64,000 bases of DNA from a bacterium (GTDB lineage Bacteria > Patescibacteriota > Dojkabacteria > GCA-016699595). Positions 1 through 64,000 of this stretch are shown here, piece by piece (position 1 is the first letter of the stretch; each line of letters starts with the position of its first letter). The notes under the pieces are model-generated. The model saw only the letters and a list, made by a program, of their open reading frames with translations, was not told the DNA's origin and did not search any database. A program made the position numbers and the translations under genes. The stretch lies in contig CP064982.1 of assembly GCA_016699595.1 (NCBI GenBank), forward strand, positions 572,340 to 636,339, read 5' to 3'.

Positions 1-1691
1 ACCTGCTCCAATTCATGGGATATTTCTGAATTCGCTGTTTCGTTTATGTTTATATCCTTGACTAAATCATGCAACTTACTTCGTTTATAATTTAATTTTA
101 TATATGAACTTAGTTTTTCAAATTCCTTTTTTGCCAATTCAATATTATCCGGCAAGTGGAGAAACGCAACCTTTTCTGAAAGCTCTATATTTTCATCACT
201 TCTTAAGAATTTAATTAGTTTATGGTAATCCGGAGGTACAGTCAAAAAATAGTTTTTCAATTGATCCACATCAAAACTATATTGATGTGCCACAAGCAAT
301 AGATAAACCTCTTTAATATCTATATTTTTAACAATATTAGAATTATCAAATTGAAGATTATTCAGATCATCATTACCAGCTTTAACTTGAGTTGTATCAT
401 GGGACTTTACTTTTTTGGACTTTATAAATTTTTGAAATTCAAATTCCAACAATTCCCTTTCTTGATCAAGAGATAAGGAGAGTTTAGTTATATATCCAGA
501 TATTAGTGTTTTGTCACTTAAGTATGATAAAAAGTAAAAATATTTATCTCTTAATCTTACTAGTTCATATGGGTCTTCGTAATTAATAGTTTTACTTTTC
601 AGTATATACTCAAAAAAATCTGAGCTCTTTGTAGCAAAAGATTTCCACTCATCAGGTTGACTTCGTACGAATTCATCGATATCTTTGTATTCTTTTGGAA
701 GGAGAGATATTTTTACCCTTAAGTTAGCTTCAGTAGCAAGAATGAACCCCTTTTCCAATGCCTTTGTTCCTGCTTCGTCATTATCCAAACAAAGCACAAG
801 ATTCTTTGTATACCTGCTAATAAGTTTCAATTGATCTACAGTAAGAGCCGTACCTAATGGAGCTACTATATTTCCGATTCCGACATTGGTTGAACTGATA
901 CAATCTATCTGACCTTCAGTAAGTATTGCAAAGTCATTTTCGACAATTTCATTCTTTCCTTGAAATAAATTGTATAGAGTGTTGGATTTCTTGAAGACTA
1001 TAGTTTCAGGTGAATTGATATACTTAGGTCGAGAGTCTCCTGGTAAAATTGTCCTTCCAGAAAATCCAATGATTTGTCCAACATTATCAAAAACAGGAAA
1101 CATCAGTCTATCATTAAATTTGTCAACTAAGTTTTGGCCTCTATATACAAACAGCCCTGATTCAGCAAGTGGTATCTCCAAATCACCAAGTTTTTTTGAA
1201 ATATAATTATTCAATTTAAGATACTTAGGAGCATAACCAATGGAGTACTTCTCAATAACTTCCTTGGTTAATCCTCTCGCATCGCAATATGTTCTAGCTT
1301 GATAGCCAAGATCGTTACGAAGTAATATATATTTATAAAGTTCAGATGCAAATTTATTTAACCTAAGTAAGTCATTCTTTTTTTTTGAAAATGATTTATC
1401 TTGATTGTGATCTTGCAATTCAATTCCAGCCTTTTTTGCACAAAGCTGCAGTGCAGTAAGAAAGTCTACATGTTCAATTTCTTGAATAAAGTTAATGACA
1501 TCTCCTGATTTATCACCTCCGAAATCTTTGAACCTACCGATGTCTTCGTTGACAATGAAACTTGCCGTACGCTCTTTTCGAAAAGGCGATAATGCAGACC
1601 AGTTTCTGCCGACTTTCTTCAAATCTGGCACATATTCTCGGACAACATCTACTATATTTAATTTTGATTTTATGAGTTCAATATCAGACAA
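1..1691 (-). CDS. dnaG: DNA primase DnaG, N-terminal ~560 aa; the C-terminus runs off the window start. Probable TTG start at 1691
   Basis: Manual minus-strand translation from 1691 gives LSDIELIKSKLNIVDVVREYVPDLKKVGRNWSALSPFRKERTASFIVNEDIGRFKDFGGDKSGDVINF (primase zinc-ribbon region). Further down, IIVAPLGTALTVDQLKLISRYTKNLVLCLDNDEAGTKALEKGF matches the TOPRIM core. An in-frame TAA lies immediately upstream of the TTG. The gene is absent from the ORF track only because its stop is outside the window. Confidence 0.75.
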   Translation of the reverse strand, partial: MSDIELIKSKLNIVDVVREYVPDLKKVGRNWSALSPFRKERTASFIVNEDIGRFKDFGGDKSGDVINFIQEIEHVDFLTALQLCAKKAGIELQDHNQDKSFSKKKNDLLRLNKFASELYKYILLRNDLGYQARTYCDARGLTKEVIEKYSIGYAPKYLKLNNYISKKLGDLEIPLAESGLFVYRGQNLVDKFNDRLMFPVFDNVGQIIGFSGRTILPGDSRPKYINSPETIVFKKSNTLYNLFQGKNEIVENDFAILTEGQIDCISSTNVGIGNIVAPLGTALTVDQLKLISRYTKNLVLCLDNDEAGTKALEKGFILATEANLRVKISLLPKEYKDIDEFVRSQPDEWKSFATKSSDFFEYILKSKTINYEDPYELVRLRDKYFYFLSYLSDKTLISGYITKLSLSLDQERELLEFEFQKFIKSKKVKSHDTTQVKAGNDDLNNLQFDNSNIVKNIDIKEVYLLLVAHQYSFDVDQLKNYFLTVPPDYHKLIKFLRSDENIELSEKVAFLHLPDNIELAKKEFEKLSSYIKLNYKRSKLHDLVKDININETANSEISHELEQ

Positions 1692-1829
1692 ATTAAGGTA
1701 AGCTTAGAATTCGCAAACTATATTTACGCAAACTTTAATCTAAGAAAGCAGAAAACTTAAATATATTTTAGCATAATTTGGTAAAATACTTTGCGTTTGA
1801 GACCATAGCTTTGTGTAAATAAACTTTAT

Positions 1830-2318
1830 TTGCAAATTATATTTTTAAGATTGAAAGAAAAAGAAATTGTAAAAAACAAAAAAGCCAGTTTTGATTATAT
1901 ATTTTTGGAAAAAATTGAAGCTGGTATAATTTTGAATGGAGATGAAGTTAAATCAATTCTCAATCATAATGTAAACTTTGCAAACAGCTATGTCAAGATG
2001 TTGAATTCAGGTCCAGAATTGATAAATTGTCATATTGGCTACTATAAATTCGCTAAATTTAAAACCAGAGATGAAACAGAGAGGTATACATACAGAAGTC
2101 GTAAACTCTTGCTAAATAAAAAACAAATTGCTAAACTAAGTTTACGAATCAAAAGAGACAGAGTAACAATTATTCCTATTAAATTTCACATAAATGAAAG
2201 AGGAAAAATCAAACTTGAAATTGCTGTTGCAAGAGGTAAGAAACTTTTTGATAAAAGACAAAGTGTGAAGGAAAGAGACTTTTTAAGAGAAAATAGCCGA
2301 AATCTAAAGCATAATTAA
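1830..2318 (+). CDS. smpB: SsrA-binding protein SmpB
   Basis: KNKKASFDYIFLEKIEAGIILNGDEVKSI...RKLLLNKKQIAKL...GKIKLEIAVARGKKLFDKRQSVKERD matches the SmpB family throughout. The track start at 1830 is TTG; the true start may be the TTG at 1851. Confidence 0.85.
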   Translation: MQIIFLRLKEKEIVKNKKASFDYIFLEKIEAGIILNGDEVKSILNHNVNFANSYVKMLNSGPELINCHIGYYKFAKFKTRDETERYTYRSRKLLLNKKQIAKLSLRIKRDRVTIIPIKFHINERGKIKLEIAVARGKKLFDKRQSVKERDFLRENSRNLKHN

Positions 2319-2327
2319 ACTTTCAAC

Positions 2328-3431
2328 ATGCCCCAGAACAATCAAATTAGTGCTTTGCAAAACAACACCCAAGCGGGTTCTACAAATCTACCCTTTGTAG
2401 GTAACTTAAACAATGATCTTCAAAACCAGAATTCCCTAAATTTGCCAGAAAATGATGATTTTTATACTGATTATCTACAGTTACAAATCCCTCAGGAAGA
2501 GTATCTTGATCACAACGGTAACGATTTGACAAAGTTTGAAAACAATAGGTTTCTCAGAGAAAGTCCTGAACTCCAGAAATATACTAATTTATTGATAGAC
2601 CTTCAAGACGGTACATATTTTGGAAAAAAGCTTACCTCGGAAGATGAGATGAGCCAACTCTGGGAGCAAAGGTATTATGGAGAGCAAAACAATCAACAAC
2701 AAGATCAAAAACTTTCTAAAGATAACAGTACTATATTTGGAATTCCTAGTTCACTAATTGATCAAAACAATACTTCAAATAATTCCACTATTAACAAATC
2801 AGATCTTGCTGGGATATTTCAAAATTATTTAAATTCAAATCCAACAAATGTAAGTACAGATAACCCTAGCGAAGAGATATTTGTAGAAGATATAGAAGAT
2901 ACAGATTTGACAGGTATTGATTATCCTTCCAATTTTGTTGACCCAAATTTACTCAGCAATTCACTTAGTACAAAGTTCACTGCCAACAGCCACCCTAATA
3001 GTGGCTCCACTACGACTAACTCAAGAAGACCGGAATCTATAGGAGCTTCTGCACAAACAACTGCAAAAGAAAATTTACAAAAAGAAGTAGATACAAATAT
3101 TGAATCACAAGTCGAAAAAATAAAAAGTGAAATCAAAGAAGAGATTACAAACGAAAGTAGTAGATCGAAGACTTCCAATACTATAAATAATAAAGACAGT
3201 GCCGAAAAAGAATCCAAAGATCTGACCAAAACAGTAGAGAGTTTGATAGGAAGTATAAAGCTCTACGGATATACATTGCCTAGCAGTGCGATAAATAAAG
3301 TAGCTAGATCAAAAGATCCTAAAAACCTCTACAAAAATCTAAACTCTCATTCTGCAAAATCTTGGTTGCTCGCACTTGCAGGCAAGCTTGCATTACAGCA
3401 AAACGAAAAAAGCAGACAACAGAAGAAGTAG
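2328..3431 (+). CDS. hypothetical low-complexity N/Q/S/T-rich protein
   Basis: 367-aa ORF with no recognisable catalytic motifs. It has long Asn/Gln/Ser-rich stretches and an acidic/lysine-rich C-terminal part. Confidence 0.5.
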   Translation: MPQNNQISALQNNTQAGSTNLPFVGNLNNDLQNQNSLNLPENDDFYTDYLQLQIPQEEYLDHNGNDLTKFENNRFLRESPELQKYTNLLIDLQDGTYFGKKLTSEDEMSQLWEQRYYGEQNNQQQDQKLSKDNSTIFGIPSSLIDQNNTSNNSTINKSDLAGIFQNYLNSNPTNVSTDNPSEEIFVEDIEDTDLTGIDYPSNFVDPNLLSNSLSTKFTANSHPNSGSTTTNSRRPESIGASAQTTAKENLQKEVDTNIESQVEKIKSEIKEEITNESSRSKTSNTINNKDSAEKESKDLTKTVESLIGSIKLYGYTLPSSAINKVARSKDPKNLYKNLNSHSAKSWLLALAGKLALQQNEKSRQQKK

Positions 3432-3497
3432 ATATACAGGAATATTCCATCGGAATTTCTGGCACAAAATTCATCAGAAAGCATTCTTTGATGATTT

Positions 3498-4454
3498 TCA
3501 ATTTTTACTTGACTTCTCTTTTTTATCAGTTTTGGCAGCCTCTGGATTCTGTTCAAGCCATTGATCCTTCAACCATTTCAAACCTGCTTGTTGCATTGCA
3601 ACATTTTGATAGTACAATCTCGTTCTTTCATCTATACCTTCTATCTGATCAAAGTTAGGAATGTCTAGGTTTTCTTCCCTTACTATCTGTGAGAGTAAAA
3701 TCATTACCGGCAAATAATCTCTAACTTCCTTCTCCCATTGTGCCTCCAATTCTTCAAAGGTCAACTTTTGAGATTCTAAATACTGTTCTTTTGTCAAACC
3801 TAAATCATTTAGTTTCTCATCAAAATGTATTCTTTGGTGATTAACTTCAAGCGACACAGGGTAATCAAGGGCTTCATACTCAGAAGCTTGCAACACTTCC
3901 TGCAAAAGTTCAGAATTGAACCTTTCTTCTGATTCTCTCACCTTTGCTAAAGTAAGACGAGATTTGACTTCATCTGGACTTACATCAGTTAGTTTATTTT
4001 GTTGGATATATTGTTCTACCTCTGAGTCACTTACATCTTCAGCATTTTGTGAGGCACTTACTTGCACATTTTTCATGTCCGGTAACTTGATATACGGGGC
4101 ATAGCCATATGCAATTAATATTTTTAGTTGTTTTTTGTCTTGAATACTTTTCTGAATGTCATCATCAAATTTGATTTCAGGCTCAGTTATTGGAAGTATT
4201 TTTTCCTCGGTAAGCACATATCTATAAGCTTCATCTATGATTATTTGTAGTGCCTCCATAACTATTTCCCTACCGTACTGAGATTCAATAATTGACAAAG
4301 GAACCTTGCCTTCTCTAAAACCGTCTAACTTCAAGTGTTTTGCCTTCTTCTCCAAAGCGCTAACTTTTGCATTTTCAAACAAATCATATTGTAAAGTTAT
4401 ATCGAAAGTTATTTTCGAGCCACCGTTATTTGTTTTGGTATATTGTATATTCAT
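3498..4454 (-). CDS. tig: trigger factor (short form, apparently lacking the PPIase domain)
   Basis: N-terminal KLDGFREGKVPLSIIESQYGREIVMEALQIIIDEAYRYV matches the trigger-factor ribosome-binding domain signature (GFRxGKVP). At 318 aa, with no FKBP-like segment, it is shorter than the usual ~430 aa. Confidence 0.7.
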   Translation of the reverse strand: MNIQYTKTNNGGSKITFDITLQYDLFENAKVSALEKKAKHLKLDGFREGKVPLSIIESQYGREIVMEALQIIIDEAYRYVLTEEKILPITEPEIKFDDDIQKSIQDKKQLKILIAYGYAPYIKLPDMKNVQVSASQNAEDVSDSEVEQYIQQNKLTDVSPDEVKSRLTLAKVRESEERFNSELLQEVLQASEYEALDYPVSLEVNHQRIHFDEKLNDLGLTKEQYLESQKLTFEELEAQWEKEVRDYLPVMILLSQIVREENLDIPNFDQIEGIDERTRLYYQNVAMQQAGLKWLKDQWLEQNPEAAKTDKKEKSSKN

Positions 4455-4487
4455 GATAAATAGTTAATTTGATAATTTGCAATAAGT

Positions 4488-5054
4488 TTAATGTTCTGGA
4501 GGCAAATTATCTATTCCTGACCAGTCTCCTATAATATTGTCAAGCAATTGCTCCTCATCATCACCAATTTTGCCTAAGATATCTTCCTTATCCTCGACAT
4601 TATGTTCTTGAGTATCATCATGTATCAAAAAGAAATCATCATCTCGTACATCTTTTTGTTTCAAATTTTTTGACGTTAAATCTTCCAAATCTTCCGACTG
4701 ATTTTCATTATCAAAGAGTGTATCATAGTCTTCTGACTTGCTTGAAGATTTCCTAGTTAGATTGATTTGTGAATTCTGAGTAGGTTTCTTGCCAATATTG
4801 TCTCTATTTCTTTTAATTCTTTTATTCTGATTTACCTTCGACGTCTCTGTAATGGGTTTTGTTTTTTTGAAAGTAACTTTTGTAAAAGATAAATCCTTTT
4901 TGGGAATTTCTTTTGATATAACAGAGCTTTTTCCCTTACTCTTTGTAGTATTGCTTTGAGATTTCTTCGTAATGATAGCTTCCTTATTTGATTTTGTTGA
5001 ATTAGACACCAGAGAATTCTTTGCCTTTGATGAGATAATTTTTTTCTTTGCCAT
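4488..5054 (-). CDS. hypothetical protein with a basic K/S-rich N-terminus and an acidic C-terminus
   Basis: 188-aa ORF beginning MAKKKIISSKAKNS... with many KS/KT repeats. The second half is Asp/Glu-rich. Confidence 0.45.
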   Translation of the reverse strand: MAKKKIISSKAKNSLVSNSTKSNKEAIITKKSQSNTTKSKGKSSVISKEIPKKDLSFTKVTFKKTKPITETSKVNQNKRIKRNRDNIGKKPTQNSQINLTRKSSSKSEDYDTLFDNENQSEDLEDLTSKNLKQKDVRDDDFFLIHDDTQEHNVEDKEDILGKIGDDEEQLLDNIIGDWSGIDNLPPEH

Positions 5055-5197
5055 TTCAGTAATTGTTTGTTACAATCAGTTGCGTATTAAATCATAATTA
5101 TATCCCTGTGTCAATATCAGTTGAATTTGTCGGTTACAGATAATTTTGATGTTGATCTTGCTTTATTTTGTGTGTCATTATCAAACATCACAAATGA

Positions 5198-5278
5198 GCC
5201 GAGGTGGCGAAATGGTAGACGCACTACCTTGAGGTGGTAGCGAGTAACATCATGCAGGTTCAAGTCCTGTCCTCGGTA
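5198..5278 (+). tRNA. tRNA-Leu (anticodon GAG) with a long variable arm
   Basis: Acceptor gccgagg/cctcggt. Anticodon stem-loop ctacc-ttGAGgt-ggtag. Variable arm cgagtaacatcatgc. T-arm gcagg-ttcaagt-cctgt. Confidence 0.8.
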
Positions 5279-5326
5279 TTTGATGTTTTTTGTAGACGAA
5301 TTACTTCTGTTATGGTATGATTTCAT

Positions 5327-5461
5327 ATGCCTCAAGATAATTCAACACTAGTTAATGATGATATAACACTGGAAGATTTGAATAAGTTGATTACTAAACT
5401 TGAAGAGGAATTACTAAAAAGTGCTTCAGATTCAAAGGCTTCTGAAAACTATGATAGTTAG
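5327..5461 (+). CDS. possible small acidic protein (44 aa) between tRNA genes
   Basis: ATG...TAG ORF encoding MPQDNSTLVNDDITLEDLNKLITKLEEELLKSASDSKASENYDS. Too short for the ORF track and has no homology signal, so it is speculative. Confidence 0.15.
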   Translation: MPQDNSTLVNDDITLEDLNKLITKLEEELLKSASDSKASENYDS

Positions 5462-5471
5462 GTTTGTACTT

Positions 5472-5545
5472 GGGATCATAGCTCAATTGGTTAGAGCACT
5501 CGCCTGTCACGCGAGAGGTTGCCGGTTCGATCCCGGTTGGTCCCG
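5472..5545 (+). tRNA. tRNA-Asp (anticodon GUC)
   Basis: Acceptor gggatca/tggtccc. Anticodon stem-loop ctcgc-ctGTCac-gcgag. T-loop ggttcgatcc. Confidence 0.85.
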
Positions 5546-5677
5546 CATCTAATACCTCACAGTACATCTATCAAATCTGGAATAATATATAAAGATATTG
5601 ATGCTCGGAATTATCTATCCTTCTCCTGCTCCCTATGGTTGGGTTGCTTGCAAAATTTCAGAATTTACCCAAATCAC

Positions 5678-5706
5678 TTGATGATAAGTTATCTATGATG
5701 TATACT
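5678..5706 (+). promoter_or_regulatory. sigma70-like promoter (TTGATG-17 nt-TATACT) upstream of tRNA-Ser
   Basis: -35 hexamer ttgatg at 5678-5683, a 17-nt spacer, then -10 hexamer tatact at 5701-5706, which is 12 nt before the tRNA 5' end. Confidence 0.45.
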
Positions 5707-5718
5707 CTAAGAACTATT

Positions 5719-5806
5719 GGAGGGTTACCCAAGTGGCTGAAGGGGAGGGTTTGCTAAACCCTTAGTAGGAGCAATCCTAGCGAGAGTTCGAATCTCTCAC
5801 CCTCCG
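5719..5806 (+). tRNA. tRNA-Ser (anticodon GCU) with a long variable arm
   Basis: Acceptor ggagggt/accctcc. Anticodon stem-loop agggt-ttGCTaa-accct. Long extra arm. T-loop gttcgaatc. Confidence 0.8.
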
Positions 5807-5816
5807 AATTAATCTT

Positions 5817-6908
5817 ATGAAAATCCTTATACTTCACGATTATCTCACAGTTTTTGGTGGAGCTGAGCAAGTTCTACTAAGTTTATTGGAGGTTTTTCCA
5901 AGTGCACAAATCTATACTTCAACTCTTTGGAAAGATGCTTTACCTCAAAACTTCGTAGACATTTTGAATAATCACTCATACAAAGAGAGCTTTCTAAAGT
6001 TTCTACCAAAACGAAAATCCTTGATTCCATTTTACCGAAAGATTGCTTTTCTCTCGTTTTTGTTTCTTGATCTAGATGATTTCGACATTATCATTGCAAA
6101 TACTTCAGGACCTGCAACTTGGTGCATAAGGCATAAATCTAAAGCAAAGCTAATTGCTTATTATCATAAGATACCTTCTTTTTCGTTTTTCCCTACAAAA
6201 AATATTTTGAAATTACTCTTGCATAAATTGGATAGCTTTTTCATAAAAAGATTTGATGTAGTTATTACAAATTCAAAGTTCAATCAGTCAAACTTCAGAA
6301 AGGTATTTGATATAAACGCTCAGGTAGTTTATCCAGTTGTACAGTTGGAACAAAATGCTATCCCTACCAAAAAAGAGGATTTTTTTCTTTTTGTGGGTCG
6401 GCTTGAAAAATACAAAGGTATCACAGAAATAGTTCAGTCTTGCATTGATAAAGGTAAAAAGCTTATTGTGGTAGGCAAAGGTTCGTTGATGCCTAAAAAT
6501 GATAGTACTACTAGTAGCAAGAAAACATTACCAATTCATGAGTTAATTGAATACAGGGGCTTTGTAAGCGAAAAGGAGAAGTTTGAATTGTTTCGCAAAG
6601 CTAAGGCATTTATCACTGCTGGAGGGGATAGAGAAGAATTTGGTATCACTGCACTTGAGTCTATTTTCTGTCTAACCCCAGTTATAGCTCATAAAAGAGG
6701 AGGTGTTGTTGAACTCGTGAGAGAGTTTGATGGCAAATCAGGAAATGCATTTCTTTTTGACCAAATGACTGTCCAAGACATCAGTAACACTATTGAAAAG
6801 TTTGAAAGTAATAGAGAAATTATTACAAATAATTTTCATCTCCTTGACCATAACCTATTCTCACACGCAACATTTCAAACTAATTTACTAAAAATCATAA
6901 AGCTCTAA
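5817..6908 (+). CDS. glycosyltransferase family 1 (GT4-like)
   Basis: MKILILHDYLTVFGGAEQVLLSL start. FVGRLEKYKGI and EEFGITALESI match the GT-B family-1 E-x7-E region. Confidence 0.75.
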   Translation: MKILILHDYLTVFGGAEQVLLSLLEVFPSAQIYTSTLWKDALPQNFVDILNNHSYKESFLKFLPKRKSLIPFYRKIAFLSFLFLDLDDFDIIIANTSGPATWCIRHKSKAKLIAYYHKIPSFSFFPTKNILKLLLHKLDSFFIKRFDVVITNSKFNQSNFRKVFDINAQVVYPVVQLEQNAIPTKKEDFFLFVGRLEKYKGITEIVQSCIDKGKKLIVVGKGSLMPKNDSTTSSKKTLPIHELIEYRGFVSEKEKFELFRKAKAFITAGGDREEFGITALESIFCLTPVIAHKRGGVVELVREFDGKSGNAFLFDQMTVQDISNTIEKFESNREIITNNFHLLDHNLFSHATFQTNLLKIIKL

Positions 6909-6928
6909 ATATCATTTTTATAGTTATC

Positions 6929-7570
6929 ATGAATAACATTGCAATGATCAAAGTGTCGAAAATTTTGATAAAAAGGAATAAGTTTATTATAGATTTTGAC
7001 AATTTCGAGAAAATTTTGACAACAGCAAATACTTTGGCGAGTTACAGAGTTCACATCGACAAAGAATTTGATGAGAACACTTTCCAAAGTTTCAAAAGAG
7101 ATTCAGAACTAGGAATATTGCATCAAAAATGTCTGGATATCTTGTATCGTAAAAAGGTAAATAGATCACAACTCAAAAGAAAGATAGACATATGGAAAAG
7201 AAAAGTTTCATTAGAATTTGAAGATAATATATGGAGTGCAGAACTCCAGAGGCTAGAAGACTTGCAATTGTTAAATGAAGGTGAAATGATTATTACTGAT
7301 ATACAAAAGTATCTAAATAAAGGAAAAGGTAAAAATTATATAAAAAATAAGTTGCTTGAAAAAGGATACAATAGAAGTGATATTACACTTAGTTTATCTG
7401 AGATAGAAGAAGATCTAGAAATTATACAACAATTGTTAGAAAAAAAGTATGACTCCTTGAAAGAAAAGTATGACAAGAGAAAATCAAAAGAGCACCTTTT
7501 TAGATTTGGTTTGAGTAGAGGATATGACCCAAAAAAAGTAACAGATGCCATAAAGAGAATTTTTGATTGA
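6929..7570 (+). CDS. RecX-like regulatory protein (tentative)
   Basis: 213-aa helical protein with three repeated ~50-aa modules and a C-terminal LFRFGLSRGYDPKKVTDAIKRI, resembling the RecX three-helix repeats. The assignment is weak. Confidence 0.35.
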   Translation: MNNIAMIKVSKILIKRNKFIIDFDNFEKILTTANTLASYRVHIDKEFDENTFQSFKRDSELGILHQKCLDILYRKKVNRSQLKRKIDIWKRKVSLEFEDNIWSAELQRLEDLQLLNEGEMIITDIQKYLNKGKGKNYIKNKLLEKGYNRSDITLSLSEIEEDLEIIQQLLEKKYDSLKEKYDKRKSKEHLFRFGLSRGYDPKKVTDAIKRIFD

Positions 7571-7640
7571 TAATTTCAACCTTTGTTGGTAAAATCACTT
7601 TTTAGTTACATTGTATAGAAATTTTAATTCAAGAAATTTT

Positions 7641-8057
7641 ATGAATAAATATACTGATATAACAAATTCATTTTTGAGAAAATGGCCATCTTTTTCCACC
7701 GGGGATACTGTCTCTGTGACATACAAAATCGACGAGAATAGAACTCAGACTTTCACCGGCATTGTTCTTTATGTCAAAGGGTCGGGGATTTCTGCTACAT
7801 TTTGCGTTAGGAAAATTGGAGCAAATTCTATAGGTGTGGAAAAAATACTTCCTTTGCATTCCCCTGTAATTACGGAGATAAAGGTTGAAAAGCGAGGTAA
7901 AGTTCGAAGAAACAAGATCTTTTATATGAGAGAGAGGGTTGGAAAATCTGCACTTAAGATCACAGAAGATAAGAACTATGTAGAGCCAGAAGCATTCGAA
8001 GTAATTGAAGAAACACCTAGAAGTGAAGAAGTATTTACAGTTGCTACAGAAGATTAG
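7641..8057 (+). CDS. rplS: 50S ribosomal protein L19 (bL19)
   Basis: FSTGDTVSVTYKIDENRTQTFTGIVLYVKGSGISATFCVRKIGANSIGVEKILPLHSPVITEIKVEKRGKVRRNKIFYMRERVGKSA matches L19 throughout. The ATG at 7641 is preferred over the track's TTG at 7611. Confidence 0.85.
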   Translation: MNKYTDITNSFLRKWPSFSTGDTVSVTYKIDENRTQTFTGIVLYVKGSGISATFCVRKIGANSIGVEKILPLHSPVITEIKVEKRGKVRRNKIFYMRERVGKSALKITEDKNYVEPEAFEVIEETPRSEEVFTVATED

Positions 8058-8102
8058 GTTTATTAACTTTATATAAAAAGATTCAAAATAATTAAACACC
8101 TT

Positions 8103-8174
8103 GGGAGCGTAGCTCAATGGTAGAGCAGTTGCCTTTTAAGCAATTGGTTCTGGGTTCGAGTCCCGGCGCTCTCA
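8103..8174 (+). tRNA. tRNA-Lys (anticodon UUU)
   Basis: Acceptor gggagcg/cgctctc, discriminator A. Anticodon stem-loop gttgc-ctTTTaa-gcaat. T-arm ctggg-ttcgagt-cccgg. Confidence 0.8.
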
Positions 8175-8390
8175 AATTCCGATTTTTCACGCAGTATCCA
8201 AATGACCTAAGTTTGGAAAGTGGAAGCGAGAAACAACTCGTTAAAATAAAGAGTATATTAAGGTGGTACCGTTCCAATTCGTGACTATAAGTATAATGCA
8301 TAAATTTGCTTGATATTTATAATCAAAATTTGAACCCTTAAGCAATTTCTAAATCAAATTAGATTTCGCTTGAGGGTTTTTTTGTTAATT
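8175..8390 (+). promoter_or_regulatory. candidate T-box riboswitch leader (ultrashort Stem I, CCU specifier) upstream of the UDG-like/UDG-like/proS operon
   Basis: AUUAAGGUGGUACCG at 8257-8271 is a close match to the T-box consensus AAUUAGGGUGGNACCGCG. The proposed antiterminator is AAGG / UGGUACC bulge / GUUC (8260-8274) pairing with GAAC-CCUU (8332-8339). A competing terminator lies at 8333-8383. The hairpin ccaaa-UGACCUAAG-tttgg (8198-8216) displays CCU followed by A in its loop, as in the ultrashort Stem I of actinobacterial ileS T-boxes. Confidence 0.4.
8333..8383 (+). terminator. intrinsic terminator-like hairpin plus U-tract (the terminator arm of the candidate T-box)
   Basis: aacccttaagc (8333-8343) pairs with gcttgagggtt (8368-8378) as an 11-bp stem containing one G·U and a 24-nt loop. 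It is followed by ttttttt (8377-8383), 18 nt before the ATG at 8401. Confidence 0.4.
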
Positions 8391-8400
8391 GAAATATTTA

Positions 8401-9180
8401 ATGAGTATTATTACATACACAAAGAAAGAATTAGGGTCATATACTTGTAGGCTCGACTTAGATCAAGTTTTTAATAATAGCACTGAAAGAGTTAGGTTTG
8501 AATCTAAATGGTTGGATTTTATGAATTCAGATATTTGGAACTCAGAAGTCTTTTGTAAAGATAAAAATATAATTCAATATTACCATAAATCCTGGATTCC
8601 AGAAAAACCTTCAAGGAAGCCCAAACTACTTTTACTCGCTGGAAATCCAGCACCACACTCTACTTATAAAAGCGTTTGTTTTGCCCAGGAAAATAATAAA
8701 GGGGAACATAGGTTTTGGAAGGTTTTGAGAGAATCAAATATACTCGAAATAAATTCTCGATTAGATGGTATAAAAACTCGTTTTTTTGATGAAGAATATA
8801 CCTCTGATTTTCAAGTCGGGATTGAAGTCTTATTCTCATTGCCTACCCCTGCAAGTCATAAACTTTGGTCGGGTGTTCAAGGGATCAAGAAACTGTTTGG
8901 ACAAAAAGCTTTTGAAAAGATATATATAGAAGAACAAGCAAGGCTTAGATTTGTTATCCAAAACTATTTGAATAATGGTGGAACAATCGTCACTTTTCAG
9001 AGAGATGTATTCGAATCAATCAGTAATATCAAGTATAATTATCAAAATGTACTTAAAGGAGAAACAGTTGTAAAGTTAGGATCTGTCACTATATATGCTG
9101 CACCACCAACGAGACTAATGTATTCTCAGTCAATGAAAGATGTACTACAGAAAGTTAATTCAATAGCTCAACATGGATAA
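8401..9180 (+). CDS. MUG/TDG-like (family 2-like) uracil-DNA glycosylase superfamily protein with an ~80-aa N-terminal extension
   Basis: KPKLLLLAGNPAPHSTYKSVCFAQENNKGEHRFWKVLRESNI parallels E. coli Mug [38 protein letters not shown] (G-x-NP motif, RFWKV). The ATG at 8401 is preferred over the track's TTG at 8389. Confidence 0.55.
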   Translation: MSIITYTKKELGSYTCRLDLDQVFNNSTERVRFESKWLDFMNSDIWNSEVFCKDKNIIQYYHKSWIPEKPSRKPKLLLLAGNPAPHSTYKSVCFAQENNKGEHRFWKVLRESNILEINSRLDGIKTRFFDEEYTSDFQVGIEVLFSLPTPASHKLWSGVQGIKKLFGQKAFEKIYIEEQARLRFVIQNYLNNGGTIVTFQRDVFESISNIKYNYQNVLKGETVVKLGSVTIYAAPPTRLMYSQSMKDVLQKVNSIAQHG

Positions 9181-9895
9181 AAAGGTTCAACTACAAAATT
9201 TGATTCAAGAAATGTCACAAGATTCTGCTTGTGAATCTATGTTTGAAATTAATAATGATAAAAACCTGATAAACCAATTCAAGTACTCCACCTTTATTCC
9301 AAATAAGTGGTTTGACTGGCCGAAGTACTCAGAATCAAAAATTATGATAGTTGGTCAAGATTGGGGACCGTACGCAATTTTGAAAAGAAAATTTATAGAC
9401 ACATTTGAAATAGAATCTAAAGGCAAAGATTTTGACTATGACAAATTCTTGTATCAAACATTCTCTTCAAGAACAGAAAAGTTTATACAAAAATCTATTG
9501 AATATTGGTTTGAGATAGTGCATCATACTCAGATGAATTTTCGAGATTGGGATAATTATTTTTTTACAATTGCAGTGATGTTTTGTAGATCTGGCAATTT
9601 ATTTAGAGGAAGCACTAATTTTGATGCAAAAAGATCTCTTGCAGTATCAAGGTACTATCTTAAAAAACAAATTGAAATAGTACAACCTCAAAAGATAATG
9701 ACCTTAGGAGGTCTATCTTTGAGACAAGTCTTTTCAATTTTAGGAATTGAAGATAAAAGAAAATTAAGTGAAATTGTATTGCATAATGATAAATTTAATT
9801 GTCAAGAAATCGAAATTTTCCCAAACTTTCACCCTGCTTCACATGTTGACAAGAGAATAATTAGAGACAAGTTTCAAAACATCATTCCTTACTAA
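9173..9895 (+). CDS. divergent uracil-DNA glycosylase superfamily protein
   Basis: A hydrophobic strand followed by GQDWGPY (KIMIVGQDWGPY) resembles UDG motif A (GQDPY). The C-terminal FPNFHPASH resembles motif B (HPSPLS). It overlaps the upstream gene by 8 nt, suggesting translational coupling. Confidence 0.45.
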   Translation: MDKKVQLQNLIQEMSQDSACESMFEINNDKNLINQFKYSTFIPNKWFDWPKYSESKIMIVGQDWGPYAILKRKFIDTFEIESKGKDFDYDKFLYQTFSSRTEKFIQKSIEYWFEIVHHTQMNFRDWDNYFFTIAVMFCRSGNLFRGSTNFDAKRSLAVSRYYLKKQIEIVQPQKIMTLGGLSLRQVFSILGIEDKRKLSEIVLHNDKFNCQEIEIFPNFHPASHVDKRIIRDKFQNIIPY

Positions 9896-9924
9896 TTAAT
9901 TATATAAAAACTTAACTAAATTCT

Positions 9925-11148
9925 ATGACATACACAAAAAACTTCATAAAAACAAAAAAAGAAATAAGTTCAGAAATCGAATCAAAAAATGCACAGCTCT
10001 TGATCAAAGGTGGATTCATCAGACCTCAAATGGCTGGAGTATATATTTATCTCCCACTTGGACTTAGAGTTTTGGAAAAAATTACAAATGTTGTTCGCAA
10101 ACATATGGACGAAATAGCTAGTGAAATGCGAATGACAGCACTACAACCAAGAGATATTTGGGAGAAAACAAATCGACTTGATACTGTAGATGTACTTATG
10201 AAAACAATTGGAGCAAATGAAGTTTCAAAACAAAAGTCTACAAACGAATATATACTTGGATGCACACACGAAGATGTATTGACAAATATGCTTACCGAGT
10301 TTGTCCAAGGTGAATCTGAACTTCCAATATATGTTTACCAAATCCAAAATAAATTTCGAAATGAAGCAAGAGCAAAATCTGGACTTATGCGCGGAAGAGA
10401 ATTTCTGATGAAAGATCTATACTCATTTCATACGACTTACGAGGATTTGATGAGATACTATGAGATCGTCAAACAAAAATACATAGATATATTTGAAGAG
10501 CTTGGAATTGGAAACGATACATTTGTAACATTAGCTTCGGGAGGAGATTTTACAGATAACTTTTCTCATGAATTTCAAATGATTCTTGAAAGTGGAGAAG
10601 ATGAGATACTTATTGATAGAACGAATAAAATTGCCTATAATCTTGAAATTCTCGACGAGAACAAGGCAAAAAAAGTTGATCTGGAAAATGCAAACAAACT
10701 TGGAGTTGATTTTTCAAAGCTAGAAAAGGTCAAGGCCTCTGAAGTGGGAAACATATTTCCAAATGAAACTAAGTACTCAAAACTACTTAATCTATCATAT
10801 ACAAATTCAGATGGCGTGAAAAAATACGTTCACATGGGAAGTTATGGCATCGGAGTCTCAAGACTTATGGGTGTGATTGCAGAGAAATTCCATGATCCAA
10901 AAGGACTTACTTGGCCAGAGAATGTAGCCCCTTTCAAGTATCATATATGTACACTCGCAAAATCCGAATCTGAACTTTGTTTCCAGAATGCAAGAAAGTT
11001 TTATGTTGAGCATGAAACAGAGTCTCTTTGGGATGATAGATTTGATACTGCAGCTGGAGAAAAATTTGCAGATGCTGATCTAATTGGATGTCCAGTGCGA
11101 ATTGTCTTCTCTGAAAGAAATCCTGACGGAGAATTTACAAAAAGATAA
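9925..11148 (+). CDS. proS: prolyl-tRNA synthetase, minimal form without the INS editing domain
   Basis: LLIKGGFIRPQMAGVYIYLPLGLRVLEKI start; class II motifs FRNEARAKSGLMRGREFLMKD and YVHMGSYGIGVSRLMGVIAE; C-terminal KFADADLIGCPVRIVF. Only 407 aa. Confidence 0.85.
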   Translation: MTYTKNFIKTKKEISSEIESKNAQLLIKGGFIRPQMAGVYIYLPLGLRVLEKITNVVRKHMDEIASEMRMTALQPRDIWEKTNRLDTVDVLMKTIGANEVSKQKSTNEYILGCTHEDVLTNMLTEFVQGESELPIYVYQIQNKFRNEARAKSGLMRGREFLMKDLYSFHTTYEDLMRYYEIVKQKYIDIFEELGIGNDTFVTLASGGDFTDNFSHEFQMILESGEDEILIDRTNKIAYNLEILDENKAKKVDLENANKLGVDFSKLEKVKASEVGNIFPNETKYSKLLNLSYTNSDGVKKYVHMGSYGIGVSRLMGVIAEKFHDPKGLTWPENVAPFKYHICTLAKSESELCFQNARKFYVEHETESLWDDRFDTAAGEKFADADLIGCPVRIVFSERNPDGEFTKR

Positions 11149-11177
11149 TTTGCAATTATTAACCAGCCAATTTCGTT

Positions 11178-11618
11178 TTACTGAGTAGCTGTTTGTTCTT
11201 GTGGCAAATAAAATACATTTATGATTTTATTTTCAGATTCCCTGAAAATATATGCCTGTGTCTGGAAAGATATTACGGCGTCACCGTTTTTTATATCTTT
11301 GAGCACATCCTTCAAGTTTGTATTCTCTTCCCTAAATTTATCTACATCCTCAATGAAAAATACTGTGGGTTGTGAAGAATCGGTTACATTTATTACTTTC
11401 TTCAATGAAGCAACAACTCGATCGAATTTTCTAATTTCATATAGTTCTCCTTGCAAAGCGTTACCCCATGCAGTAGCATCATCCCACTTTTTGTACAGAA
11501 GTACATTTATTGATATTGAGCCGAGAAGCATTACTAATAATAAAAGTAGTGAGAATTTTCGAAAGTTTTTGCCTTGTACTTTTTCTTTTATTTTCATAAC
11601 TAAATTATAGTATATCAA
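11178..11618 (-). CDS. hypothetical membrane-anchored protein downstream of the giant surface-protein gene
   Basis: N-terminal hydrophobic segment FSLLLLLVMLLGSISINVLLY. The likely start is the internal MKIKEK near 11594. It is co-oriented with the upstream 1644-aa gene. Confidence 0.45.
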   Translation of the reverse strand: MIYYNLVMKIKEKVQGKNFRKFSLLLLLVMLLGSISINVLLYKKWDDATAWGNALQGELYEIRKFDRVVASLKKVINVTDSSQPTVFFIEDVDKFREENTNLKDVLKDIKNGDAVISFQTQAYIFRESENKIINVFYLPQEQTATQ

Positions 11619-11639
11619 GGCAAAATATGCAAAAATATT

Positions 11640-14600
11640 TTATTTCACATCTGCTATTGTTTGGAAAGATTTCTCAAGTTGAACCAATCTTTCTTCAAGA
11701 TCATGGATTTTTTGATCTTGTTTCTCAATTTTCTCTTCTGTATTGAGAACTTTGGATACAAGCACTTTGAAACTTGATTGCCCGTTAGCTAAAGTATCAA
11801 TTTGAACTTGTTGTTCTTGGACTGCATTTATCAAAGCATATATAATCGCATTTGAATCATACCTGTAGTAACCATCTTCTCCAAGACTAATCGTCCATTG
11901 GCCTAGTGCTGTTTGATTGATGTCTTGAGCTATAAGTCCAACATAACTTTTGTCATTATCTGGTGCATATATACTTTTGCCATTATATTTAAATGTCTTT
12001 GGATCAATTTTCATAATAGCATCTAGACCTATATCAAAATCTTTGATATCCTTTTTCAACCTTTCGTCAGACAAAACAGTCCAAGCACCTCCTCCAATTT
12101 TTTCTGCTGTTCCTGCACTTCCTACAAATCTTGCTACTTGAGTTCCATCTACAAAGAAGTTTAGCTCAGCATCAGCTAATGATGTGATTCCAGAGTCTGT
12201 ATCGCCTATACCATTGGCACCAAATACAATTCCAGATGTTTGTGAAGAACCTGAAACTATAGAACCTCCAGCTAATTGCAATGCTCCTTCTATCTTTGCA
12301 GATCCTGATACATGCAGCTTTTGTGTAGGTGAGGTAGTGCCTATACCAACATTGCCCATAATGTAAGAACTATTTGTGCCATTCACATGTAGTATGCCCT
12401 TTATATAGGAATCTCCAGCAGTACCATCTACTTCAAATTTGAGTACACCATCGTTTCCATAAAAAGCCCAACCTTGTGTTGCAGGAGAGACCCATACATC
12501 CGTATATCGACTAATGCCATCGAAATGTGTCATTATTGGCATAGAAGTTACATAATGATTTGCATCAACAATATATAATTTGGAATTTAGCGATAGCCTA
12601 ACATCTCCCATGACATCCAATTTGTAACTAGGTGTTGTCCCAATTCCGACTCTACTATTGACATCATCATAGTAAAGACTAGAGTTAGACTTCCATACAC
12701 TTGTATTTGCGTCATAATATAGTGTTTGTCCTTCAGTTGCTGTAGGTAGTGTTGGTATCGTTGTCCATGCTGTTCCAGTACCTGTTGTTTTAAGGTATTG
12801 TCCATTTGTACCTGCTACATTACTTGAATCATACAACGCTCCTTCTACCCTTGCAGATCCTGATACATGCAGCTTTTGTGTAGGTGAAGGAGTCCCTATA
12901 CCGACAGAACCGGTGCTTATATTTGTATTGACACCATTTATACCTGTCCCAAAAATCAAGTTACCTATACTAAGCTGATTTGATCCATCCAATATTGGGG
13001 CATCTATATTATATCCAATTAATATATTCCTAGAACCAGTAGTTTCTAACCTACCTGTAAAGTATCCAAGAAATACATTGTCGGCACCGCTTGTCAAAGT
13101 TTTTCCATTCATATAACCTATTAATGTATTGTTTCCACCTGTAGTCAAAGATAACCCTGATTGATATCCGACTAAAGTAGTATTACTGAAAGTTGATAAA
13201 CTATCTGTACCCCTGCCTGACTGAAGTCCAATTGCCACATTTACTTGACCAGTAGTAAATCTCAAAGCTTCACCACCTATTGCCGTATTATTTCCACCTG
13301 TAGTTTTAAGTAATGTATAATGACCTATAGCCACATTATTGTTTGTAGCACTGGAGTTATTGTACATTGCACCATTGCCGATTGCTATAGTATCAGTTAT
13401 AGTGGTAGACGATCCGAACAATACATTTGCACCGATTGCCACATTTCCAGTACCAGTTTTAACTGAGCTCAAGGCATTATAGCCTATTGCAGTGTTGATA
13501 TAACCAGTAGTGATCGATGTACCAGTATTATTTCCCATCAAAACGTTGAACTTGCCAAAACTACCTCCTGTCAGCGTCGTGCTATCCCCTGCATTATTCC
13601 CTGCAAAGAGATTCGATGCGTCATTAGATGTAATCTCAAGAAGTGCAATGCCTGCGCTATCTTGAAATTGCATCAAAGCCTTGTCTACGGTTTGAGTGGC
13701 ACTTGCTTTTATAATTACTTGCTCAATATTTTCATTTCCTGCTACGAGTAACTTAGCCCCTGGTGTCGGTGTCCCAATTCCGACTCTACTATTTACATCA
13801 TCATAGTAAAGACCAGAGTTAGACTTCCATACACTTGTATTTGCATCAAAATATAGTGTTTGTCCTTCATTTGCTGTAGGTAACAAAGATACTCCTGGAG
13901 CTAATACAGTCCAAGCTGTACCATTTCCAGTACTACTTAAGAACTGTCCATTTGTACCTGCTACATTACTTGAATCATACAATGCTCCTTCGATCCTTAC
14001 AGATCCTGATACATGCAGCTTCTGTGTAGGTGACGGAGTCCCTATACCAACAAAACCGGTGCCCGAGAAGGTTAAGCTATTGGTATTCAGATTTATATCT
14101 GTATTCTTCGTAAGATTCCCTCCTAGTTGGAAGTTAGATAGCGTAGATTGCGTTAAACCATTGTCAGAAGTGTACTTTGTATCTATATCAGCAACACACT
14201 CAAAACTAGATCCATTCCAAGAAAGTTTTTGATCTGATAAACAAACAGGTGAATCTACAGAAATAGTTCCAGTAGATGATATAGGTCCACCAGTAAGCCC
14301 AACTCCTGTAGAGAGACTTGTCAATGTGCCATTAGTTGTATTACTACATATCCAAGAGCTCGTCGTTAAGTCATATCTAAGAATCTGAGTATCACTGCAA
14401 GAATTTAGTGAGTATCTTACAGTATTTACTGCTATTACTTCAGCTTTTAGTGGACCTACTGCCGAGAAAGTAACCATTGAGCCTGGATTTATATTTTGTG
14501 AATTTGAGCCGTCAGTTACGACAAAATAACTATCCTCACAATCAAAACTTACTCCGCTCCATGTAAGCCTTTGGTTTGTTGCGCATGTATGTGCATCAAT

Positions 14601-16574
14601 TTGAAATGTAGTTCCAATCAAACTTACTCCATTTCCTGCATTATATGTAGTATCATTATCTGGTAATGTAATAGTATAAGTTGAACTATCTGACATAGTC
14701 AAATTCAAAGTTCTTAAAGTTCCACCAGATGTAACTGCACTTGTTGAAATCGTTGCAGAAGACAAAAACTTATCTGCCGGTAGCATTATAGAATTTACTA
14801 TGGAGTGACCATTTGTTCCAGTTATGGCTAATGTTCTAGTTTGAGAGTCATAGCTCAAATTTTGTGAATCTGCATCAATTATACTTTTCGATAAACTAGG
14901 AGTGCCATTCTGTCCCGTTAAATTGATTGTATGAGTGATTGCCCCAGTACCAGAATCTTGAATAGTCAAATCATCACTATATTTATCAAAATCATTAAAT
15001 GAAGTGCATGCCCATGAACTTGAATTGTATATTAAAAATTCTCCATTTGAACATGGGTTCAATGTAACTATAGGATTTTGCCCATTACTTACACCTATCA
15101 CACCTGAACCTGTAACTGACAATGTACCTGCATTCGAAATCTCATTTGATGAATCTATCCCAATACCATTACCTGCACTATAAATATACTTTGATTCAGG
15201 AATGCATACCCAATTTGAACCGTTGTACACGAGAAGTTCACTTGTGCTACAAGCTTTGAGACTAAAAACATTCGAGTTTAATGTTATACCATCACCAGAA
15301 GCATAGGTTGTATCGGCATCAAGATCTAGGGAACAAATCCAATCACTTCCATCATACTTCAATATCTCTCCACTTGAGCAAGGCTTAATAGAAAATACAT
15401 TTGAAGATAAAATTAAACCTGAACCAGAAGTGTAAATATCATTATCATCAGGAATATTTAGAGCAATATCAGGCAATCCTCCTGAACGAGTTAATGTCAA
15501 AATCCTATAACCTGATTGCAATTCAGACAAAGTAGCTCCTGTCAAATATAACTCTGCAGGCAATGCCGGCAGTATTATCGAACCACCATTTGTCAATGAG
15601 ACAATGTTTCCATCAATTGTTAATTCCTGTGAATCTGTAGGAATAATAACTGAATTTCCACTCGATAATGTCAAAGTGCCATTATTATAGTTTAGGCTTT
15701 GCAAAACTTGATTTGGCAAAACTATAGAATTGCCATTTGATATAGTTATTGTATTGCCAATAATTTTCAAATCTTGACTATCTTTGCTAAATTTCAAAAT
15801 CATATTTGCAAGGTCGAGTTGATTCCCTCTTTCAATGCTTAAATTTGAACCTTCTAAGCTGATCTTTTGATTGTCACTAGCAAAAGCGGCTTCTACCTCT
15901 GCGCCTTGCAGATAACTTCTAATAACGCTTTCTAGAAACTCCGTTCTTTGTTGAATCAAGTCGCTTTTCTCGTCATTACTCAAGAATTTACCTACAGACA
16001 AATCTTGAATCAAATTGAGATTTGATTTTGTACCGATAAATTCACTGTACACTATATCTTTGCATCCAAGCGATGTTGGGTAAAATGAAATATCATTTTG
16101 AGTACCAAAAAATCCTTTCAAATTTGCAATAAATCCTTGTTGAATAAGCCTACGACTGCAAGCAACATTGTCAAATGTGCCTTTTGCATCATCGTGTCCT
16201 TGACATGATGAAACTTCGTTTCCATCTTCAGACATGGTTGAATAGCAGAGCTGCAAGTATGACTTTTTTGGCAAAGCAAAGATACCCGGATTAATGTTTA
16301 TATCAAATTTACCATTCCTGATTTCAACATTATCAAAATCCCAACTTTCTATTAGTCTTGCATCGGAAGAATTTTTATCAAATACTAAGATTCTGAAATT
16401 GGTTGCTTTTGTTTTATCGTTTCCAAAGTCACCATTAATCGTTACTTTGAGTGGTTTTGCAAAAGTTAATAAAAAAAAGATTGCTACTAGTAGAGCAAGA
16501 AGCAATAATTTAACAGAAAGGCGACTTCTCGCATTTGCAATATTCAATTTTTTTGAATTAATATAGTTTGCCAA
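11640..16574 (-). CDS. giant (1644 aa) tail-fibre-like surface protein with a C-terminal S74-type intramolecular-chaperone domain
   Basis: N-terminal signal/TM segment LSVKLLLLALLVAIFFLLTFA. Three VGIGTPSPTQKLHVSGS-(R/K)-EGAL modules. Seven or more CxxxxLxYxGSxWxC repeats. Gly/Asn/Thr-rich beta-helix-like tracts. C-terminal SDERLKKDIKDFDIGLDAIMKIDPKTFKYNG...VGLIAQDINQ...GYYRYDSNAIIYALINAV matches the peptidase S74 / endosialidase chaperone domain, and is followed by a coiled-coil tail. Confidence 0.8.
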   Translation of the reverse strand: MANYINSKKLNIANARSRLSVKLLLLALLVAIFFLLTFAKPLKVTINGDFGNDKTKATNFRILVFDKNSSDARLIESWDFDNVEIRNGKFDININPGIFALPKKSYLQLCYSTMSEDGNEVSSCQGHDDAKGTFDNVACSRRLIQQGFIANLKGFFGTQNDISFYPTSLGCKDIVYSEFIGTKSNLNLIQDLSVGKFLSNDEKSDLIQQRTEFLESVIRSYLQGAEVEAAFASDNQKISLEGSNLSIERGNQLDLANMILKFSKDSQDLKIIGNTITISNGNSIVLPNQVLQSLNYNNGTLTLSSGNSVIIPTDSQELTIDGNIVSLTNGGSIILPALPAELYLTGATLSELQSGYRILTLTRSGGLPDIALNIPDDNDIYTSGSGLILSSNVFSIKPCSSGEILKYDGSDWICSLDLDADTTYASGDGITLNSNVFSLKACSTSELLVYNGSNWVCIPESKYIYSAGNGIGIDSSNEISNAGTLSVTGSGVIGVSNGQNPIVTLNPCSNGEFLIYNSSSWACTSFNDFDKYSDDLTIQDSGTGAITHTINLTGQNGTPSLSKSIIDADSQNLSYDSQTRTLAITGTNGHSIVNSIMLPADKFLSSATISTSAVTSGGTLRTLNLTMSDSSTYTITLPDNDTTYNAGNGVSLIGTTFQIDAHTCATNQRLTWSGVSFDCEDSYFVVTDGSNSQNINPGSMVTFSAVGPLKAEVIAVNTVRYSLNSCSDTQILRYDLTTSSWICSNTTNGTLTSLSTGVGLTGGPISSTGTISVDSPVCLSDQKLSWNGSSFECVADIDTKYTSDNGLTQSTLSNFQLGGNLTKNTDINLNTNSLTFSGTGFVGIGTPSPTQKLHVSGSVRIEGALYDSSNVAGTNGQFLSSTGNGTAWTVLAPGVSLLPTANEGQTLYFDANTSVWKSNSGLYYDDVNSRVGIGTPTPGAKLLVAGNENIEQVIIKASATQTVDKALMQFQDSAGIALLEITSNDASNLFAGNNAGDSTTLTGGSFGKFNVLMGNNTGTSITTGYINTAIGYNALSSVKTGTGNVAIGANVLFGSSTTITDTIAIGNGAMYNNSSATNNNVAIGHYTLLKTTGGNNTAIGGEALRFTTGQVNVAIGLQSGRGTDSLSTFSNTTLVGYQSGLSLTTGGNNTLIGYMNGKTLTSGADNVFLGYFTGRLETTGSRNILIGYNIDAPILDGSNQLSIGNLIFGTGINGVNTNISTGSVGIGTPSPTQKLHVSGSARVEGALYDSSNVAGTNGQYLKTTGTGTAWTTIPTLPTATEGQTLYYDANTSVWKSNSSLYYDDVNSRVGIGTTPSYKLDVMGDVRLSLNSKLYIVDANHYVTSMPIMTHFDGISRYTDVWVSPATQGWAFYGNDGVLKFEVDGTAGDSYIKGILHVNGTNSSYIMGNVGIGTTSPTQKLHVSGSAKIEGALQLAGGSIVSGSSQTSGIVFGANGIGDTDSGITSLADAELNFFVDGTQVARFVGSAGTAEKIGGGAWTVLSDERLKKDIKDFDIGLDAIMKIDPKTFKYNGKSIYAPDNDKSYVGLIAQDINQTALGQWTISLGEDGYYRYDSNAIIYALINAVQEQQVQIDTLANGQSSFKVLVSKVLNTEEKIEKQDQKIHDLEERLVQLEKSFQTIADVK

Positions 16575-16668
16575 ACAATTTATGACATTAAATACAAAAT
16601 GATATATATCGATATATCATTTCTGAAAACATAATTCAACTTGATTCATACATCTGTTAAAATTCTTT

Positions 16669-17352
16669 ATGCAAGTTCAAATTGATTCATCCTGGAGAGA
16701 AATACTTCAAAATGAATTTGAAAAAACATATTTCAAAAAATTAGTTGAAAAGGTAAAGAACGAATATAGTCATTTTGAAATATTTCCAGAACCAAGAAGG
16801 ATATTTCGCGCATTCAACCTAGTTCCATTTGACAGAGTAAAAGTTGTAATTTTAGGGCAAGATCCTTATCATACTCCAGGAGTTGCAGATGGTTTGGCAT
16901 TTTCTAGTAAGTTCGGAAACAAAGTTCCGCCAAGCTTGACTAATATCTATAAAGAAATCCGTAATGAATTTAACTTTGAAAATTACAAGAATAAAAACAA
17001 TCCTGATCTAACCAGGTGGGCTACTCAAGGAGTCTTTTTGTTGAATAACAGTTTAACTGTAAAGTCTGGCATTGCAAACTCGCACTCTCAAATCGGTTGG
17101 AATATTTTTACTGATGCAGTTATAAGAGCCCTTGCAAGTAATAGAAACAACCTAGTTTTCATGCTTTGGGGAAACTTTGCCAAAAGTAAAAAAGAAATTA
17201 TACTTACAAACTCTGGAAGTAATCCTCATTTAATTTTGGAATCTGCTCATCCTTCCCCTTTTTCAGCAAACAATGGATTTTTTGGTAATAATCATTTCAA
17301 AAAGTGTAATGAATTTTTGAAACTTCATCATGAAACTGAAATTCAATGGTAA
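16669..17352 (+). CDS. ung: uracil-DNA glycosylase, family 1
   Basis: VKVVILGQDPYHTPGVADGLAFS (water-activating loop), LLNNSLTV, LVFMLWGNFA and HPSPFSANNGFFG are all canonical UNG motifs. Confidence 0.9.
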   Translation: MQVQIDSSWREILQNEFEKTYFKKLVEKVKNEYSHFEIFPEPRRIFRAFNLVPFDRVKVVILGQDPYHTPGVADGLAFSSKFGNKVPPSLTNIYKEIRNEFNFENYKNKNNPDLTRWATQGVFLLNNSLTVKSGIANSHSQIGWNIFTDAVIRALASNRNNLVFMLWGNFAKSKKEIILTNSGSNPHLILESAHPSPFSANNGFFGNNHFKKCNEFLKLHHETEIQW

Positions 17353-17353
17353 A

Positions 17354-17818
17354 ATGAGACCCATGCTTCCAAAGTCAAACCGGATCAAAACTGAAAAAGA
17401 ATTTAAGCAAGTATTTCGAAATTCAAAAAAGATTGAAACAGAGCATTTCAAAATATTTATACAAATTGTAGAAGCTTATCATGATAAGCCTAGAATTAAT
17501 ATCCAAAAAATTAAGTCAATGTATGATGAATCTGGAAAATTTGTTGGAAATGTAAGTGAGTCTCAATCGAATAATGAACCAAGTAAAAATTTAGTTAAAC
17601 CAAATCAAATTGGAAAACTTGGAGTAATAATTTCTGCAAAATTTGGCAAAGCTCATGATAGAAATAAATGTAAAAGAAGAATTAGGAATTTGTTGAATCA
17701 CTATGTGAAAGAAAATGCTGTGAATATAGTAGTTCAGGTGAAAAGTAACATAAAAGATTTTGAATTTGAGAAATTGAAAGCGGAATTAGATATTATTCTC
17801 AAGCAGCCTACCAATTAA
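17354..17818 (+). CDS. rnpA: ribonuclease P protein component
   Basis: MLPKSNRIKTEKEFKQVFRNSKK and GVIISAKFGKAHDRNKCKRRIRNLL match the RnpA RNR/K-rich signature. The ATG at 17354 is preferred (track lists 17330). There is an ~50-aa insertion relative to typical RnpA. Confidence 0.7.
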   Translation: MRPMLPKSNRIKTEKEFKQVFRNSKKIETEHFKIFIQIVEAYHDKPRINIQKIKSMYDESGKFVGNVSESQSNNEPSKNLVKPNQIGKLGVIISAKFGKAHDRNKCKRRIRNLLNHYVKENAVNIVVQVKSNIKDFEFEKLKAELDIILKQPTN

Positions 17819-17832
17819 TTGGGTGGGCTGCT
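17802..17832. terminator. hairpin between the convergent rnpA and secA ends (possible bidirectional terminator)
   Basis: agcagcctacc pairs with ggtgggctgct (11-bp stem, one G·U, 9-nt loop). It overlaps the last rnpA codons. There is no strong U-tract. Confidence 0.25.
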
Positions 17833-17850
17833 AAATATTACTAATTAACC

Positions 17851-20682
17851 TTATACTTCTGCTCCATGGCATTTTTTGAACTTCTTTCCAGATCCACATG
17901 GACACGGATCATTTCTTCCTACATTTTGAAATTTAGGATCTAATTCCTTAGTATTAGGTTTTGAAATAACTTCAACATTTGAAACTAAAGAACTATTTTG
18001 ACCTTTTGTATTGTTTTGTAAGTTTTCTAAATCTTTTTGATCAACACCAAGTGAATTTAGAAATTCCTCGAACTGACCTGCATTTGTCAATAAATTTGTC
18101 AAATCAATCTCTTGAGCATTTTGAATGTTTTGGACACGAAATACTCTACTTGCAATTTGATACTTAGTCTCTTGCATAAAATTCTCAAACAAAGTATATC
18201 CTTTGTTCTTGTATTCAACCAATGGATCTCTTTGAGCATAAGCATTCAAACCTATTCCTGAACGTAAATCCTGCATTGCTTCAAGGTGTTCCATCCAAAG
18301 TTCATCCATTGTTTGAAGTTGAACTCTGTAAATATTTTCCAAAAACTTAGTTCCAGATTCCTTGTACCTTGAGTCAATTAACTTGTCAAACATCTCAGTC
18401 AAATAATTTTGGATTTCTAGTTCATGCATTTTATCCAATTTGTTTTTGATTTCTTCTGTATCAAAATGCTTTTGCAAAAGTTCTATCCCAACTATTAGTT
18501 CAAGTTTTGCAAAAGCATCATCTGTAGAGATGCTTTTCGAAAACTCACGCATATTTGACTTCAAATCTTTGAGTAGCGTTTCTCGAGCGGAAACAATTGG
18601 ATCAGAAATTTCAGATTCATTATTATCAAATTTAGCTTCTAAGCCCAGATTGAGTAATGACCTTCTCTTTTCATAAAATATTTCTCTTTGTTTATTCATC
18701 ACATCATCATATTTGACCAAGTTTTCTCGAATGTCAAAATTATTTCCTTCAACTTTTCTTTGAGCTGATTCCACTGTCCTTCCGATAATTCCAGATTGAA
18801 TTGGCAAATCTTCTGGGACATTTGTTGCATTCATCAAATTTTGCACAATCAAACCACCTTGAATACGCATAACTTCATCATCAAGCGCTAAGAAGAATTT
18901 TGATTTTCCTGGATCTCCCTGTCGACCTGCTCGGCCTCGAAGTTGATTGTCAATTCTTCTGCTTTCATGCCTTTCTGAACCTATAACATAAAGCCCACCA
19001 GCCTCACCAACTCCAGATTCTAAACGAATATCAGTTCCACGACCTGCCATATTTGTTGCTATAGTTACTGCAGATTTTTGACCTGCAAGTGAAATTATTT
19101 GCGCTTCTCTTTCATGATACTTGGCATTCAAAACTTCATGAGGTATCTTCATAGTTCGAAGAATTTGCGACAAATATTCTGACTTTTCAACTGAAGTTGT
19201 TCCAACTAAAACCGGCTGTCCTTTCTTATGTGCCTCTTCTATTTCTGTTGCTATTGCTACAAACTTTGCCCTTTGATTTTTGTAGACTACATCTGTTTGA
19301 TCTTGCCGAATATTTGGTCTATTTGTAGGAATTGAAATAACTTCAAGATTGTAAATTTTGAAAAATTCTTCTGATTCAGTAAGAGCCGTTCCTGTCATTC
19401 CAGAAAGGTGTTTGTAAATTCTAAACAAATTTTGGAATGTGATTGTTGCAAGAGTCTTGCTTTCTTGTTTTATTTCGACGCCTTCTTTTGCTTCGATTGC
19501 TTGGTGCAAACCTTCTGAATATCTTCTACCTGGAAGAACTCTACCAGTAAACTCATCAACTATCAAAATTTCTCCATTTTTTACCATGTATTCATCATCT
19601 TTTTTGAATAGATACTTAGCTTTCAATGCGTTATCAAGATGATGTGCCATATGATAATCTTCCCATAAGTTTTGTATTCCAAGTGCGTTTTCAATTTTCT
19701 CTGCACCTTCATCAGTTAAATTTACTGATCTATGTTTTTCGTCAAGCACAACATATTTGGAATCTAAAGACTCAACTAAGTTTGCAAATTGCATGTACAT
19801 TTGATTGCTCTTACTTGCTGGCATAGAGATAATCAGGGGAGTTCTTGCTTCATCAATCAAAATGCTATCTACTTCATCAACTATGCAGAAATATAATTCC
19901 TTTTGAACAAGTTCTGACAATTTGTCAACCATATTGTCTTTCAAATGATCAAAACCAATCTCATTGTTTGTAGCATACACGATATCACAACTATATGCTT
20001 CCTTTTTCGTAGCTTGTTTCAAGTTCAACCCTCTAGTATCACCAGGGTTTTTTACATCAAGCTTGACTGCTTCTGCAAATTTTTCTGAATCTAATTTTTC
20101 AAGTTCATCTTGAGTTACAAAAACATAACTATTATTCGGTTCAGTAATTCCAACACTAAATCCAAGTTCTGAAAAAATATGACCTGCATATTCTCCGTGA
20201 GAGCGAGCTAAATAATCATTGACTGTGACTAAATGAGCACCTCTTTTTGTAAGTCCAAACAAAGCAAGTGGTAACCATGCAATTTGAGTTTTTCCTTCTC
20301 CAGTTTTCACTTCAGCAATTTTTCCTTCAGCTAAAACAATTCCCGCCATAAGTTGAACATCAAAATGTCTTCTGTCAAATTTTCGCTTTGCAACTTCTCG
20401 AATCATTGCATAAACTTCAGGCATTATTGAAGTTAAGTACTTTTCAAGTTCCTTTTCAAGTTGAGTTTTTGTATATTTTCGAATCGATTGTTTTTCAGTT
20501 TCAGGAATTTTTGCAACTAATTCTGCAACTTTTGAGCGATAACTGTCCATTTCAAGTCGCATATCTGAAAAGCTCATATTTTCATACTTGCTTTCAAGCA
20601 GATTTATAGTTGAAGTAACTTTTCTAAGTCTTTCAATTTGTTTTTCGTTTGAATCGAATAGGTTTCCTAAGAATTTGAACAT
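17851..20682 (-). CDS. secA: preprotein translocase ATPase SecA
   Basis: 943 aa. N-terminal MFKFLGNLFDSNEKQIERL. DEAD-like motor motifs (LDEKHRSV..., TNMAGRGTDI). C-terminal zinc-binding CPCGSGKKFKKCHG. Confidence 0.95.
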   Translation of the reverse strand: MFKFLGNLFDSNEKQIERLRKVTSTINLLESKYENMSFSDMRLEMDSYRSKVAELVAKIPETEKQSIRKYTKTQLEKELEKYLTSIMPEVYAMIREVAKRKFDRRHFDVQLMAGIVLAEGKIAEVKTGEGKTQIAWLPLALFGLTKRGAHLVTVNDYLARSHGEYAGHIFSELGFSVGITEPNNSYVFVTQDELEKLDSEKFAEAVKLDVKNPGDTRGLNLKQATKKEAYSCDIVYATNNEIGFDHLKDNMVDKLSELVQKELYFCIVDEVDSILIDEARTPLIISMPASKSNQMYMQFANLVESLDSKYVVLDEKHRSVNLTDEGAEKIENALGIQNLWEDYHMAHHLDNALKAKYLFKKDDEYMVKNGEILIVDEFTGRVLPGRRYSEGLHQAIEAKEGVEIKQESKTLATITFQNLFRIYKHLSGMTGTALTESEEFFKIYNLEVISIPTNRPNIRQDQTDVVYKNQRAKFVAIATEIEEAHKKGQPVLVGTTSVEKSEYLSQILRTMKIPHEVLNAKYHEREAQIISLAGQKSAVTIATNMAGRGTDIRLESGVGEAGGLYVIGSERHESRRIDNQLRGRAGRQGDPGKSKFFLALDDEVMRIQGGLIVQNLMNATNVPEDLPIQSGIIGRTVESAQRKVEGNNFDIRENLVKYDDVMNKQREIFYEKRRSLLNLGLEAKFDNNESEISDPIVSARETLLKDLKSNMREFSKSISTDDAFAKLELIVGIELLQKHFDTEEIKNKLDKMHELEIQNYLTEMFDKLIDSRYKESGTKFLENIYRVQLQTMDELWMEHLEAMQDLRSGIGLNAYAQRDPLVEYKNKGYTLFENFMQETKYQIASRVFRVQNIQNAQEIDLTNLLTNAGQFEEFLNSLGVDQKDLENLQNNTKGQNSSLVSNVEVISKPNTKELDPKFQNVGRNDPCPCGSGKKFKKCHGAEV

Positions 20683-20810
20683 AGGTTATTATTTTAATAT
20701 AGAATTTAGTATGGCATTATAAAGTAACTTTGATAAATACTCTTTATAGTATCAAACAAAGATTTTAACATACTATGTAAATACATTAAGAATTTTACAA
20801 AATATCATTG

Positions 20811-22643
20811 ATGAAAACCTTGATTGCTTTTAGTATAATCGCAACAATGAAGCCTTTTTTCAAGATTTTACACAAAATTATTCGATACCAAGTTTGGTTT
20901 GCTAAGAGGTTACCAGTATTATTTACTGTTGCCTATATAGCGATCTTTCTTGAAGCTATACTTCCATTCGCCACGAGCTACTTGTTCGGCAAACTATTGA
21001 GCGAACTATTATTCATAACAAATTCGCAAGGTTCCTATCATAACCTCGTTTCGATTTTTTTACTGATGATCTTTGTAGACATAGTACTTGCAATATCTTG
21101 GAAGCTTGATGATTTTGTAACACAAAGAGCATATCTTGAAGTTTCCAGATTGGCCACATTTGACTATGTGAAAAAATTGAGTACTCTTGATCTTGCAAAC
21201 TTTGAGAGTAATGAATTTATTTTGAAATACAACAAAGCCCAAGGTGTACCAGAGCATAGACTAGCCTCATTTACAACAAACTCCTTATCGATGTTTTACA
21301 GTTTGGTCCAGCTAGTAGTTGCAGTCCTAGCTATTTTTTCTTTCAATACATGGTTTGTTATAGTAGTAATATTGACACTTATTCCAAGCTTAATTGCAAA
21401 TATCAAATTTAGCAGAAACATTTGGGGAATATGGGCAACTAAAGGAGACTCAAAGACTAGGTATTATGATATAAATCATTACCTAACAAACCGACACTAT
21501 CTAAATGAAATAAGGATTTTCTCAACAGGGGCAAGATTGTTTGATATGCTTAAAGATATGTATGATATGTTCCTTAATGAACAGAGAAAAGCATTGAGAT
21601 CCAAATTGTTGATTCAGATATCAGCAACACTATTAGAAATAGGAGGGACAGCATATGTTACATACAAGTTAATTTTAAGTGTAATCGCAAAAACTATTGA
21701 AATTGGGACATTTACATTTATTTCTAGTTCTGTAGGAAAATTATCATCTGCAACCAATGGGCTTTTTCGCAGTCTCGGAAATCTTTATGATCAAGTTCTT
21801 TATATAGACGATTTTGAATACATTATGAACTTGAAAAATGAAATTGTAAATCAGCCAAATGCCTACAAACTTCAATATAGAACTCCAAAAATTGAATTTC
21901 GAAATGTTTCTTTTCATTACCCAGGAACTGATAAAAAGGTATTTGATAATCTAAATATCACTATAAACCCAGGTGAAGATATTGCATTAGTTGGTGAAAA
22001 TGGTGCTGGCAAAACTACTTTTGTGAAACTTTTGACTAGAATTTATGATGTCAGTTCAGGTGAAATTTTGATAGATGGGAAAAATTTGAAAGAAATTGAT
22101 CTAGCTAGTTGGTACACAAATTTAGGTGCACTATCACAAGACTTTAATTCTTACGCACTTACTGTCAGAGAAAATATTACACTTGGTGGAAATGATGAAG
22201 TAAATAGCATAGCTCAAGAAGAAAGAATTGAACGCGCAGTCAAACTTGCTGATTGCAAAGAAATAATCGAGGGTTTGGATAAAAAGTATGATCAAGTATT
22301 ATCAAAAGCTTATGAAGGTGGAACAGATCTTTCAGGTGGTCAGTGGCAAAGAATTGCTTTAGCTCGAGCGTTTTACCGAGACCCGAATGTTTTGATACTT
22401 GATGAACCAACTTCAGCAATTGACGCCATGGCCGAGTATCAAATTTTCAATAATATCTTAACTGAGAATAATTTCAAAACAACTATAATAATTTCTCACA
22501 GATTTTCAACCGTTCGAAATGCAGATAAAATCTTTGTTATAGACAAAGGCAAAATTATTGAGTCAGGTTCGCACGCAGATTTGATGAACATGAAAGGTAA
22601 ATACAAAGAGATGTTTGAACTTCAAGCGAAAGGGTACAATTAG
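20811..22643 (+). CDS. ABC exporter, fused permease + ATPase (MsbA/multidrug-like)
   Basis: Six TM helices followed by Walker A GENGAGKTT, signature LSGGQWQRIALARA and Walker B ILILDEPTSAID. Confidence 0.85.
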   Translation: MKTLIAFSIIATMKPFFKILHKIIRYQVWFAKRLPVLFTVAYIAIFLEAILPFATSYLFGKLLSELLFITNSQGSYHNLVSIFLLMIFVDIVLAISWKLDDFVTQRAYLEVSRLATFDYVKKLSTLDLANFESNEFILKYNKAQGVPEHRLASFTTNSLSMFYSLVQLVVAVLAIFSFNTWFVIVVILTLIPSLIANIKFSRNIWGIWATKGDSKTRYYDINHYLTNRHYLNEIRIFSTGARLFDMLKDMYDMFLNEQRKALRSKLLIQISATLLEIGGTAYVTYKLILSVIAKTIEIGTFTFISSSVGKLSSATNGLFRSLGNLYDQVLYIDDFEYIMNLKNEIVNQPNAYKLQYRTPKIEFRNVSFHYPGTDKKVFDNLNITINPGEDIALVGENGAGKTTFVKLLTRIYDVSSGEILIDGKNLKEIDLASWYTNLGALSQDFNSYALTVRENITLGGNDEVNSIAQEERIERAVKLADCKEIIEGLDKKYDQVLSKAYEGGTDLSGGQWQRIALARAFYRDPNVLILDEPTSAIDAMAEYQIFNNILTENNFKTTIIISHRFSTVRNADKIFVIDKGKIIESGSHADLMNMKGKYKEMFELQAKGYN

Positions 22644-22749
22644 TCATTAGCAATTGTTTCATAGGCTCTAAACATCTTTTTTTGTTTGTTGTATAATGAA
22701 ACTAATATTCAATATCATCAACTTCAAATTTGAAACAAGATAATACTTT

Positions 22750-23394
22750 ATGGAAATCATCAATACACTCATCAACTTAATCAAAAATCCAATGGACTTC
22801 CTGGTATCCGTTCCTGAAATATGGAGATATGTAGCTGTAACTAGCATGATATTTGCAGAATCTGGATTTCTACTTGGCTTTGTATTCCCCGGGGATTCCT
22901 TACTTTTGGTTTCTGGAATATTAGCAAGTCAGGGTTATGTCAATATTTGGCTACTATTGCCTATTGTATTTCTTGCAGCAGTACTAGGTGACAATTTAGG
23001 TTACTATACCGGAGAAAAGTTTGGTGATCAACTTATGAAAAGGGAAAAATGGCTGTTTTTGAAACGCCAACACCTTGAAAAGGCGAAAGATTTCTTTGAC
23101 CAAAAAGGTCACATAGCTATCACACTTTGTAGGTTTGTACCTGCGGTCAGAACATTTGTCCCAACTGTTGCTGGAGCTTCTCGAATGGATAGAAAAGTAT
23201 TTTTCAAATTCAATTTACTTGGCGGATTTCTTTGGGCAATTTGTATCACATTAATTGGGTACTTTTTTGGCAAAATAATTCCTGCAGAGATCATTGACAA
23301 GTATCTTACATTGATCGTGGTTGGAATTGTACTTTTGTCTTTGATACCTATTTTTATTGAGAAATTTAAGAGTAATAGCCATAAAAGCGATTAA
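22750..23394 (+). CDS. DedA/SNARE-associated family membrane protein
   Basis: ESGFLLGFVFPGDSLLLVSGILASQG...AAVLGDNLGYYTGEKFG is the DedA core motif. Confidence 0.8.
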   Translation: MEIINTLINLIKNPMDFLVSVPEIWRYVAVTSMIFAESGFLLGFVFPGDSLLLVSGILASQGYVNIWLLLPIVFLAAVLGDNLGYYTGEKFGDQLMKREKWLFLKRQHLEKAKDFFDQKGHIAITLCRFVPAVRTFVPTVAGASRMDRKVFFKFNLLGGFLWAICITLIGYFFGKIIPAEIIDKYLTLIVVGIVLLSLIPIFIEKFKSNSHKSD

Positions 23395-23510
23395 TTGAAA
23401 CTTACTTATTTAGTCAAACAATAGGTAATAATAATTGCTAACCTTTACGATCTGAATTTTCTTCATAGTGCTATAATCATTATAATATAATGGGAATTTC
23501 ATAACTAATC

Positions 23511-25592
23511 ATGTCAACATTTTCAGATCTCAAAAACAAATTTATATACTTCTGGCAGTCAAAAGGCGCAAAAGAGATACCAGGATTATCGCTTGTTCCA
23601 CAAGGTGATTCTACTTTACTTTTTGTCAATTCTGGTATGTTTCCACTTGTGCCATACTTACTTGGAGAAAAACATCCACTCGGAACTAGACTTTGCAATG
23701 TCCAGAGATGCCTTAGAACTGAAGATCTTGAAGATATCGGAGATACAAGACATTTAACCTTGTTTCATATGATCGGAAATTGGAGTTTAGGAGATTTTTT
23801 CAAAAAAGAACAAATACCGTTTGTACTTGAGCTTTATGTTGAGCATTTTGGACTTGATCCAAAACGAATATATGTTTCAGTTTTTGAAGGTGACGAGTCA
23901 GCTCGAAGAGACGAAGAATCTATCGAGCTTTGGAAGCAAGCTTTTGCAAAATATGGAGTAGTTGCAGAGTATAATCCAGATCCATATTCAATCTCAGAAA
24001 CTCTAGAGGGAAATGCAAACTTTAGAATATTTAGTTATCCCAAAAAGAAAAATTGGTGGACAAGAGGTGAAGTTGCTGGAGAACCTGGAGGTCCAGATAG
24101 TGAAACATTTTATGATATGGGAACTCAAGCTGAAGAATATGAAGAGAAATTACATATAAATGGAGATAATGGGAGATTTGTAGAAATTGGAAACAATGTT
24201 TTCATGCAGTATAAATATGAAGTCCCCATTGCTAAGGGGGATACGGCAACGCCGAGTGGGTTTTGGTTAGAAATGCATAAGAAAAATGTAGACTTCGGAG
24301 GTGGTTTGGATAGAATTGTGATGTGCGCAGAAAACAAGTTTGATATATTTGAAACTACACTTTATTGTGAAGTTATCGATTATCTAGTTACTAAAACTGG
24401 TATTCCGTATAAAACTACTTCCTTTGTGAAGGTGGCACAAGGTGACGGAAGAGGTTTTAAGCGAAGTTATAGAATAATTGCAGATCATATAAAAGCTTCA
24501 GTTTTCCTACTTGCTGACGGAGTTTTCCCAAGTAACAAAGATCAAGGCTATATCCTGCGAAGATTAATTCGTAGAATGATAGTACAAGGTTATAATCTTG
24601 GAATTAAAGATAAGTTTGTGAAAGAAATTGCCGAGATAATGATAGGTTTGAACTCAGATCAAGATCAAATTATTTCAAATAAAACCAATATAATTTTAGA
24701 ACTTGAAAAAGAAGAAGATAAATTTAGGGTGACATTAGAAAGTGGAATAAAAGAATTTGAAAAATTGATCCTTCCTTTTAGGAAGGGGAACCACAAAGTG
24801 GTGGAAGGTTTAAATCCAAATATTGCTCTCTTACAAACGAATACTAACGAAATAGGATTCTCTGGAAAAGACTTATTCTATCTTTATGAGTCTTTCGGGT
24901 TTCCAATTGAGCAAAGTTTAGAATTATTGAAACAAAACAATGTTGATTTTGATGAAAGTAAGTTGAAAAGCGAGTTTGATAATGCAAAACTAGAACATTC
25001 CAATTTATCACGCACTAATTCTGAGCAAAAATTCAAAGGTGGACTTGCAGACAATTCAGAGATTGTAACTGCACTCCACACTACTCACCATCTTTTACTC
25101 GCTGCACTTCAAAAAGTTTTATGCTCAAAAGATATACACCAAAAAGGTAGTAATATAACTTCTGAAAGACTTCGAATTGATTTCAATTTCGATAGAAAAT
25201 TAACTACAGAAGAATTAGCAAAAATAGAATCCCAAGTTCAAGAGTGGATTGATCAAGGATTACAAGTTGAAAGACTAGAAATGAAAAAAGAAGAAGCAGA
25301 GAAACTTGGTGCAGAGCATGAGTTTGGAGCTAAGTATCCAGATATGGTTTCAGTTTATAAAATATTTTATCCTTCCTGGAAGGAAGGTGTCACTCAAAGC
25401 CCGACGGAAGGTTTAACCTCCAGTCTTTCAGACAGCCTCCTACAAGGAGGCATCATAAGTCTTGAGTTTTGTGGCGGTCCTCATGTCGCAAATTCAAAAG
25501 ATATAGCTAAATTTGGAAGTTTCAAAGTTTTGAAAGAAGAAGCAAGTTCATCTGGAATTAGAAGAATAAAGGCTGGATTGGTTAGGCAGTAA
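23511..25592 (+). CDS. alaS: alanyl-tRNA synthetase lacking the C-Ala domain
   Basis: LVPQGDSTLLFVNSGM, RCLRTEDLEDIGDTRHLTLFHMIGNWSLGDFFK, editing-domain HTTHHLLLAALQKV, and C-terminal CGGPHVANSKDIAKFGSFKV. 693 aa. Confidence 0.9.
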   Translation: MSTFSDLKNKFIYFWQSKGAKEIPGLSLVPQGDSTLLFVNSGMFPLVPYLLGEKHPLGTRLCNVQRCLRTEDLEDIGDTRHLTLFHMIGNWSLGDFFKKEQIPFVLELYVEHFGLDPKRIYVSVFEGDESARRDEESIELWKQAFAKYGVVAEYNPDPYSISETLEGNANFRIFSYPKKKNWWTRGEVAGEPGGPDSETFYDMGTQAEEYEEKLHINGDNGRFVEIGNNVFMQYKYEVPIAKGDTATPSGFWLEMHKKNVDFGGGLDRIVMCAENKFDIFETTLYCEVIDYLVTKTGIPYKTTSFVKVAQGDGRGFKRSYRIIADHIKASVFLLADGVFPSNKDQGYILRRLIRRMIVQGYNLGIKDKFVKEIAEIMIGLNSDQDQIISNKTNIILELEKEEDKFRVTLESGIKEFEKLILPFRKGNHKVVEGLNPNIALLQTNTNEIGFSGKDLFYLYESFGFPIEQSLELLKQNNVDFDESKLKSEFDNAKLEHSNLSRTNSEQKFKGGLADNSEIVTALHTTHHLLLAALQKVLCSKDIHQKGSNITSERLRIDFNFDRKLTTEELAKIESQVQEWIDQGLQVERLEMKKEEAEKLGAEHEFGAKYPDMVSVYKIFYPSWKEGVTQSPTEGLTSSLSDSLLQGGIISLEFCGGPHVANSKDIAKFGSFKVLKEEASSSGIRRIKAGLVRQ
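24768..24812. repeat. copy 3 of a ~65-bp hairpin repeat family, in-frame inside alaS
   Basis: atccttcctttt-aggaagg-ggaaccac-aaa-gtggtggaaggttt: ccttcc/ggaagg arms plus an inner hairpin. It encodes LPFRKGNHKVVEGLN within the intact alaS ORF. Confidence 0.6.
25369..25434. repeat. copy 1 of the same repeat family, in-frame inside alaS
   Basis: atccttcctggaaggaaggtgtcactcaaagcccgacggaaggtttaacctccagtctttcagac. It shares atccttcct..aggaaggtgtc..caaag..gacggaaggtt..cagtcttt with the 33776 copy, and encodes YPSWKEGVTQSPTEGLTSSLSD. Confidence 0.65.
25510..25592 (+). repeat. direct repeat A (the native alaS 3' end)
   Basis: aatttggaagtttcaaagttttgaaagaagaagcaagttcatctggaattagaagaataaaggctggattggttaggcagtaa reappears at 27422-27503 with 4-6 mismatches. 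Confidence 0.8.
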
Positions 25593-25614
25593 TCTTAATA
25601 CATCATTTAAACAT

Positions 25615-26529
25615 ATGTCAATTCCAACACATTTACAAATAATGTTGCCTTTATTGAAGTTATATTCAGACAACAATATCCACCATAGAACAGATTTTAT
25701 AGATAAAATTTCTGATCATTTTAACTTAACCGATGATGAGAGAAAACAAAAAGTAAATTCAGGTTGGACAAGAATATCTGATAGAGTTGATTGGGCAATA
25801 ACATTCTTAAAATCAGCTAAATTAGTTGAATCACCTAAAAGGGGATATACAAAAATTACACGACGTGGAAAAGAATTATTAAAAACTGGAGTTGAATCTT
25901 TAGACTTAAATAAAATAAAGGAATTATATCCAGATGTTATGGAAACTGCCTTTTGGAATCCAGAACTAAGAACTTCAACAAATGCTACTGCTACAAATAT
26001 AAATAATGAAAACTATACACCTGACGAACATTTAGCTCAAATAGTTGAACAAAAGAAACTTACAATTTATGCAGAAATTGAAGATCAGATCAAAAGAATT
26101 TCTCCCAAAGCATTTGAAAAATTAGTTGTAAAATTATTAATTGCTATGGGTTATGGAACTGAGGAATTTAGTCAAGTTACTCAATATAGTAACGATGGTG
26201 GTATTGATGGAATAATCCAAGCAGATAAACTTGGTTTTAGAAAAATTTATGTACAAGCCAAAAGATATTTAAGCAACAATGTTGGAAGAACTGAACTTCA
26301 AAATTTTGTAGGTGCAATGGGTAAAGTTCACGAAGGAATCTTTATAACTACATCAAAGTTTAATAGTAATGCACTAGAGTATATCCGTGACATTTCGCAA
26401 AAAGTTATTTTGATTGATATAAACAAACTTGTTGAACTAATGCATGAATACAACCAAGGTGTTTCTGTTCGAGATAATATTGAAATAAAAGGAATAGATG
26501 GGGATTACTTTGATGAACTTGAATCATAG
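25615..26529 (+). CDS. mrr: Mrr-family type IV (modification-dependent) restriction endonuclease
   Basis: N-terminal winged-helix Mrr_N-like region. Catalytic core AFEKLVVKLLIAMGYG...SNDGGIDGIIQADKLGFRKIYVQAKRYLSNNVGRTELQNFVGAM...GIFITTSKF matches Mrr_cat (D-x-QAK). Confidence 0.8.
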   Translation: MSIPTHLQIMLPLLKLYSDNNIHHRTDFIDKISDHFNLTDDERKQKVNSGWTRISDRVDWAITFLKSAKLVESPKRGYTKITRRGKELLKTGVESLDLNKIKELYPDVMETAFWNPELRTSTNATATNINNENYTPDEHLAQIVEQKKLTIYAEIEDQIKRISPKAFEKLVVKLLIAMGYGTEEFSQVTQYSNDGGIDGIIQADKLGFRKIYVQAKRYLSNNVGRTELQNFVGAMGKVHEGIFITTSKFNSNALEYIRDISQKVILIDINKLVELMHEYNQGVSVRDNIEIKGIDGDYFDELES

Positions 26530-26644
26530 TCATGGCTCTACCTTGCCACCTTCACCTACGGACTTAGCGAAATTACCGAAATTGGCCTAAATCGATTTTT
26601 GCAAAATTATAAAGTTAATTCAGTTCAAGCTGATCATATAATTT

Positions 26645-27361
26645 TTGAATCTTCTAAATCGATTGATAAATAATCTAAATCAAGTTAATTCAAAGTCAAT
26701 ACTACTTAAAAAGACTTTCAGAATATATCTTAGTATTGATACTCAAACTGTTAGTAAGCCAAATTTTCAAAGTCTTGCTGAAAACTATTTTTCTAAAGCA
26801 ACAAAGATGAAAATTCACCGCACTTTACCAGAAACTGAATTTTGGTTTATAGAAAAGCAGTGCCACGCTTATATTGCTCAGAAAATTAGTAAAAAGCAAG
26901 ATTATCAAGATAAAAATGCAAAAGGGTAACTTTGAGAAGAGCTTTGCGTAATGATGAATTTGCTTGCAGACCTAAAACGAAGTGATAAAGTTTTGGATCC
27001 CTTTTCAGGAAGCGGTGCGATAACTGAAGTAACTTACAAATATTTTAAGGTTGAATATATTACTTCAATTGATATAAAACAAGGAACCGAACAGGACTTC
27101 TTCAAGTTAGATGAAAATCAAAAATTTGATAAGATCATAACTGATCCACCTTGGGGAAATGAACAAAAACTAGATAATGTAAGTAAGTTTTATAATGATT
27201 TATTTAACAAAACTAAAAAAATGTTAAATAATCAAGGTGAATTGATACTACTAACAAGTTTTAAGGTTAATAATATGCCAGATGAATTTGCGAAATTAAA
27301 AGAATATAATCTATCAGTTTCTGGCAAGAAAGCAAAATTGTATAAATTTAAATTAAAATAA
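26645..27361 (+). pseudogene. SAM-dependent (N6-adenine/N4-cytosine or UPF0020-type) methyltransferase interrupted by two in-frame stops
   Basis: The 26645-26929 and 26951-27361 ORFs are in the same frame, separated by ...GGG TAA CTT TGA... The downstream part carries motif I VLDPFSGSGA and motif IV DPPWG. Together they read as one methyltransferase split at 26929-26951. Confidence 0.5.
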
Positions 27362-27421
27362 TATGGCAAAATTTATTATTAATATTAACCCAAGTAATAA
27401 AGCTTAGTTTCTTAAGCAATT

Positions 27422-27503
27422 AATTTGGAAGTTTCAAAATTTTGAAAGAAGAAGCAAGTTCATCTGGAATTAGAAGAATAAAAGCTGGTTTGGTTAGATA
27501 GAT
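27422..27503 (+). repeat. direct repeat B (duplicated alaS 3'-end remnant)
   Basis: aatttggaagtttcaaaattttgaaagaagaagcaagttcatctggaattagaagaataaaagctggtttggttagatag. It would encode FGSFKILKEEASSSGIRRIKAGLVR*. Confidence 0.8.
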
Positions 27504-27569
27504 TAAGTCCCCAAATGCCCAAATGCTAGAATAGCTAACCACTATAATATGCTATTCGAATTTGATTTC

Positions 27570-27914
27570 CTACAGCCTGCCAACATTATCTGAAATTTCT
27601 GGGATTTGTTTTAACTTGGACACAATTTGTGCTGGTACGTCTTGATAATTAAATTCAACATCATCCCCTATAGGGATACGAAGAATTACAACTTGTTCAT
27701 CCGTTAATGGCGTTTTTCTTCTATTTGCAATTCTTTCAATAGCCTCTGGGGGAAGCTTCAATACGAGCATTCTTGAATCATCTTTTTCGGTTGTAATATC
27801 TAGTCCATATTTCATTGGTTCACCTTGAAAGCCAAAATAAACCTGTCTAGCTTGATTGGTAATAAAACTTTTTGTAAGTTTTTCTTGTTCAGACATTTTG
27901 TTAGACTCAATCAT
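27570..27914 (-). CDS. hypothetical protein
   Basis: 114-aa ORF with no recognisable motif. The likely start is the internal MSEQEK. Confidence 0.4.
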   Translation of the reverse strand: MIESNKMSEQEKLTKSFITNQARQVYFGFQGEPMKYGLDITTEKDDSRMLVLKLPPEAIERIANRRKTPLTDEQVVILRIPIGDDVEFNYQDVPAQIVSKLKQIPEISDNVGRL

Positions 27915-28036
27915 AAAATCAAATCCTACCTATTTAGGTAGCAAAGTAATTATTATTTGGATAAACTTAAATACATTTTACTCTTTCTTTTACAAATGTC
28001 AAGTTCTTTGAGATAATTTGATACTCAGTTACAGAT

Positions 28037-29515
28037 ATGAAAAAACTATACATTACTACAACCCTACCATATGTCAACGCAGAACCTCATATAGCTCATG
28101 CTATAGAGTTTGTCTTAGCTGATGCTATAGCACGCTACTACAAAGCAAGACTTAGTGACGATAATGTGTATTTCAATGTCGGAACGGATGAACACGGTCA
28201 AAAAATTTGGGATAAATCAAAATCAGAAAACCTTGACATACACGAATTTACCAAAAAATATTCGGATAGATTCAAAGAATTTTGCACAAGTTTTGATGTT
28301 GAATACTCTTTTTTTTATAGAACTAGCAAGGACTACCATTATCCAGTTGCTACTGCATTTTGGAATGAAGCGATGAAAAATGGAGATATTTACAAAAAGA
28401 AGTACAAGGGACTATATTGCGTTGGCTGTGAAAGTTTCAAACTAGACAAAGACTTGATAGATGGGAAATGTCCAGATCATGGGACAGAACCCATTGAACT
28501 TGAAGAAGAGAACTATTTTTTCAAACTTACAAAATATAGAGAACACATTGCAGATTATCTCCAAACTGAATTTGTCATACCTGAATCTGATAGAAAGTTT
28601 GCTCAAGAATTTATCAAAAACATCGAAGATATAAGTATTTCAAGAGACAAAGCTAAGTTAAGTTGGGGAATTCCTGTTCCCGGAGATGATACACAAGTTA
28701 TGTATGTTTGGTTTGATGCATTGTCAAATTATCTCGGATCACTATACTTTGGTTCAAAAAGTATAGATGATCACTTTGATATAACCGATGTCAGGGATTT
28801 GCGAGAAGAATTCTACTTTTTACAGCTTTGTGGAGCCGATAATGTAAGATTTCAAGCAATTATCTGGCAAGCGATGTTGATATCAAGTAAGATAAAATTC
28901 ACTGACAAACTCCTGGTTCATTCATGGATCTTAGGATCTGATGGTCGCAAAATGAGCAAAACTCTTGGCAATGTCATCTCTCCATTTGAACAACTTGAAA
29001 AGTATGGGAGTGAGGCAGTAAGATTTTTCTTCCTAGCCTGCATGAGTACAACTGGAAATGCAATTTATGATGAAGCAGGTTTTGTAGATCAGTTCAATTC
29101 TAGAGTTGCTGACAATTACGGTAATTTGCTTAATAGGGTGATTGTTCTGATAGTCAAAAACAATATCAAGACAAGTAATGTGACTAATGATAATTCAGCT
29201 ATATTGAATGAAGTAAATCAACTAAAAAATAGAGCTGAGCAAAAATTTGAAGAGTACAATATCTTTGAATATTCAGTGATCATCAATGACATTGCTACCT
29301 TGGTGAATAAGTATGTAACTGAAACTGAACCATGGAAGAAGGAGAAACCACAAGAATTCAAAACTGACGTCTTACTCAATTGCTTCAAAGCACTAAAAAT
29401 TATTACTGAACTATACAAACCCATAATTCCCAAAACTACCGCAAAAGCTGCATATATCCTTGAAAGCCTAAAGCCAGAGATTTTGGTTGCAAAAATTGCA
29501 AGAGATGAAAATTAG
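28037..29515 (+). CDS. metG: methionyl-tRNA synthetase (core enzyme, no C-terminal tRNA-binding appendix)
   Basis: YITTTLPYVNAEPHIAHAIEF (HIGH-type), zinc knuckle CVGCESF...CPDHG, KMSKTLGNVI (KMSKS). Confidence 0.9.
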   Translation: MKKLYITTTLPYVNAEPHIAHAIEFVLADAIARYYKARLSDDNVYFNVGTDEHGQKIWDKSKSENLDIHEFTKKYSDRFKEFCTSFDVEYSFFYRTSKDYHYPVATAFWNEAMKNGDIYKKKYKGLYCVGCESFKLDKDLIDGKCPDHGTEPIELEEENYFFKLTKYREHIADYLQTEFVIPESDRKFAQEFIKNIEDISISRDKAKLSWGIPVPGDDTQVMYVWFDALSNYLGSLYFGSKSIDDHFDITDVRDLREEFYFLQLCGADNVRFQAIIWQAMLISSKIKFTDKLLVHSWILGSDGRKMSKTLGNVISPFEQLEKYGSEAVRFFFLACMSTTGNAIYDEAGFVDQFNSRVADNYGNLLNRVIVLIVKNNIKTSNVTNDNSAILNEVNQLKNRAEQKFEEYNIFEYSVIINDIATLVNKYVTETEPWKKEKPQEFKTDVLLNCFKALKIITELYKPIIPKTTAKAAYILESLKPEILVAKIARDEN

Positions 29516-30623
29516 ACGATTTATCAAATACCTACTTTCAGTAATTTTGTTGAGCATTATTTTTGCATTGATAATCAACTTCAATTCCATATCTTACAAT
29601 TACACGGATGATTTGCGAAGAATCAAAGATGAAATCAAGTACAAGATACTGGTAGTGCAATCAAACATTTGCAAAGAAGATTCTATCAACATAAAACAAA
29701 CTTTAATCAATCTAAGTTTTGTTTCCTGCGACCTAGAACAATATGATCAAAAAGTAGCATTAGCAGAACAACTCGAACTAACTGATTACGGAAAAAAGAT
29801 ACTACTCACTTCAGAATTGGTCTTTGTATCTGACGGTATTGAGATACACAGAATTTGTGGGAATTATGAAAACATTGCTTTGGGTTGTGCAAATACTGAC
29901 AAGAACACCTTGTACATATATGATACGAATGATGTTAGGCTTGAAGATATAAAAAAATCTGTTCTTGCACATGAATTCCTTCACCTTGTATATACTAGAA
30001 TTGATAACAAGCAGAGAGTAGAGGTTGATAAATTATCAGAAAGCGTTGTAAAGTCACAAGAAAGTAGTACTTTATCAAATGCACTAAACTTATACACTAA
30101 AGATCAGTTGTTGAGCGAATATCATTCGAGAGTTGCTACAGAGTTAGAAACATTACCAAGTGAACTTGAAAGACATTACTTAAAAGTTTTCCAAAACAGG
30201 ACTCTCATTTATAGTTTTTACTTACCTCTCAAAAAACTTGATGAAACTGCTGATGAGTTGAAAATTGAGAGTGAATCACTAAACAGTGAATCAAAAGTTA
30301 TTCAAGCTCAAACAGATCAAGTAAAAACTTTTGCAAATGAATTGGATTTAGCGAAGATAAAACTAGAAGAAGATAGGAGAACTCTGGATTTATATGACAT
30401 TAGTCAAGTTGAGAATTTCAATAAAAAAGTTCAGGATGTGAACCTACAAGTGAGTAACTACAATTCTAGTATAGACCAACTGCAAACGAGGATTGACCTC
30501 TACAACTCAAACTATTACAAATATAACGAAAAATTAGGCGAGTATAGGTCAGTCTATACTTTGATTGACAATAGCTTAGTTACTCGCAATGAGATAAGCA
30601 ATGTTGACCTTGAGAAAAAATAA
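29487..30623 (+). CDS. hypothetical membrane-anchored protein with an HExxH motif and a long C-terminal coiled coil
   Basis: TM segment FIKYLLSVILLSIIFALIINF; VLAHEFLHLVY (HExxH); the C-terminal 150 aa are heptad-rich. The start may be the ATG at 29505. It overlaps the metG end. Confidence 0.45.
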   Translation: MQKLQEMKIRRFIKYLLSVILLSIIFALIINFNSISYNYTDDLRRIKDEIKYKILVVQSNICKEDSINIKQTLINLSFVSCDLEQYDQKVALAEQLELTDYGKKILLTSELVFVSDGIEIHRICGNYENIALGCANTDKNTLYIYDTNDVRLEDIKKSVLAHEFLHLVYTRIDNKQRVEVDKLSESVVKSQESSTLSNALNLYTKDQLLSEYHSRVATELETLPSELERHYLKVFQNRTLIYSFYLPLKKLDETADELKIESESLNSESKVIQAQTDQVKTFANELDLAKIKLEEDRRTLDLYDISQVENFNKKVQDVNLQVSNYNSSIDQLQTRIDLYNSNYYKYNEKLGEYRSVYTLIDNSLVTRNEISNVDLEKK

Positions 30624-31379
30624 ATGTTTGATACACACTGTCATTTGACATACTTTGACAACCCACATGAACTGATAGGACAAGCTAAAGAAGCAAACCT
30701 AGTTGGCGTACTTTCACTATCAACAAATACAGACAATTTCGAACCCAATTTGACTCTCAAGAGAAATTATATAGACTTTGTAAAGATCGGAATCGGAATC
30801 CATCCAGAAGATGCAAGTCATGATAAGTTTAACTCCCTCAATCGTTTCTATCAAGAAAATAATACTGAGATTGATGTGGTTGGAGAAATTGGTCTTGATT
30901 ACTTCCATAACACTAGTAATCTATCAATACAAAAAGAACTTTTTGAAATGCAAATCGAAATTGCAAAAAAATATGACAAACCTATTGTCGTTCATTCTAG
31001 AAATAGTAAAGATGCAGGTTTCCACAGTTGTATAAAAGATGCGATCGAATTATTAGATAAATTTGACGGAAAAGCTGTATTGCATTGTTTCACTGGAAGT
31101 TTAGAAGAAGCTAAATTGGTTTTAGAATCAGGATGTTATGTTGGCTTTACAAATATCATAACATACCCAAAGAATCTTGAACTACAGGGTATAGCTAAAT
31201 TTGCTATTCAAAACTTTCCTGACAAAGTACTTTTTGAAACTGATGCTCCATTTTTACCACCTGCAAACAGAAGAGGACAAATATGTTTCCCAGACGATGT
31301 GAAGTATGTATATGAATGGTTCAAGGAAAATACAAGTGTAGAACAAGTGAAACAAAATGTCATTGATTTTCTAAGTTAA
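30624..31379 (+). CDS. tatD: TatD-family metal-dependent DNase/hydrolase
   Basis: MFDTHCHL start; later VHSR, HCFTG and ETDAPFLPP, which are the TatD metal-binding motifs. Confidence 0.85.
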   Translation: MFDTHCHLTYFDNPHELIGQAKEANLVGVLSLSTNTDNFEPNLTLKRNYIDFVKIGIGIHPEDASHDKFNSLNRFYQENNTEIDVVGEIGLDYFHNTSNLSIQKELFEMQIEIAKKYDKPIVVHSRNSKDAGFHSCIKDAIELLDKFDGKAVLHCFTGSLEEAKLVLESGCYVGFTNIITYPKNLELQGIAKFAIQNFPDKVLFETDAPFLPPANRRGQICFPDDVKYVYEWFKENTSVEQVKQNVIDFLS

Positions 31380-31530
31380 ATCTAGTCAAATTGTATAATT
31401 AACTAAGCAACTCTAAAATGAACTTCCATATGAGACATTCAACTTAATGTTCGCTACATAGGCTTGAGTTGATCAACTCATAGCGTAAAGCTTAAGCACT
31501 TTTTCTGACAAACTTTGAGCTTAAATAATT

Positions 31531-32211
31531 TCAGAACTTTTCAATAAAATATTTCTTTTCAAATAATTTCTCAAAATTGTCCAAATATAATTCTAAAATT
31601 TCAATTTCATTGTGATACTTAGGTTCTGCTTTTCGAAAGTCTTCTATGCTCATCCAAACATTTTCGGCTCCCTCGGTATTGCTCAAATCTCCTGAAACAA
31701 ATGCTCCAACCATACAGTAGAAATACTTATCTTCCAAAAGCAAATTATCTGACTTTTGATAAGTTAGCTCATGAAAAGTGTATTGATATTTGAAATTTGC
31801 TTTGATCTGACATTCTTCTTCAAGTTCACGGTTTGCAGCTTCTATCAGCGTTTCTCCAAATTTGATCTTTCCAGTGATAAATCCAAGAAATCCAATGTAA
31901 GGTTCTTTCATTCTTCTTTGAATTGCAAATTTATCATCTCTTTTGACAATCAAAAGAACTGAATTTTTCGGCAACTTTTCAACTTTCTTAACTTCCATAT
32001 CAATTGTTGTTGCAAATTTCTTGCCTTCTGTACTTAAACTATATTCTCCAGAATCTGATTTTATAATCAAATTTAAATCTTGCAAAGCTTTCAAGTGATA
32101 TGAAAACTTATCTGAAGTTATTTTGTAAGGTTTTATATCTGAAAATTTATAACTAGGTTTGAAAGTTAGTTCTTTGATGATTTGCATTTGAATTTCATTT
32201 AGGTCTGACAT
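31531..32211 (-). CDS. NUDIX hydrolase with an N-terminal winged-helix-like domain
   Basis: Nudix box GFITGKIKFGETLIEAANRELEEECQI. Confidence 0.7.
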   Translation of the reverse strand: MSDLNEIQMQIIKELTFKPSYKFSDIKPYKITSDKFSYHLKALQDLNLIIKSDSGEYSLSTEGKKFATTIDMEVKKVEKLPKNSVLLIVKRDDKFAIQRRMKEPYIGFLGFITGKIKFGETLIEAANRELEEECQIKANFKYQYTFHELTYQKSDNLLLEDKYFYCMVGAFVSGDLSNTEGAENVWMSIEDFRKAEPKYHNEIEILELYLDNFEKLFEKKYFIEKF

Positions 32212-32331
32212 AGTTATGAAAATTTATTAAACTAAAAATTAAAACTAAGTAGATTTTACTTTGAAATTTCAAATTATCTAGTGAAACACATTTAACTAAA
32301 CTATATAGTTAATTCAATATTTTAACTTAAC

Positions 32332-33708
32332 TTAATAATTCTTTCTTCTTTCATCCCAAAATTTACCTCGTCTGCAAAGTTTAGCTTTGTCTTCAGGATT
32401 TGCAAGTAATTGTTCAACTACAATCTCAGTGAAAATTGTATTTTGCGAGCCCTTAACGAGAATCACTAGCTTTTTGTCTTTCAAAACAACTCTATGTTGC
32501 AAGTAATCAATCAAACTATTTGCAAGTTCACTAGCTTTTTCAAAGGTATGTATCTTAGCCTTTTCAAAACCAAGGTCGATTAGCTTAGTTGAAAAGTAAT
32601 TTTTCATCTCTGGTCCAACTAAATAATATTCGTCTGCAACTTGATTGCTAAATGCAAACTCGGCCAAACTAGTGTGTTCGAGTTTTGAACTGCTTCCAAG
32701 TTCTCGCATATCGCCTAAAACTCCAATTTTGTAACTATTTTCGACATGACAATACTTCAATAATTCAAGTAAATCCATACAAGGTTCTTTTGAGCTATTG
32801 TAACTTGAATCTATCAGTGTAGAGTTTTTGAACCCATCAAATATCGAACATCTTCCCGGTTCAAGATGAAAGTTAGTTATCAAGTTATTCTCAATTTCAA
32901 GATCGGTTAGATTAAACAATTTTCCAACTTCATGAGCAATTTTGAAAGTTATATCATAATGTTTTGGGTAAATTTGATCGCCAAGTTTGATAAAGTGAAT
33001 CTGATTATCTTGTGAAACCTCTATAACTTTGCACTTTGCAAGTTTCTTTGAATTAGCAACTCTTTGGTCAGACATATTCAAAATCACAACTCCCGTTTCA
33101 GAAATTGAACTGATAAGCAAACTTTTATCTTTTGCAATTGCATCTTCAACTTTATTTTTGTAACTTTCATCAGATTCATTAAATCTCTCAATTTGAGTTT
33201 CATAATTACTACTATGAACTGCATTTATATTGAGATATATTGCAATATCTGGAACCACAATTCTCAACAAATATTTCATATTTTTAGGTTCTTCTATTGC
33301 ATCAACTCCCATTTCCACTATATAAATATCGTACTTTTGCCAGTTTGTGATAAGTTTAAAAATTACTAAAGCTGCAATTTTGAACCATTCAAAAATAGAA
33401 TATTCCTCTGGTGGCTGAATTCCCAAAATGTCTAAAGGAATTCCAGTTTCTGAATTTGCTTTGTAACTATATTTAACTTTAAAGTTAGTCTTCAATACTG
33501 CATAAAGTGCATCCATTGTGGAAGTCTTTCCAGCAGAACCTGAAATCCCAATTATTTTTAAATTCTTACTTAATAACTTGTATTTTTTAAGTTGCAATTT
33601 TGCAATTATTCGAATGTAGGTTAGGAATGATTTTTCAAAAAATTTCTTCATACTTTCAATTTTATCATTTTGTATTACAGTATTCAGCAACGAATACTCT
33701 TCTTGCAT
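32332..33708 (-). CDS. Mur ligase family protein (MurF-like)
   Basis: P-loop IIGISGSAGKTSTMDAL, then KANSETGIPLDILGI (compare MurF NNEIGVPLTLL). 458 aa. Confidence 0.6.
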   Translation of the reverse strand: MQEEYSLLNTVIQNDKIESMKKFFEKSFLTYIRIIAKLQLKKYKLLSKNLKIIGISGSAGKTSTMDALYAVLKTNFKVKYSYKANSETGIPLDILGIQPPEEYSIFEWFKIAALVIFKLITNWQKYDIYIVEMGVDAIEEPKNMKYLLRIVVPDIAIYLNINAVHSSNYETQIERFNESDESYKNKVEDAIAKDKSLLISSISETGVVILNMSDQRVANSKKLAKCKVIEVSQDNQIHFIKLGDQIYPKHYDITFKIAHEVGKLFNLTDLEIENNLITNFHLEPGRCSIFDGFKNSTLIDSSYNSSKEPCMDLLELLKYCHVENSYKIGVLGDMRELGSSSKLEHTSLAEFAFSNQVADEYYLVGPEMKNYFSTKLIDLGFEKAKIHTFEKASELANSLIDYLQHRVVLKDKKLVILVKGSQNTIFTEIVVEQLLANPEDKAKLCRRGKFWDERRKNY

Positions 33709-33775
33709 CTGAAATCAACTTTCATCGCAACCGTGTAATCGATAGGTTACACGACTAGTTTTGTAAACTTCTAAA

Positions 33776-33846
33776 ATCCTTCCTCATAGGAAGGTGTCTC
33801 ACAAAGTGAGACGGAAGGTTATATCAATATCAGTCTTTACTGAACT
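33776..33846. repeat. copy 2 of the ~65-bp hairpin repeat family, intergenic upstream of hisS
   Basis: atccttcctcat-aggaagg-t-gtctcac-aaa-gtgagac-ggaaggtt...cagtctttac forms two perfect 7-bp hairpins. It is preceded by the inverted repeat cgtgtaa-tcgatagg-ttacacg at 33732-33753. Confidence 0.65.
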
Positions 33847-33897
33847 TTAATTAAGATATAATCTTAGTATTTGAATTATTTATAGTATAATTGACTC

Positions 33898-35154
33898 ATG
33901 TCCAACGCCATAATTACAAATCAACCACCTAAAGGAACCTATGATTGGTTGCCTGAAGAGTTTAAAGTTCGTAAATATATCTTTGATACTTGGAGAGAAG
34001 TTTGCACTTCGTTTGGTTATCAAGAATACTTAACTCCGCTTCTAGAGTATGCAGATATTTATAGAGTAAAATCTGGAGAAGATGTAGGTGGGAAAGAACT
34101 TACAATTATCACAGATCGAGGAGGTCGTGAATTAGCATTGCGTCCCGAAATGACTCCAAGTGTAACTCGCTTAGTTACAAAAATTTATAAAGAAACTGCA
34201 AAACCAATTCGGCTATTTTCAATTGCAAATTTTTATAGAAATCAAGCTCCACAAAAAGGAAGAAATAGAGAATTTTGGCAGTTGAATTTTGATATTTTTG
34301 GAACACATTCGATAAATGCTGATATTGAAATTATTCAAGTAGGAATTGAAATAATGAAAAAGTTTAAATCAAGTGAAGATATGTTTGAAGTTAGACTGAA
34401 TGATCGCAAAATAATTGATTATATTTTATCTCAAGTAACCGAAGATTGTGAAAAGAAAATTGAGTTGGTGAGACTTATGGATAAATATTTAAAATTGACA
34501 GATATGGAGTTTAAAGAAGAACTTGATAAGTTAGATATCGGGGATTTAGACATAATAACAGATTTCTTAAAGTCAAAATCACTTAGTGAACTTAATGTTC
34601 CAAATGAAATTAAATCTAATTTAAATCAAGTCATCACTAAATTAACCCAATTGGGTTTTGGAAACTTTTTGAAGTTTGACCCAACAATGATTCGTGGCTT
34701 TGACTACTACGATGGAACTATATTTGAATTTTTTGATAAAAATTCCGAAAATACTCGCTCCCTTTTTGGAGGTGGTAGATACAACGGACTTGCAAAGATA
34801 TTTGGATTAGATGATATTCCTGCAGTTGGAATGGCACCTGGAGATGAACCTATGAAGCTATTTTTGACTTCTTGGAACTTACTTCCAGATTTTGGGAAAG
34901 ATAACAAAACAGTTTATATGCCTATGTTGGTTGAAAATGTTGAAGTTTTGAATAAATTTAAAAATCATTTAGTACAGGAAGGTTACTCAGTAACTTCAGG
35001 TTTGGAAATTGAAAAAATGTCTGGAAGTATGTTTGCTAAAGCTGAAAAACTTGGGTTCAAGTTTGTTGCAATTGTTGGAGAAGATGAAATTAAAGAAAGT
35101 AATTTTGTTCTGAAAAATTTAAAAACGAGAGAAGAAAGTAAAATTAAAATTTAG
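33898..35154 (+). CDS. hisS: histidyl-tRNA synthetase
   Basis: PKGTYDWLPEEF..., RPEMTPSVTRLV (motif 2 region), RLFSIANFYRNQAPQKGRNREFWQLNFDIFG, GGGRYNGL (motif 3). Confidence 0.9.
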   Translation: MSNAIITNQPPKGTYDWLPEEFKVRKYIFDTWREVCTSFGYQEYLTPLLEYADIYRVKSGEDVGGKELTIITDRGGRELALRPEMTPSVTRLVTKIYKETAKPIRLFSIANFYRNQAPQKGRNREFWQLNFDIFGTHSINADIEIIQVGIEIMKKFKSSEDMFEVRLNDRKIIDYILSQVTEDCEKKIELVRLMDKYLKLTDMEFKEELDKLDIGDLDIITDFLKSKSLSELNVPNEIKSNLNQVITKLTQLGFGNFLKFDPTMIRGFDYYDGTIFEFFDKNSENTRSLFGGGRYNGLAKIFGLDDIPAVGMAPGDEPMKLFLTSWNLLPDFGKDNKTVYMPMLVENVEVLNKFKNHLVQEGYSVTSGLEIEKMSGSMFAKAEKLGFKFVAIVGEDEIKESNFVLKNLKTREESKIKI

Positions 35155-35202
35155 CAATTTTGAATATTAAAGCCCATCGTTTAAATCACGTTGTAGAATC
35201 TA

Positions 35203-35631
35203 ATGACCTTAGAACTAACCAAAACACAAACTTTCAATATTTCAGCTTCAGATGATTTATTTTTTATGAAATTACTGAGTTCAGAACATATAGAATCAGA
35301 ATTAGATTTAATCTTTAACAAGGGCGTGAAAAACAAGGTAGTTTTGAAGTTTGTTTTGGATAACGGTTCTAAACTCAATCTGAAAGTTAAAATTATAATT
35401 CCAAAAGGGTCAAGCGAAGTTGAAACATTTTTGAAGTTTGATGTCATGGTTCTGGACCCTGATTCTCATATCAATATCACCCCAGCTCTTGAAATACTTG
35501 AAAACAATGTAAAAGCTGGACATGCTGCAAGCATTCGAAAGTTTAACATGGATGAAATGTATTACTTGCAAAGTAGAGGAATTGAAATAAAAGAGGTAAA
35601 GAAAATACTGGTAGATGCATTTTTAACATAA
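35203..35631 (+). CDS. truncated SufB/SufD-like Fe-S assembly protein (C-terminal domain only)
   Basis: KAGHAASIRKFNMDEMYYLQSRGIEIKEVKKILVDAFL matches the SufB/SufD C-terminus (HGATVG..DEDQLFYLMSRGI...EA..LLV.GF). Only 142 aa. Confidence 0.6.
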   Translation: MTLELTKTQTFNISASDDLFFMKLLSSEHIESELDLIFNKGVKNKVVLKFVLDNGSKLNLKVKIIIPKGSSEVETFLKFDVMVLDPDSHINITPALEILENNVKAGHAASIRKFNMDEMYYLQSRGIEIKEVKKILVDAFLT

Positions 35632-35710
35632 TTATAATATTTATCTCCAAATTCCATAACTTTAGGCAAGGCTAGAGTTGGTATGAGATAAATAAAGAAT
35701 TATTTATTTT

Positions 35711-36973
35711 ATGGACAAATCCAATTTCCCGATTTTTGAAAACTACAAAAAAGAATTTGGCAAAGACTTAATCTACTTAGATAGTGCTGCAACTACTCAG
35801 AAACTAGATTCAGTACTTCAAAAAATGAATGAGTATTATTTAAATTATTGTTCAAATGTTCATAGAGGAATTTACACGATATCAGAAACGGCAACTGAAG
35901 AATTTGAGAATGCTAGAGCTGAAATTGCCAAGTTTTTCAATGTTTCTCCACACCAAATCATTTTTACCTCAGGAGCTACAGACTCATTAAATATAATTGC
36001 TCGAAGTTGTAAAAACTTCGACATTGAGCAAATTGTCACAACAGAACTTGAGCATAATTCAAATATCTTACCGTTCTATAAATGTAAAGGCGAATCTTTA
36101 AATATCAAAATAGCAAAAATCAACAATGATTTAAGTTTTAGTTATGAAAACATTGCACAGGCTATTTATAACAAAAGCACTTTATTGACAATTACAGGGT
36201 GTTCAAATGTAACTGGCGAGATTTTGAATTTTGAAAAAATTCAAAATCTCCATAACCCTTCGTCCAACATTCATAAAAATATACTTTTATCACTCGATGC
36301 AGCTCAACTCGTTCCACACATTTTATTTGATCCAGAATTTGATATAGAAAATTTGAAATTATTTGACTTTGTTTCATTTTCAGGTCATAAAGTTTTCGGA
36401 GCAACAGGCATTGGTGTTTTGATTATCAACAATTTAGATTTAATTAGTGAACTTGAAACAAATTTGGGCGGTGGAACTATCGAAAATCTGGAACTAAAAA
36501 TTGAAAATAATAGTGAAAATTTGGAAATTACTTATAAAAGTACTCCCGAAAGATTTGAAGCAGGAACTCAAAATATAGCTGGTGCAATTGGACTTGGAGA
36601 AGTCTTTAGGCAGGCAAATAATTTAACTACCCAACAAAAGTTAAAAATTAGAAATGAAACTCAAAATTTAGCAGAATATACCTACCAAGAATTATCAAAT
36701 ATTCCAAAATTGAAGTTAATTTCAAATTGGGATGTCGAAACTCACGCTCCAATTTTCACATTTACTTTAAATAATATTCATCCACATGATGTAGCACAAT
36801 ATTTGAATGGTTTAGCTAATATTTGTATTCGAGCAGGACAACATTGCACGCATATCACGCATAAAAAACTTGGTCTAAAGGCAACCTGCAGAGCAAGCAT
36901 TAGTATTTACAATGACAGTTATGACATACAAACACTCATAGAAGGCATCTATTTTATGAGCAAGCAATTTTGA
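35711..36973 (+). CDS. sufS: cysteine desulfurase (SufS/NifS class V aminotransferase)
   Basis: LDSAATTQKL, NVHRGIYTISETATEEFE, and the PLP-lysine region SFSGHKVFGATGIGVL. Confidence 0.85.
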   Translation: MDKSNFPIFENYKKEFGKDLIYLDSAATTQKLDSVLQKMNEYYLNYCSNVHRGIYTISETATEEFENARAEIAKFFNVSPHQIIFTSGATDSLNIIARSCKNFDIEQIVTTELEHNSNILPFYKCKGESLNIKIAKINNDLSFSYENIAQAIYNKSTLLTITGCSNVTGEILNFEKIQNLHNPSSNIHKNILLSLDAAQLVPHILFDPEFDIENLKLFDFVSFSGHKVFGATGIGVLIINNLDLISELETNLGGGTIENLELKIENNSENLEITYKSTPERFEAGTQNIAGAIGLGEVFRQANNLTTQQKLKIRNETQNLAEYTYQELSNIPKLKLISNWDVETHAPIFTFTLNNIHPHDVAQYLNGLANICIRAGQHCTHITHKKLGLKATCRASISIYNDSYDIQTLIEGIYFMSKQF

Positions 36974-36984
36974 TAAATTAAACT

Positions 36985-37440
36985 ATGAACAAGTACCTCA
37001 GTCTTTACAACTACTTCAAAAAAGATCCTAAAAGCTTAGAGGTAATATTTCGTACGTGTGTAAACTTACTCCTTGTACTTGCTGACGCGCTTCCTTTTAT
37101 AACAATAATTACTGACCTTGTTCAAACATTTAATTTTCTATCTAAACTGGCTTCAAAGTTTGGCTATAAGATACCAAATCTTACCCCTGATGTCCCACTG
37201 ATTTTATTGGGTACAGATGTCATTTCAAACACTTTCCTTGAATTTACAACTGGCGGCACTGTTCCAAATTACTTCATAGTATCATTGATACAGTTTATGA
37301 AGGACAAGGATGATTTAAATAAAATATTGAAAGGTACAAAAAAGATTGTCTTAACTAAAAATAATCAACATCAAAAGATAGGTAAGCAAATCAGATCTGC
37401 TGCTGTTGACGCTGAGATTATCAAACATAATTCTAAATGA
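36985..37440 (+). CDS. hypothetical protein
   Basis: 151-aa ORF with a hydrophobic central segment and no recognisable motif. Confidence 0.4.
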   Translation: MNKYLSLYNYFKKDPKSLEVIFRTCVNLLLVLADALPFITIITDLVQTFNFLSKLASKFGYKIPNLTPDVPLILLGTDVISNTFLEFTTGGTVPNYFIVSLIQFMKDKDDLNKILKGTKKIVLTKNNQHQKIGKQIRSAAVDAEIIKHNSK

Positions 37441-38753
37441 TCAAAAATATTTTTTCAAAAATAGATATACGCTTGAGCATACCTATAGTTGTTCTCGTGA
37501 TTATAAGCATTACAATGAATTACTCTCTCACTTTCGGAGTTGAGAATCCAGCATTAGGAGGCAATACTTTGATAAAGCATACAGTATTTCTTATTGTAGG
37601 ATTTACAACATATGTATTGGTTTCACAAATCAATATAAACTTTATTTTTGAGAAACAAGTAATCTTTTTGCTGGCCCTAGTAAACATTCTTTTAATGATT
37701 GGGGTTCTATTTACCCCCGAGATTGCAAATGTTCACAGATGGTTTGTACTTGGTCCTGTACAAGTGCAAGTTTCTGAACTTACCAAGCTCATAAATCTCG
37801 TTCTAATTACTTTTTTGCTCTCTCATTTTTTTGAGATTGATTTGTTCACAAAAGTCAAAAAAAGGCAGGATGCTTGGCTATATGGATTGTTGATCTTGGG
37901 CTTGATTTTGGTAACATTTTTTCTCATTTCTCTTGAACCATCGCTTGGTAGTGCAGTTTTGATAACGATAATTCAAGTCCTAGTTTTAATTTATTTTTGG
38001 CCATACAAGAAACCTCTTGTACTTGCTTTGTTTGTAGTATCATCATTTTCGTTGCTCCTTTTCTTTTTTCCTTTTGAGTTAGGGTCTAAGTTTTTCTTCT
38101 CTATTGCAGGATTGTTGAGCTTTTCAATTTTGCTTTCAAAATTACTAGATACATCAAAACTTGTTCTGGTAATCTCAGTTTGCCTTGGTTTATCCTTACT
38201 TCCGTTAACCGAGTATGCATACAAACAAGTACTAAATGATTATCAAAGGGCAAGAGTAGAATCGTTCCTATCACAAGAAGCTAGAAGTCAAGATCAAAGT
38301 TACCAACAAGACAATGCAAAGATAGCTATACAGAATGGTGCTTTTTTTGGGGCAGGTTACCTACAAGGAATCCAGTCCAAGGGACCTATTCCAAATTTAC
38401 CGTATAGTTTCAATGACTTTTTTTTTGCAGGATTCGCTGAGGAATTTGGAGTTCTTGGAACACTTGGACTTTTGACTTTGTTTTCGTTAATACTCCTGAG
38501 GATACTTGATCTAGCAAATACAATGGAGAATCCTACAAACAAGATTCTTTTGACTAGCTTTGCCATCACAATTGCAGTACAAACGACACTTCATATATTT
38601 ATCAACATGGGTTTCGTAGTAAATACTGGAATACCTATGCCTATTTTGAGTTATGGTGGCACCTCAAATTTGATTTTCTTTGTAATGTTTGGTATGGTAA
38701 ACTCAATGAATAATGCTACAAAAGATAGTAGTTTTCTTAAGTATAACAAATAA
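37437..38753 (+). CDS. ftsW: SEDS-family peptidoglycan glycosyltransferase (FtsW/RodA)
   Basis: Ten predicted TM helices. PNLPYSFNDFFFAGFAEEFGVLGTLGLLTLF and PMPILSYGGTSNLIFFVMFGM match the conserved SEDS motifs (DFIFA..EE.G..G; PlPFiSYGGSS). Confidence 0.8.
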   Translation: MIKNIFSKIDIRLSIPIVVLVIISITMNYSLTFGVENPALGGNTLIKHTVFLIVGFTTYVLVSQININFIFEKQVIFLLALVNILLMIGVLFTPEIANVHRWFVLGPVQVQVSELTKLINLVLITFLLSHFFEIDLFTKVKKRQDAWLYGLLILGLILVTFFLISLEPSLGSAVLITIIQVLVLIYFWPYKKPLVLALFVVSSFSLLLFFFPFELGSKFFFSIAGLLSFSILLSKLLDTSKLVLVISVCLGLSLLPLTEYAYKQVLNDYQRARVESFLSQEARSQDQSYQQDNAKIAIQNGAFFGAGYLQGIQSKGPIPNLPYSFNDFFFAGFAEEFGVLGTLGLLTLFSLILLRILDLANTMENPTNKILLTSFAITIAVQTTLHIFINMGFVVNTGIPMPILSYGGTSNLIFFVMFGMVNSMNNATKDSSFLKYNK

Positions 38754-38775
38754 TATTTATAACAATTATGTATAT

Positions 38776-40026
38776 ATGGCAAAAATCAAATCTCTTCAAT
38801 CATATGAAATCCTAGCATCAAACGGCCTTCCAACAATTGAAGTTCGCATTGAGCTTGAAAACGGTATTGTTGAATTTAGCTCAATCAGTTACGGAGCTTC
38901 TGCAGGCAGTCGTGAAGCTATGCAACTTGTTGATAAAAGTGATTCAAGATTCAAAGGGAATGGTATGCTTCAAGCAATTTCAAATATAAATGAAATCATA
39001 GTTCCTAAAATAATTGGCAGAGAATGTGAGTTTTTAGAAATTGACAAACTACTTCTAGAATTAGATCCAACTTTTGATAAGTCAAAGCTTGGTGGCAATG
39101 CAATTCTTTCAGTTTCTCAAGCCATTTGCAAAACCCAGGCAAAATCAGAAAAAAAAGAAATTTACGAATTGATTTCTGATTTTATGCAAATATATGTTGA
39201 ATATTTGCCAATGCCAAATATGGTTATGATAGAAGGTGGAAAACATGCAGATAATTCAACAGATTTACAAGAATATGCACTTGCTTATCAAAACGACACA
39301 GTAAATTATCTTGATCAAATCCGTATACTTGAAGAAATTTACCTTGAGGTTAAAAAGGAATTAAAAAAACGAAATTACAATACAAATGTCGGAAACGAAG
39401 GTGCATTCGCACCAAGTAAAATTGTTAGCAACATTGAACCCGTGGAAATTCTTGAAATTGCTATTGCAAATGCCGGATATAGCTTTGATGATGTAAAAAT
39501 TTATATAGATGCTGCTGCTTCTGAGTTTTGTGATAAAGATAATAATTACACCTTAATTAAAGATAATTTGCATAATATCTCAAGTTCTGAACTTATGAAT
39601 TTGTATAAAAGGTTTGACAAAAGTGTTTTAGGACTTTTGGAAGATCCTTTTTCAGAAACTGACTTTATGAGTTGGGAAGATAGCTTGAAAAATCTCAATT
39701 TTGAATATATAGTTGCAGATGATTTGACTGTAAGTAATGCAGAACTTCTTGAAAAAGCAATTTTGGGTAAATGCTGCAATGCAGTTATAATAAAACCGAA
39801 TCAGGTTGGAACTATAACCGAAACACTTCGAACTTGTAAACTTGCCAAAGATAATAAAATTGAAATAATAGTTTCTCACAGAGGTGGAGGAGAAAGTAAT
39901 GATGATTTTATAGCAGATCTTGCAGTTGGTGTTCAAGCCAAATGGATCAAATGTGGTCCAACAAGGGGGGAAAGAGTTAGCAAGTACAATAGACTTCTTA
40001 GAGTTGCTAGAAAACTTGGATTGTAA
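38776..40026 (+). CDS. eno: enolase
   Basis: MAKIKSLQSYEILASNGLPTIEVRIELENG...SYGASAGSREAMQLVDK, and the C-terminal NAVIIKPNQVGTITETL...SHRGGGESND, are canonical enolase motifs. The ATG at 38776 is preferred over the track's 38713. Confidence 0.9.
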   Translation: MAKIKSLQSYEILASNGLPTIEVRIELENGIVEFSSISYGASAGSREAMQLVDKSDSRFKGNGMLQAISNINEIIVPKIIGRECEFLEIDKLLLELDPTFDKSKLGGNAILSVSQAICKTQAKSEKKEIYELISDFMQIYVEYLPMPNMVMIEGGKHADNSTDLQEYALAYQNDTVNYLDQIRILEEIYLEVKKELKKRNYNTNVGNEGAFAPSKIVSNIEPVEILEIAIANAGYSFDDVKIYIDAAASEFCDKDNNYTLIKDNLHNISSSELMNLYKRFDKSVLGLLEDPFSETDFMSWEDSLKNLNFEYIVADDLTVSNAELLEKAILGKCCNAVIIKPNQVGTITETLRTCKLAKDNKIEIIVSHRGGGESNDDFIADLAVGVQAKWIKCGPTRGERVSKYNRLLRVARKLGL

Positions 40027-40085
40027 TATTAAACCGTAAAATAATTATAAAATTATCAAAGCTAAAAATCATTACAAGTTCTAAC

Positions 40086-41528
40086 GTGATTTTTTTATTA
40101 ATCTTATTTGTTGGAATCTTTTTTCATACATACAAAATAACGACTATCTTGCCTGATCTATATGTGGACGAAACATCAATTGGCTACAATGCTTATCTAA
40201 TTTCACAAAATTTATTTGATGAACATGGGAAACATTTGCCGCTTTATTTTGAAGCGTTTGGAGAATACAAAAATCCTATTTATATTTATACAACTGCCCT
40301 CCTTTTCAAGTTTACTTCTGGACTTGGATATATTGAACTGCTTCGATTGACATCTTTTTTGTTTTGGTTAATTTTCTTTATAGGTAGTTACAAAGTTATA
40401 CAAGTTTTTTCACATTCCAAGTTTGTTTTGATCTTAGGTCTTTTGGTAACTGCCTTTAGCCCATTTATATTCCAAATTTCAAGAATTTCATTCGAAGTTA
40501 TAAGTATGGCAAGCTTTATGATTTGGTTTTACTATTTCATCTTAAGGTATGACAATTTAGGAAAAATCAAATTTCTGATTTTTGCAGCTTCTATACTTGG
40601 CATTAGTTATTACTCTTATTCTACAGCTCGTTTGTTCGTAATTTTAGCTTTCCTGATTTTGTTTTTATACTTACTAAAAAAAAGGGCAACTAAAAGCCAT
40701 CTTATTTTGTTGGTAGTGATAGGTGCTGGACTCATTGTGCCAGCGATGACTTTTAGCTATGTGAATGATAATGCTTTGACCAGAAGATTTGATTCGCTTA
40801 CTTACATAAACAATCCTAAATTGAATTTACTTGAAAAAAGTGGCAAGTTTTTATTAAACTATTTTGTAAACTTCGATCTCTCTTATCTACTTATCATTGG
40901 AGATAGAAATTCTAGGCACTCAACGATTTATTTCGGCGAAATATATGTAGTAATGTTTGTCGCTGTCTTGTTATATTTCAAGCACACAAAAACTTTGATC
41001 TCGAAGCCGATCAATGCTGTTCTTGTCGGACTTTTCATAGTCTCACCTATATCTACAGCGTTGACTAATGATACTTACCACTCACTTAGAGGATTTATAA
41101 TATTTCTCACATCACTACCATTCGTTTTTTCCGGACTAGAGTATATCAAGGACAGAAAAACTATTTATGCTCTGTTGATTTTCACTATCATTCAAATCAT
41201 CGGTTATCTCACATATTACTTTGCTCCAAGTGGATATCAATATCAGTCTAGAAATGCTACTGAAAATTATGGGTTTCAACCGATAATCAACAAATTATTT
41301 GAAAAAGAGCCACAACAAATATATTTAGTTAATGACTATCCGGATATAAATAGGAAGTTTTATGAAATTGTATTGGACGAAAAGATTGAGAAAGTGAATC
41401 CAAGTACAACTTTTCCTACAGATAGTGAAATTTGTGTTATTAGCAACAAAAGTTTCAGCCATGATAAGGACTTCACTTATATAGAAACCGTTTCCAATTC
41501 TGATTATAGACTATGGTGCAATTTTTGA
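40086..41528 (+). CDS. GT-C family membrane glycosyltransferase (ArnT/PMT-like)
   Basis: Polytopic membrane protein with DETSIGYNAY in the first extracytoplasmic loop (the DE motif of GT39/GT83-type enzymes). GTG start at 40086. Confidence 0.55.
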   Translation: MIFLLILFVGIFFHTYKITTILPDLYVDETSIGYNAYLISQNLFDEHGKHLPLYFEAFGEYKNPIYIYTTALLFKFTSGLGYIELLRLTSFLFWLIFFIGSYKVIQVFSHSKFVLILGLLVTAFSPFIFQISRISFEVISMASFMIWFYYFILRYDNLGKIKFLIFAASILGISYYSYSTARLFVILAFLILFLYLLKKRATKSHLILLVVIGAGLIVPAMTFSYVNDNALTRRFDSLTYINNPKLNLLEKSGKFLLNYFVNFDLSYLLIIGDRNSRHSTIYFGEIYVVMFVAVLLYFKHTKTLISKPINAVLVGLFIVSPISTALTNDTYHSLRGFIIFLTSLPFVFSGLEYIKDRKTIYALLIFTIIQIIGYLTYYFAPSGYQYQSRNATENYGFQPIINKLFEKEPQQIYLVNDYPDINRKFYEIVLDEKIEKVNPSTTFPTDSEICVISNKSFSHDKDFTYIETVSNSDYRLWCNF

Positions 41529-41811
41529 GGTTATTCATAGAATCTTAAATGGTTCACTGATGGTAACAGTGATTACGTCTAGTCGAAATAAATTCCACCA
41601 CTTTATTTATTAGCATGTTCCTTACTCAAACTCACTGTATTACTCTCTGCGCCACTTTACATTCTCAATACACTTTGTTTCAATCATGAGATATAACAAG
41701 AATATGTTACATTTATTTGATATTAGGTAAATTGATATCATAGATAAACAACAAGATTCTACTATTTTACTAGAAGATAGCGTACTAAATATTAGAGTTG
41801 TAATATTATTA

Positions 41812-42070
41812 GAAACTCCTCTTATACCTTCGCCTTGGCAACCTGATTATGAAAAATTAAAGCGCAATTTGAAAAGTATGATGTTGACGAAAATACAATT
41901 TTAGTTGGCCATAGTTGCGGTTGTGCATTTCTTGTTCGTCGGCTCGGGGGAAATAAAAGAAATGTTTGTGGACTTATATTAGTTACTCCTTGGAAGTTTC
42001 CTGATAAAGAAAGGATTTTAGCGAAGCACTTTACGCTTACAAAATTGTTGAAACCATCAAAGATAGAATA
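41812..42070 (+). pseudogene. frameshifted remnant of an alpha/beta serine hydrolase (YdeN/RBBP9-like)
   Basis: With one frameshift it reads ...PWQPDYEKLKRNLKSYDVDENTILVGHSCGCAFLVRRLGGNKRNVCGLILVTPW. The nucleophile-elbow-like motif is VGHSCG. There is no intact ORF. Confidence 0.4.
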
Positions 42071-42289
42071 AATAAAATAATTATGTTTACTTTCAACAAT
42101 GAAGAGGACTAGGGAAAAGAAAATTTAAAGATTTTTCATAATGCCCTCGGTGGACAATAGTAAATCTTAAAGATCATGGACATTACCTTTTAGATGATAT
42201 TGGAACTAAAGAGTTCGCTGAATTATTAGAAGTGATTATTTGCTAAAATAGGATATATGAAATACTTTTGAAAAAACTATCAAACCACT

Positions 42290-42508
42290 ATGAAAAAATG
42301 GTTTTTATGGAATTGGCATAATTCACGGAAAAGAACATTTGATTGCAATTTGATTGGTATCGAAATAACTCACGAAGCAATTAACTTAACAGAATTTATT
42401 CATCCCAAGAGAGCAATTTATATAATTGATGCAGAAGATGATGGATTACCTGTAGAAGTTCTAAAAGCATGTAATGAAACGTTTGCATCTATGGAGAAAG
42501 AAGTTTAA
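42290..42508 (+). pseudogene. C-terminal fragment of a SpoU/TrmH-family RNA methyltransferase
   Basis: AIYIIDAEDDGLPVEVLKACNETFASM resembles the TrmH motif (lvlGnEgkGls.evl..cd..v.IPm). Only 72 aa, with no N-terminal half. Confidence 0.4.
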
Positions 42509-42699
42509 ATGTTACGGTTGCTGGAAGCATAGTGCTATATGGTAGACTAAGTAAGCGACTTTCTAAATAACTATAGTTCACTTTATCCCTAAAACAAAAT
42601 TTTACCTAAACAATTAATTTCTTTTATTTCCCATGTTGAAGTTATTGGTATAAACTTTTAGAAATTACCTGACCAATATCTCGCTACATTCAACATCTA

Positions 42700-43791
42700 C
42701 TACTCCCCCATGGTTGCTTTTAACTTCTCCCAAAGCTCCTTTTCGTTTCTTGATAACTTTGTTGGGATTTGAATTTTCAACTTTATATATTCATCTCCTT
42801 TCTGTTCAGTTCGAAACTTGAAAGCCCCATATTCTTTCAGTCTCAATATTTTGTCCGGTTGAGTTCCAGCTGTAATCTTGATAGTTACTTGACCATGAAC
42901 CGTAGGAACTTCAACTTCACCACCCAAAACTGCCAAAGTTAGTGGAATTTTGTAATCAACATATATATCACTGCCATTTCGTTCGAATAGTTCATGCGAT
43001 TGAACTTCAATTTCCAAAAACAAATCACCATAACCAGCATTATGCTTACCGGCATTTCCTTTACCTGCAAATCTTAGATTCAATCCATCCGGAGTTCCTT
43101 TAGGGATTTTGACTGACAATTCTTCACTGTGATCTACCAAACCGTCTCCATGACAAACCTCACACTTATGTTCTATCATCTTTCCCGTGCCATGACAATT
43201 GTCACACTCAACGACTGTTTGCATAGGACCCAAAAAAGTTTTTTGGATTTTGGACATTCTTCCAGTCCCATTACACTTATTACATTTTGTAGCTGTTTTG
43301 CCTGCCTGTGCACCCGATCCTCCACATTGTTGGCACTCTATCTTTCTTTTGTAGTGAATACTTTTCTCAGTACCAAATATAGCATCCATAAAACTTAATT
43401 CAAGTCTCATAGCTAGATCCTCGCCTCGTCTATTTGTCCTACTTCTACTCACTCCTCCTCCGAACATAGAGCCAAATAAATCGCCCAAATCAAATTCCAT
43501 TCCTTCACCACCAAATCCACCGAATCCCTGAAACCCGCCGAAATCAACCCCACCTGTTCCAGCTCCTCCGAATCCTTGAGTACCCGCAAAACCATACTGA
43601 TCATATGCAGATCTTTTTTGATCATCTGACAACATTTCATAAGCATCAGTTGCCTCTTTGAATTTGTCAGCTGCATTTGGAGCTTTATTTCTATCTGGAT
43701 GATACTCTTTGGCTAATTTTCTATATGCTTTTTTGATGTCATCTTTGGATGCAGATTTTGCAACACCCAAGATTTCGTAGGGATCTCTCAT
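42700..43791 (-). CDS. dnaJ: chaperone DnaJ (Hsp40)
   Basis: J-domain DPYEILGV...HPDRN, G/F-rich linker, four CxxCxGxG zinc-finger repeats (CQQCGGSG, CNKCNGTG, CDNCHGTG, CEVCHGDG). Confidence 0.95.
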   Translation of the reverse strand: MRDPYEILGVAKSASKDDIKKAYRKLAKEYHPDRNKAPNAADKFKEATDAYEMLSDDQKRSAYDQYGFAGTQGFGGAGTGGVDFGGFQGFGGFGGEGMEFDLGDLFGSMFGGGVSRSRTNRRGEDLAMRLELSFMDAIFGTEKSIHYKRKIECQQCGGSGAQAGKTATKCNKCNGTGRMSKIQKTFLGPMQTVVECDNCHGTGKMIEHKCEVCHGDGLVDHSEELSVKIPKGTPDGLNLRFAGKGNAGKHNAGYGDLFLEIEVQSHELFERNGSDIYVDYKIPLTLAVLGGEVEVPTVHGQVTIKITAGTQPDKILRLKEYGAFKFRTEQKGDEYIKLKIQIPTKLSRNEKELWEKLKATMGE

Positions 43792-43840
43792 GAGTAATCA
43801 TTTTAGCAGACTAAATTTGGCTTTGCAAACATACAAGCTT

Positions 43841-44845
43841 CTACTGTCGGTTTACCAAAACCTTTAGCAAGAAATTTGCAACCTTTGCACCATCATGGCG
43901 AATTAGACTTCGACTTATCACATCGCCTGATACTTGAGATATTGTTTCAGTTGCTAGAAAATCAGATTTCTTGACTCGAAGATCATTTGTCATATCATCA
44001 ATTACAGGAAAGTCATTTTGTAACTTGTATTTCTCAACTATATCCTCTGGTAGTTTCGAATCATTCCAAAGTATCGTATCAATACTTCTGCCAAGGTACT
44101 TTTCAACCTCTCTCACATGATCTTGCAGACTGAATTTATATGTTTGGCCATACTTAGTAACAAGGTTGGAAATATAAAAAAGTTTGGCATTCGAATCACA
44201 GATGACTTTCGAAATATCATCAATCACCAAGTTTGCAAGAATGCTTGTGTACAAGTCTCCAGGACCTATCAAAATTACATCTGCAGAAATAATGGCATTT
44301 CTTACTGCATCATATGTCTCAACTTTTCTATCAATAGATAGTTTCATGATCTTCAGCCTACCATCATGTGGATATGGAGGTTCGTCAATCAAATGCTCTC
44401 CCAGCAGCGTAGAGCCATTTTCGTATTCTGCAACAAGTTCACACTTATTCAGTGTTATTGGAAGTATTCTGCCATTCACATTGAGCAATTTGCTAACTTT
44501 TTCAATTGCTATAAGTTCATCACCATACATATCAGTCAAAGCAGTTAGTAATAAATTCCCTACATTATGTCCTTTAAGTCCAGTTTCTCCATTGTCGAAT
44601 CTGTACAAGAAGAGATCTCGAAGAGTATTTTCATCTTCATCATTGTCTGAAAGAGCGACTAAAGCTTGCCGAAAATCTCCCATAGGTAAGTAGCCGAATT
44701 CGTCCCTTAATCTTCCAGTAGAACCACCAGAATCAGTTGAAGGAAGAATAGATGTAATTTCAAATTCCGGAATTTGTCTCAAACCTTTGAGAATCGTAAA
44801 TCCACCTGTTCCACCAGAAATTGTAACTATTTTGATTTTGTTCAT
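43841..44845 (-). CDS. YvcK/CofD-family gluconeogenesis-factor-like protein (UPF0052)
   Basis: KIKIVTISGGTGGFTILKGL...ITSILPSTDSGGSTGRLRDEFGYLPMGDFRQALVALSD. The ATG at 44845 is preferred because the track start at 44899 would overlap tRNA-Val. Confidence 0.75.
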   Translation of the reverse strand: MNKIKIVTISGGTGGFTILKGLRQIPEFEITSILPSTDSGGSTGRLRDEFGYLPMGDFRQALVALSDNDEDENTLRDLFLYRFDNGETGLKGHNVGNLLLTALTDMYGDELIAIEKVSKLLNVNGRILPITLNKCELVAEYENGSTLLGEHLIDEPPYPHDGRLKIMKLSIDRKVETYDAVRNAIISADVILIGPGDLYTSILANLVIDDISKVICDSNAKLFYISNLVTKYGQTYKFSLQDHVREVEKYLGRSIDTILWNDSKLPEDIVEKYKLQNDFPVIDDMTNDLRVKKSDFLATETISQVSGDVISRSLIRHDGAKVANFLLKVLVNRQ

Positions 44846-44863
44846 AACCGGTTTGGTATTTAA

Positions 44864-44936
44864 TGGTCGCAACAAGATTTGAACTTGTGACCCCTTCAAT
44901 GTGAATGAAGTGCTCTACCGCTGAGCCATGCGACCT
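44864..44936 (-). tRNA. tRNA-Val (anticodon CAC)
   Basis: Minus-strand sequence ggtcgcatggctcagcggtagagcacttcattCACattgaaggggtcacaagttcaaatcttgttgcgacca. Perfect 7-bp acceptor stem; T-loop ttcaaat. Confidence 0.8.
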
Positions 44937-45020
44937 ACACTTCAATTATATCGTATAGGAAATGGATAGCCAAGTATAGAAACTTCTTGCAGTGTATAAA
45001 ATATAATGTAAAATCTCAAA

Positions 45021-45620
45021 ATGCCAAGCAGAAATCTTTTTATTGATATTGAAGGGCTTGATGGAAGTGGGTCTTCAACTCAAGCTTCATTACTTAGCGA
45101 ATACTTAAATCAAAAAAGTCTCAAAACAATTGCTACTAAGGAACCTACAGATAATGTTATTGGTGGATTGATCAGAGGAACTCTAACTGGAACAATTTCT
45201 GACATGCCGCCAACTGCATTGCAGTTACTTTTCGTTGCAGATAGACTACATCATTTGCACAAATTTATCTTGCCTGCACTAGAAGTAAGTAATGTCATTA
45301 CGGATCGATACCTCTGGAGCACAGTTGCATTTGGAGGCATTTCTATTGATAGAGACTGGTTACTTGACATTCAAAAAGATGTACAATTACCTGATCTTAC
45401 TTTTTTTATAAAGCTTGATCCCGAAGAATGTGTGAAGAGAATTCACAAAAATAGGTTTGATATTGAGCTATTTGAGAAAGTTGATAAACTTACCAAAGCT
45501 TGGGAAAATTATCTTTGGCTAAAAGAGAAATTTCCTGAAAAAATTTTCATCATTGATGGCCATCAAGAAAAACAAAAGGTTTTAGAGGATATAGTTAAGG
45601 TTTTAGAAAACTACACTTAG
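45021..45620 (+). CDS. tmk: thymidylate kinase
   Basis: P-loop FIDIEGLDGSGSSTQ, DRY-like DRYLWS, and the lid region. Confidence 0.85.
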   Translation: MPSRNLFIDIEGLDGSGSSTQASLLSEYLNQKSLKTIATKEPTDNVIGGLIRGTLTGTISDMPPTALQLLFVADRLHHLHKFILPALEVSNVITDRYLWSTVAFGGISIDRDWLLDIQKDVQLPDLTFFIKLDPEECVKRIHKNRFDIELFEKVDKLTKAWENYLWLKEKFPEKIFIIDGHQEKQKVLEDIVKVLENYT

Positions 45621-46258
45621 TTTTGTTTCAGTGCCTCTATCAGGAAGCCAATATGTTCTTCAAGAGATATTCCTATTTCTTCAATTGACTTATAGATATC
45701 ATCTCTATTTACTCCAGAGGCAAAAGATTTTTCTTTCAATCTTTTTATAACTGACTTTGGTTCTAAGTCAGAAATTCCATTTGGTCTAACTTTGCCAACA
45801 GCTACTATAAATCCAGAAAGTTCATCACAGGCAAAGAGAAATTTATCCATGATCCTAACTCTTGGAATTGAGCGATGAATTATTCCTCCTACAACTTCGA
45901 CTTCATTACTTAGATTTTCTCTATTTATCCAATCAATATCTGCATGTGAATTTATTGCTTGAATTATTTCAATAGGGAAATTTATACTTTTCAAATATTG
46001 AACTATAACTGCCGGATGTTTGTCCGGACTTGATTCCCAATCTGAATCATGCAAAATTCCAGCAATCTGCCAATATTCAGGATTTATATTTTGAATCTCT
46101 TCTTCGGTAAATTTATCAGTTTTGATTTCACTGGATTTCAGTTTCTCGGCATAATATTTCATGCACTTGCCAACATTTAGGCAGTGTTGTCTTAGTGAAG
46201 CATTTGCGACTTGCTCAAATAGATATTGAGTTGTACTATCAACTGTAAGTTCTAGCAT
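45617..46258 (-). CDS. HD-domain phosphohydrolase
   Basis: H...HD motif: LRQHCLNVGK...AGILHDSDWE. The likely start is the ATG at 46258 (track extends to 46360). Confidence 0.6.
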   Translation of the reverse strand: MLELTVDSTTQYLFEQVANASLRQHCLNVGKCMKYYAEKLKSSEIKTDKFTEEEIQNINPEYWQIAGILHDSDWESSPDKHPAVIVQYLKSINFPIEIIQAINSHADIDWINRENLSNEVEVVGGIIHRSIPRVRIMDKFLFACDELSGFIVAVGKVRPNGISDLEPKSVIKRLKEKSFASGVNRDDIYKSIEEIGISLEEHIGFLIEALKQN

Positions 46259-46330
46259 ACTTGAAAAATGAAGATAAACTAAGACATTTATGATAATATT
46301 TGTCATAAATTTAACTTCAAAAGCATAACA

Positions 46331-47248
46331 ATGAATATTATCACAAAAACAATCAAACAAATTATTAAATTATTGCCAGTTTTACTAATTTTGGGTTTTG
46401 GTATATATTTCTATCTCAACAATAAATCCTCAAAAATAAACTATGAAACAACTACTGAAAAAGTTTTAGTTGGAAATATCCAAGAATTTGTCTCAGTTTC
46501 AGGAACTATCAAACCAGAAAGGCAAGTTAGCTTATTTGCAAAAGCAACTCAAACAAAAGTTAGTGAATTGGCTGTATCCCTAGGTCAAAAAGTTACAAAA
46601 GACCAAGTTTTGGCAAAATTTACTACAAACATTTGGGCTGATCGTGAAATTGTTTCTCCAATTGATGGAATTATCACAAATTTAAATATGTTTGCAGATG
46701 AAGTTCCAAGTTATCAACGAAGTTTAGTTACTATAAATTCAGAAAAACTCTATGCAGAACTTGAAGTTTCAGAGTATGATGTAGCAAAAATTAAACCAAG
46801 TCAAAGTGTGACTTTGCATTTTGATGGGTTTGATAAAAATGGAAAAGTTAGCGAAGTTGCTCTAAATCCAAGTGCAAGTACTTCACTTACAAAAAGCATA
46901 ACTTACACTGTAAAAATAGAACTTGATGATCAAGGTAATTTGCGAAATGGTTTTTCGTTTGACGCTGATATTGTGATAAGCTCAAAAGATAATATTTTGA
47001 AAGTTAGCAGTAGCGCATTGAAGTCTACCGCTTCGAAATATTCAGTTGAAATTGAAACTGAAAAAGAAGTTAGTAATAATGATGGAACTAAATCAAGTGA
47101 GAAAGTATTTGAGATAAGACCAGTTGAAGTTGGTATAAATAATGATACAGAAGCTGAAATTATTTCTGGACTTAAAGAAGGTGAAGAAATAGTTCTAGAA
47201 AAAAAAGAAGTAAAAACAAATAACAGATTTAATTTATTCAATAAATAA
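46331..47248 (+). CDS. efflux periplasmic adaptor (membrane fusion protein, MacA/HlyD-like)
   Basis: N-terminal TM anchor, then a biotinyl/lipoyl-like hairpin VSGTIKPERQVSLFAKATQTKVSELAVSLGQKVTKDQVLAKF and beta-barrel domains. Confidence 0.75.
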   Translation: MNIITKTIKQIIKLLPVLLILGFGIYFYLNNKSSKINYETTTEKVLVGNIQEFVSVSGTIKPERQVSLFAKATQTKVSELAVSLGQKVTKDQVLAKFTTNIWADREIVSPIDGIITNLNMFADEVPSYQRSLVTINSEKLYAELEVSEYDVAKIKPSQSVTLHFDGFDKNGKVSEVALNPSASTSLTKSITYTVKIELDDQGNLRNGFSFDADIVISSKDNILKVSSSALKSTASKYSVEIETEKEVSNNDGTKSSEKVFEIRPVEVGINNDTEAEIISGLKEGEEIVLEKKEVKTNNRFNLFNK

Positions 47249-47260
47249 TTTAGCTTAATT

Positions 47261-47839
47261 ATGTCAGACCTACAAAAGTTACTTAAATTTACTGAGTTTA
47301 CTCATAAATTTCAACAAGTGAAAAGAATGATTTTTGTAAATCATGAAGATAGGATGGAAAACGATTCTGAACATTCTCTTCAAGTTGCATTACTTTGTTG
47401 GTACTTTGTTTCATACAAAAAACTTGACTATGATTTAGATAAGATTATCAAATACGCTCTTGTTCATGACCTTGTTGAAACTTACGCAGGTGATACTTAT
47501 TTTTATGGAAATAGAGATCAAAAAGCTGAAAAGGAAGCTGAAGCTTTGAAAAAGATAGAAACAGAATTTCCAGACGCAAAAGATATAACTAATCTGATAC
47601 ACGATTATGAACAAGAAGTTGATAAAGAAGCAAAGTTTGTAAATTGTTTTGAAAAGATAATTCCAGTTTTAAATATCTATCTAGATAATGGGAAAACATG
47701 GACAGTAAATAAAGTAACTATTGAAATGTTACTTACGAAAAAAGCTCCAAAGGTAACTCGATGTGAAGAATTAGTTGAAATATGGAAAGAGTTTGAAGAA
47801 TTACTTAAAGAAAATAAGCACATGTTTTATGAAGTATGA
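47261..47839 (+). CDS. HD-domain phosphohydrolase (YfbR-like 5'-nucleotidase family)
   Basis: HSLQVALLCWYF...ALVHDLVETYAGDT is the HD motif with flanking metal ligands. Confidence 0.65.
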   Translation: MSDLQKLLKFTEFTHKFQQVKRMIFVNHEDRMENDSEHSLQVALLCWYFVSYKKLDYDLDKIIKYALVHDLVETYAGDTYFYGNRDQKAEKEAEALKKIETEFPDAKDITNLIHDYEQEVDKEAKFVNCFEKIIPVLNIYLDNGKTWTVNKVTIEMLLTKKAPKVTRCEELVEIWKEFEELLKENKHMFYEV

Positions 47840-48495
47840 TTGAACTTAAAAACATCAAAAAGAAATACAAAATTGGAGATGGTTATTATGAGGCTTTGCG
47901 TGGTATAAACTTGAAAATTGAAGAAGGTGAATTTGTAGCACTTATGGGACCATCTGGTTCTGGAAAGTCTACAACAATGCATATAATCGGCGCACTTGAT
48001 AAACCAAGTTCTGGAGAATATATATTTAATGGAAGAAATATAGCTAAATATAGTGATAATGAATTATCCAAAGTTCGAAATTCTGAAATGGGATTTGTAT
48101 TTCAAAGTTTCAACTTACTTCCAAAGTTATCTGTAATTGACAATGTCTTGCTTCCATTTGAATATAGCAATAATGCTTCAGATTCTCAAAAAAAAGCTTT
48201 TGAAGCACTAGCTCGAGTTGGACTTCGAGAAAAGGCGGATAATATGCCAAATCAAATTTCAGGAGGTCAAATTCAAAGAGTAGCTATAGCAAGGGCTTTG
48301 GTAATGAACCCAAAGATCATACTAGCTGATGAACCTACTGGAAACCTTGATACCAAAACTAGTATTGAAGTTATGAAAATCTTTCAAGAGTTGAATGATG
48401 CGGGAAATACTATAATTCTCGTAACTCACGAACCAGATATAGCAAAGTTTGCAAAAAGAACAATTCATTTGAAAGACGGAGTTGTAGTCGAATAA
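47836..48495 (+). CDS. ABC transporter ATP-binding protein (MacB/LolD-type)
   Basis: Walker A GPSGSGKST, signature ISGGQIQRVAIARAL, Walker B ILADEPTGNLD. Confidence 0.9.
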   Translation: MIELKNIKKKYKIGDGYYEALRGINLKIEEGEFVALMGPSGSGKSTTMHIIGALDKPSSGEYIFNGRNIAKYSDNELSKVRNSEMGFVFQSFNLLPKLSVIDNVLLPFEYSNNASDSQKKAFEALARVGLREKADNMPNQISGGQIQRVAIARALVMNPKIILADEPTGNLDTKTSIEVMKIFQELNDAGNTIILVTHEPDIAKFAKRTIHLKDGVVVE

Positions 48496-48500
48496 AATAT

Positions 48501-49229
48501 ATGCCTAAGGTAGTGTTTCAACAAAACCCAGAATTTGATCTGAAAGCGACACTCGATTTGCTCAAAAATGACCCAAGTGGTGTTGATTCAAGACTTAAAA
48601 GCATGAATGCACCAGTAGATATTTTTGATGAAAAAAAAGGAAAAATAGATAGTACAAAGTTATCTGCATACTTTCTAAAAACTTATACTGAATGCCAACA
48701 AATATTGGAGAACAATGTACCTAAATATCTTAAAGCTTGGAATAAAATAAACGATAAATTTTTTAACAGGTTAAATTCTATCATCAATCTAGATTGGCCA
48801 CATAATGATTATATAGTAAATTTAAGTCCGATTACTGAAGGTATCTCTGAATTTAAAGATAATCAAATAATTACTATAGGATTAGCTGAACCTGCTTATC
48901 AGATGAGAATCACAGCGCATGAACTTACTATGATTTTTATATGGCATTATTTATTTCGCAATTTCCCAGAATCTAACGAGTATGCAAAACCAGATATTTG
49001 GTATAAATATTGGGGAGTAAATGAAGTAATAACAAATGCATTACTTGGGCTTGACTCTGAACTTAATTCTCTTTGGACTGATGAATCAAAAGGAGATGAC
49101 TTTCTATTAAATTACCCTCAATTAACAGAACTAAAATCATTAGTTAGAGAGAAATATAATAAATCAAGTTTCGAAGAATTAGTCAGATTCGCTGTTGCAA
49201 ATCAAACTCATGTTCAAGCTGATAAATAA
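48501..49229 (+). CDS. hypothetical protein inserted between the ABC ATPase and permease genes
   Basis: 242-aa ORF with no recognisable motif. It overlaps the permease start by 20 nt. Confidence 0.45.
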   Translation: MPKVVFQQNPEFDLKATLDLLKNDPSGVDSRLKSMNAPVDIFDEKKGKIDSTKLSAYFLKTYTECQQILENNVPKYLKAWNKINDKFFNRLNSIINLDWPHNDYIVNLSPITEGISEFKDNQIITIGLAEPAYQMRITAHELTMIFIWHYLFRNFPESNEYAKPDIWYKYWGVNEVITNALLGLDSELNSLWTDESKGDDFLLNYPQLTELKSLVREKYNKSSFEELVRFAVANQTHVQADK

Positions 49230-50424
49230 TTCACTAAAAAACCTAAAACACAACAAGGGAAGAACTACTTTGACATTACTTGGAATAGTTATTGGAATAT
49301 TCTCAGTTGTCACTTTGTTGAATTTAGGAAAAGCTGCACAAAGATATATCGAGGATGAAATTTCATCTTTCGGATCAGATTTGTTGAATATTGTTGCTGG
49401 CAACAATACTAGATCGCCATTCAATCAATCAAATAGAAGTTTATCAGATAATTACTTTTCCCAAACTGAAGTTGAAAGTTTTCTAAATTTAAGTAAAAAA
49501 TATATAGCAGCTGCAGTAGAAGAAATTAGCACCACAGCAAATATACAGTACAAAGAAAAGACCCTAAATTCACAGGCAATAAGAGGTGCAACTAAAGATT
49601 ATTTTTTTGTGAGGGGTTACACACTTAAATATGGGAGAGAAATCAACCTAGAAGATAATCAAAACTTCAAAAGGGTGATTATACTTGACGAGGACACTTC
49701 AAATGATATTTTCGGAGATGATATAAACCCCATTGGTAACAATCTAAGGATAAATGGTACTACATACAGAGTAATCGGAGTAAAGGCAAAATCGGATGGA
49801 TTCTTGAGTTTCAGTGAATCATTTATTCCTTTGTCAACATTAAGAAAGTTTGTTGATCAAGATCAAGACACATTATCAATCTCGATGAAAGCTATTGATA
49901 GCGAAAATGTTGACAATGCAAAATTAGAAGCAGAAACACTGCTTCGCAAAGTTCGCAGATTGGACGATACAAAAGAAAGTAACTTCACCATAAACACTTC
50001 TCAAGATGCGCTTGAAACCTTCAACAATGTAACAAATCTATTGACTATTTTTCTTGCCGCAATTGGTGGAATATCACTTCTAGTTGGAGGAATTGGAATT
50101 ATGAATGTGATGTTGATTACTGTTAAAGAACGAACCAAGGAAATCGGACTTCGTAAAGCAATCGGTGCAAATGCCAGGGATATATTTTTACAGTTCTTAG
50201 CTGAATCTATAACTGTAACATTACTTGGTGGTTTAATCGGACTTGGATTAGGAATTGCAGTATTTTATATAGTTTCCAAAGTTGCGAGTTTAAGCTTTGA
50301 ACTTGATCCAATTTCTGTGATATTGCCAATTATAGTTTCAAGTTTAATTGGGATAATATTTGGTATTTATCCGAGTGTCAAAGCTTCGAAAATGAGTCCA
50401 ATTGAAGCGTTGAGATATGAGTAA
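49210..50424 (+). CDS. ABC transporter permease (MacB/FtsX family)
   Basis: N-terminal TM, large periplasmic domain, C-terminal FtsX-like four-TM bundle (LVGGIGIMNVMLITVKERTKEIGLRKAIGA). The ATG at 49210 is preferred. Confidence 0.8.
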   Translation: MFKLINNSLKNLKHNKGRTTLTLLGIVIGIFSVVTLLNLGKAAQRYIEDEISSFGSDLLNIVAGNNTRSPFNQSNRSLSDNYFSQTEVESFLNLSKKYIAAAVEEISTTANIQYKEKTLNSQAIRGATKDYFFVRGYTLKYGREINLEDNQNFKRVIILDEDTSNDIFGDDINPIGNNLRINGTTYRVIGVKAKSDGFLSFSESFIPLSTLRKFVDQDQDTLSISMKAIDSENVDNAKLEAETLLRKVRRLDDTKESNFTINTSQDALETFNNVTNLLTIFLAAIGGISLLVGGIGIMNVMLITVKERTKEIGLRKAIGANARDIFLQFLAESITVTLLGGLIGLGLGIAVFYIVSKVASLSFELDPISVILPIIVSSLIGIIFGIYPSVKASKMSPIEALRYE

Positions 50425-50426
50425 CT

Positions 50427-51032
50427 TTAAACTTTATTAATAAATTTAAAAATTTCTGCTGAGTAAAATGTCAAGCTCAAAAATATACTCATCAAATGTT
50501 CTATACTAAATATTTCTATGTTCTGAACATTATCAACTTTAGAACATTCTTTTGGAACTAACTCATCTCCAAATTTTGCACTTATACTTAGTATCTTTTC
50601 TTTCTGACAATTCTCAATATCTTTCAATTTATTCTCACAACTTAAACCTGATTCTCTAAATAATTTACTAGTTTTTGCTCTTAACTGAAAGTTAGTGTCT
50701 TGCCCTCTTTTCAATCTTCCACAAATATTTACAACCTTATGAAAATCATTTGGGTATGAAAAGTATGTATTCAAAGCTAAACTTCCTCCAGCACTAACAC
50801 CTATCAAAGTTATTCTTGAGCTGTTTATCGATTCATTGATCAACTTGTCTCTCAATGATTTTATTTTGTGTATCTCATTTGATAATGTTAAATTTGAATT
50901 TACCCAATCAACTGAGATTATGCTTACATCATACCCAATATACTTCCAGAAGGAAGTAATGATACTATAATACTTTGTATCATTACCAAGTCCAGGAATT
51001 ATTATTATTTTATCTTTTGATATTTTTTTCAT
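50427..51032 (-). CDS. alpha/beta-hydrolase (serine esterase/lipase-like)
   Basis: IIIIPGLGND..., nucleophile elbow GVSAGGSLA. The likely start is MKKISK (51032). Confidence 0.6.
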   Translation of the reverse strand: MKKISKDKIIIIPGLGNDTKYYSIITSFWKYIGYDVSIISVDWVNSNLTLSNEIHKIKSLRDKLINESINSSRITLIGVSAGGSLALNTYFSYPNDFHKVVNICGRLKRGQDTNFQLRAKTSKLFRESGLSCENKLKDIENCQKEKILSISAKFGDELVPKECSKVDNVQNIEIFSIEHLMSIFLSLTFYSAEIFKFINKV

Positions 51033-51465
51033 AAAGAAAAATCCATTCATTTGCACTCATCTTTCTCACTAGTTCTCCAATTAATTCATATGGTATATCA
51101 TCTAAATTCTTGAACCTAATGCAACTTTTTCCCATATCCAATTTTGATTTACAAACTTTCGCATATTCACTCTGAAACCAATTGAGTAATTTAGAATCGG
51201 CATATAAACCCATATGATAAAAGTTTATCGAATTTTTCTGATTCGCTAGTGCAAGAAACGGAAGTGGAAGTTTTGGATCGCAGTAATATCCTTCAGGAAA
51301 TATCGAATGAGGAACAACATAACCTATCATTCCATAATTCATACATTCTTCAAACTTATCTGGTAAATTCGAAAGAATAGTTTCTCTCAATTTCAAGAAT
51401 GTAGTTTTTCTATCTTCAGGAAGTTCATTTAAATATTGACTTACTGTAGTTGCTTTACTTTGCAT
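51010..51465 (-). CDS. DUF1801/YdhG-like protein
   Basis: 151-aa ORF. Its length and secondary-structure pattern resemble YdhG-family proteins. The assignment is weak. Confidence 0.4.
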   Translation of the reverse strand: MQSKATTVSQYLNELPEDRKTTFLKLRETILSNLPDKFEECMNYGMIGYVVPHSIFPEGYYCDPKLPLPFLALANQKNSINFYHMGLYADSKLLNWFQSEYAKVCKSKLDMGKSCIRFKNLDDIPYELIGELVRKMSANEWIFLYEKNIKR

Positions 51466-51940
51466 TTTTGTAAATTGCTTTGATTCTTTCTTTTGCTGAT
51501 TTCAAAACTTCTTTATCATTATCAAACTTTAACTTTTCTATAGCTTCATCAATTTGAAATATCTCAACTTTCTGTTGAATTCCAACTTCTGTTTCAGTTA
51601 AATTTACTTCTTTTCTACTATTTTTATCTACTTCAGCAAGAAACCAATAAATTTTCTTTTCATGCCAAAATCCATCTTCCCAAGGATAACTTATATTCTC
51701 TTCAGTTAGAAACTCTTGAACTTTTATATTTTGAAATCCAGTTTCTTCAATTGATTCACAAACTGCAGTTTGCTCTATAGTTTCAGCTGGTTCAATATGA
51801 CCTTTTGGCATAAAGTAGCCCAAATTACTTTCTGACCAAGATTTAAATATCAATATAGTATAAATTTGCAAGTTCTCTTTGAAGTACAAAACGCATCCAG
51901 CAGTTTCATGCTTTTGAATTGGAAGGTTGTTTGGATTCAT
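51455..51940 (-). CDS. NUDIX hydrolase
   Basis: Nudix box GHIEPAETIEQTAVCESIEETGF. Confidence 0.7.
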   Translation of the reverse strand: MNPNNLPIQKHETAGCVLYFKENLQIYTILIFKSWSESNLGYFMPKGHIEPAETIEQTAVCESIEETGFQNIKVQEFLTEENISYPWEDGFWHEKKIYWFLAEVDKNSRKEVNLTETEVGIQQKVEIFQIDEAIEKLKFDNDKEVLKSAKERIKAIYKNAK

Positions 51941-51950
51941 AGGAATTAAA

Positions 51951-52024
51951 TAGTCGCTAGAGGATTCGAACCTCTGACCCTCTCAGTGTAAATGAGATGC
52001 TCTAGCCAACTGAGCTAAGCGACC
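51951..52024 (-). tRNA. tRNA-Val (anticodon UAC)
   Basis: Minus-strand sequence ggtcgcttagctcagttggctagagcatctcattTACactgagagggtcagaggttcgaatcctctagcgacta. Confidence 0.8.
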
Positions 52025-52127
52025 TAAAAAGTATATTTGATGATATCATATTCTCAAACTTTTGGAAAGAAAAACTTCAAGAATTTGAGCAGAAGTCTCT
52101 CAAAATTTTTGCTAGAATACCTCAGTT

Positions 52128-55100
52128 ATGAGTTTTGTACATTTGCATTTACATACAGAATATTCACTTCTTGATGGGTTAATCAAGATTAAACCACTTG
52201 TGAAAAGACTAAAAGAGATGAATATGAATGCATGTGCCATGACAGATCACGGCAACATGTATGGATTATACGAATTTTGGAGCGAGTGCAAAAAAAATGA
52301 TATCAAACCAATACTAGGTTGCGAAGTTTATGTAGCCCCTTTTTCTAGGTTTGACAAAGATTCAAAGAGGGACAAGAAAAGATATCATCTTACATTACTT
52401 GCAAAAAATCAAGTTGGTTACCACAACCTGATCAAGATCACATCCTACGGACATACTGAAGGATTCTATACTAAACCACGAGTTGACAGGGAAATTCTTG
52501 AAAAGTATAGTGAGGGCATCATTGCGACAACTGGTTGCGCCGCAAGCCCTGTAAACCGCAACCTATTACATGGCAATATTGAACTAGCTTACACATGGGC
52601 AAAGTTTTTCAAAAAAATATACGGAGAAAATTTTTATTCTGAAATCCAAAGGAATGGGGTTGAGGAGCTTGAGAACGCAGTTCCTACAATGATTAAGCTT
52701 GCAAATGATCTTGGACTCAAAGTAATTGCTACTTGTGATGCTCATTATTTGAACAAGGGTGAATCAAGCGTACAAGAGATAAATTGGTGTATACGGGATG
52801 CTAAACTTCTGAGCGACCCGAATAGAAACAAAAAGTGGTCGGAAGAGTTTTATGTCAAGTCTCCAGAAGAAATGTTTCAGTTATTTGCGGATATACCTAC
52901 AGCGATAACCAATACACAAGAGATTGCTGACTCAATTGAGTTTTATGATATAAAGTACGATAGGGTACAGCCATTGTATCCAAATAAAATATCGGGTATT
53001 TCTGCATTTCAAATGTTGAAATCACTTTGCTATATTGGAGCCAGCCTGAGATATCCTATTGACCAAAATGAAACTGACTATGAAAAGGAAAATGTACAAC
53101 TTTGGTGGGAGCCACAGGATGAAATAAATCAAATTTTTACCAAAGCATTGAAATATGAAAGTACTTATTCTGAAATTATTGATAGAACGAAAGCAATACC
53201 AGAGCTAGAAATTAGATTGTCAAAGGAAATTAAAGACAGACTAGATTTTGAATTGGAAATCATACATGACAAAGGTTATGATGACTACTTTTTAGTAGTT
53301 GCAGACTTTATGAATTGGGCAAAAGCTCAAAGAATGACGGTTGGGGTCAGAGGATCGGTTGCTGGAGCATTGGTTGCTTATACTTCGGGAATTACTGATA
53401 TTGATCCTTTGAGGTGGAAACTTTACTTCGAGAGATTTCTAAATCCAGAAAGACCTTCCCCTCCAGATATTGATTGTGACTTACAAGATGATAGGAGGAC
53501 AGAAATCATTGAGTACATTGAAAATAAATATGGGCAAGAGAATTGCTCTCTAATACTGGCACTTGGAAGATTGAAAACTAGAGCTGCAATTAAAGATGTG
53601 AGCAGAGTTATGGGAATTCCACTTGCAACTGCTGATAAATTATCAAAAATGGTAATTGTAGTGTTTGGACAACCTTTCAAAGCTGAAAAGATGATGAGTG
53701 AGGTTCCAGATTTTGCAGATCTAGTAAATTCAGACCCCAGATTGATTGAGATGATCGAAACTGTAAAAAAGATTGAGGATATGCCTAGACAAGCTGGAGT
53801 TCATGCCTGTGGCATGCTTATAACTCCACACCCGGTTGTTGAGTATGCTCCTCTACAATTGGATAGTGAAGGACGTGTCACATGTCAACTTGAAATGAAA
53901 CCTATCGAAGAGATGGGACTTATGAAGTTTGATCTTCTTGGGCTTGCAAACTTTACGATAATCTCCAAATGCATTAGCCTAGTCAAAGAGTATCATAATA
54001 TTGAAATTGACATATTGAATATTCCGCAAGATGACCCAGTAACTTTTGAATTGTTGAAGAAGGGCAATACTGACTCAGTATTTCAGTTGGAATCTTCAGG
54101 TATGAAAAAGTACCTGAAAGAGCTACAGCCAACAACTGTCGATGATTTATGCTTCATGGTTGCTGTTTATAGGCCTGGTCCAATGCGATTTATCACGCCA
54201 TATATCAAAAGGAAGTACGGACAAGAGAAGGTTGATTACTTGATACCTGAACTTGAACCGATATTGAAAAATACTTATGGACTTGCAATTTATCAAGAAC
54301 AAGTTATCAGAATTGCAGTAGATATAGCAGGGTATAGTATGGGTGAAGCAGATATGTTGCGTCGAGCTATGGGAAAGAAGATTCATGAAATAATGGAGGC
54401 AGAAGGGAAAAAGTTTATTGATAAATGTGTAAAGAAGGGTTATTCTCAAGAGATCGCAGAAGCATTGTACAACTATATGAAGCCATTCGCTGATTATGGA
54501 TTCAACAAAGCACATGCTGCACAATATGCAATGATTGCCTACCAGACTGCATATTTGAAAGCTAACTATCCAATTGAATTCATAACTGCATGTTTGCAAG
54601 TTGAAATAAGCGACAATAAAAAATTAAAACAAAATATCCAAACTGCCATTCATATGAATTTGAAAGTATTGCCACCAGATATAAATAGTTCTAGCATTAG
54701 TTTTACAATCGAAAATGGAAATATAAGGTTTGGACTTGGGGGTGTCAAAGGTATTTCTCACAAAGCAATCGAGGAGGTTATCAATATCCGTAACGAGTCT
54801 GGAAGTTTTGCAAATTTGGATGATATGATTGAACGAGTTGGTACTGAGAATTTAACTCAAAGTACTGTAGAGATTTTGATCAAAATTGGAGCGCTTGATT
54901 CATTTGGCAATCGAAAGCAACTTCTCAAGATTGTACCTGCCATCATGCAGAGAAATAAGAAAACTGGCAAAGATACTTTTGCTCAAGACTCTCTTTTTGC
55001 ATTTGACGAACTTGCAGTAAGAAAAACAAATTTTGTTACACCACTTGAAGCAACCGAAGATTTTGAAGATAAACAAAAGATTTCTTGGGAAAATGAGTAT

Positions 55101-55898
55101 CTAGGAACATTTTTCTCAAATCATCCATTAACGAAATTTCAAGACATTTTTGACAATAAAAACTATCTAACTGTACAAAAAATTCTTGAGAGTAAGTCAG
55201 GAAAAAAGATAAGAACCCTGCTACTAGTCAAAAGTATAAAGAAAATTCGCACAAAAAGAGACAATAAAGAGATGGCATTTTTGCAACTCGAAGATCTGAA
55301 TTTACAAATTGAATCTGCTATATTTAACTCAATATGGGAAAAAGTAGGGAAAGAAGACTATATAAAAGCAGGTGAGGTTTATGAAATCACAGGTAAACTC
55401 TCAGAGCGTGAACGTAAGAATACCATTGCAGATGAAACTGCCCAAGATGAAGTTGAAAAGAGTTTGATAATTGATGAGATGAAGTTGATAAACGACTTTG
55501 ATGATTTGAGTATTGGGCTTGATAAAATTCAAAAAAATGACAGCGATGATAGAGCTGACACTGATGGTACTTCTGATTATGAATATGGTGAGGAGGATAT
55601 ACCTCCAGAATATATTGATTATAATACCTCAGCTACTGTGGCTGATGAATCAGTAGAAATATCTCAAAAAAGCATTAGTTCAAAAGTTAGAAAAGCTATA
55701 CTTGATCTGACAGGGATTAAGGACAAGGATTTGCTAAATAAAATTAAAGAATGCATACAAAGTAATCCAGGGAGCTATAAAATCGAACTCTTGTATGAAA
55801 CTAACGGAGAGAGGATTGTAAGACAAATCCGAAATGGCATAAATATAGATAATAATGATGTACGAAGTACCTTGAATAATGTGTTAAAATGGGAATAA
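52128..55898 (+). CDS. dnaE: DNA polymerase III alpha subunit with a C-terminal acidic extension
   Basis: PHP domain MSFVHLHLHTEYSLLDG. Polymerase core motifs (GVHACGMLI, FDLLGL). OB-fold region. 1256 aa. Confidence 0.95.
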   Translation: MSFVHLHLHTEYSLLDGLIKIKPLVKRLKEMNMNACAMTDHGNMYGLYEFWSECKKNDIKPILGCEVYVAPFSRFDKDSKRDKKRYHLTLLAKNQVGYHNLIKITSYGHTEGFYTKPRVDREILEKYSEGIIATTGCAASPVNRNLLHGNIELAYTWAKFFKKIYGENFYSEIQRNGVEELENAVPTMIKLANDLGLKVIATCDAHYLNKGESSVQEINWCIRDAKLLSDPNRNKKWSEEFYVKSPEEMFQLFADIPTAITNTQEIADSIEFYDIKYDRVQPLYPNKISGISAFQMLKSLCYIGASLRYPIDQNETDYEKENVQLWWEPQDEINQIFTKALKYESTYSEIIDRTKAIPELEIRLSKEIKDRLDFELEIIHDKGYDDYFLVVADFMNWAKAQRMTVGVRGSVAGALVAYTSGITDIDPLRWKLYFERFLNPERPSPPDIDCDLQDDRRTEIIEYIENKYGQENCSLILALGRLKTRAAIKDVSRVMGIPLATADKLSKMVIVVFGQPFKAEKMMSEVPDFADLVNSDPRLIEMIETVKKIEDMPRQAGVHACGMLITPHPVVEYAPLQLDSEGRVTCQLEMKPIEEMGLMKFDLLGLANFTIISKCISLVKEYHNIEIDILNIPQDDPVTFELLKKGNTDSVFQLESSGMKKYLKELQPTTVDDLCFMVAVYRPGPMRFITPYIKRKYGQEKVDYLIPELEPILKNTYGLAIYQEQVIRIAVDIAGYSMGEADMLRRAMGKKIHEIMEAEGKKFIDKCVKKGYSQEIAEALYNYMKPFADYGFNKAHAAQYAMIAYQTAYLKANYPIEFITACLQVEISDNKKLKQNIQTAIHMNLKVLPPDINSSSISFTIENGNIRFGLGGVKGISHKAIEEVINIRNESGSFANLDDMIERVGTENLTQSTVEILIKIGALDSFGNRKQLLKIVPAIMQRNKKTGKDTFAQDSLFAFDELAVRKTNFVTPLEATEDFEDKQKISWENEYLGTFFSNHPLTKFQDIFDNKNYLTVQKILESKSGKKIRTLLLVKSIKKIRTKRDNKEMAFLQLEDLNLQIESAIFNSIWEKVGKEDYIKAGEVYEITGKLSERERKNTIADETAQDEVEKSLIIDEMKLINDFDDLSIGLDKIQKNDSDDRADTDGTSDYEYGEEDIPPEYIDYNTSATVADESVEISQKSISSKVRKAILDLTGIKDKDLLNKIKECIQSNPGSYKIELLYETNGERIVRQIRNGINIDNNDVRSTLNNVLKWE

Positions 55899-56812
55899 TG
55901 TCAAATTCAATAATAGTTCAAAAACTTTCAAAATTTTACGATGAGTTTCAAGCCGTTAAAAATATAAGTTTCACTGTTGAAAAAGGAGGCTTATTTGCAT
56001 TTGTTGGTCCAAATGGAGCTGGTAAATCAACTACAATAAATATTTTATCAACAACTCTTGGAGATTATAAGGCTGATAATATTTTGATTAATAATTTCAA
56101 ACTTGGGTTAGAAGATGACAAAATCAGAAATAGTATAGGCATCGTTTTTCAAACATCAATTTTAGATAATCTTCTAACTGTCAAAGAAAATTTAAAGATT
56201 AGATCAGAATTATATAACTTGAGTAATAATATTTTTCAACAAAGACTAGATTATCTTTCTGAAATGATTGGAATGAAAGATATTTTAGAAAAATATTATG
56301 GTAAATTATCTGGTGGCCAGAAAAGACGAGTTGATATAGCAAGAGCTTTGTTACATGAACCTGAAGTTTTATTCTTAGATGAACCAACTACCGGACTTGA
56401 TCCACAAACAAGGGTCAAAGTTTGGGAGGTTATAGATAAAATTAGAAAGGAAAAACAAATGACTATATTTCTTACAACTCATTATATGGAAGAAATAGTA
56501 AATGCAGATAAAGTTGCAATTATAGATAATGGACAAATAATTGCTCAAGATACTCCAATGAGTTTGAAACAGAAATATGCAAGAAGTATATTGAGATTAG
56601 CTCCAAAGAATTTGAAAGATTTTATGAATGATCTGAAGAAAAGTAATGTTGAATTTCAACAAAATGCAGATACACTAGAAATTCAAACTCAAAACTGTTT
56701 TGAAGCATTTGATTTAGTAAATAAATTTATGATTGAACTAGAGAGTTTTGAGATTATTGAAGGAAATATGGACCAAGTCTTTATAAATCTAACAGGAAAA
56801 CAAATAAGATGA
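55898..56812 (+). CDS. ABC transporter ATP-binding protein (ABC-2 subfamily)
   Basis: Walker A GPNGAGKST, signature LSGGQKRRVDIARAL, Walker B LFLDEPTTGLD. Its start overlaps the dnaE stop (TAATG). Confidence 0.85.
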   Translation: MSNSIIVQKLSKFYDEFQAVKNISFTVEKGGLFAFVGPNGAGKSTTINILSTTLGDYKADNILINNFKLGLEDDKIRNSIGIVFQTSILDNLLTVKENLKIRSELYNLSNNIFQQRLDYLSEMIGMKDILEKYYGKLSGGQKRRVDIARALLHEPEVLFLDEPTTGLDPQTRVKVWEVIDKIRKEKQMTIFLTTHYMEEIVNADKVAIIDNGQIIAQDTPMSLKQKYARSILRLAPKNLKDFMNDLKKSNVEFQQNADTLEIQTQNCFEAFDLVNKFMIELESFEIIEGNMDQVFINLTGKQIR

Positions 56813-57684
56813 ACCAAATTCTAACTTTAACGAATCGAAATTTCAAATTATTTCTCAGAAACAAGTCAGCTGTATTCTTCTCCTTTCTTTCGGTTTTAAT
56901 TATTTTAGTATTATATATTTTATTTTTAGGTAAAACGCAAGTTGATGCAGTTAAATCAACTATTGGAAATGTAGTTGGAATAGAAAACTTAGTCAATAGT
57001 TGGCTTATGGCTGGAATTATTTTTATTGCAACTGTTACTGTGGCTTTCGGTGTTTTAAGCAGATTTGTTGAAGATCGAGAAGATAAAAAAACTTCAGATT
57101 TTTTGGTAACTCCCGTAAATAGAATCAAAATTGTTTTTTCATATGTTTTATCTACTGTAACAATTTCAAGCTTATTATCAATAATACTTTTTCTCTTAGC
57201 TGAAATTTACATAATTTCTCAAGGTGGAAGCTTATTAAGTAGTATTAGAATTATTGAAATGTTGATTTTGATTGTAGTGTCATCGATTCTTTCGAGCACA
57301 ATTTTACTTTTTATTATTTCATATTTGAGAAATATGCAATCAGTTGGAATTATTAATGGGATTATGAGTGCCTTCTTAGGTTTTTTATCAGGTGTTTATA
57401 TGCCAATTGGGATTATGCCAAATTTTGCTCAAACTATTGCAAACATACTTCCAACTTCACATATTGCATCAATTGCAAGACAAATTTTTCTAGATGATTC
57501 TATCAAGAAAGTTTTTAACAATGCTCCAACCAACATTATTGATACTTACAGAAAAACAAATGGAATAGATTTGTATTTTCTAGATCATAAAATTAGTTTT
57601 GGCACCTCTTTTTTGATAATAGTAATAACAATAATAATATTCACAATTCTTAATATTGTAAGATTTAGAAAACTAAAAGATTAA
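56809..57684 (+). CDS. ABC-2 family transporter permease
   Basis: Six TM segments. Overlaps the ATPase gene by 4 nt. Confidence 0.7.
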   Translation: MNQILTLTNRNFKLFLRNKSAVFFSFLSVLIILVLYILFLGKTQVDAVKSTIGNVVGIENLVNSWLMAGIIFIATVTVAFGVLSRFVEDREDKKTSDFLVTPVNRIKIVFSYVLSTVTISSLLSIILFLLAEIYIISQGGSLLSSIRIIEMLILIVVSSILSSTILLFIISYLRNMQSVGIINGIMSAFLGFLSGVYMPIGIMPNFAQTIANILPTSHIASIARQIFLDDSIKKVFNNAPTNIIDTYRKTNGIDLYFLDHKISFGTSFLIIVITIIIFTILNIVRFRKLKD

Positions 57685-57720
57685 AAGTTAATAGGCATAA
57701 TAATATAATTTAAAACGACT

Positions 57721-58347
57721 ATGAAACATATTTACTTAGTCCGACACGGACAAACTGACGCAAACAAAAATAAAATTTGGATCGGAGCTAGATCACAGTA
57801 TAAACTTAATGACGATGGAAGAAAAGAAGCCGCATATGCTGGAGCTAAACTTCGAGAATTTGAACTTGATGCAACTGAAATATATGCATCCCCAGTTGAG
57901 AGAGCATTTCAAACTGCAAAAATCGTTCAAAGTAAACTTGCCCTACCAATTGTTCCAATTCCAGATTTATCTGAAATGTTTTTTGGTGATCTTGAAGGTT
58001 ATGATGAACAAAAGTTTGAAACTGATTTTCCACTTGCATATGCAGAATGGCTCAAAAGTTCACTTGATTTTTATCCGCCAAATGGAGAATCTGGAAAAAG
58101 ATTTTATGTTAGAGCAATTGAAGCTATCACTGAAATTTCAACTACAGCTAAAACTCAAGATGTAATAATCATAACTCATTCTGGAATTATAAAAATGTTT
58201 TTAGCTAATATTTTGCAAATTGATTTAAATGTTGGTTGGAGAAACCTTGAACTACCAGAAACTTCTACCGGATCAATTACGAAGATATTGATGAATGATA
58301 GTAAATTCAGCTTTTTAGAAAATATCAATATTGGAATTGATGGTTAA
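57721..58347 (+). CDS. histidine phosphatase family protein (phosphoglycerate mutase-like)
   Basis: IYLVRHGQTDANKN (RHG catalytic motif); later IITHSGII. Confidence 0.75.
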   Translation: MKHIYLVRHGQTDANKNKIWIGARSQYKLNDDGRKEAAYAGAKLREFELDATEIYASPVERAFQTAKIVQSKLALPIVPIPDLSEMFFGDLEGYDEQKFETDFPLAYAEWLKSSLDFYPPNGESGKRFYVRAIEAITEISTTAKTQDVIIITHSGIIKMFLANILQIDLNVGWRNLELPETSTGSITKILMNDSKFSFLENINIGIDG

Positions 58348-58705
58348 AATCTATAATTTTTGAAATTGTTTTTAATTTTTGATGAATTACAGCATCATAA
58401 ACTTGCATACTTCTAATTTTTTAAACTATTTTCTTGTATATATTTTTTGCAAGCTAGTATTAATTTTTTTTGTTTCAAATTAAATTCTTGTTTATCTAAA
58501 TTTTTTCTCAACTTAGTTGCTTGAATATTTTGCTTGTCATAATCAACTTTAGAATTAGTAATCTAAATATCAACATTAAACGCAATCTTTTCTATTTTAT
58601 CAATCAATGAAATATAAATTCCCATTGGTAAATGTGGTTTATATTTATACAGAAAGTTTTGATAACTAAGGTACTTAAACTTCTCCTGGTTAATAATCTC
58701 AGAAA

Positions 58706-58957
58706 TTAGTTTTTAGCAGTGTCTAACTCCGCATTATTATAAATATGAATGTCAATATCCGGTTTTGTCATTAAGTCATACTTGTAACTTACAGTAATTT
58801 CAACTTCACCAAAGTTCTTTAATTCTTCAATTAAATTTGTTTCTGATAATAACTTATCAGCTAATTTTTTGAGTTGAGAAAAATCATTCACATTCAAATT
58901 ATAGCAAAAAAAGCCCCGCTTTCGCGAGGTATGATTTTGCAACCTTAGATAACCCAT
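58706..58957 (-). CDS. putative immunity protein for toxin module 0
   Basis: 83-aa ORF starting 8 nt downstream of the toxin-0 stop, same strand. Confidence 0.4.
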   Translation of the reverse strand: MGYLRLQNHTSRKRGFFCYNLNVNDFSQLKKLADKLLSETNLIEELKNFGEVEITVSYKYDLMTKPDIDIHIYNNAELDTAKN

Positions 58958-58964
58958 TAACTAG

Positions 58965-59414
58965 TTATTTAATATCATGTTTTACTATCATAGAAGTCTT
59001 AGCTATTTCCCACTTATTCTCTTTTACCCAATTTTCTGCTTGATTTACTACATTTGATAGTCCATCAAAGAACCCTTGTCCGCTAAAATCATTTGCATTT
59101 ATTGGGTCTACCACATACACATAGTCATTCTGTGTTCCTCCTTCAACTGGATCTATACTTAGAAATCTTCCTAAGTTTGGTACATATACTCTCGCTCCCA
59201 TTGTGATGAACTGTACACTGAAGTCTCTCTCAGTTCGTCTTAGTGCTGATCCACCATACTCATACTTGTCTGTACTTATTGTTACAGTTTCTCCAAATGG
59301 TCCATATCTATACATACTTCCACTTTCTTTTGATAGCAGGTGTCCCGTACTTGTATAGATACTATAGTCACTCGTTTGTTTCAGTGTCAAGAGTATTCCT
59401 CCTGGAAAACTCAC
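58965..59414 (-). CDS. RHS/YD-repeat C-terminal fragment (module 0) with a short tail
   Basis: YRYGPFGE (YD repeat), then ...[42 protein letters not shown], which is the RHS repeat-associated core terminus (compare RYYDPxxGRFxSxDPIGLxGGxNLYxY..NP.NxxDPxGL). A 35-aa C-terminal tail follows. Confidence 0.65.
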
Positions 59415-59449
59415 ATAACGATCGACTATGTTACCGCTTGTGTTTATTT

Positions 59450-59869
59450 TTAAACAATCCCAATGAACTTCTTAACAGATAACATGAGTTCATTTTGTTT
59501 CCTCTTATCTTGTTTCAGATGTTCCATTAATTCAGTCTCAGACATGTTATTAGCAAATTCAGTTATAATTTTATTTATTGCTGTCAACACATTAGCATTA
59601 ACCTGTTCAACACTCAATTTATCTGCATCAATATGTCCCTTTTCTTCAATGGAGACCCTATAGAAAATATCAAATTTTGAATTTGTCAAGGAAACGTTTA
59701 AAAATTTATATCCCCAATTTATGTAATAAATATTACCATATACTGATTTTTGTAGATTAATTATTTGACAAATTTGACCTAAGTTTTTATACCAATAATT
59801 ACCGTTTCTCTTGAATCCACAAGGTATCAATAAACAAGTTATTAATTTATTTATTTCAGTTTTTATCAT
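59450..59869 (-). CDS. putative immunity protein for toxin module 1
   Basis: 139-aa ORF immediately downstream of the module-1 toxin. Confidence 0.45.
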
Positions 59870-59881
59870 TGTGTTGTGAAA

Positions 59882-60520
59882 TTAATATAGATCCAATACT
59901 GTATTCCATTCTGATCCGGTTTGTGCTTCAAAAATAGATTGATAGTTATTTAATTGATTTATTCCTCTGGTTATTGACCACGGATTGTTTGGTTTTAGTT
60001 CAAAGATAGTCCTTGTATTAAAATCCACGAAATCAGGGCGTATACCTTGGATGCCTCTATATTCTTTATATAAACCTGCATCTGGATTATTTAGACCAAC
60101 CTTATATTCTAAATGCATTTGTTGTCCCCTTTGTAACGATGACTGTGTGTAACCTTCTGAAGATCCAGAATTGGATCCAATGTTTACTCCACTCCTCTGT
60201 TGACTATTATTTTTTTTCGTATTGCAACTTTTCAGAATATTGCATCCATCACCTATACTCTTTGCTACCCCTGCTGTTCCTGTCGCTGTTGTTGCTGCTG
60301 CATTTGTGTTAGATATTGCGTTTGATATTGACCTAACACTAGAATCTATTAACTGACCAGTTGTACGCACCATTTGTTTTCCGTGTGTAGTTTGTGTCAG
60401 GTATACTCCGCCAATAACGACAGCTGCTACTATTACAACTGGAGCAATAGCTATGCCAAAAATGACTATTGCAGCTTGTCCACTAAAGTCATTCCCATTC
60501 ACAGGATCAACTGGGTACAC
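59882..60520 (-). CDS. orphan RHS C-terminal toxin module 1 (putative PD-(D/E)xK nuclease tip)
   Basis: Starts inside the RHS core end (YPVDPVNGNDFSGQ). It continues with the conserved TM/pre-toxin block AAIVIFGIAIAPVVIVAAVVIGGVYL...GTAGVAKSIGDGCNILKSCNTKK, then a unique tail containing RPDFVDFNTRTIFELKP (D...E-x-K). Confidence 0.6.
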   Translation of the reverse strand: MYPVDPVNGNDFSGQAAIVIFGIAIAPVVIVAAVVIGGVYLTQTTHGKQMVRTTGQLIDSSVRSISNAISNTNAAATTATGTAGVAKSIGDGCNILKSCNTKKNNSQQRSGVNIGSNSGSSEGYTQSSLQRGQQMHLEYKVGLNNPDAGLYKEYRGIQGIRPDFVDFNTRTIFELKPNNPWSITRGINQLNNYQSIFEAQTGSEWNTVLDLY

Positions 60521-60575
60521 ATAGTCATTCTGTGTTCCTCCTTCAACTGGATCTATACTTAGAAATCTTCAATCA
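60189..60575. repeat. ~385-bp homology block (copy 1) shared by the toxin modules
   Basis: Near-identical to 61767-62135 and 63788-64000. Its last ~60 bp also match 59113-59172. Confidence 0.85.
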
Positions 60576-60632
60576 AGCCTATTATGATATATAGTGTTTA
60601 TTATAAGTCGGCACCACCCTTGTCGGTAAGTT

Positions 60633-60923
60633 CTAATGCTGATTTTGAAATCCAATATTCTTTAACTCTTTATGGCCCTGTAAAATTTTTGCTAACTTTT
60701 CTGATATATATGCTCCACCTCTGTTTCCAATTAGGAAAATATCAGTATTGTCACAACTGTTCATATCAACTATGATATTCAGAATTTTATTAATTCGATA
60801 ATATGCATCTGCATTTGCTCTTCCAGTTACTAGTAAAACAGTATAACCATCAACTTCTTCTCCCTTCATATCATATATTTTTATTGGAAATTCCTTCCAT
60901 TCGGTTATTTTATTATCTTTCAA
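60633..60923 (-). CDS. hypothetical immunity-like ORF, possibly a frameshifted remnant
   Basis: 96-aa ORF. A 36-aa ORF (MESDDIYYRKIEPPEDMIFDLKSGRDWGDLIHIGVQ) lies just upstream on the same strand in another frame (~60960-61070). Confidence 0.3.
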   Translation of the reverse strand: MKDNKITEWKEFPIKIYDMKGEEVDGYTVLLVTGRANADAYYRINKILNIIVDMNSCDNTDIFLIGNRGGAYISEKLAKILQGHKELKNIGFQNQH

Positions 60924-61157
60924 AATTTGTATGAATTTTTTCGAATATACAAAGGTTATTGCACTCCTATATGAATCAAATCTCCCCAGTCCCGACCGCT
61001 CTTAAGATCAAAGATCATATCTTCCGGTGGTTCAATCTTTCTATAATAGATATCATCACTTTCCATTAATTATTTCCTTCTCGATAAAGTCAATTGTATT
61101 TCTGAGTTTTTGAGTTTTCCATGTAATAGATATATTCTCATTTATCAATTGCAAACA

Positions 61158-61466
61158 CTATTCAACCGTTTCTATTGTTATAGTGGTGTTATTTTCGTCG
61201 AATAGTGTAACAGTTATTGGTTTCAATTGAATTTCATATATTAATTTCTTTATTTTCTGGTATGTTTCTACAATATTTTTGGAATAAAAATATAATAGAC
61301 ATAACCCATCATCATAAAAACCATGTCCATCATACTCATCACCAATTATAGTTTTTAATTTATCCTCTAGTTCATATATTTTTAAAGTATATGGCTTTAT
61401 TTCATTCCACGAACTCACACCGAAATTAAAAGAGATAACCATTGCTTGATCTGTATAATTTTTCAT
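61158..61466 (-). CDS. putative immunity protein for toxin module 2
   Basis: 102-aa ORF starting 9 nt downstream of the module-2 toxin stop. Confidence 0.45.
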   Translation of the reverse strand: MKNYTDQAMVISFNFGVSSWNEIKPYTLKIYELEDKLKTIIGDEYDGHGFYDDGLCLLYFYSKNIVETYQKIKKLIYEIQLKPITVTLFDENNTTITIETVE

Positions 61467-61474
61467 GATAATAA

Positions 61475-62179
61475 TTATTTAAAAATTCCAAAATCATCCC
61501 AAAACTGTGGGGCTATTGAGTTCCGTTGATTTGATAAGTTATTTAGACCGTATTCATTAATTTGTTGTTGCTCAAATATTCTTGACTCTGTAAAGGATAA
61601 GTTCGATCTTACTGGGGAATACGTTAAATTCTCTTTCCCAGTACCAAATGAACGAAGGTGCTCTGAAAATCTTTCCAATGGGTTTCTTGTTGTCCTTCCG
61701 ACATATTTAGTGGTTCCAGAAGCATCTTTCCCTTCATAGACAGTAGAGCTATCCACACTTCTAATACCACTCCTCTGTTGACTATTATTTTTTTTCGTAT
61801 TGCAACTTTTCAGAATATTGCATCCATCACCTATACTCTTTGCTACCCCTGCTGTTCCTGTCGCTGTTGTTGCTGCTGCATTTGTGTTAGATATTGCGTT
61901 TGATATTGACCTAACACTAGAATCTATTAACTGACCAGTTGTACGCACCATTTGTTTTCCGTGTGTAGTTTGTGTCAGGTATACTCCGCCAATAACGACA
62001 GCTGCTACTATTACAACTGGAGCAATAGCTATGCCAAAAATGACTATTGCAGCTTGTCCACTAAAGTCATTCCCATTCACAGGATCAACTGGGTACACAT
62101 AGTCATTCTGTGTTCCTCCTTCAACTGGATCTACCGAGAGGAATCTTCCGAGTATTGGTACATACATTCTTGCTCCCAT
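61475..62179 (-). CDS. orphan RHS C-terminal toxin module 2 (putative GIY-YIG nuclease tip)
   Basis: [42 protein letters not shown], then the same TM/pre-toxin block. The tail TVYEGKDASGTTKYVGRTTRNPLERFSEHL...ESRIFEQQQINEYGLNNLSNQRN fits the GIY-x10-YVG...R..EH...E...N pattern. Confidence 0.6.
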   Translation of the reverse strand: MGARMYVPILGRFLSVDPVEGGTQNDYVYPVDPVNGNDFSGQAAIVIFGIAIAPVVIVAAVVIGGVYLTQTTHGKQMVRTTGQLIDSSVRSISNAISNTNAAATTATGTAGVAKSIGDGCNILKSCNTKKNNSQQRSGIRSVDSSTVYEGKDASGTTKYVGRTTRNPLERFSEHLRSFGTGKENLTYSPVRSNLSFTESRIFEQQQINEYGLNNLSNQRNSIAPQFWDDFGIFK

Positions 62180-62180
62180 C
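61767..62180. repeat. ~400-bp homology block (copy 2)
   Basis: Near-identical to 60189-60560. It diverges after ggatcta but remains recognisably homologous to 59150-59215. Confidence 0.85.
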
Positions 62181-62236
62181 GCTACATACTTCAGACTGAA
62201 TCTATTCTCATTACCTCTAAGTTCTACTCATCCATA

Positions 62237-62938
62237 TTATTCCCATGTTAATTTGTACTTTTCCTTATATTTCAATTCATATTTTTTCGTAAACTCTTTT
62301 TTTTGTTTTCGGGGTAATATAAAATAAAAGTTAACTTCACCACTTACATCATGATCCAATCCATCATAGTATTCTGCTCCAAAATAATTAGCTAACTCTT
62401 CTCCCTCTTCTGTAAGATCTTTAGGTATCCATCCATTTGGATCAGCCTTAACTTTACTCATATATGTTAGCTTAAGTTGTATAATGTCATTTATAGTATT
62501 TTTCTTAATAACTTGTAAATCGTCTAGTACTTCATTATGATTAATACTAAACAAATCCATAGTATCATTTAGAAGTTTTTGCCAATTTAATAAGTTATTA
62601 AACTTAGGAATTTTGCTGACAATTGTAAATGAGTTTAATATTTTTAAAACTATATTATGCATTTTTTCATTTTCATCCATAGCAAGAAATGAGTCATCAA
62701 CAACTATATTCAGGCATATTAACTTACCTTCTATTGTTGGGTATAGATCAATTGCGTTTTTTAGATACTCGATTGGATAAAGATATAATGAGAAAAATAT
62801 TGAATATTTACTTTCGGAACTTAATTCTTTTTGACATATTTCTATGATTCTTTTAAATACTTTAATGACTTTTGCCGACTCATTCTGCATGTTAGGTAAA
62901 GAATTTAGGTATGTATAGTTTATAAATTGTTTTTCCAT
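62237..62938 (-). CDS. hypothetical protein within the toxin/immunity array
   Basis: 233-aa ORF with no recognisable motif, located between module 3's immunity gene and module 2. Confidence 0.4.
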   Translation of the reverse strand: MEKQFINYTYLNSLPNMQNESAKVIKVFKRIIEICQKELSSESKYSIFFSLYLYPIEYLKNAIDLYPTIEGKLICLNIVVDDSFLAMDENEKMHNIVLKILNSFTIVSKIPKFNNLLNWQKLLNDTMDLFSINHNEVLDDLQVIKKNTINDIIQLKLTYMSKVKADPNGWIPKDLTEEGEELANYFGAEYYDGLDHDVSGEVNFYFILPRKQKKEFTKKYELKYKEKYKLTWE

Positions 62939-63080
62939 ATTATTGTAGCTTTACCTTAAGTAATTTTCATGATTCCATGGACCTGGATTCATCATATTTA
63001 ATTAGGATATTAACTTAGGCATTTAATATAATCTATTTGCAAATCATTTTCACCTACTATTATATGTTGCAAAATAAATA

Positions 63081-63476
63081 TTAGCAAATTTCATGCAGAA
63101 AAGATTTTATACATTTTTTAAATTTTTCTAATTGCATTGAATCTGTAACAAATTCTATTTCAAACTTATATTTATGCTGGACATCATTCATAAGCATAAG
63201 GTGCCACTCTACACCAGAAGATAAACTAATTCCTTCCAAAGAAAATTGTTTTTCCAGTGTATCAAGAAAAAAATTATTTTGATTATCTATGTCAACTGAA
63301 TTTAATAAATCAAAAGTTTGCATATTAAAAGCTTGAATAATTTTTAAATTCGGAGCAGTTAATGTGCATTCTGCATAAATCCAACTTTTATCATAATTAT
63401 TTTCAGAGTTCGGGTACATTCGACTTCCCAAATTTATATTAAAATTTACACTATCAGCGTATAATGAATATGTCAT
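63081..63476 (-). CDS. putative immunity protein for toxin module 3
   Basis: 131-aa ORF starting 3 nt downstream of the module-3 toxin stop. Confidence 0.45.
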   Translation of the reverse strand: MTYSLYADSVNFNINLGSRMYPNSENNYDKSWIYAECTLTAPNLKIIQAFNMQTFDLLNSVDIDNQNNFFLDTLEKQFSLEGISLSSGVEWHLMLMNDVQHKYKFEIEFVTDSMQLEKFKKCIKSFLHEIC

Positions 63477-63478
63477 AA

Positions 63479-64000
63479 TTATTTGGGGTTAAAAATTACA
63501 GTAATAATATCATAGTCTTGATTTGTTACCACTTCAAGATTATTTTTTATAAATCTCATTGTATCAGGTGTATTCCCAGGTAATATTCTTACTGGATTTT
63601 CGATTGCATCTATAACTGCAGATGGAGATAGCACTCCCCTTCCCATCATTCGATCAAGTGCATGCCCAGTAAATTTATATCCATTTATTACTTTAGCTTG
63701 ATTAAATCCAGTTACATCCATTGGTGAGCGGGAACTACCAACTGGTGTATTAGCGCTTGTATTCTTACTGTTTGCCTGTATTTTACTTTTTTTCGTATTG
63801 CAGCTTTTCAGAATATTGCATCCATCACCTATACTCTTTGCTACCGCTGCTGTTCCTGTCGCTGTTGTTGCTGCTGCATTTGTGTTAGATATTGCGTTTG
63901 ATATTGACCTAACACTAGAATCTATTAACTGACCAGTTGTACGCACCATTTGTTTTCCGTGTGTAGTTTGTGTCAGGTATACTCCGCCAATAACGACAGC
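63479..64000 (-). CDS. RHS C-terminal toxin module 3 (N-terminus beyond the window end); tail with an HA-x-x-RM-x-x-RG motif
   Basis: The same pre-toxin block (MVRTTGQLIDSSVRSISNAISNTNAAATTATGTAAVAKSIGDGCNILKSCNTKK) is followed by a unique tail ...GYKFTGHALDRMMGRGVLSPSAVIDAIEN... The ORF continues upstream through 64000. Confidence 0.6.
   Translation of the reverse strand, partial: AVVIGGVYLTQTTHGKQMVRTTGQLIDSSVRSISNAISNTNAAATTATGTAAVAKSIGDGCNILKSCNTKKSKIQANSKNTSANTPVGSSRSPMDVTGFNQAKVINGYKFTGHALDRMMGRGVLSPSAVIDAIENPVRILPGNTPDTMRFIKNNLEVVTNQDYDIITVIFNPK
63788..64000. repeat. homology block (copy 3, truncated by the window end)
   Basis: tttttttcgtattgcagcttttcagaatattgcatccatcacctatactctttgctacc... 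is near-identical to copies 1 and 2. Confidence 0.85.

Follow-up and report, generated by a model that had tools for sequence, protein, structure and literature searches.

Short double-hairpin repeats in frame within an alanyl-tRNA synthetase gene: a probable family of non-autonomous palindromic elements

Selfish DNA that lies in frame within genes is best documented in Rickettsia and in a few REP-rich proteobacteria. IS200/IS605-derived PATEs carry terminal stem-loops, occur as same-strand copies, leave clean empty sites and produce no target-site duplication. Genes of Rickettsia contain in-frame copies of the Rickettsia palindromic elements (RPEs; Ogata et al. 2000, 2002; PMC10969869, PMC3733652). 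RPE-1, as first reported, is ~100-150 bp long and encodes a conserved peptide in one frame, and ten RPE families are known (PMC10969869). REPs occur as singles and dimers and have been found inserted twice in one gene, with the dimers encoding 20-30 aa (PMC3733652).

The window, which is the whole 64-kb stretch of DNA analysed here, holds five units of a short repeat at four sites (C0, C1, C2 together with C2', and C3). Three of these four sites are inside alaS, in frame and within 1 kb. The features are given below with their positions in the window.

23511..25592, + strand: alaS ORF (693 aa), the intact host gene
24416..24452, + strand: C0, a decayed older unit in alaS that encodes part of TTSFVKVAQGDGRGFK
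24768..24808, + strand: C1, a 41-nt unit in alaS with both hairpins intact
24768..24839, + strand: C1 insertion footprint, a net gain of 66 nt (22 aa) over the three closest orthologues
25369..25411, + strand: C2, a 43-nt unit in alaS with hairpin A intact and hairpin B degenerate
25417..25453, - strand: C2', a diverged 37-nt inverted unit in alaS, tail-to-tail with C2
33776..33818, + strand: C3, the best-preserved unit, intergenic and upstream of hisS

The repeat unit is a double hairpin of 37-43 nt, typically ~42 nt, with the formula ATCCTTCC-N5-GGAAGG-T-(5-7 bp stem, AAA loop)-GGAAGG. Hairpin A (CCTTCC-loop-GGAAGG) has 6-7 bp and hairpin B has a 4-7 bp stem closed by an A-rich triloop, while the third box is GGAAGG again, which gives the unit 6-bp inverted termini (CCTTCC / GGAAGG) that are present in 5/7 units. 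Folding each copy separately, both hairpins are kept in 5/7 units; the folds are given copy by copy instead of as pair counts because stem-B gaps are put in the wrong place when the 7 units are aligned with MAFFT. Stem B occurs in three versions among the units, GTC(TC)AC/GT(GA)GAC, ACCAC/GTGGT and GTCT/AGAC, and C1 (ATCCTTCC TTTTA GGAAGG GGA ACCAC AAA GTGGT GGAAGG) differs from other copies in stem B by paired changes. The strongest fold belongs to C3, with z = -4.0 as RNA and z = -5.4 for a longer DNA stretch. Unit boundaries are identical at every site, and the GC content of the units is 49-52% as opposed to 35% for the alaS gene.

The sequence-only reading of this DNA had described two copies of a ~65-bp repeat within alaS. 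Both copies are where it placed them in an intact ORF and encode the peptides it gave, and both are real insertions, with C0 as a third, decayed copy to be added to them. The proposed length does not stand, as the unit is shorter and an empty site in a relative (L136) defines an indel of 42 nt. The second copy, taken as one 66-nt repeat, is correctly located, but its span is made up of one unit (25369-25411) and part of the inverted C2' (25417-25453), whose sequence is ATGCCTCC TTGTA GGAGGC T GTCT GAA AGAC T GGAGG. The inner hairpin that the two copies were said to share is well formed in C1, as it is in C3 and C2', and degenerate in C2, as it is in C0. In C2 it has 4/7 pairs when the 17-nt stem-B region is read directly and a 4-bp stem in RNAfold. 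Together C2 and C2' add a net 84 nt (28 aa) to alaS, the dimer spanning 85 nt. The boundaries of the C1 footprint are ambiguous by ~6 nt, and the 25 nt 3' of the C1 unit may represent either a duplicated flank or a second unit that has decayed.

The repeat is far beyond chance in the window. CCTTCC-N2-8-GGAAGG gives 3 matches vs 0.02 expected, GGAAGG-N10-30-GGAAGG gives 4 matches vs 0.01 expected, and a three-box scan with <=3 mismatches finds 4 loci vs 0.1 matches per shuffle; full units are found by nhmmer with E-values of 7e-6 to 8e-11. The sequence read amounts to ~72 kb of the 762-kb genome, and no copy is present in the 7.7 kb left of the window (L011) nor in L012 on its right side. The two copies first reported are nevertheless accompanied by C0 in alaS, by the intergenic C3 and by two further copies in a related genome, in agreement with the mobile repeat that had been proposed. 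In public collections that do not include the window's genome, the pattern ATCCTTCC-N5-GGAAGG-N10-30-GGAAGGTT, which is strict enough to miss the copy in L013, gave 4 matches in GTDB representative genomes, 6 in JGI metagenomes and 0 in IMG/VR; none is related, the 4 + 6 matches differing from the repeat in architecture and GC content. With a looser three-box pattern, none of the matches listed from IMG/VR viral contigs scored >14 bits on HMM rescoring, whereas real units score 17-43 bits across HMM searches. Rfam gave nothing relevant for the whole window at gathering thresholds or around C3 at permissive thresholds, and no transposase, recombinase or HUH domain turned up in those window ORFs that were scanned against Pfam. 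An exact look-up of the AlaRS protein gave no second assembly, and in the Logan assembly of this sample no gene encodes precisely this protein. C1 and C2 are observed in one assembly only.

C3 lies between a divergent Mur-ligase gene (32332..33708, - strand) and hisS (33898..35154, + strand). L136, with 95% nucleotide identity on both flanks, has a clean 42-nt gap at this site, and the more distant relative L137 has the site occupied. Comparison of the filled and empty alleles reveals no target-site duplication, with 1-3 nt of ambiguity or microhomology at most; a clean empty allele is available for C3 alone, the C1 site being ambiguous for duplication. As far as these alleles go, presence and absence at ~95% identity shows a recent gain or a precise loss. 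The 5' flanks are A/T-rich (TTCTAAA, AAAATTG, ATATTTT, TTATAT), and some empty sites have TTCT 0-4 nt upstream, among four sites in all. The sequence that follows C3 (TTATATCAATATCAGTCTTT) was considered as part of a longer element and rejected, since the empty site of L136 identifies it as native flank; the tails of C3 and C2 share CAGTCTTT (p = 0.017).

The alaS product has tRNA-synt_2c and tRNA_SAD domains and the invariant residues of AlaRS. Its three closest orthologues (P0002, P0003 and P0004) have 84-69% aligned identity, and in both protein and codon-level alignments C1 and C2/C2' are missing from all three, which upholds the earlier view of these segments as inserted and not native. 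C0 is present in P0002 and not in P0003 or P0004; its orthologue in the closest relative's alaS (L013:891-929) is a well-kept unit, from which it diverges at about the gene-wide rate (77% vs 80.5%). A search with the C-terminal half of AlaRS for the partial AlaRS of the 95% relative found no close fragment. As read from these alignments, alaS holds events of different ages, namely a decayed C0 common with a relative and two lineage-specific insertions. All alaS copies keep the gene frame and have no stop codon. The frames differ at both ends, C1 being read as ILPFRKGNHKVVEGL, C2 as YPSWKEGVTQSPTEGL and C0 as PSSGKVSQSDGRGS, and the peptides of the copies (LPFRKGNHKVVEGL, PSWKEGVTQSPTEGL and PSSGKVSQSDGRGS) are unrelated. 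At least two frames are thus used and no peptide is conserved, and because the DNA is conserved while the frames differ and the peptides are unrelated, the repeat is a DNA element and not a protein motif.

The inserts occupy loops at the junction of the catalytic and helical domains, in a linker of the tRNA-recognition domain and in the beta-hairpin that precedes the editing domain's CGGPH zinc motif, and loop length at these three positions differs between AlaRS homologues (15-120 compared). In an AlphaFold model of AlaRS (mean pLDDT 86), five segments have pLDDT <50, and three of them (306-313, 428-446 and 630-638) match C0, C1 and C2. All three are low-confidence coil flanked by confident helices or strands. 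The inserts are presumably translated into disordered loops and carried as near-neutral passengers.

Each of the four sites lies within or upstream of an aaRS gene (alaS or hisS), on the strand of the respective gene, and aaRS genes make up 4 of roughly 60 genes in the window. Once discovery via two alaS copies is allowed for, P is ~0.065 for one of two further copies falling in alaS; it is only suggestive, then, that the copies cluster in this gene more than chance would have it. For a freely transposing element it is odd that the five units occupy four sites of which three share one gene.

These observations quite probably reflect a lineage-restricted family of short, non-autonomous, interspersed palindromic repeats of the REP/RPE kind, tolerated in frame in permissive loops. 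The element has inserted repeatedly in this lineage, and it probably moves by means of an enzyme that recognises hairpins and is provided in trans. Given the stem-loop architecture, the clean empty site and the lack of duplication, a DDE transposase would fit less well than a HUH/tyrosine transposase of the IS200/IS605-RAYT type acting on single strands by 'peel and paste'. Copies in alaS survive because the frame is kept, no stop codon is introduced and the loops are length-variable across AlaRS.

An alternative possibility is that the repeat spreads without a transposase, as a locally propagating palindrome copied by recombination, gene conversion or template switching through microhomology with CTTCC/GGAAGG-like boxes. 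Three of four sites lying <1 kb apart in one gene and the lack of a transposase among the scanned ORFs agree with this, as does the right end of the C2/C2' insert, where GGAGGC coincides with ancestral GGAGAC/GGAAAC codons. In addition, sequences like the 5' end of the element occur next to the C1 site and ahead of the L137 copy, and stem-B variants are genome-specific and common to the copies within each genome, as in concerted evolution. C3, however, lies in an unrelated intergenic region 8.4 kb off and its flanks show no homology, microhomology at the L136 empty site is 1-3 nt at most, and the same unit boundaries recur at each site, so that local copying appears unlikely, though it is the strongest of the competing accounts. 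The association with aaRS genes can also be read as function, with the repeat acting as a cis-regulatory DNA or RNA motif of alaS and hisS, such as a protein-binding or mRNA-stability hairpin under selection. The placement and strand of all four sites, the paired changes that maintain stem B and the presence of a hisS-upstream copy in two diverged genomes are what this would predict. Yet that copy is missing in the 95%-identical relative with flanks otherwise conserved, two relatives at 64-68% AlaRS identity are without any copy, the hairpins of C0 and C2 are decayed, C0 diverges no more slowly than its gene, Rfam has no match, and with 4 of roughly 60 window genes being aaRS genes the association is weak; selection for such a motif is therefore quite improbable. 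Hardly more credible is a combination of mobility and function, in which a single-strand hairpin transposon, site-selective, precisely excising and currently active in a bacterium resembling the candidate phyla radiation, prefers aaRS loci and its hairpins form a selected alaS/hisS mRNA or DNA module. If aaRS loci were indeed targeted, the reoccupied hisS-upstream site and the three alaS insertions would represent targeting and not chance.

Two further accounts concern the gene product. Programmed bypassing with take-off and landing sites occurs in T4 gene 60, and the inserts in alaS might likewise escape translation if ribosomes hopped between GGAAGG boxes or if the RNA were processed. The GAAGGT boxes of C2 are loosely similar to such sites, being 24 nt apart and in frame around a hairpin, whereas the boxes of C1 are 22 nt apart and out of frame, and none of the putative take-off sites is followed by a stop codon. 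Every in-gene copy is open in the gene frame, which would be needless if it were skipped, and C3, which is intergenic, is interrupted by stops in two of its three forward frames; skipping is accordingly very hard to credit. Least plausible of all, to the point of being nearly negligible, is that the segments belong natively to AlaRS or arose by duplication at the protein level, the hairpins being incidental. Other AlaRS lineages do have variable-length insertions at the C1 and C2 positions, but the closest orthologues are without the segments, the same DNA is found intergenically as C3, different frames give different peptides, and the units are 14-17 points above the gene in GC content.

If the preferred reading of a mobile palindromic family is correct, a phenomenon best known from Rickettsia and a few REP-rich proteobacteria is now seen in an AT-rich genome of very small size that appears to be Patescibacteria-like, and the 42-nt double-hairpin element behind it is apparently unrelated. 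The alaS insertions and the nearby presence/absence polymorphism would form a compact natural record of short mobile palindromes lengthening protein loops, and a plausible source for part of the AlaRS loop length variation across these lineages. For annotation, such inserts would explain odd low-confidence loops and can break assemblies. This is a tidy example rather than a new principle.

Set beside the described systems, the repeat is like classical DDE MITEs in being small and non-autonomous, with short terminal inverted repeats (CCTTCC...GGAAGG) and possible in-frame fusions, but C3, the sole clean empty allele, has no target-site duplication and the unit is below their usual 50-500 bp (PMC10969869). 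PATEs share with it the clean empty site without target-site duplication, the stem-loop ends and the same-strand copies, although the unit here is far shorter than typical PATEs. The resemblance to REPs, REPINs and BIMEs (GTAG- and CGTC-tagged; PMC3733652) extends to stem-loop repeats of 20-40 nt present as singles and inverted dimers, of which C2/C2' is a tail-to-tail example, to intragenic copies that include a single and a dimer in one gene, and to the lack of an obvious target duplication. A REP, however, has one hairpin beside an unpaired terminal GTAG or CGTC tag, and the units here have two hairpins and a repeated box: GTAG/CTAC is found in 0/6 full units and GTAG once, internally, in the diverged C2', while GACG (CGTC on the other strand) is found in 5/7 units with three of its bases paired in stem B. 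GTAG REPs go with a RAYT gene that has units on its flanks, and no RAYT is present among the window ORFs scanned. As in RPEs, short interspersed palindromic repeats in a small AT-rich genome have entered a housekeeping gene in frame at fold-compatible sites, sometimes twice per gene, and also occur intergenically; all three alaS sites are length-variable coil with pLDDT <50. The repeat is set apart from RPEs, by their descriptions, in its size (~100-150 bp for RPE-1 vs a 37-43 nt unit and an 85-nt dimer), in the use of two or more frames without peptide conservation instead of encoding a conserved peptide in one frame, and in its host lineage, the closest named relatives being Dojkabacteria and Doudnabacteria. 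The earlier description of what appears to be a family analogous to RPEs but unrelated to them is a fair one: the sequence family is probably new, and its in-frame insertion behaviour is already known from Rickettsia and from REP elements.

The two hairpin-forming repeats that the sequence-only reading had reported inside alaS were both found there as described, and the finding is real. Its interpretation, in-frame insertions analogous but unrelated to Rickettsia palindromic elements (RPEs), is supported, while the unit size (~42 nt, as opposed to ~65 bp), the copy number and the dimer structure required correction. The host ORF (23511..25592, +, 693 aa) is intact, encodes a class-II AlaRS core with a tRNA_SAD editing-domain signature, and matches QQR93387.1 at 100% identity (NCBI; annotated 'alanine--tRNA ligase [bacterium]'). 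The closest named homologues are from Candidatus Dojkabacteria and Doudnabacteria (~50% identity), which would fit a Patescibacteria-like host. The units located are as follows.

24416-24452, in alaS: C0, a decayed unit recovered by DNA-level alignment of alaS with its closest relative
24768-24808, in alaS: C1, the first reported copy
25369-25411, in alaS: C2, the second reported copy
25417-25453, minus strand, in alaS: C2', a diverged unit directly after C2, recovered by profile search
33776-33818, intergenic, between a Mur-ligase gene (-) and hisS (+): C3, a third copy recovered by the first pattern search

The reported copies are far beyond chance. Pattern searches of the window returned three matches to CCTTCC-N2-8-GGAAGG (0.02 expected) and four to GGAAGG-N10-30-GGAAGG (0.01 expected). 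A three-box scan of the window with mismatches allowed returned exactly the C0, C1, C2 and C3 loci, whereas shuffled sequence scanned equally strictly gave 0.1 matches per shuffle. The window has eight perfect, GC-rich hairpins, five of which are members of the family. No unit was seen in 35 kb of the SRR20005815 relative (L014 and L138), in contig L015, or in the 7.7 kb left of the window (L011); C1 and C2 are known from one assembly only. The enrichment of copies in alaS, allowing for ascertainment, is only suggestive. With regard to aaRS context, four aaRS genes lie within 25 kb (tRNA-synt_2b class II, 9925-11148; alaS; metS, 28037-29515; hisS, 33898-35154), which weakens any inference from the association of the element with aaRS genes.

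The cleanest unit, C3, reads ATCCTTCC TCATA GGAAGG T GTCTCAC AAA GTGAGAC GGAAGG and folds into two adjoining hairpins (z-score -4.0). C2 and C2' form a tail-to-tail pair, and the C0 orthologue in the closest relative (L013:891-929) is well kept, reading ATTCCTTCC TCTG GGAAGG T GTCAC AAA GTGAC GGAAGG. Both hairpins are retained in five of the seven units, stem B having been lost in older or in-gene copies (C0 of the window, and C2). Stem A is CCTTCC/GGAAGG, replaced in C2' by GCCTCC/GGAGGC. The three sequence versions of stem B differ by changes, or by 2-nt length changes, that are paired, suggesting that the hairpin is needed in source copies. The third GGAAGG box creates 6-bp inverted termini and could pair alternatively with the 5' CCTTCC box. 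The units are 49-52% GC, as opposed to 35% for alaS and ~32% for the window.

Protein and codon alignments with the three closest AlaRS orthologues, P0002 (76% identity by BLASTP, 84% in the alignment), P0003 (68%) and P0004 (64%), support reading these units as insertions. C1 adds a net 66 nt (22 aa) missing in all three; C2 and C2' together add a net 84 nt (28 aa) missing in P0002 and P0003, and at that place P0004 carries an unrelated, AT-rich insert. Of the three, only P0002 shares C0; P0003 and P0004 have a shorter segment instead. The copies resemble one another as DNA, yet their reading frames differ, with CCT-TCC (Pro-Ser) in C0 and C2 and CTT-CCT (Leu-Pro) in C1, and with a 3' box of GAA-GGT in C1 and C2 and GGA-AG(G/A) in C0; thus, the encoded peptides are unrelated. 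Between the two genomes that carry it, C0 is 77% identical in nucleotides, compared with 80.5% gene-wide, a divergence near the gene rate that would be expected of an inert passenger. As a family, the units are dispersed DNA repeats acquired at different times.

The invariant residues of the catalytic and editing sites are kept. An AlphaFold2 model based on 120 homologues (mean pLDDT 86, pTM 0.71) has five segments with pLDDT <50, and three of these are 306-313 (C0), 428-446 (C1) and 630-638 (C2), each a coil flanked by confident elements (H286-296 and H315-335; H391-425 and H452-462; E612-619 and E648-653, respectively). When aligned with solved AlaRS structures, C0 falls in a gap between the catalytic core and helical domain and C1 in a gap ahead of the conserved YxTYGFP helix; C2 lies upstream of the editing-domain CGGPH motif. 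Homologue length varies at all three positions. The inserts are probably translated, surface-exposed and neutral.

Other inserts accompany these in alaS. A lineage-specific fourth (24223-24258, residues ~239-249, VPIAKGDTATP), missing in the three close relatives, is 61% GC and shares the two-hairpin-plus-box layout of the main repeat (TCCCC-N8-GGGGA, CGGC-AAC-GCCG, GTGGGTTTT); it has no sequence similarity to that family, and the fold lacks significance (z = -1.5). In L013, alaS carries a separate G-rich insert (CCCC-N9-GGGG...) at a different site, near PLEKGGQGG, and these inserts may belong to a second family of elements. The final 76 nt of alaS (25510-25585) recur 1.9 kb downstream (27422-27497, 96% identity). 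The intervening 25615-27361 holds an Mrr-type restriction endonuclease gene (Mrr_N and Mrr_cat) and a truncated UPF0020/N6-methyltransferase ORF (136 aa, as opposed to 302 aa in L013), and L013 has the same alaS-Mrr-methyltransferase order; it looks like a cassette integrated at the alaS 3' end, rebuilding the gene end. Elsewhere, the RNase P protein ORF (17330-17818, 162 aa) matches positions 1-107 of a 109-position Pfam profile with residues 13-159, implying ~40 extra residues, and the MetRS and FtsW profile matches are each split in two. Lineage-specific inserts may be widespread in the genome, but none matches the alaS element. The 1644-aa ORF at 11640-16574 (-), which ends in a Peptidase_S74 (endosialidase chaperone) domain at the C-terminus and has internal repeats (73-154 nt, 86-96% identity) within 12279-14062, resembles a surface protein of tail-fibre or adhesin-like type. 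Near-identical repeats at 58965-64000 (-) (218-300 nt, 99-100% identity, spacings 1578 and 1998 nt) cross short ORFs, one with a Tox-REase-9 toxin domain and its neighbor with a weak WapI immunity-protein match (Logan annotation), and look like a polymorphic-toxin cassette array.

The site upstream of hisS provides one clean presence/absence polymorphism. A HisRS search gave three useful relatives: L136 (Logan sample SRR30164251, 95% HisRS identity), L137 (GCA_040364335.1, the assembly that also contains L013; 79%) and L138 (60%). L136 is ~95% identical to the window at the nucleotide level on both sides of C3 and lacks exactly 42 nt, so that TTTCTAAAG directly adjoins TTATTTCAATATC where the window has CTTCTAAA, the unit (ATCCTTCC to GACGGAAG) and GTTATATCAATATC; no duplicated flank was found at C3 in this alignment. 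The corresponding site in L137 is filled by a 39-nt unit (2429-2467) whose stem B, GTCAC/GTGAC, is that of the other copy from the same genome. Just upstream, incomplete copies of the 5' end of the element lie at L137:2400-2428 (AACCTTCC AATA ATCCTTAA), a hint that events here were repeated. With the genomes related as ((window, L136), L137), the possible histories are a precise loss in the L136 lineage or two gains at one nucleotide.

Either history points to an enzyme-mediated, sequence-selective process without target duplication, in which units would be mobilized in trans by a hairpin-recognizing enzyme. The missing duplication disfavors a DDE-type MITE mechanism, and a single-strand mechanism like that of IS200/IS605 or REP-associated transposases (RAYTs) would fit better; no gene for such an enzyme was found among the window ORFs scanned against Pfam. 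Spread without a transposase, by conversion or template switching, is also possible: copies cluster in alaS, the right end of C2' coincides with ancestral GGAGAC/GGAAAC codons, and partial 5'-end-like sequences adjoin the L137 copy.

This repeat introduces no new principle, and is a neat case of a known element type. Palindromic repeats lying in frame within genes are well known in the case of RPEs (PMC10969869) and of GTAG-/CGTC-tagged REPs, which can occur as a single copy and a dimer in one gene, the dimers encoding 20-30 aa (PMC3733652). No Rfam family matches the repeat, and a search of a paper library for such repeats in Patescibacteria returned no relevant paper. Although its behavior is like that of RPEs and REPs, this element does not fit the defining features of either: it is far shorter than the ~100-150 bp first reported for RPEs and encodes no conserved peptide, and it differs from REPs in having two hairpins and in lacking a GTAG or CGTC tag that is unpaired. 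The repeat constitutes a new, lineage-restricted family.

Follow-up and report, generated by a model that had tools for sequence, protein, structure and literature searches.

How did a restriction gene and a broken methyltransferase gene come to lie between two copies of the end of alaS? The original prediction read this arrangement, located in the 64-kb window (the whole stretch of DNA analyzed here) of a small genome from the candidate phyla (Patescibacteria), as the footprint of an integrative element that had targeted the 3' end of the gene and regenerated it, and our analysis partly supported this interpretation. What was supported is an insertion-type joint at the 3' end of alaS, which left alaS intact and displaced a duplicate of the gene's last 25 codons; an element driven by an integrase was not, as no recombinase was found in the ORFs scanned.

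Repeat structure at the alaS 3' end

The alaS gene (23511..25592, plus strand) was intact and encoded an alanyl-tRNA synthetase (AlaRS) of 693 aa (Pfam tRNA-synt_2c, 1.5e-94; tRNA_SAD, 2.8e-10) that was identical to NCBI QQR93387.1. A repeat search aligned positions 25510–25585 of the gene with positions 27422–27497 over 76 nt with three mismatches. A pattern search allowing up to three mismatches returned exactly these two copies, and no match occurred in 100 dinucleotide-preserving shuffles. These results confirmed the duplication of the alaS end that had been predicted, as a direct repeat not expected by chance.

The left edge of the repeat was located inside alaS and the right edge at its stop codon. 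When the copies were read in the alaS frame, the likeness extended one codon past the 76-nt core (AGG versus AGA) and broke at the stop codon, with copy 1 ending in GTT AGG CAG TAA (LVRQ; stop at 25590–25592) and copy 2 in GTT AGA TAG (LVR; stop at 27499–27501). Copy 1 (25510..25589, plus strand; core 25510–25585) comprised the functional last 25–26 codons of alaS, the likeness fading over the codons at 25584–25589. Copy 2 (27422..27501, plus strand), which reads FGSFKILKEEASSSGIRRIKAGLVR followed by the stop, is a displaced, untranslated alaS 3' end and belongs to no ORF because an in-frame TAA (27421–27423) precedes it.

Over the longer span, 4 of 79 nucleotides differed between the copies (three synonymous differences and one V/I change), and the longest stretch of identity was 43 nt. 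Among the available sequences, the two copies were nearest to each other, at 96% identity versus 85–87% to L081, the contig of the closest relative found. The LVRQ end of alaS in the window was one residue longer than that of copy 2 and than the LVK end of relatives, and the stop of copy 2 was in the same position as that of the relatives' alaS. At two of the three mismatches in the core, copy 2 also carried the A present in L081 and L082, which looks like the ancestral state.

The inserted block, or islet, ended with an AT-rich tail of 60 nt (27362..27421, plus strand) that reached the joint at 27421/27422, and the first ~15 nt of this tail could be aligned to the end of contig L081. The right flank contained orf114 (27570..27914, minus strand; 114 aa in the ORF list), which is convergent with alaS and had no Pfam, NCBIfam, or PADLOC match, followed by metG (28037–29515; tRNA-synt_1g, 6.6e-83). 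These two genes are the predicted neighbors of alaS at an empty site. The G+C content of the islet was 28.9%, at the 2.9th percentile of equal-sized windows, compared with 32–35% for sequence such as the right flank.

Gene content of the islet

The alaS stop codon was separated from the first gene of the islet by a spacer of 22 nt (25593..25614, plus strand; 23 nt in L081). A sequence scan of this spacer identified no terminator or promoter consensus, so the gene is probably transcribed by read-through from alaS. It encodes an intact Mrr-family type IV (methyl-directed) restriction endonuclease of 304 aa (25615..26529, plus strand). Mrr-type enzymes of E. coli combine an N-terminal winged-helix Mrr_N domain with a C-terminal PD-(D/E)xK Mrr_cat domain. 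The islet protein shared this two-domain architecture (Mrr_N, 2.2e-24; Mrr_cat, 2.3e-33), as the original prediction of an Mrr-family gene between the repeats implied, matched PADLOC mREase_IV from end to end (2.1e-61), and contained the motif GIDG...VQAKRY; no solved structure was detectable by sequence. The dN/dS value against L081 was 0.10 overall, the N-terminal DNA-recognition half (0.21) evolving at about ten times the rate of the catalytic half (0.02). These values indicate that Mrr is under purifying selection, and the intact gene predicts a functional methyl-directed restriction enzyme.

The second gene was a methyltransferase pseudogene (26530..27361, plus strand) with a UPF0020/RlmKL-like Rossmann domain and the motif DPPWG. 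Both of the stops by which it had been described as broken were present (TAA at 26927–26929 and TGA at 26933–26935). Alignment to the intact L081 orthologue (302 aa; L081:2884-3792) raised the number of disabling lesions from two to four by adding a loss of 2 nt just past the ATG (~26536) and a frameshifting 77-nt deletion at ~26662/26663 that is flanked by two TTGATAAA repeats. The dN/dS value of 0.08–0.17 against L081 indicated that the inactivation was recent.

The top NCBIfam matches of the methyltransferase were RNA m2G methyltransferases (Trm14, TIGR01177, and EmtA), all far below cutoff, and DNA-methylase models matched no better. The protein thus appears to be no closer to DNA methylases than to RNA guanine-N2 methyltransferases, and for this reason the earlier description of the cargo as a defence module fits Mrr only. 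A cognate restriction-modification pair could tolerate only the reverse of the state seen here, in which the restriction gene is kept and the methylase lost. The methyltransferase is not the partner of Mrr, and it has decayed recently.

Conservation of the gene block and relative ages

In L081, whose AlaRS was 76% identical to that of the window, alaS, Mrr, and the intact methyltransferase were ordered and oriented as in the window, with 23 nt separating alaS from Mrr, on a contig reaching only 15 nt beyond the methyltransferase stop. The proportions of synonymous differences (pS) between the window and L081 were 0.57 for alaS, 0.68 for Mrr, and 0.62–0.69 for the methyltransferase, values at which synonymous sites are saturated, and dN/dS was 0.08–0.17 for all three genes alike. 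These data indicated that the block had co-diverged with alaS under selection. A recent foreign arrival of the cargo was rejected, since its order in L081 was the same and its divergence was as high as that of alaS. In contrast to the saturated cargo, the repeat copies had diverged at only four of 79 positions, which dates the repeat as far more recent than the gene order and places the origin of its two alaS ends in very close relatives.

Neither Mrr nor this methyltransferase was found near alaS in any of ~200 other Patescibacteria loci except that of one close relative. Neither an empty site nor a donor-type genome near enough for comparison base by base was found among the relatives, of which the closest was at 76% AlaRS identity and the more distant ones lacked synteny.

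Parallel alaS-end duplications

A second alaS end just downstream of the gene was also found in two unrelated Patescibacteria (L057 and L168), which represent lineages different from that of the window and have much shorter inserts, with 77–105 nt and no genes between the copies. At these loci, the copies differed mostly synonymously (pS of 0.57 and 0.39 versus pN of 0.08 and 0.08). Pooling of the three loci gave 20 synonymous and 9 non-synonymous differences (P = 5.5e-7 versus neutral decay; P = 1.3e-4 versus a model of one constrained and one neutral copy), and the argument for selection comes from L057 and L168, the three synonymous and one non-synonymous differences of the window alone having no statistical power. 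In L057 and L168, no copy was closer to its partner than to alaS ends from other genomes. The synonymous bias and the non-sister copies suggested that alaS ends of different lineages had been juxtaposed, as expected where imported DNA carries its own gene end. The right boundary was at the stop codon in all three cases and the left boundary varied, which fits homology running out at the one edge and an illegitimate join at the opposite edge. Duplications of alaS ends accounted for 2 of ~30 short-range repeats in 2 Mb, of which alaS ends constitute ~0.8%, and this enrichment is only suggestive.

Origin of the islet

We tentatively favor, with a probability of roughly 0.42, an import that was anchored by homology, was independent of a recombinase, and carried the alaS end of its donor, a close relative with a native alaS–Mrr arrangement. 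The repeat would represent a recombination joint between two alaS neighborhoods of the clade, namely alaS–Mrr–methyltransferase, as in L081, and alaS–orf114–metG. The donor, a closely related strain or species, would have supplied a fragment with the end of its own alaS and the following Mrr–methyltransferase block, and this fragment would have entered through homology to the resident alaS, with no dedicated integrase required. Either homologous recombination at one end and an illegitimate join at 27421/27422 (homology-facilitated illegitimate recombination) or a single crossover with a circularized fragment may account for the entry. The incoming alaS end would have become the working gene end, and the resident end, no longer translated, would have come to lie 1.9 kb downstream; the repeat would stop at the alaS stop codon because the homology of the two neighborhoods ends there. 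Classical homology-facilitated illegitimate recombination, however, usually deletes rather than duplicates recipient DNA, which counts against this reading.

The mirror-image event, in which alaS–Mrr–methyltransferase is ancestral and the right side (an alaS-end fragment, orf114, metG, and beyond) was imported with a join at 27421/27422, accounts for the same facts and differs only in which side is foreign. Vertical inheritance fits the co-divergence of Mrr and the methyltransferase with alaS, and the ancestral-looking bases and usual stop position of copy 2 point in the same direction. Given that the compositional outlier is the islet rather than the right flank, and that no relative polarizes the event, we consider it improbable. 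An assembly artefact creating copy 2 from two mixed strains appears very improbable, even though the sequence comes from a metagenome-assembled genome (NCBI 'MAG') and another public assembly of it splits the region into a 1,632-nt contig: a chimeric join would swap flanks rather than set diverged copies, never identical over more than 43 nt, 1.9 kb apart with unique sequence abutting copy 2, the contig of 761,814 nt looks like a whole genome, and similar structures are present in the independent assemblies of L057 and L168. Insertion with long target duplication has reportedly been described for restriction-modification genes by Nobusato in 2000. Here, a single insertion before the split from L081 would have duplicated ~76 bp by an unknown mechanism, with gene conversion keeping the copies alike. 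The islet has the operational features of such insertions, namely a restriction gene with a methylase homologue in an insert of <20 kb, no mobility gene, and a duplication of >30 bp that far exceeds transposon target duplications, and the published cases include type IV examples and repeats that extend over a neighboring gene's 3' end (Furuta, Abe & Kobayashi 2010; PMC2853133), whose authors propose that such repeats permit subsequent amplification or release. The mutual closeness of the window copies also agrees with this explanation. However, those cases are defined against a genome with a single-copy target (PMC2853133), and no such genome was found for the islet, whose gene order is common to L081 at saturated divergence while its repeat is young. 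Recurrent conversion of a 76-nt repeat over such divergence, with the block never deleted, would be ad hoc, and a duplicated target gives no reason for a stop-codon boundary in three independent lineages, nor does it predict the synonymous bias and non-sister copies of L057 and L168, whose divergence under coding constraint suggests alaS ends of different origin. Long target duplication is accordingly doubtful, if somewhat less so than the mirror-image event.

Site-specific integration by a tyrosine or serine recombinase, with the last ~76 nt of alaS as the attachment site, is the model of the original prediction; an element-borne gene end would regenerate alaS, and the integrase would have been deleted or have acted in trans (CIME-like). 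Integrative elements and their integrase-less, att-bounded derivatives (IMEs and CIMEs) are known to target and regenerate the 3' ends of housekeeping or tRNA genes (PMC5704250), and the islet resembles them in its cargo between gene-end direct repeats, its intact gene, and an identity that stops at the stop codon. An element-borne end under selection would equally predict the synonymous-biased copies of L057 and L168, and the identical alaS–Mrr junction in L081 and the young repeats could reflect repeated site-specific integration and recent re-integration, respectively. However, the scanned ORFs of ≥100 aa in the window contained no recombinase or transposase Pfam match, no integrase gene was present between the repeat copies, as had been foreseen, and a crude regular-expression search confined to tyrosine recombinases identified no motif of that family within 10 kb of alaS in ~200 Patescibacteria loci. 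The alaS-end motif was absent from the viral contigs searched, and neither an excision product nor an empty site has been recognized. Moreover, the inserts of L057 and L168 are gene-free and just 77–105 nt long, the duplicated segment begins at different points in the three cases, and a cargo divergence from L081 at least equal to that of alaS gives no sign of recent transfer between these lineages. We consider this model unlikely, yet less so than the other alternatives.

Comparison with known systems

Both insertion anchored by homology and the displacement of orphan 3' ends are documented, the known systems comprising single-crossover integration of circularized fragments, homology-facilitated illegitimate recombination, and the orphan 3' ends of Rhs, CDI, and T6SS effector loci (PMC3240628; PMC5361080). 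On our reading, the islet resembles these systems in that a conserved gene upstream provides the homologous anchor, a new end is imported with downstream genes, and the old end is displaced downstream as an untranslated remnant, with no need for a dedicated recombinase. It differs from them in having a housekeeping aminoacyl-tRNA synthetase as its anchor and two ends that specify one protein sequence instead of alternative toxin domains, and a single displacement, by a pathway that we infer, takes the place of an array. The alaS islet is best read as a recombination scar of a known and fairly ordinary kind, not a new type of mobile element. Recombination between its two 76-nt repeat copies would remove the block exactly and leave alaS with a normal end, and the islet is therefore potentially reversible.

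Direct Repeat of the alaS 3' End

The alaS gene (23511-25592), the AlaRS product of which is identical to NCBI QQR93387.1, was followed by a second copy of its own 3' end, as claimed in the original prediction. The two copies constitute a 76-nt direct repeat (25510-25585 and 27422-27497) with three mismatches (96% identity), and a search of the window allowing three or fewer mismatches recovered exactly these two sites, against none in 100 shuffles. Past the 76-nt core, similarity in the alaS frame continued for one further codon (AGG/AGA) and ended at the stop codon: copy 1 terminates as AGG CAG TAA (LVRQ*) and copy 2 as AGA TAG (LVR*; 27499-27501). Because an in-frame TAA precedes copy 2, this copy lies outside any ORF. 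Four of 79 positions differed between the copies, comprising three synonymous changes and one V/I substitution; taken alone, these 3 synonymous and 1 non-synonymous differences have no statistical power regarding the origin of the copies. The repeat bounded an insert of 1,836 nt that contains an Mrr gene and a methyltransferase pseudogene, and the G+C content of this islet (28.9%) fell at the 2.9th percentile among equal-sized windows. The possibility that copy 2 represents a structured RNA or a terminator was dropped, since Rfam returned no match over 25300-28100 (E <= 1) and terminator-like sites, like promoter-like sites, occurred in this region at background frequency.

Contents of the Islet

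The first gene of the islet (25615-26529) encodes a full-length Mrr-type enzyme. Pfam analysis revealed Mrr_N (2.2e-24; residues 8-90) followed by Mrr_cat (2.3e-33; residues 159-276), that is, the winged-helix domain and the PD-(D/E)xK nuclease domain in the order expected of Mrr-family type IV enzymes, and the PADLOC type IV model mREase_IV matched the protein from end to end (2.1e-61; residues 1-300 on profile positions 1-315 of 317). The translation contained GIDG...VQAKRY, which we take to be the catalytic D...QxK signature of the family. The ORF was uninterrupted and was under purifying selection relative to L081, a metagenome contig carrying the closest related alaS locus found (dN/dS 0.10 over the whole gene, with 0.02 for the catalytic half against 0.21 for the DNA-recognition half). 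Judged from its sequence, the gene is predicted to be an intact gene for an Mrr-family type IV (methyl-directed) restriction endonuclease, which agrees with the original prediction. The next-closest Mrr homologue (58% identity, found on three contigs) stood alone, with no methyltransferase neighbour. In a separate public (Logan) assembly, a 1,632-nt contig carried Mrr as two ORFs, P0127 (169 aa) and P0362 (127 aa), both identical to the Mrr of the window except for the frameshifted tail of P0127. The break near 26088-26100 (Mrr codons ~158-162) fits the loss of one A from the run ATCAAAAGAA; it could stem from a sequencing error, or Mrr could be inactivated in part of the population.

The adjacent methyltransferase (26530-27361) had been described as broken by two stops. 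Both stops were present (CAA to TAA at 26927-26929 and CGA to TGA at 26933-26935), and alignment with the intact L081 orthologue raised the number of lesions to four by adding a 2-nt deletion directly after the ATG and a 77-nt deletion located within 26655-26675 (compared with L081 3010-3100). The latter lies exactly between two copies of TTGATAAA, both of which are present in the intact orthologue, and is a textbook slipped-strand or microhomology deletion. The surviving fragments displayed dN/dS values of 0.08-0.17 versus L081, indicating that constraint on the methyltransferase persisted through most of the period after the split from L081 and that its inactivation is recent. The only Pfam family above cutoff was UPF0020/RlmKL-like, and the best NCBIfam matches, all far below their cutoffs, were RNA guanine-N2 (m2G) methyltransferases (Trm14, TIGR01177, and EmtA). 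The PADLOC mad2 and type II MTase models reached 42 bits or less, the DNA-methylase models scoring no better than the RNA ones. No homologue was found in plasmid records, phage records yielded one weak match, and the only PDB match was a 'putative methylase' (E = 0.005).

Mrr enzymes attack methylated DNA, and a linked DNA methylase would therefore be a conflict rather than a partner. In a restriction-modification pair, loss of the modification gene beside an intact restriction gene is expected not to be tolerated; in the window, the Mrr gene was intact and constrained, yet the methyltransferase carried its four disabling lesions. Retention of a methyl-directed nuclease with loss of the adjacent methylase is the reverse of the pattern of a cognate restriction-modification pair, and thus only Mrr was treated as a defence gene. 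The proposal that the cargo is a defence module accordingly fits only Mrr, given that the methyltransferase resembles RNA m2G enzymes at least as much as DNA methylases and that it was lost beside an intact Mrr.

Relatives and Relative Ages of the Cargo and the Repeat

The nearest species-level genomes were Dojkabacteria/WS6-like Patescibacteria with AlaRS identities of 49% or lower. The 80 alaS loci of GTDB species representatives in this range showed no synteny with the window and contained no Mrr, methyltransferase, or orf114, the 114-aa minus-strand ORF (27570-27914) located between the islet and metG. Among 120 further metagenome alaS loci, none of these three genes was found near alaS. 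The one informative relative was L081. On this 3,807-nt contig (AlaRS 76% identical), alaS is followed after 23 nt by Mrr (307 aa) and an intact 302-aa methyltransferase; L081 is the only syntenic relative, its site is filled, and the contig stops 15 nt past the methyltransferase. In relatives at 64-68% AlaRS identity, synteny around alaS was lost and the neighbours differed on both sides, and in the closest MetRS relatives (63-66% identical) neither orf114 nor alaS adjoined metG. Neither GTDB species representatives, JGI metagenomes, nor protein-indexed assemblies yielded a genome with the target in single copy at the homologous position, and the empty site suggested for comparison in the original prediction (alaS followed directly by the 27570 region) was likewise not found. 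In both of the closest relatives, L081 and a second alaS locus, L083, the contig breaks off at a distance of 8-15 nt from a gene end, L083 just after alaS and L081 just after the methyltransferase; branching of the assembly graph at a polymorphic or repeated site downstream could account for these stops, as could, equally, low coverage.

Between the window and L081, nucleotide identity was 81% for alaS, 74% for Mrr, and 77% for the methyltransferase, and the corresponding pS values, which are close to saturation, were 0.57 (dS about 1.06), 0.68, and 0.62-0.69. The cargo has therefore diverged at least as much as alaS, which suggests that the order alaS-Mrr-methyltransferase is old, or at least has not lately been exchanged between these lineages. 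An untranslated copy of the alaS end as old as the split from L081 would be unrecognisable; with only 4 of 79 positions differing, the repeat therefore postdates the gene order by a wide margin. One ancient insertion giving rise to islet and repeat together is at odds with this pattern, unless the copies have been continually homogenised.

Mobility Genes and Known Element Classes

A Pfam scan of window ORFs of at least 100 aa, including those of the islet and setting aside the giant ORF 11640-16574, ORF 63479-63949, and ORFs overlapping larger genes, yielded no recombinase or transposase domain, bearing out the claim that no integrase remains between the repeats. A crude tyrosine-recombinase regular expression, which is blind to serine recombinases, gave no genuine match either in the window or across the 2 Mb surrounding about 200 alaS genes. 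The genes neighbouring the islet in the window were of housekeeping type (secA, an ABC transporter, a VTT-domain protein, metG, tatD, and hisS).

Like site-specific integrative elements and CIMEs, the islet is flanked by repeats derived from the end of a target gene, here 76 nt ending at the alaS stop; those elements, however, need a tyrosine or serine recombinase, carried by the element or supplied from elsewhere in the genome, of which the islet and the scanned window ORFs had none. Insertions with long target duplication have been defined by homologues of restriction and methylase genes, an insert of less than 20 kb, a duplication of more than 30 bp, and no mobility gene, together with a comparison genome that has the target once at the homologous position (Furuta et al., 2010; PMC2853133). 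The islet shares the features of the insert itself, in that Mrr and a methyltransferase homologue occupy an insert of 1,836 nt within a 76-nt duplication devoid of mobility genes. The alaS-Mrr structure falls into a known class, in which restriction genes lie between long direct repeats at the 3' end of a gene.

Displaced alaS Ends in Other Patescibacteria

A motif scan of the collected alaS loci identified two more genomes, both unrelated Patescibacteria, in which the real alaS end is closely followed by another. A degenerate pattern for the alaS C terminus matched 120 metagenome loci, none of them with two exact matches, and both cases (L057 and L168) were found by looser searches; the degenerate pattern had no match in viral contigs. 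In L057 (3851-4090), the copies are separated by 77 nt that hold the perfect palindrome CCCCAAAGGTTTCACCTTTG-ATA-CAAAGGTGAAACCTTTGGGG, which recurs 226 nt further on (about 4244-4288). In L168 (about 1290-1075, minus strand), about 105 nt containing hairpins lie between the copies. The right edge of the duplication was the stop codon in the window, L057, and L168 alike, and the left edge lay 17 to 27 codons upstream. Short-range direct repeats in alaS loci are not rare, numbering about 30 independent pairs in 2 Mb; two of them at alaS ends represent only a mild excess.

The differences between copies were mostly synonymous (pS 0.57 and pN 0.08 in L057; pS 0.39 and pN 0.08 in L168). Pooled over the three loci, 20 synonymous and 9 non-synonymous changes deviated from neutral decay (P = 5.5e-7) and from a model of one constrained and one neutral copy (P = 1.3e-4). 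Moreover, for each copy in L057 and L168, alaS ends from elsewhere were at least as close as its own partner; for example, copy 1 of L168 was 90% identical to another compared locus (L101) and 85% identical to copy 2 of L168. The synonymous bias and the non-sister relationship suggest that the L057 and L168 copies diverged inside working alaS genes of different lineages and were later brought together.

Origin of the Islet

A homology-anchored import of the Mrr-methyltransferase DNA is the most parsimonious reading. The donor would be a close relative that natively carries Mrr and the methyltransferase after alaS, an arrangement that exists in L081; among the relatives found, none was close enough to such a donor for the joint at 27421/27422 to be read. 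The incoming DNA would recombine through alaS homology on one side, and the other side would be closed either by an illegitimate join at 27421/27422, where microhomology would be expected, or by single-crossover integration of a circularised fragment. Import pathways of this type, by homology-facilitated illegitimate recombination (HFIR) or a single crossover, have been documented, as have the orphan displaced 3' ends that they leave (PMC3240628; PMC5361080). Such an import would leave a repeat that stops where the two neighbourhoods cease to be homologous, would place a young repeat beside an old gene order, would require no integrase, and would allow the parallel inserts to be tiny and gene-free. 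A mirror-image event that brought in the right-hand side instead is equally compatible with these observations.

The integrative element put forward in the original prediction is possible, provided that its recombinase was lost or resides elsewhere in the genome: gene-end repeats do flank the cargo, whereas the absence of a recombinase from the islet and the scanned window ORFs speaks against it. Insertion with long target duplication fits operationally, at the cost of invoking gene conversion to account for the young repeat. Misassembly was judged unlikely on structural grounds. More broadly, foreign DNA might enter Patescibacteria repeatedly, and possibly in a targeted way, at the alaS 3' end. 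A so far unrecognised mechanism encoded away from the site would insert DNA bearing its own version of the last 17-27 codons, which would take the place of the resident end and displace it. On this view, the Mrr islet would represent a form with cargo, and the 77-105-nt inserts of L057 and L168 empty or minimal forms. We regard this generalisation as speculative and rather improbable.

Other Repeated Features of the Window

A G+C-rich double-hairpin element of ~45 nt, ATCCTTCC-N4-AGGAAGG-TGTCnCACAAAGnnnGAC-GGAAGGTT, occurred in three copies. Two are in frame within alaS (24766-24812 and 25367-25415), where they sit in window-specific insertions (22 and ~28 aa) that are absent from the closest relatives and lengthen AlaRS by about 55 aa. 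The third (33776-33821) lies in the intergenic region separating a Mur ligase gene from hisS and folds at -18.6 kcal/mol (z = -4.0). By sequence, the element looks like a small palindromic element able to insert in frame and be translated, and is reminiscent of Rickettsia palindromic elements.

The region 58965-64000 (minus strand) resembles a polymorphic-toxin locus. One of its ORFs has a Tox-REase-9 nuclease toxin domain (59882-60520) as its terminal domain and is accompanied by immunity-type ORFs (DUF4304 and WapI-like). A 300-nt segment is found in two copies with 100% identity (60189-60488 and 61767-62066), and a third copy, of 218 nt, is 99% identical (63783-64000). An array of displaced or orphan toxin ends would be expected to have this layout, following the logic of displacement proposed above for alaS. 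The giant ORF 11640-16574 (minus strand; 1,644 aa) contained internal repeats of 73-154 nt with 86-96% identity at about 12279-14073.

Implications

The new points are modest, namely the age mismatch between the repeat and the cargo and the recurrence of displaced alaS ends in other Patescibacteria. A repeat-bounded islet alone is evidence of neither an integrase element nor a recent foreign origin, and the distinction between synonymous and random differences in repeat copies can help separate imported gene ends from simple target duplication. The islet is a small example of defence-gene shuffling in the tiny, poorly understood genomes of candidate phyla, in which a type IV restriction gene rides behind an essential gene and remains strongly selected beside a decaying neighbour. 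Should displaced alaS ends turn out to be common, they would provide a cheap marker of recombination among related uncultivated lineages.
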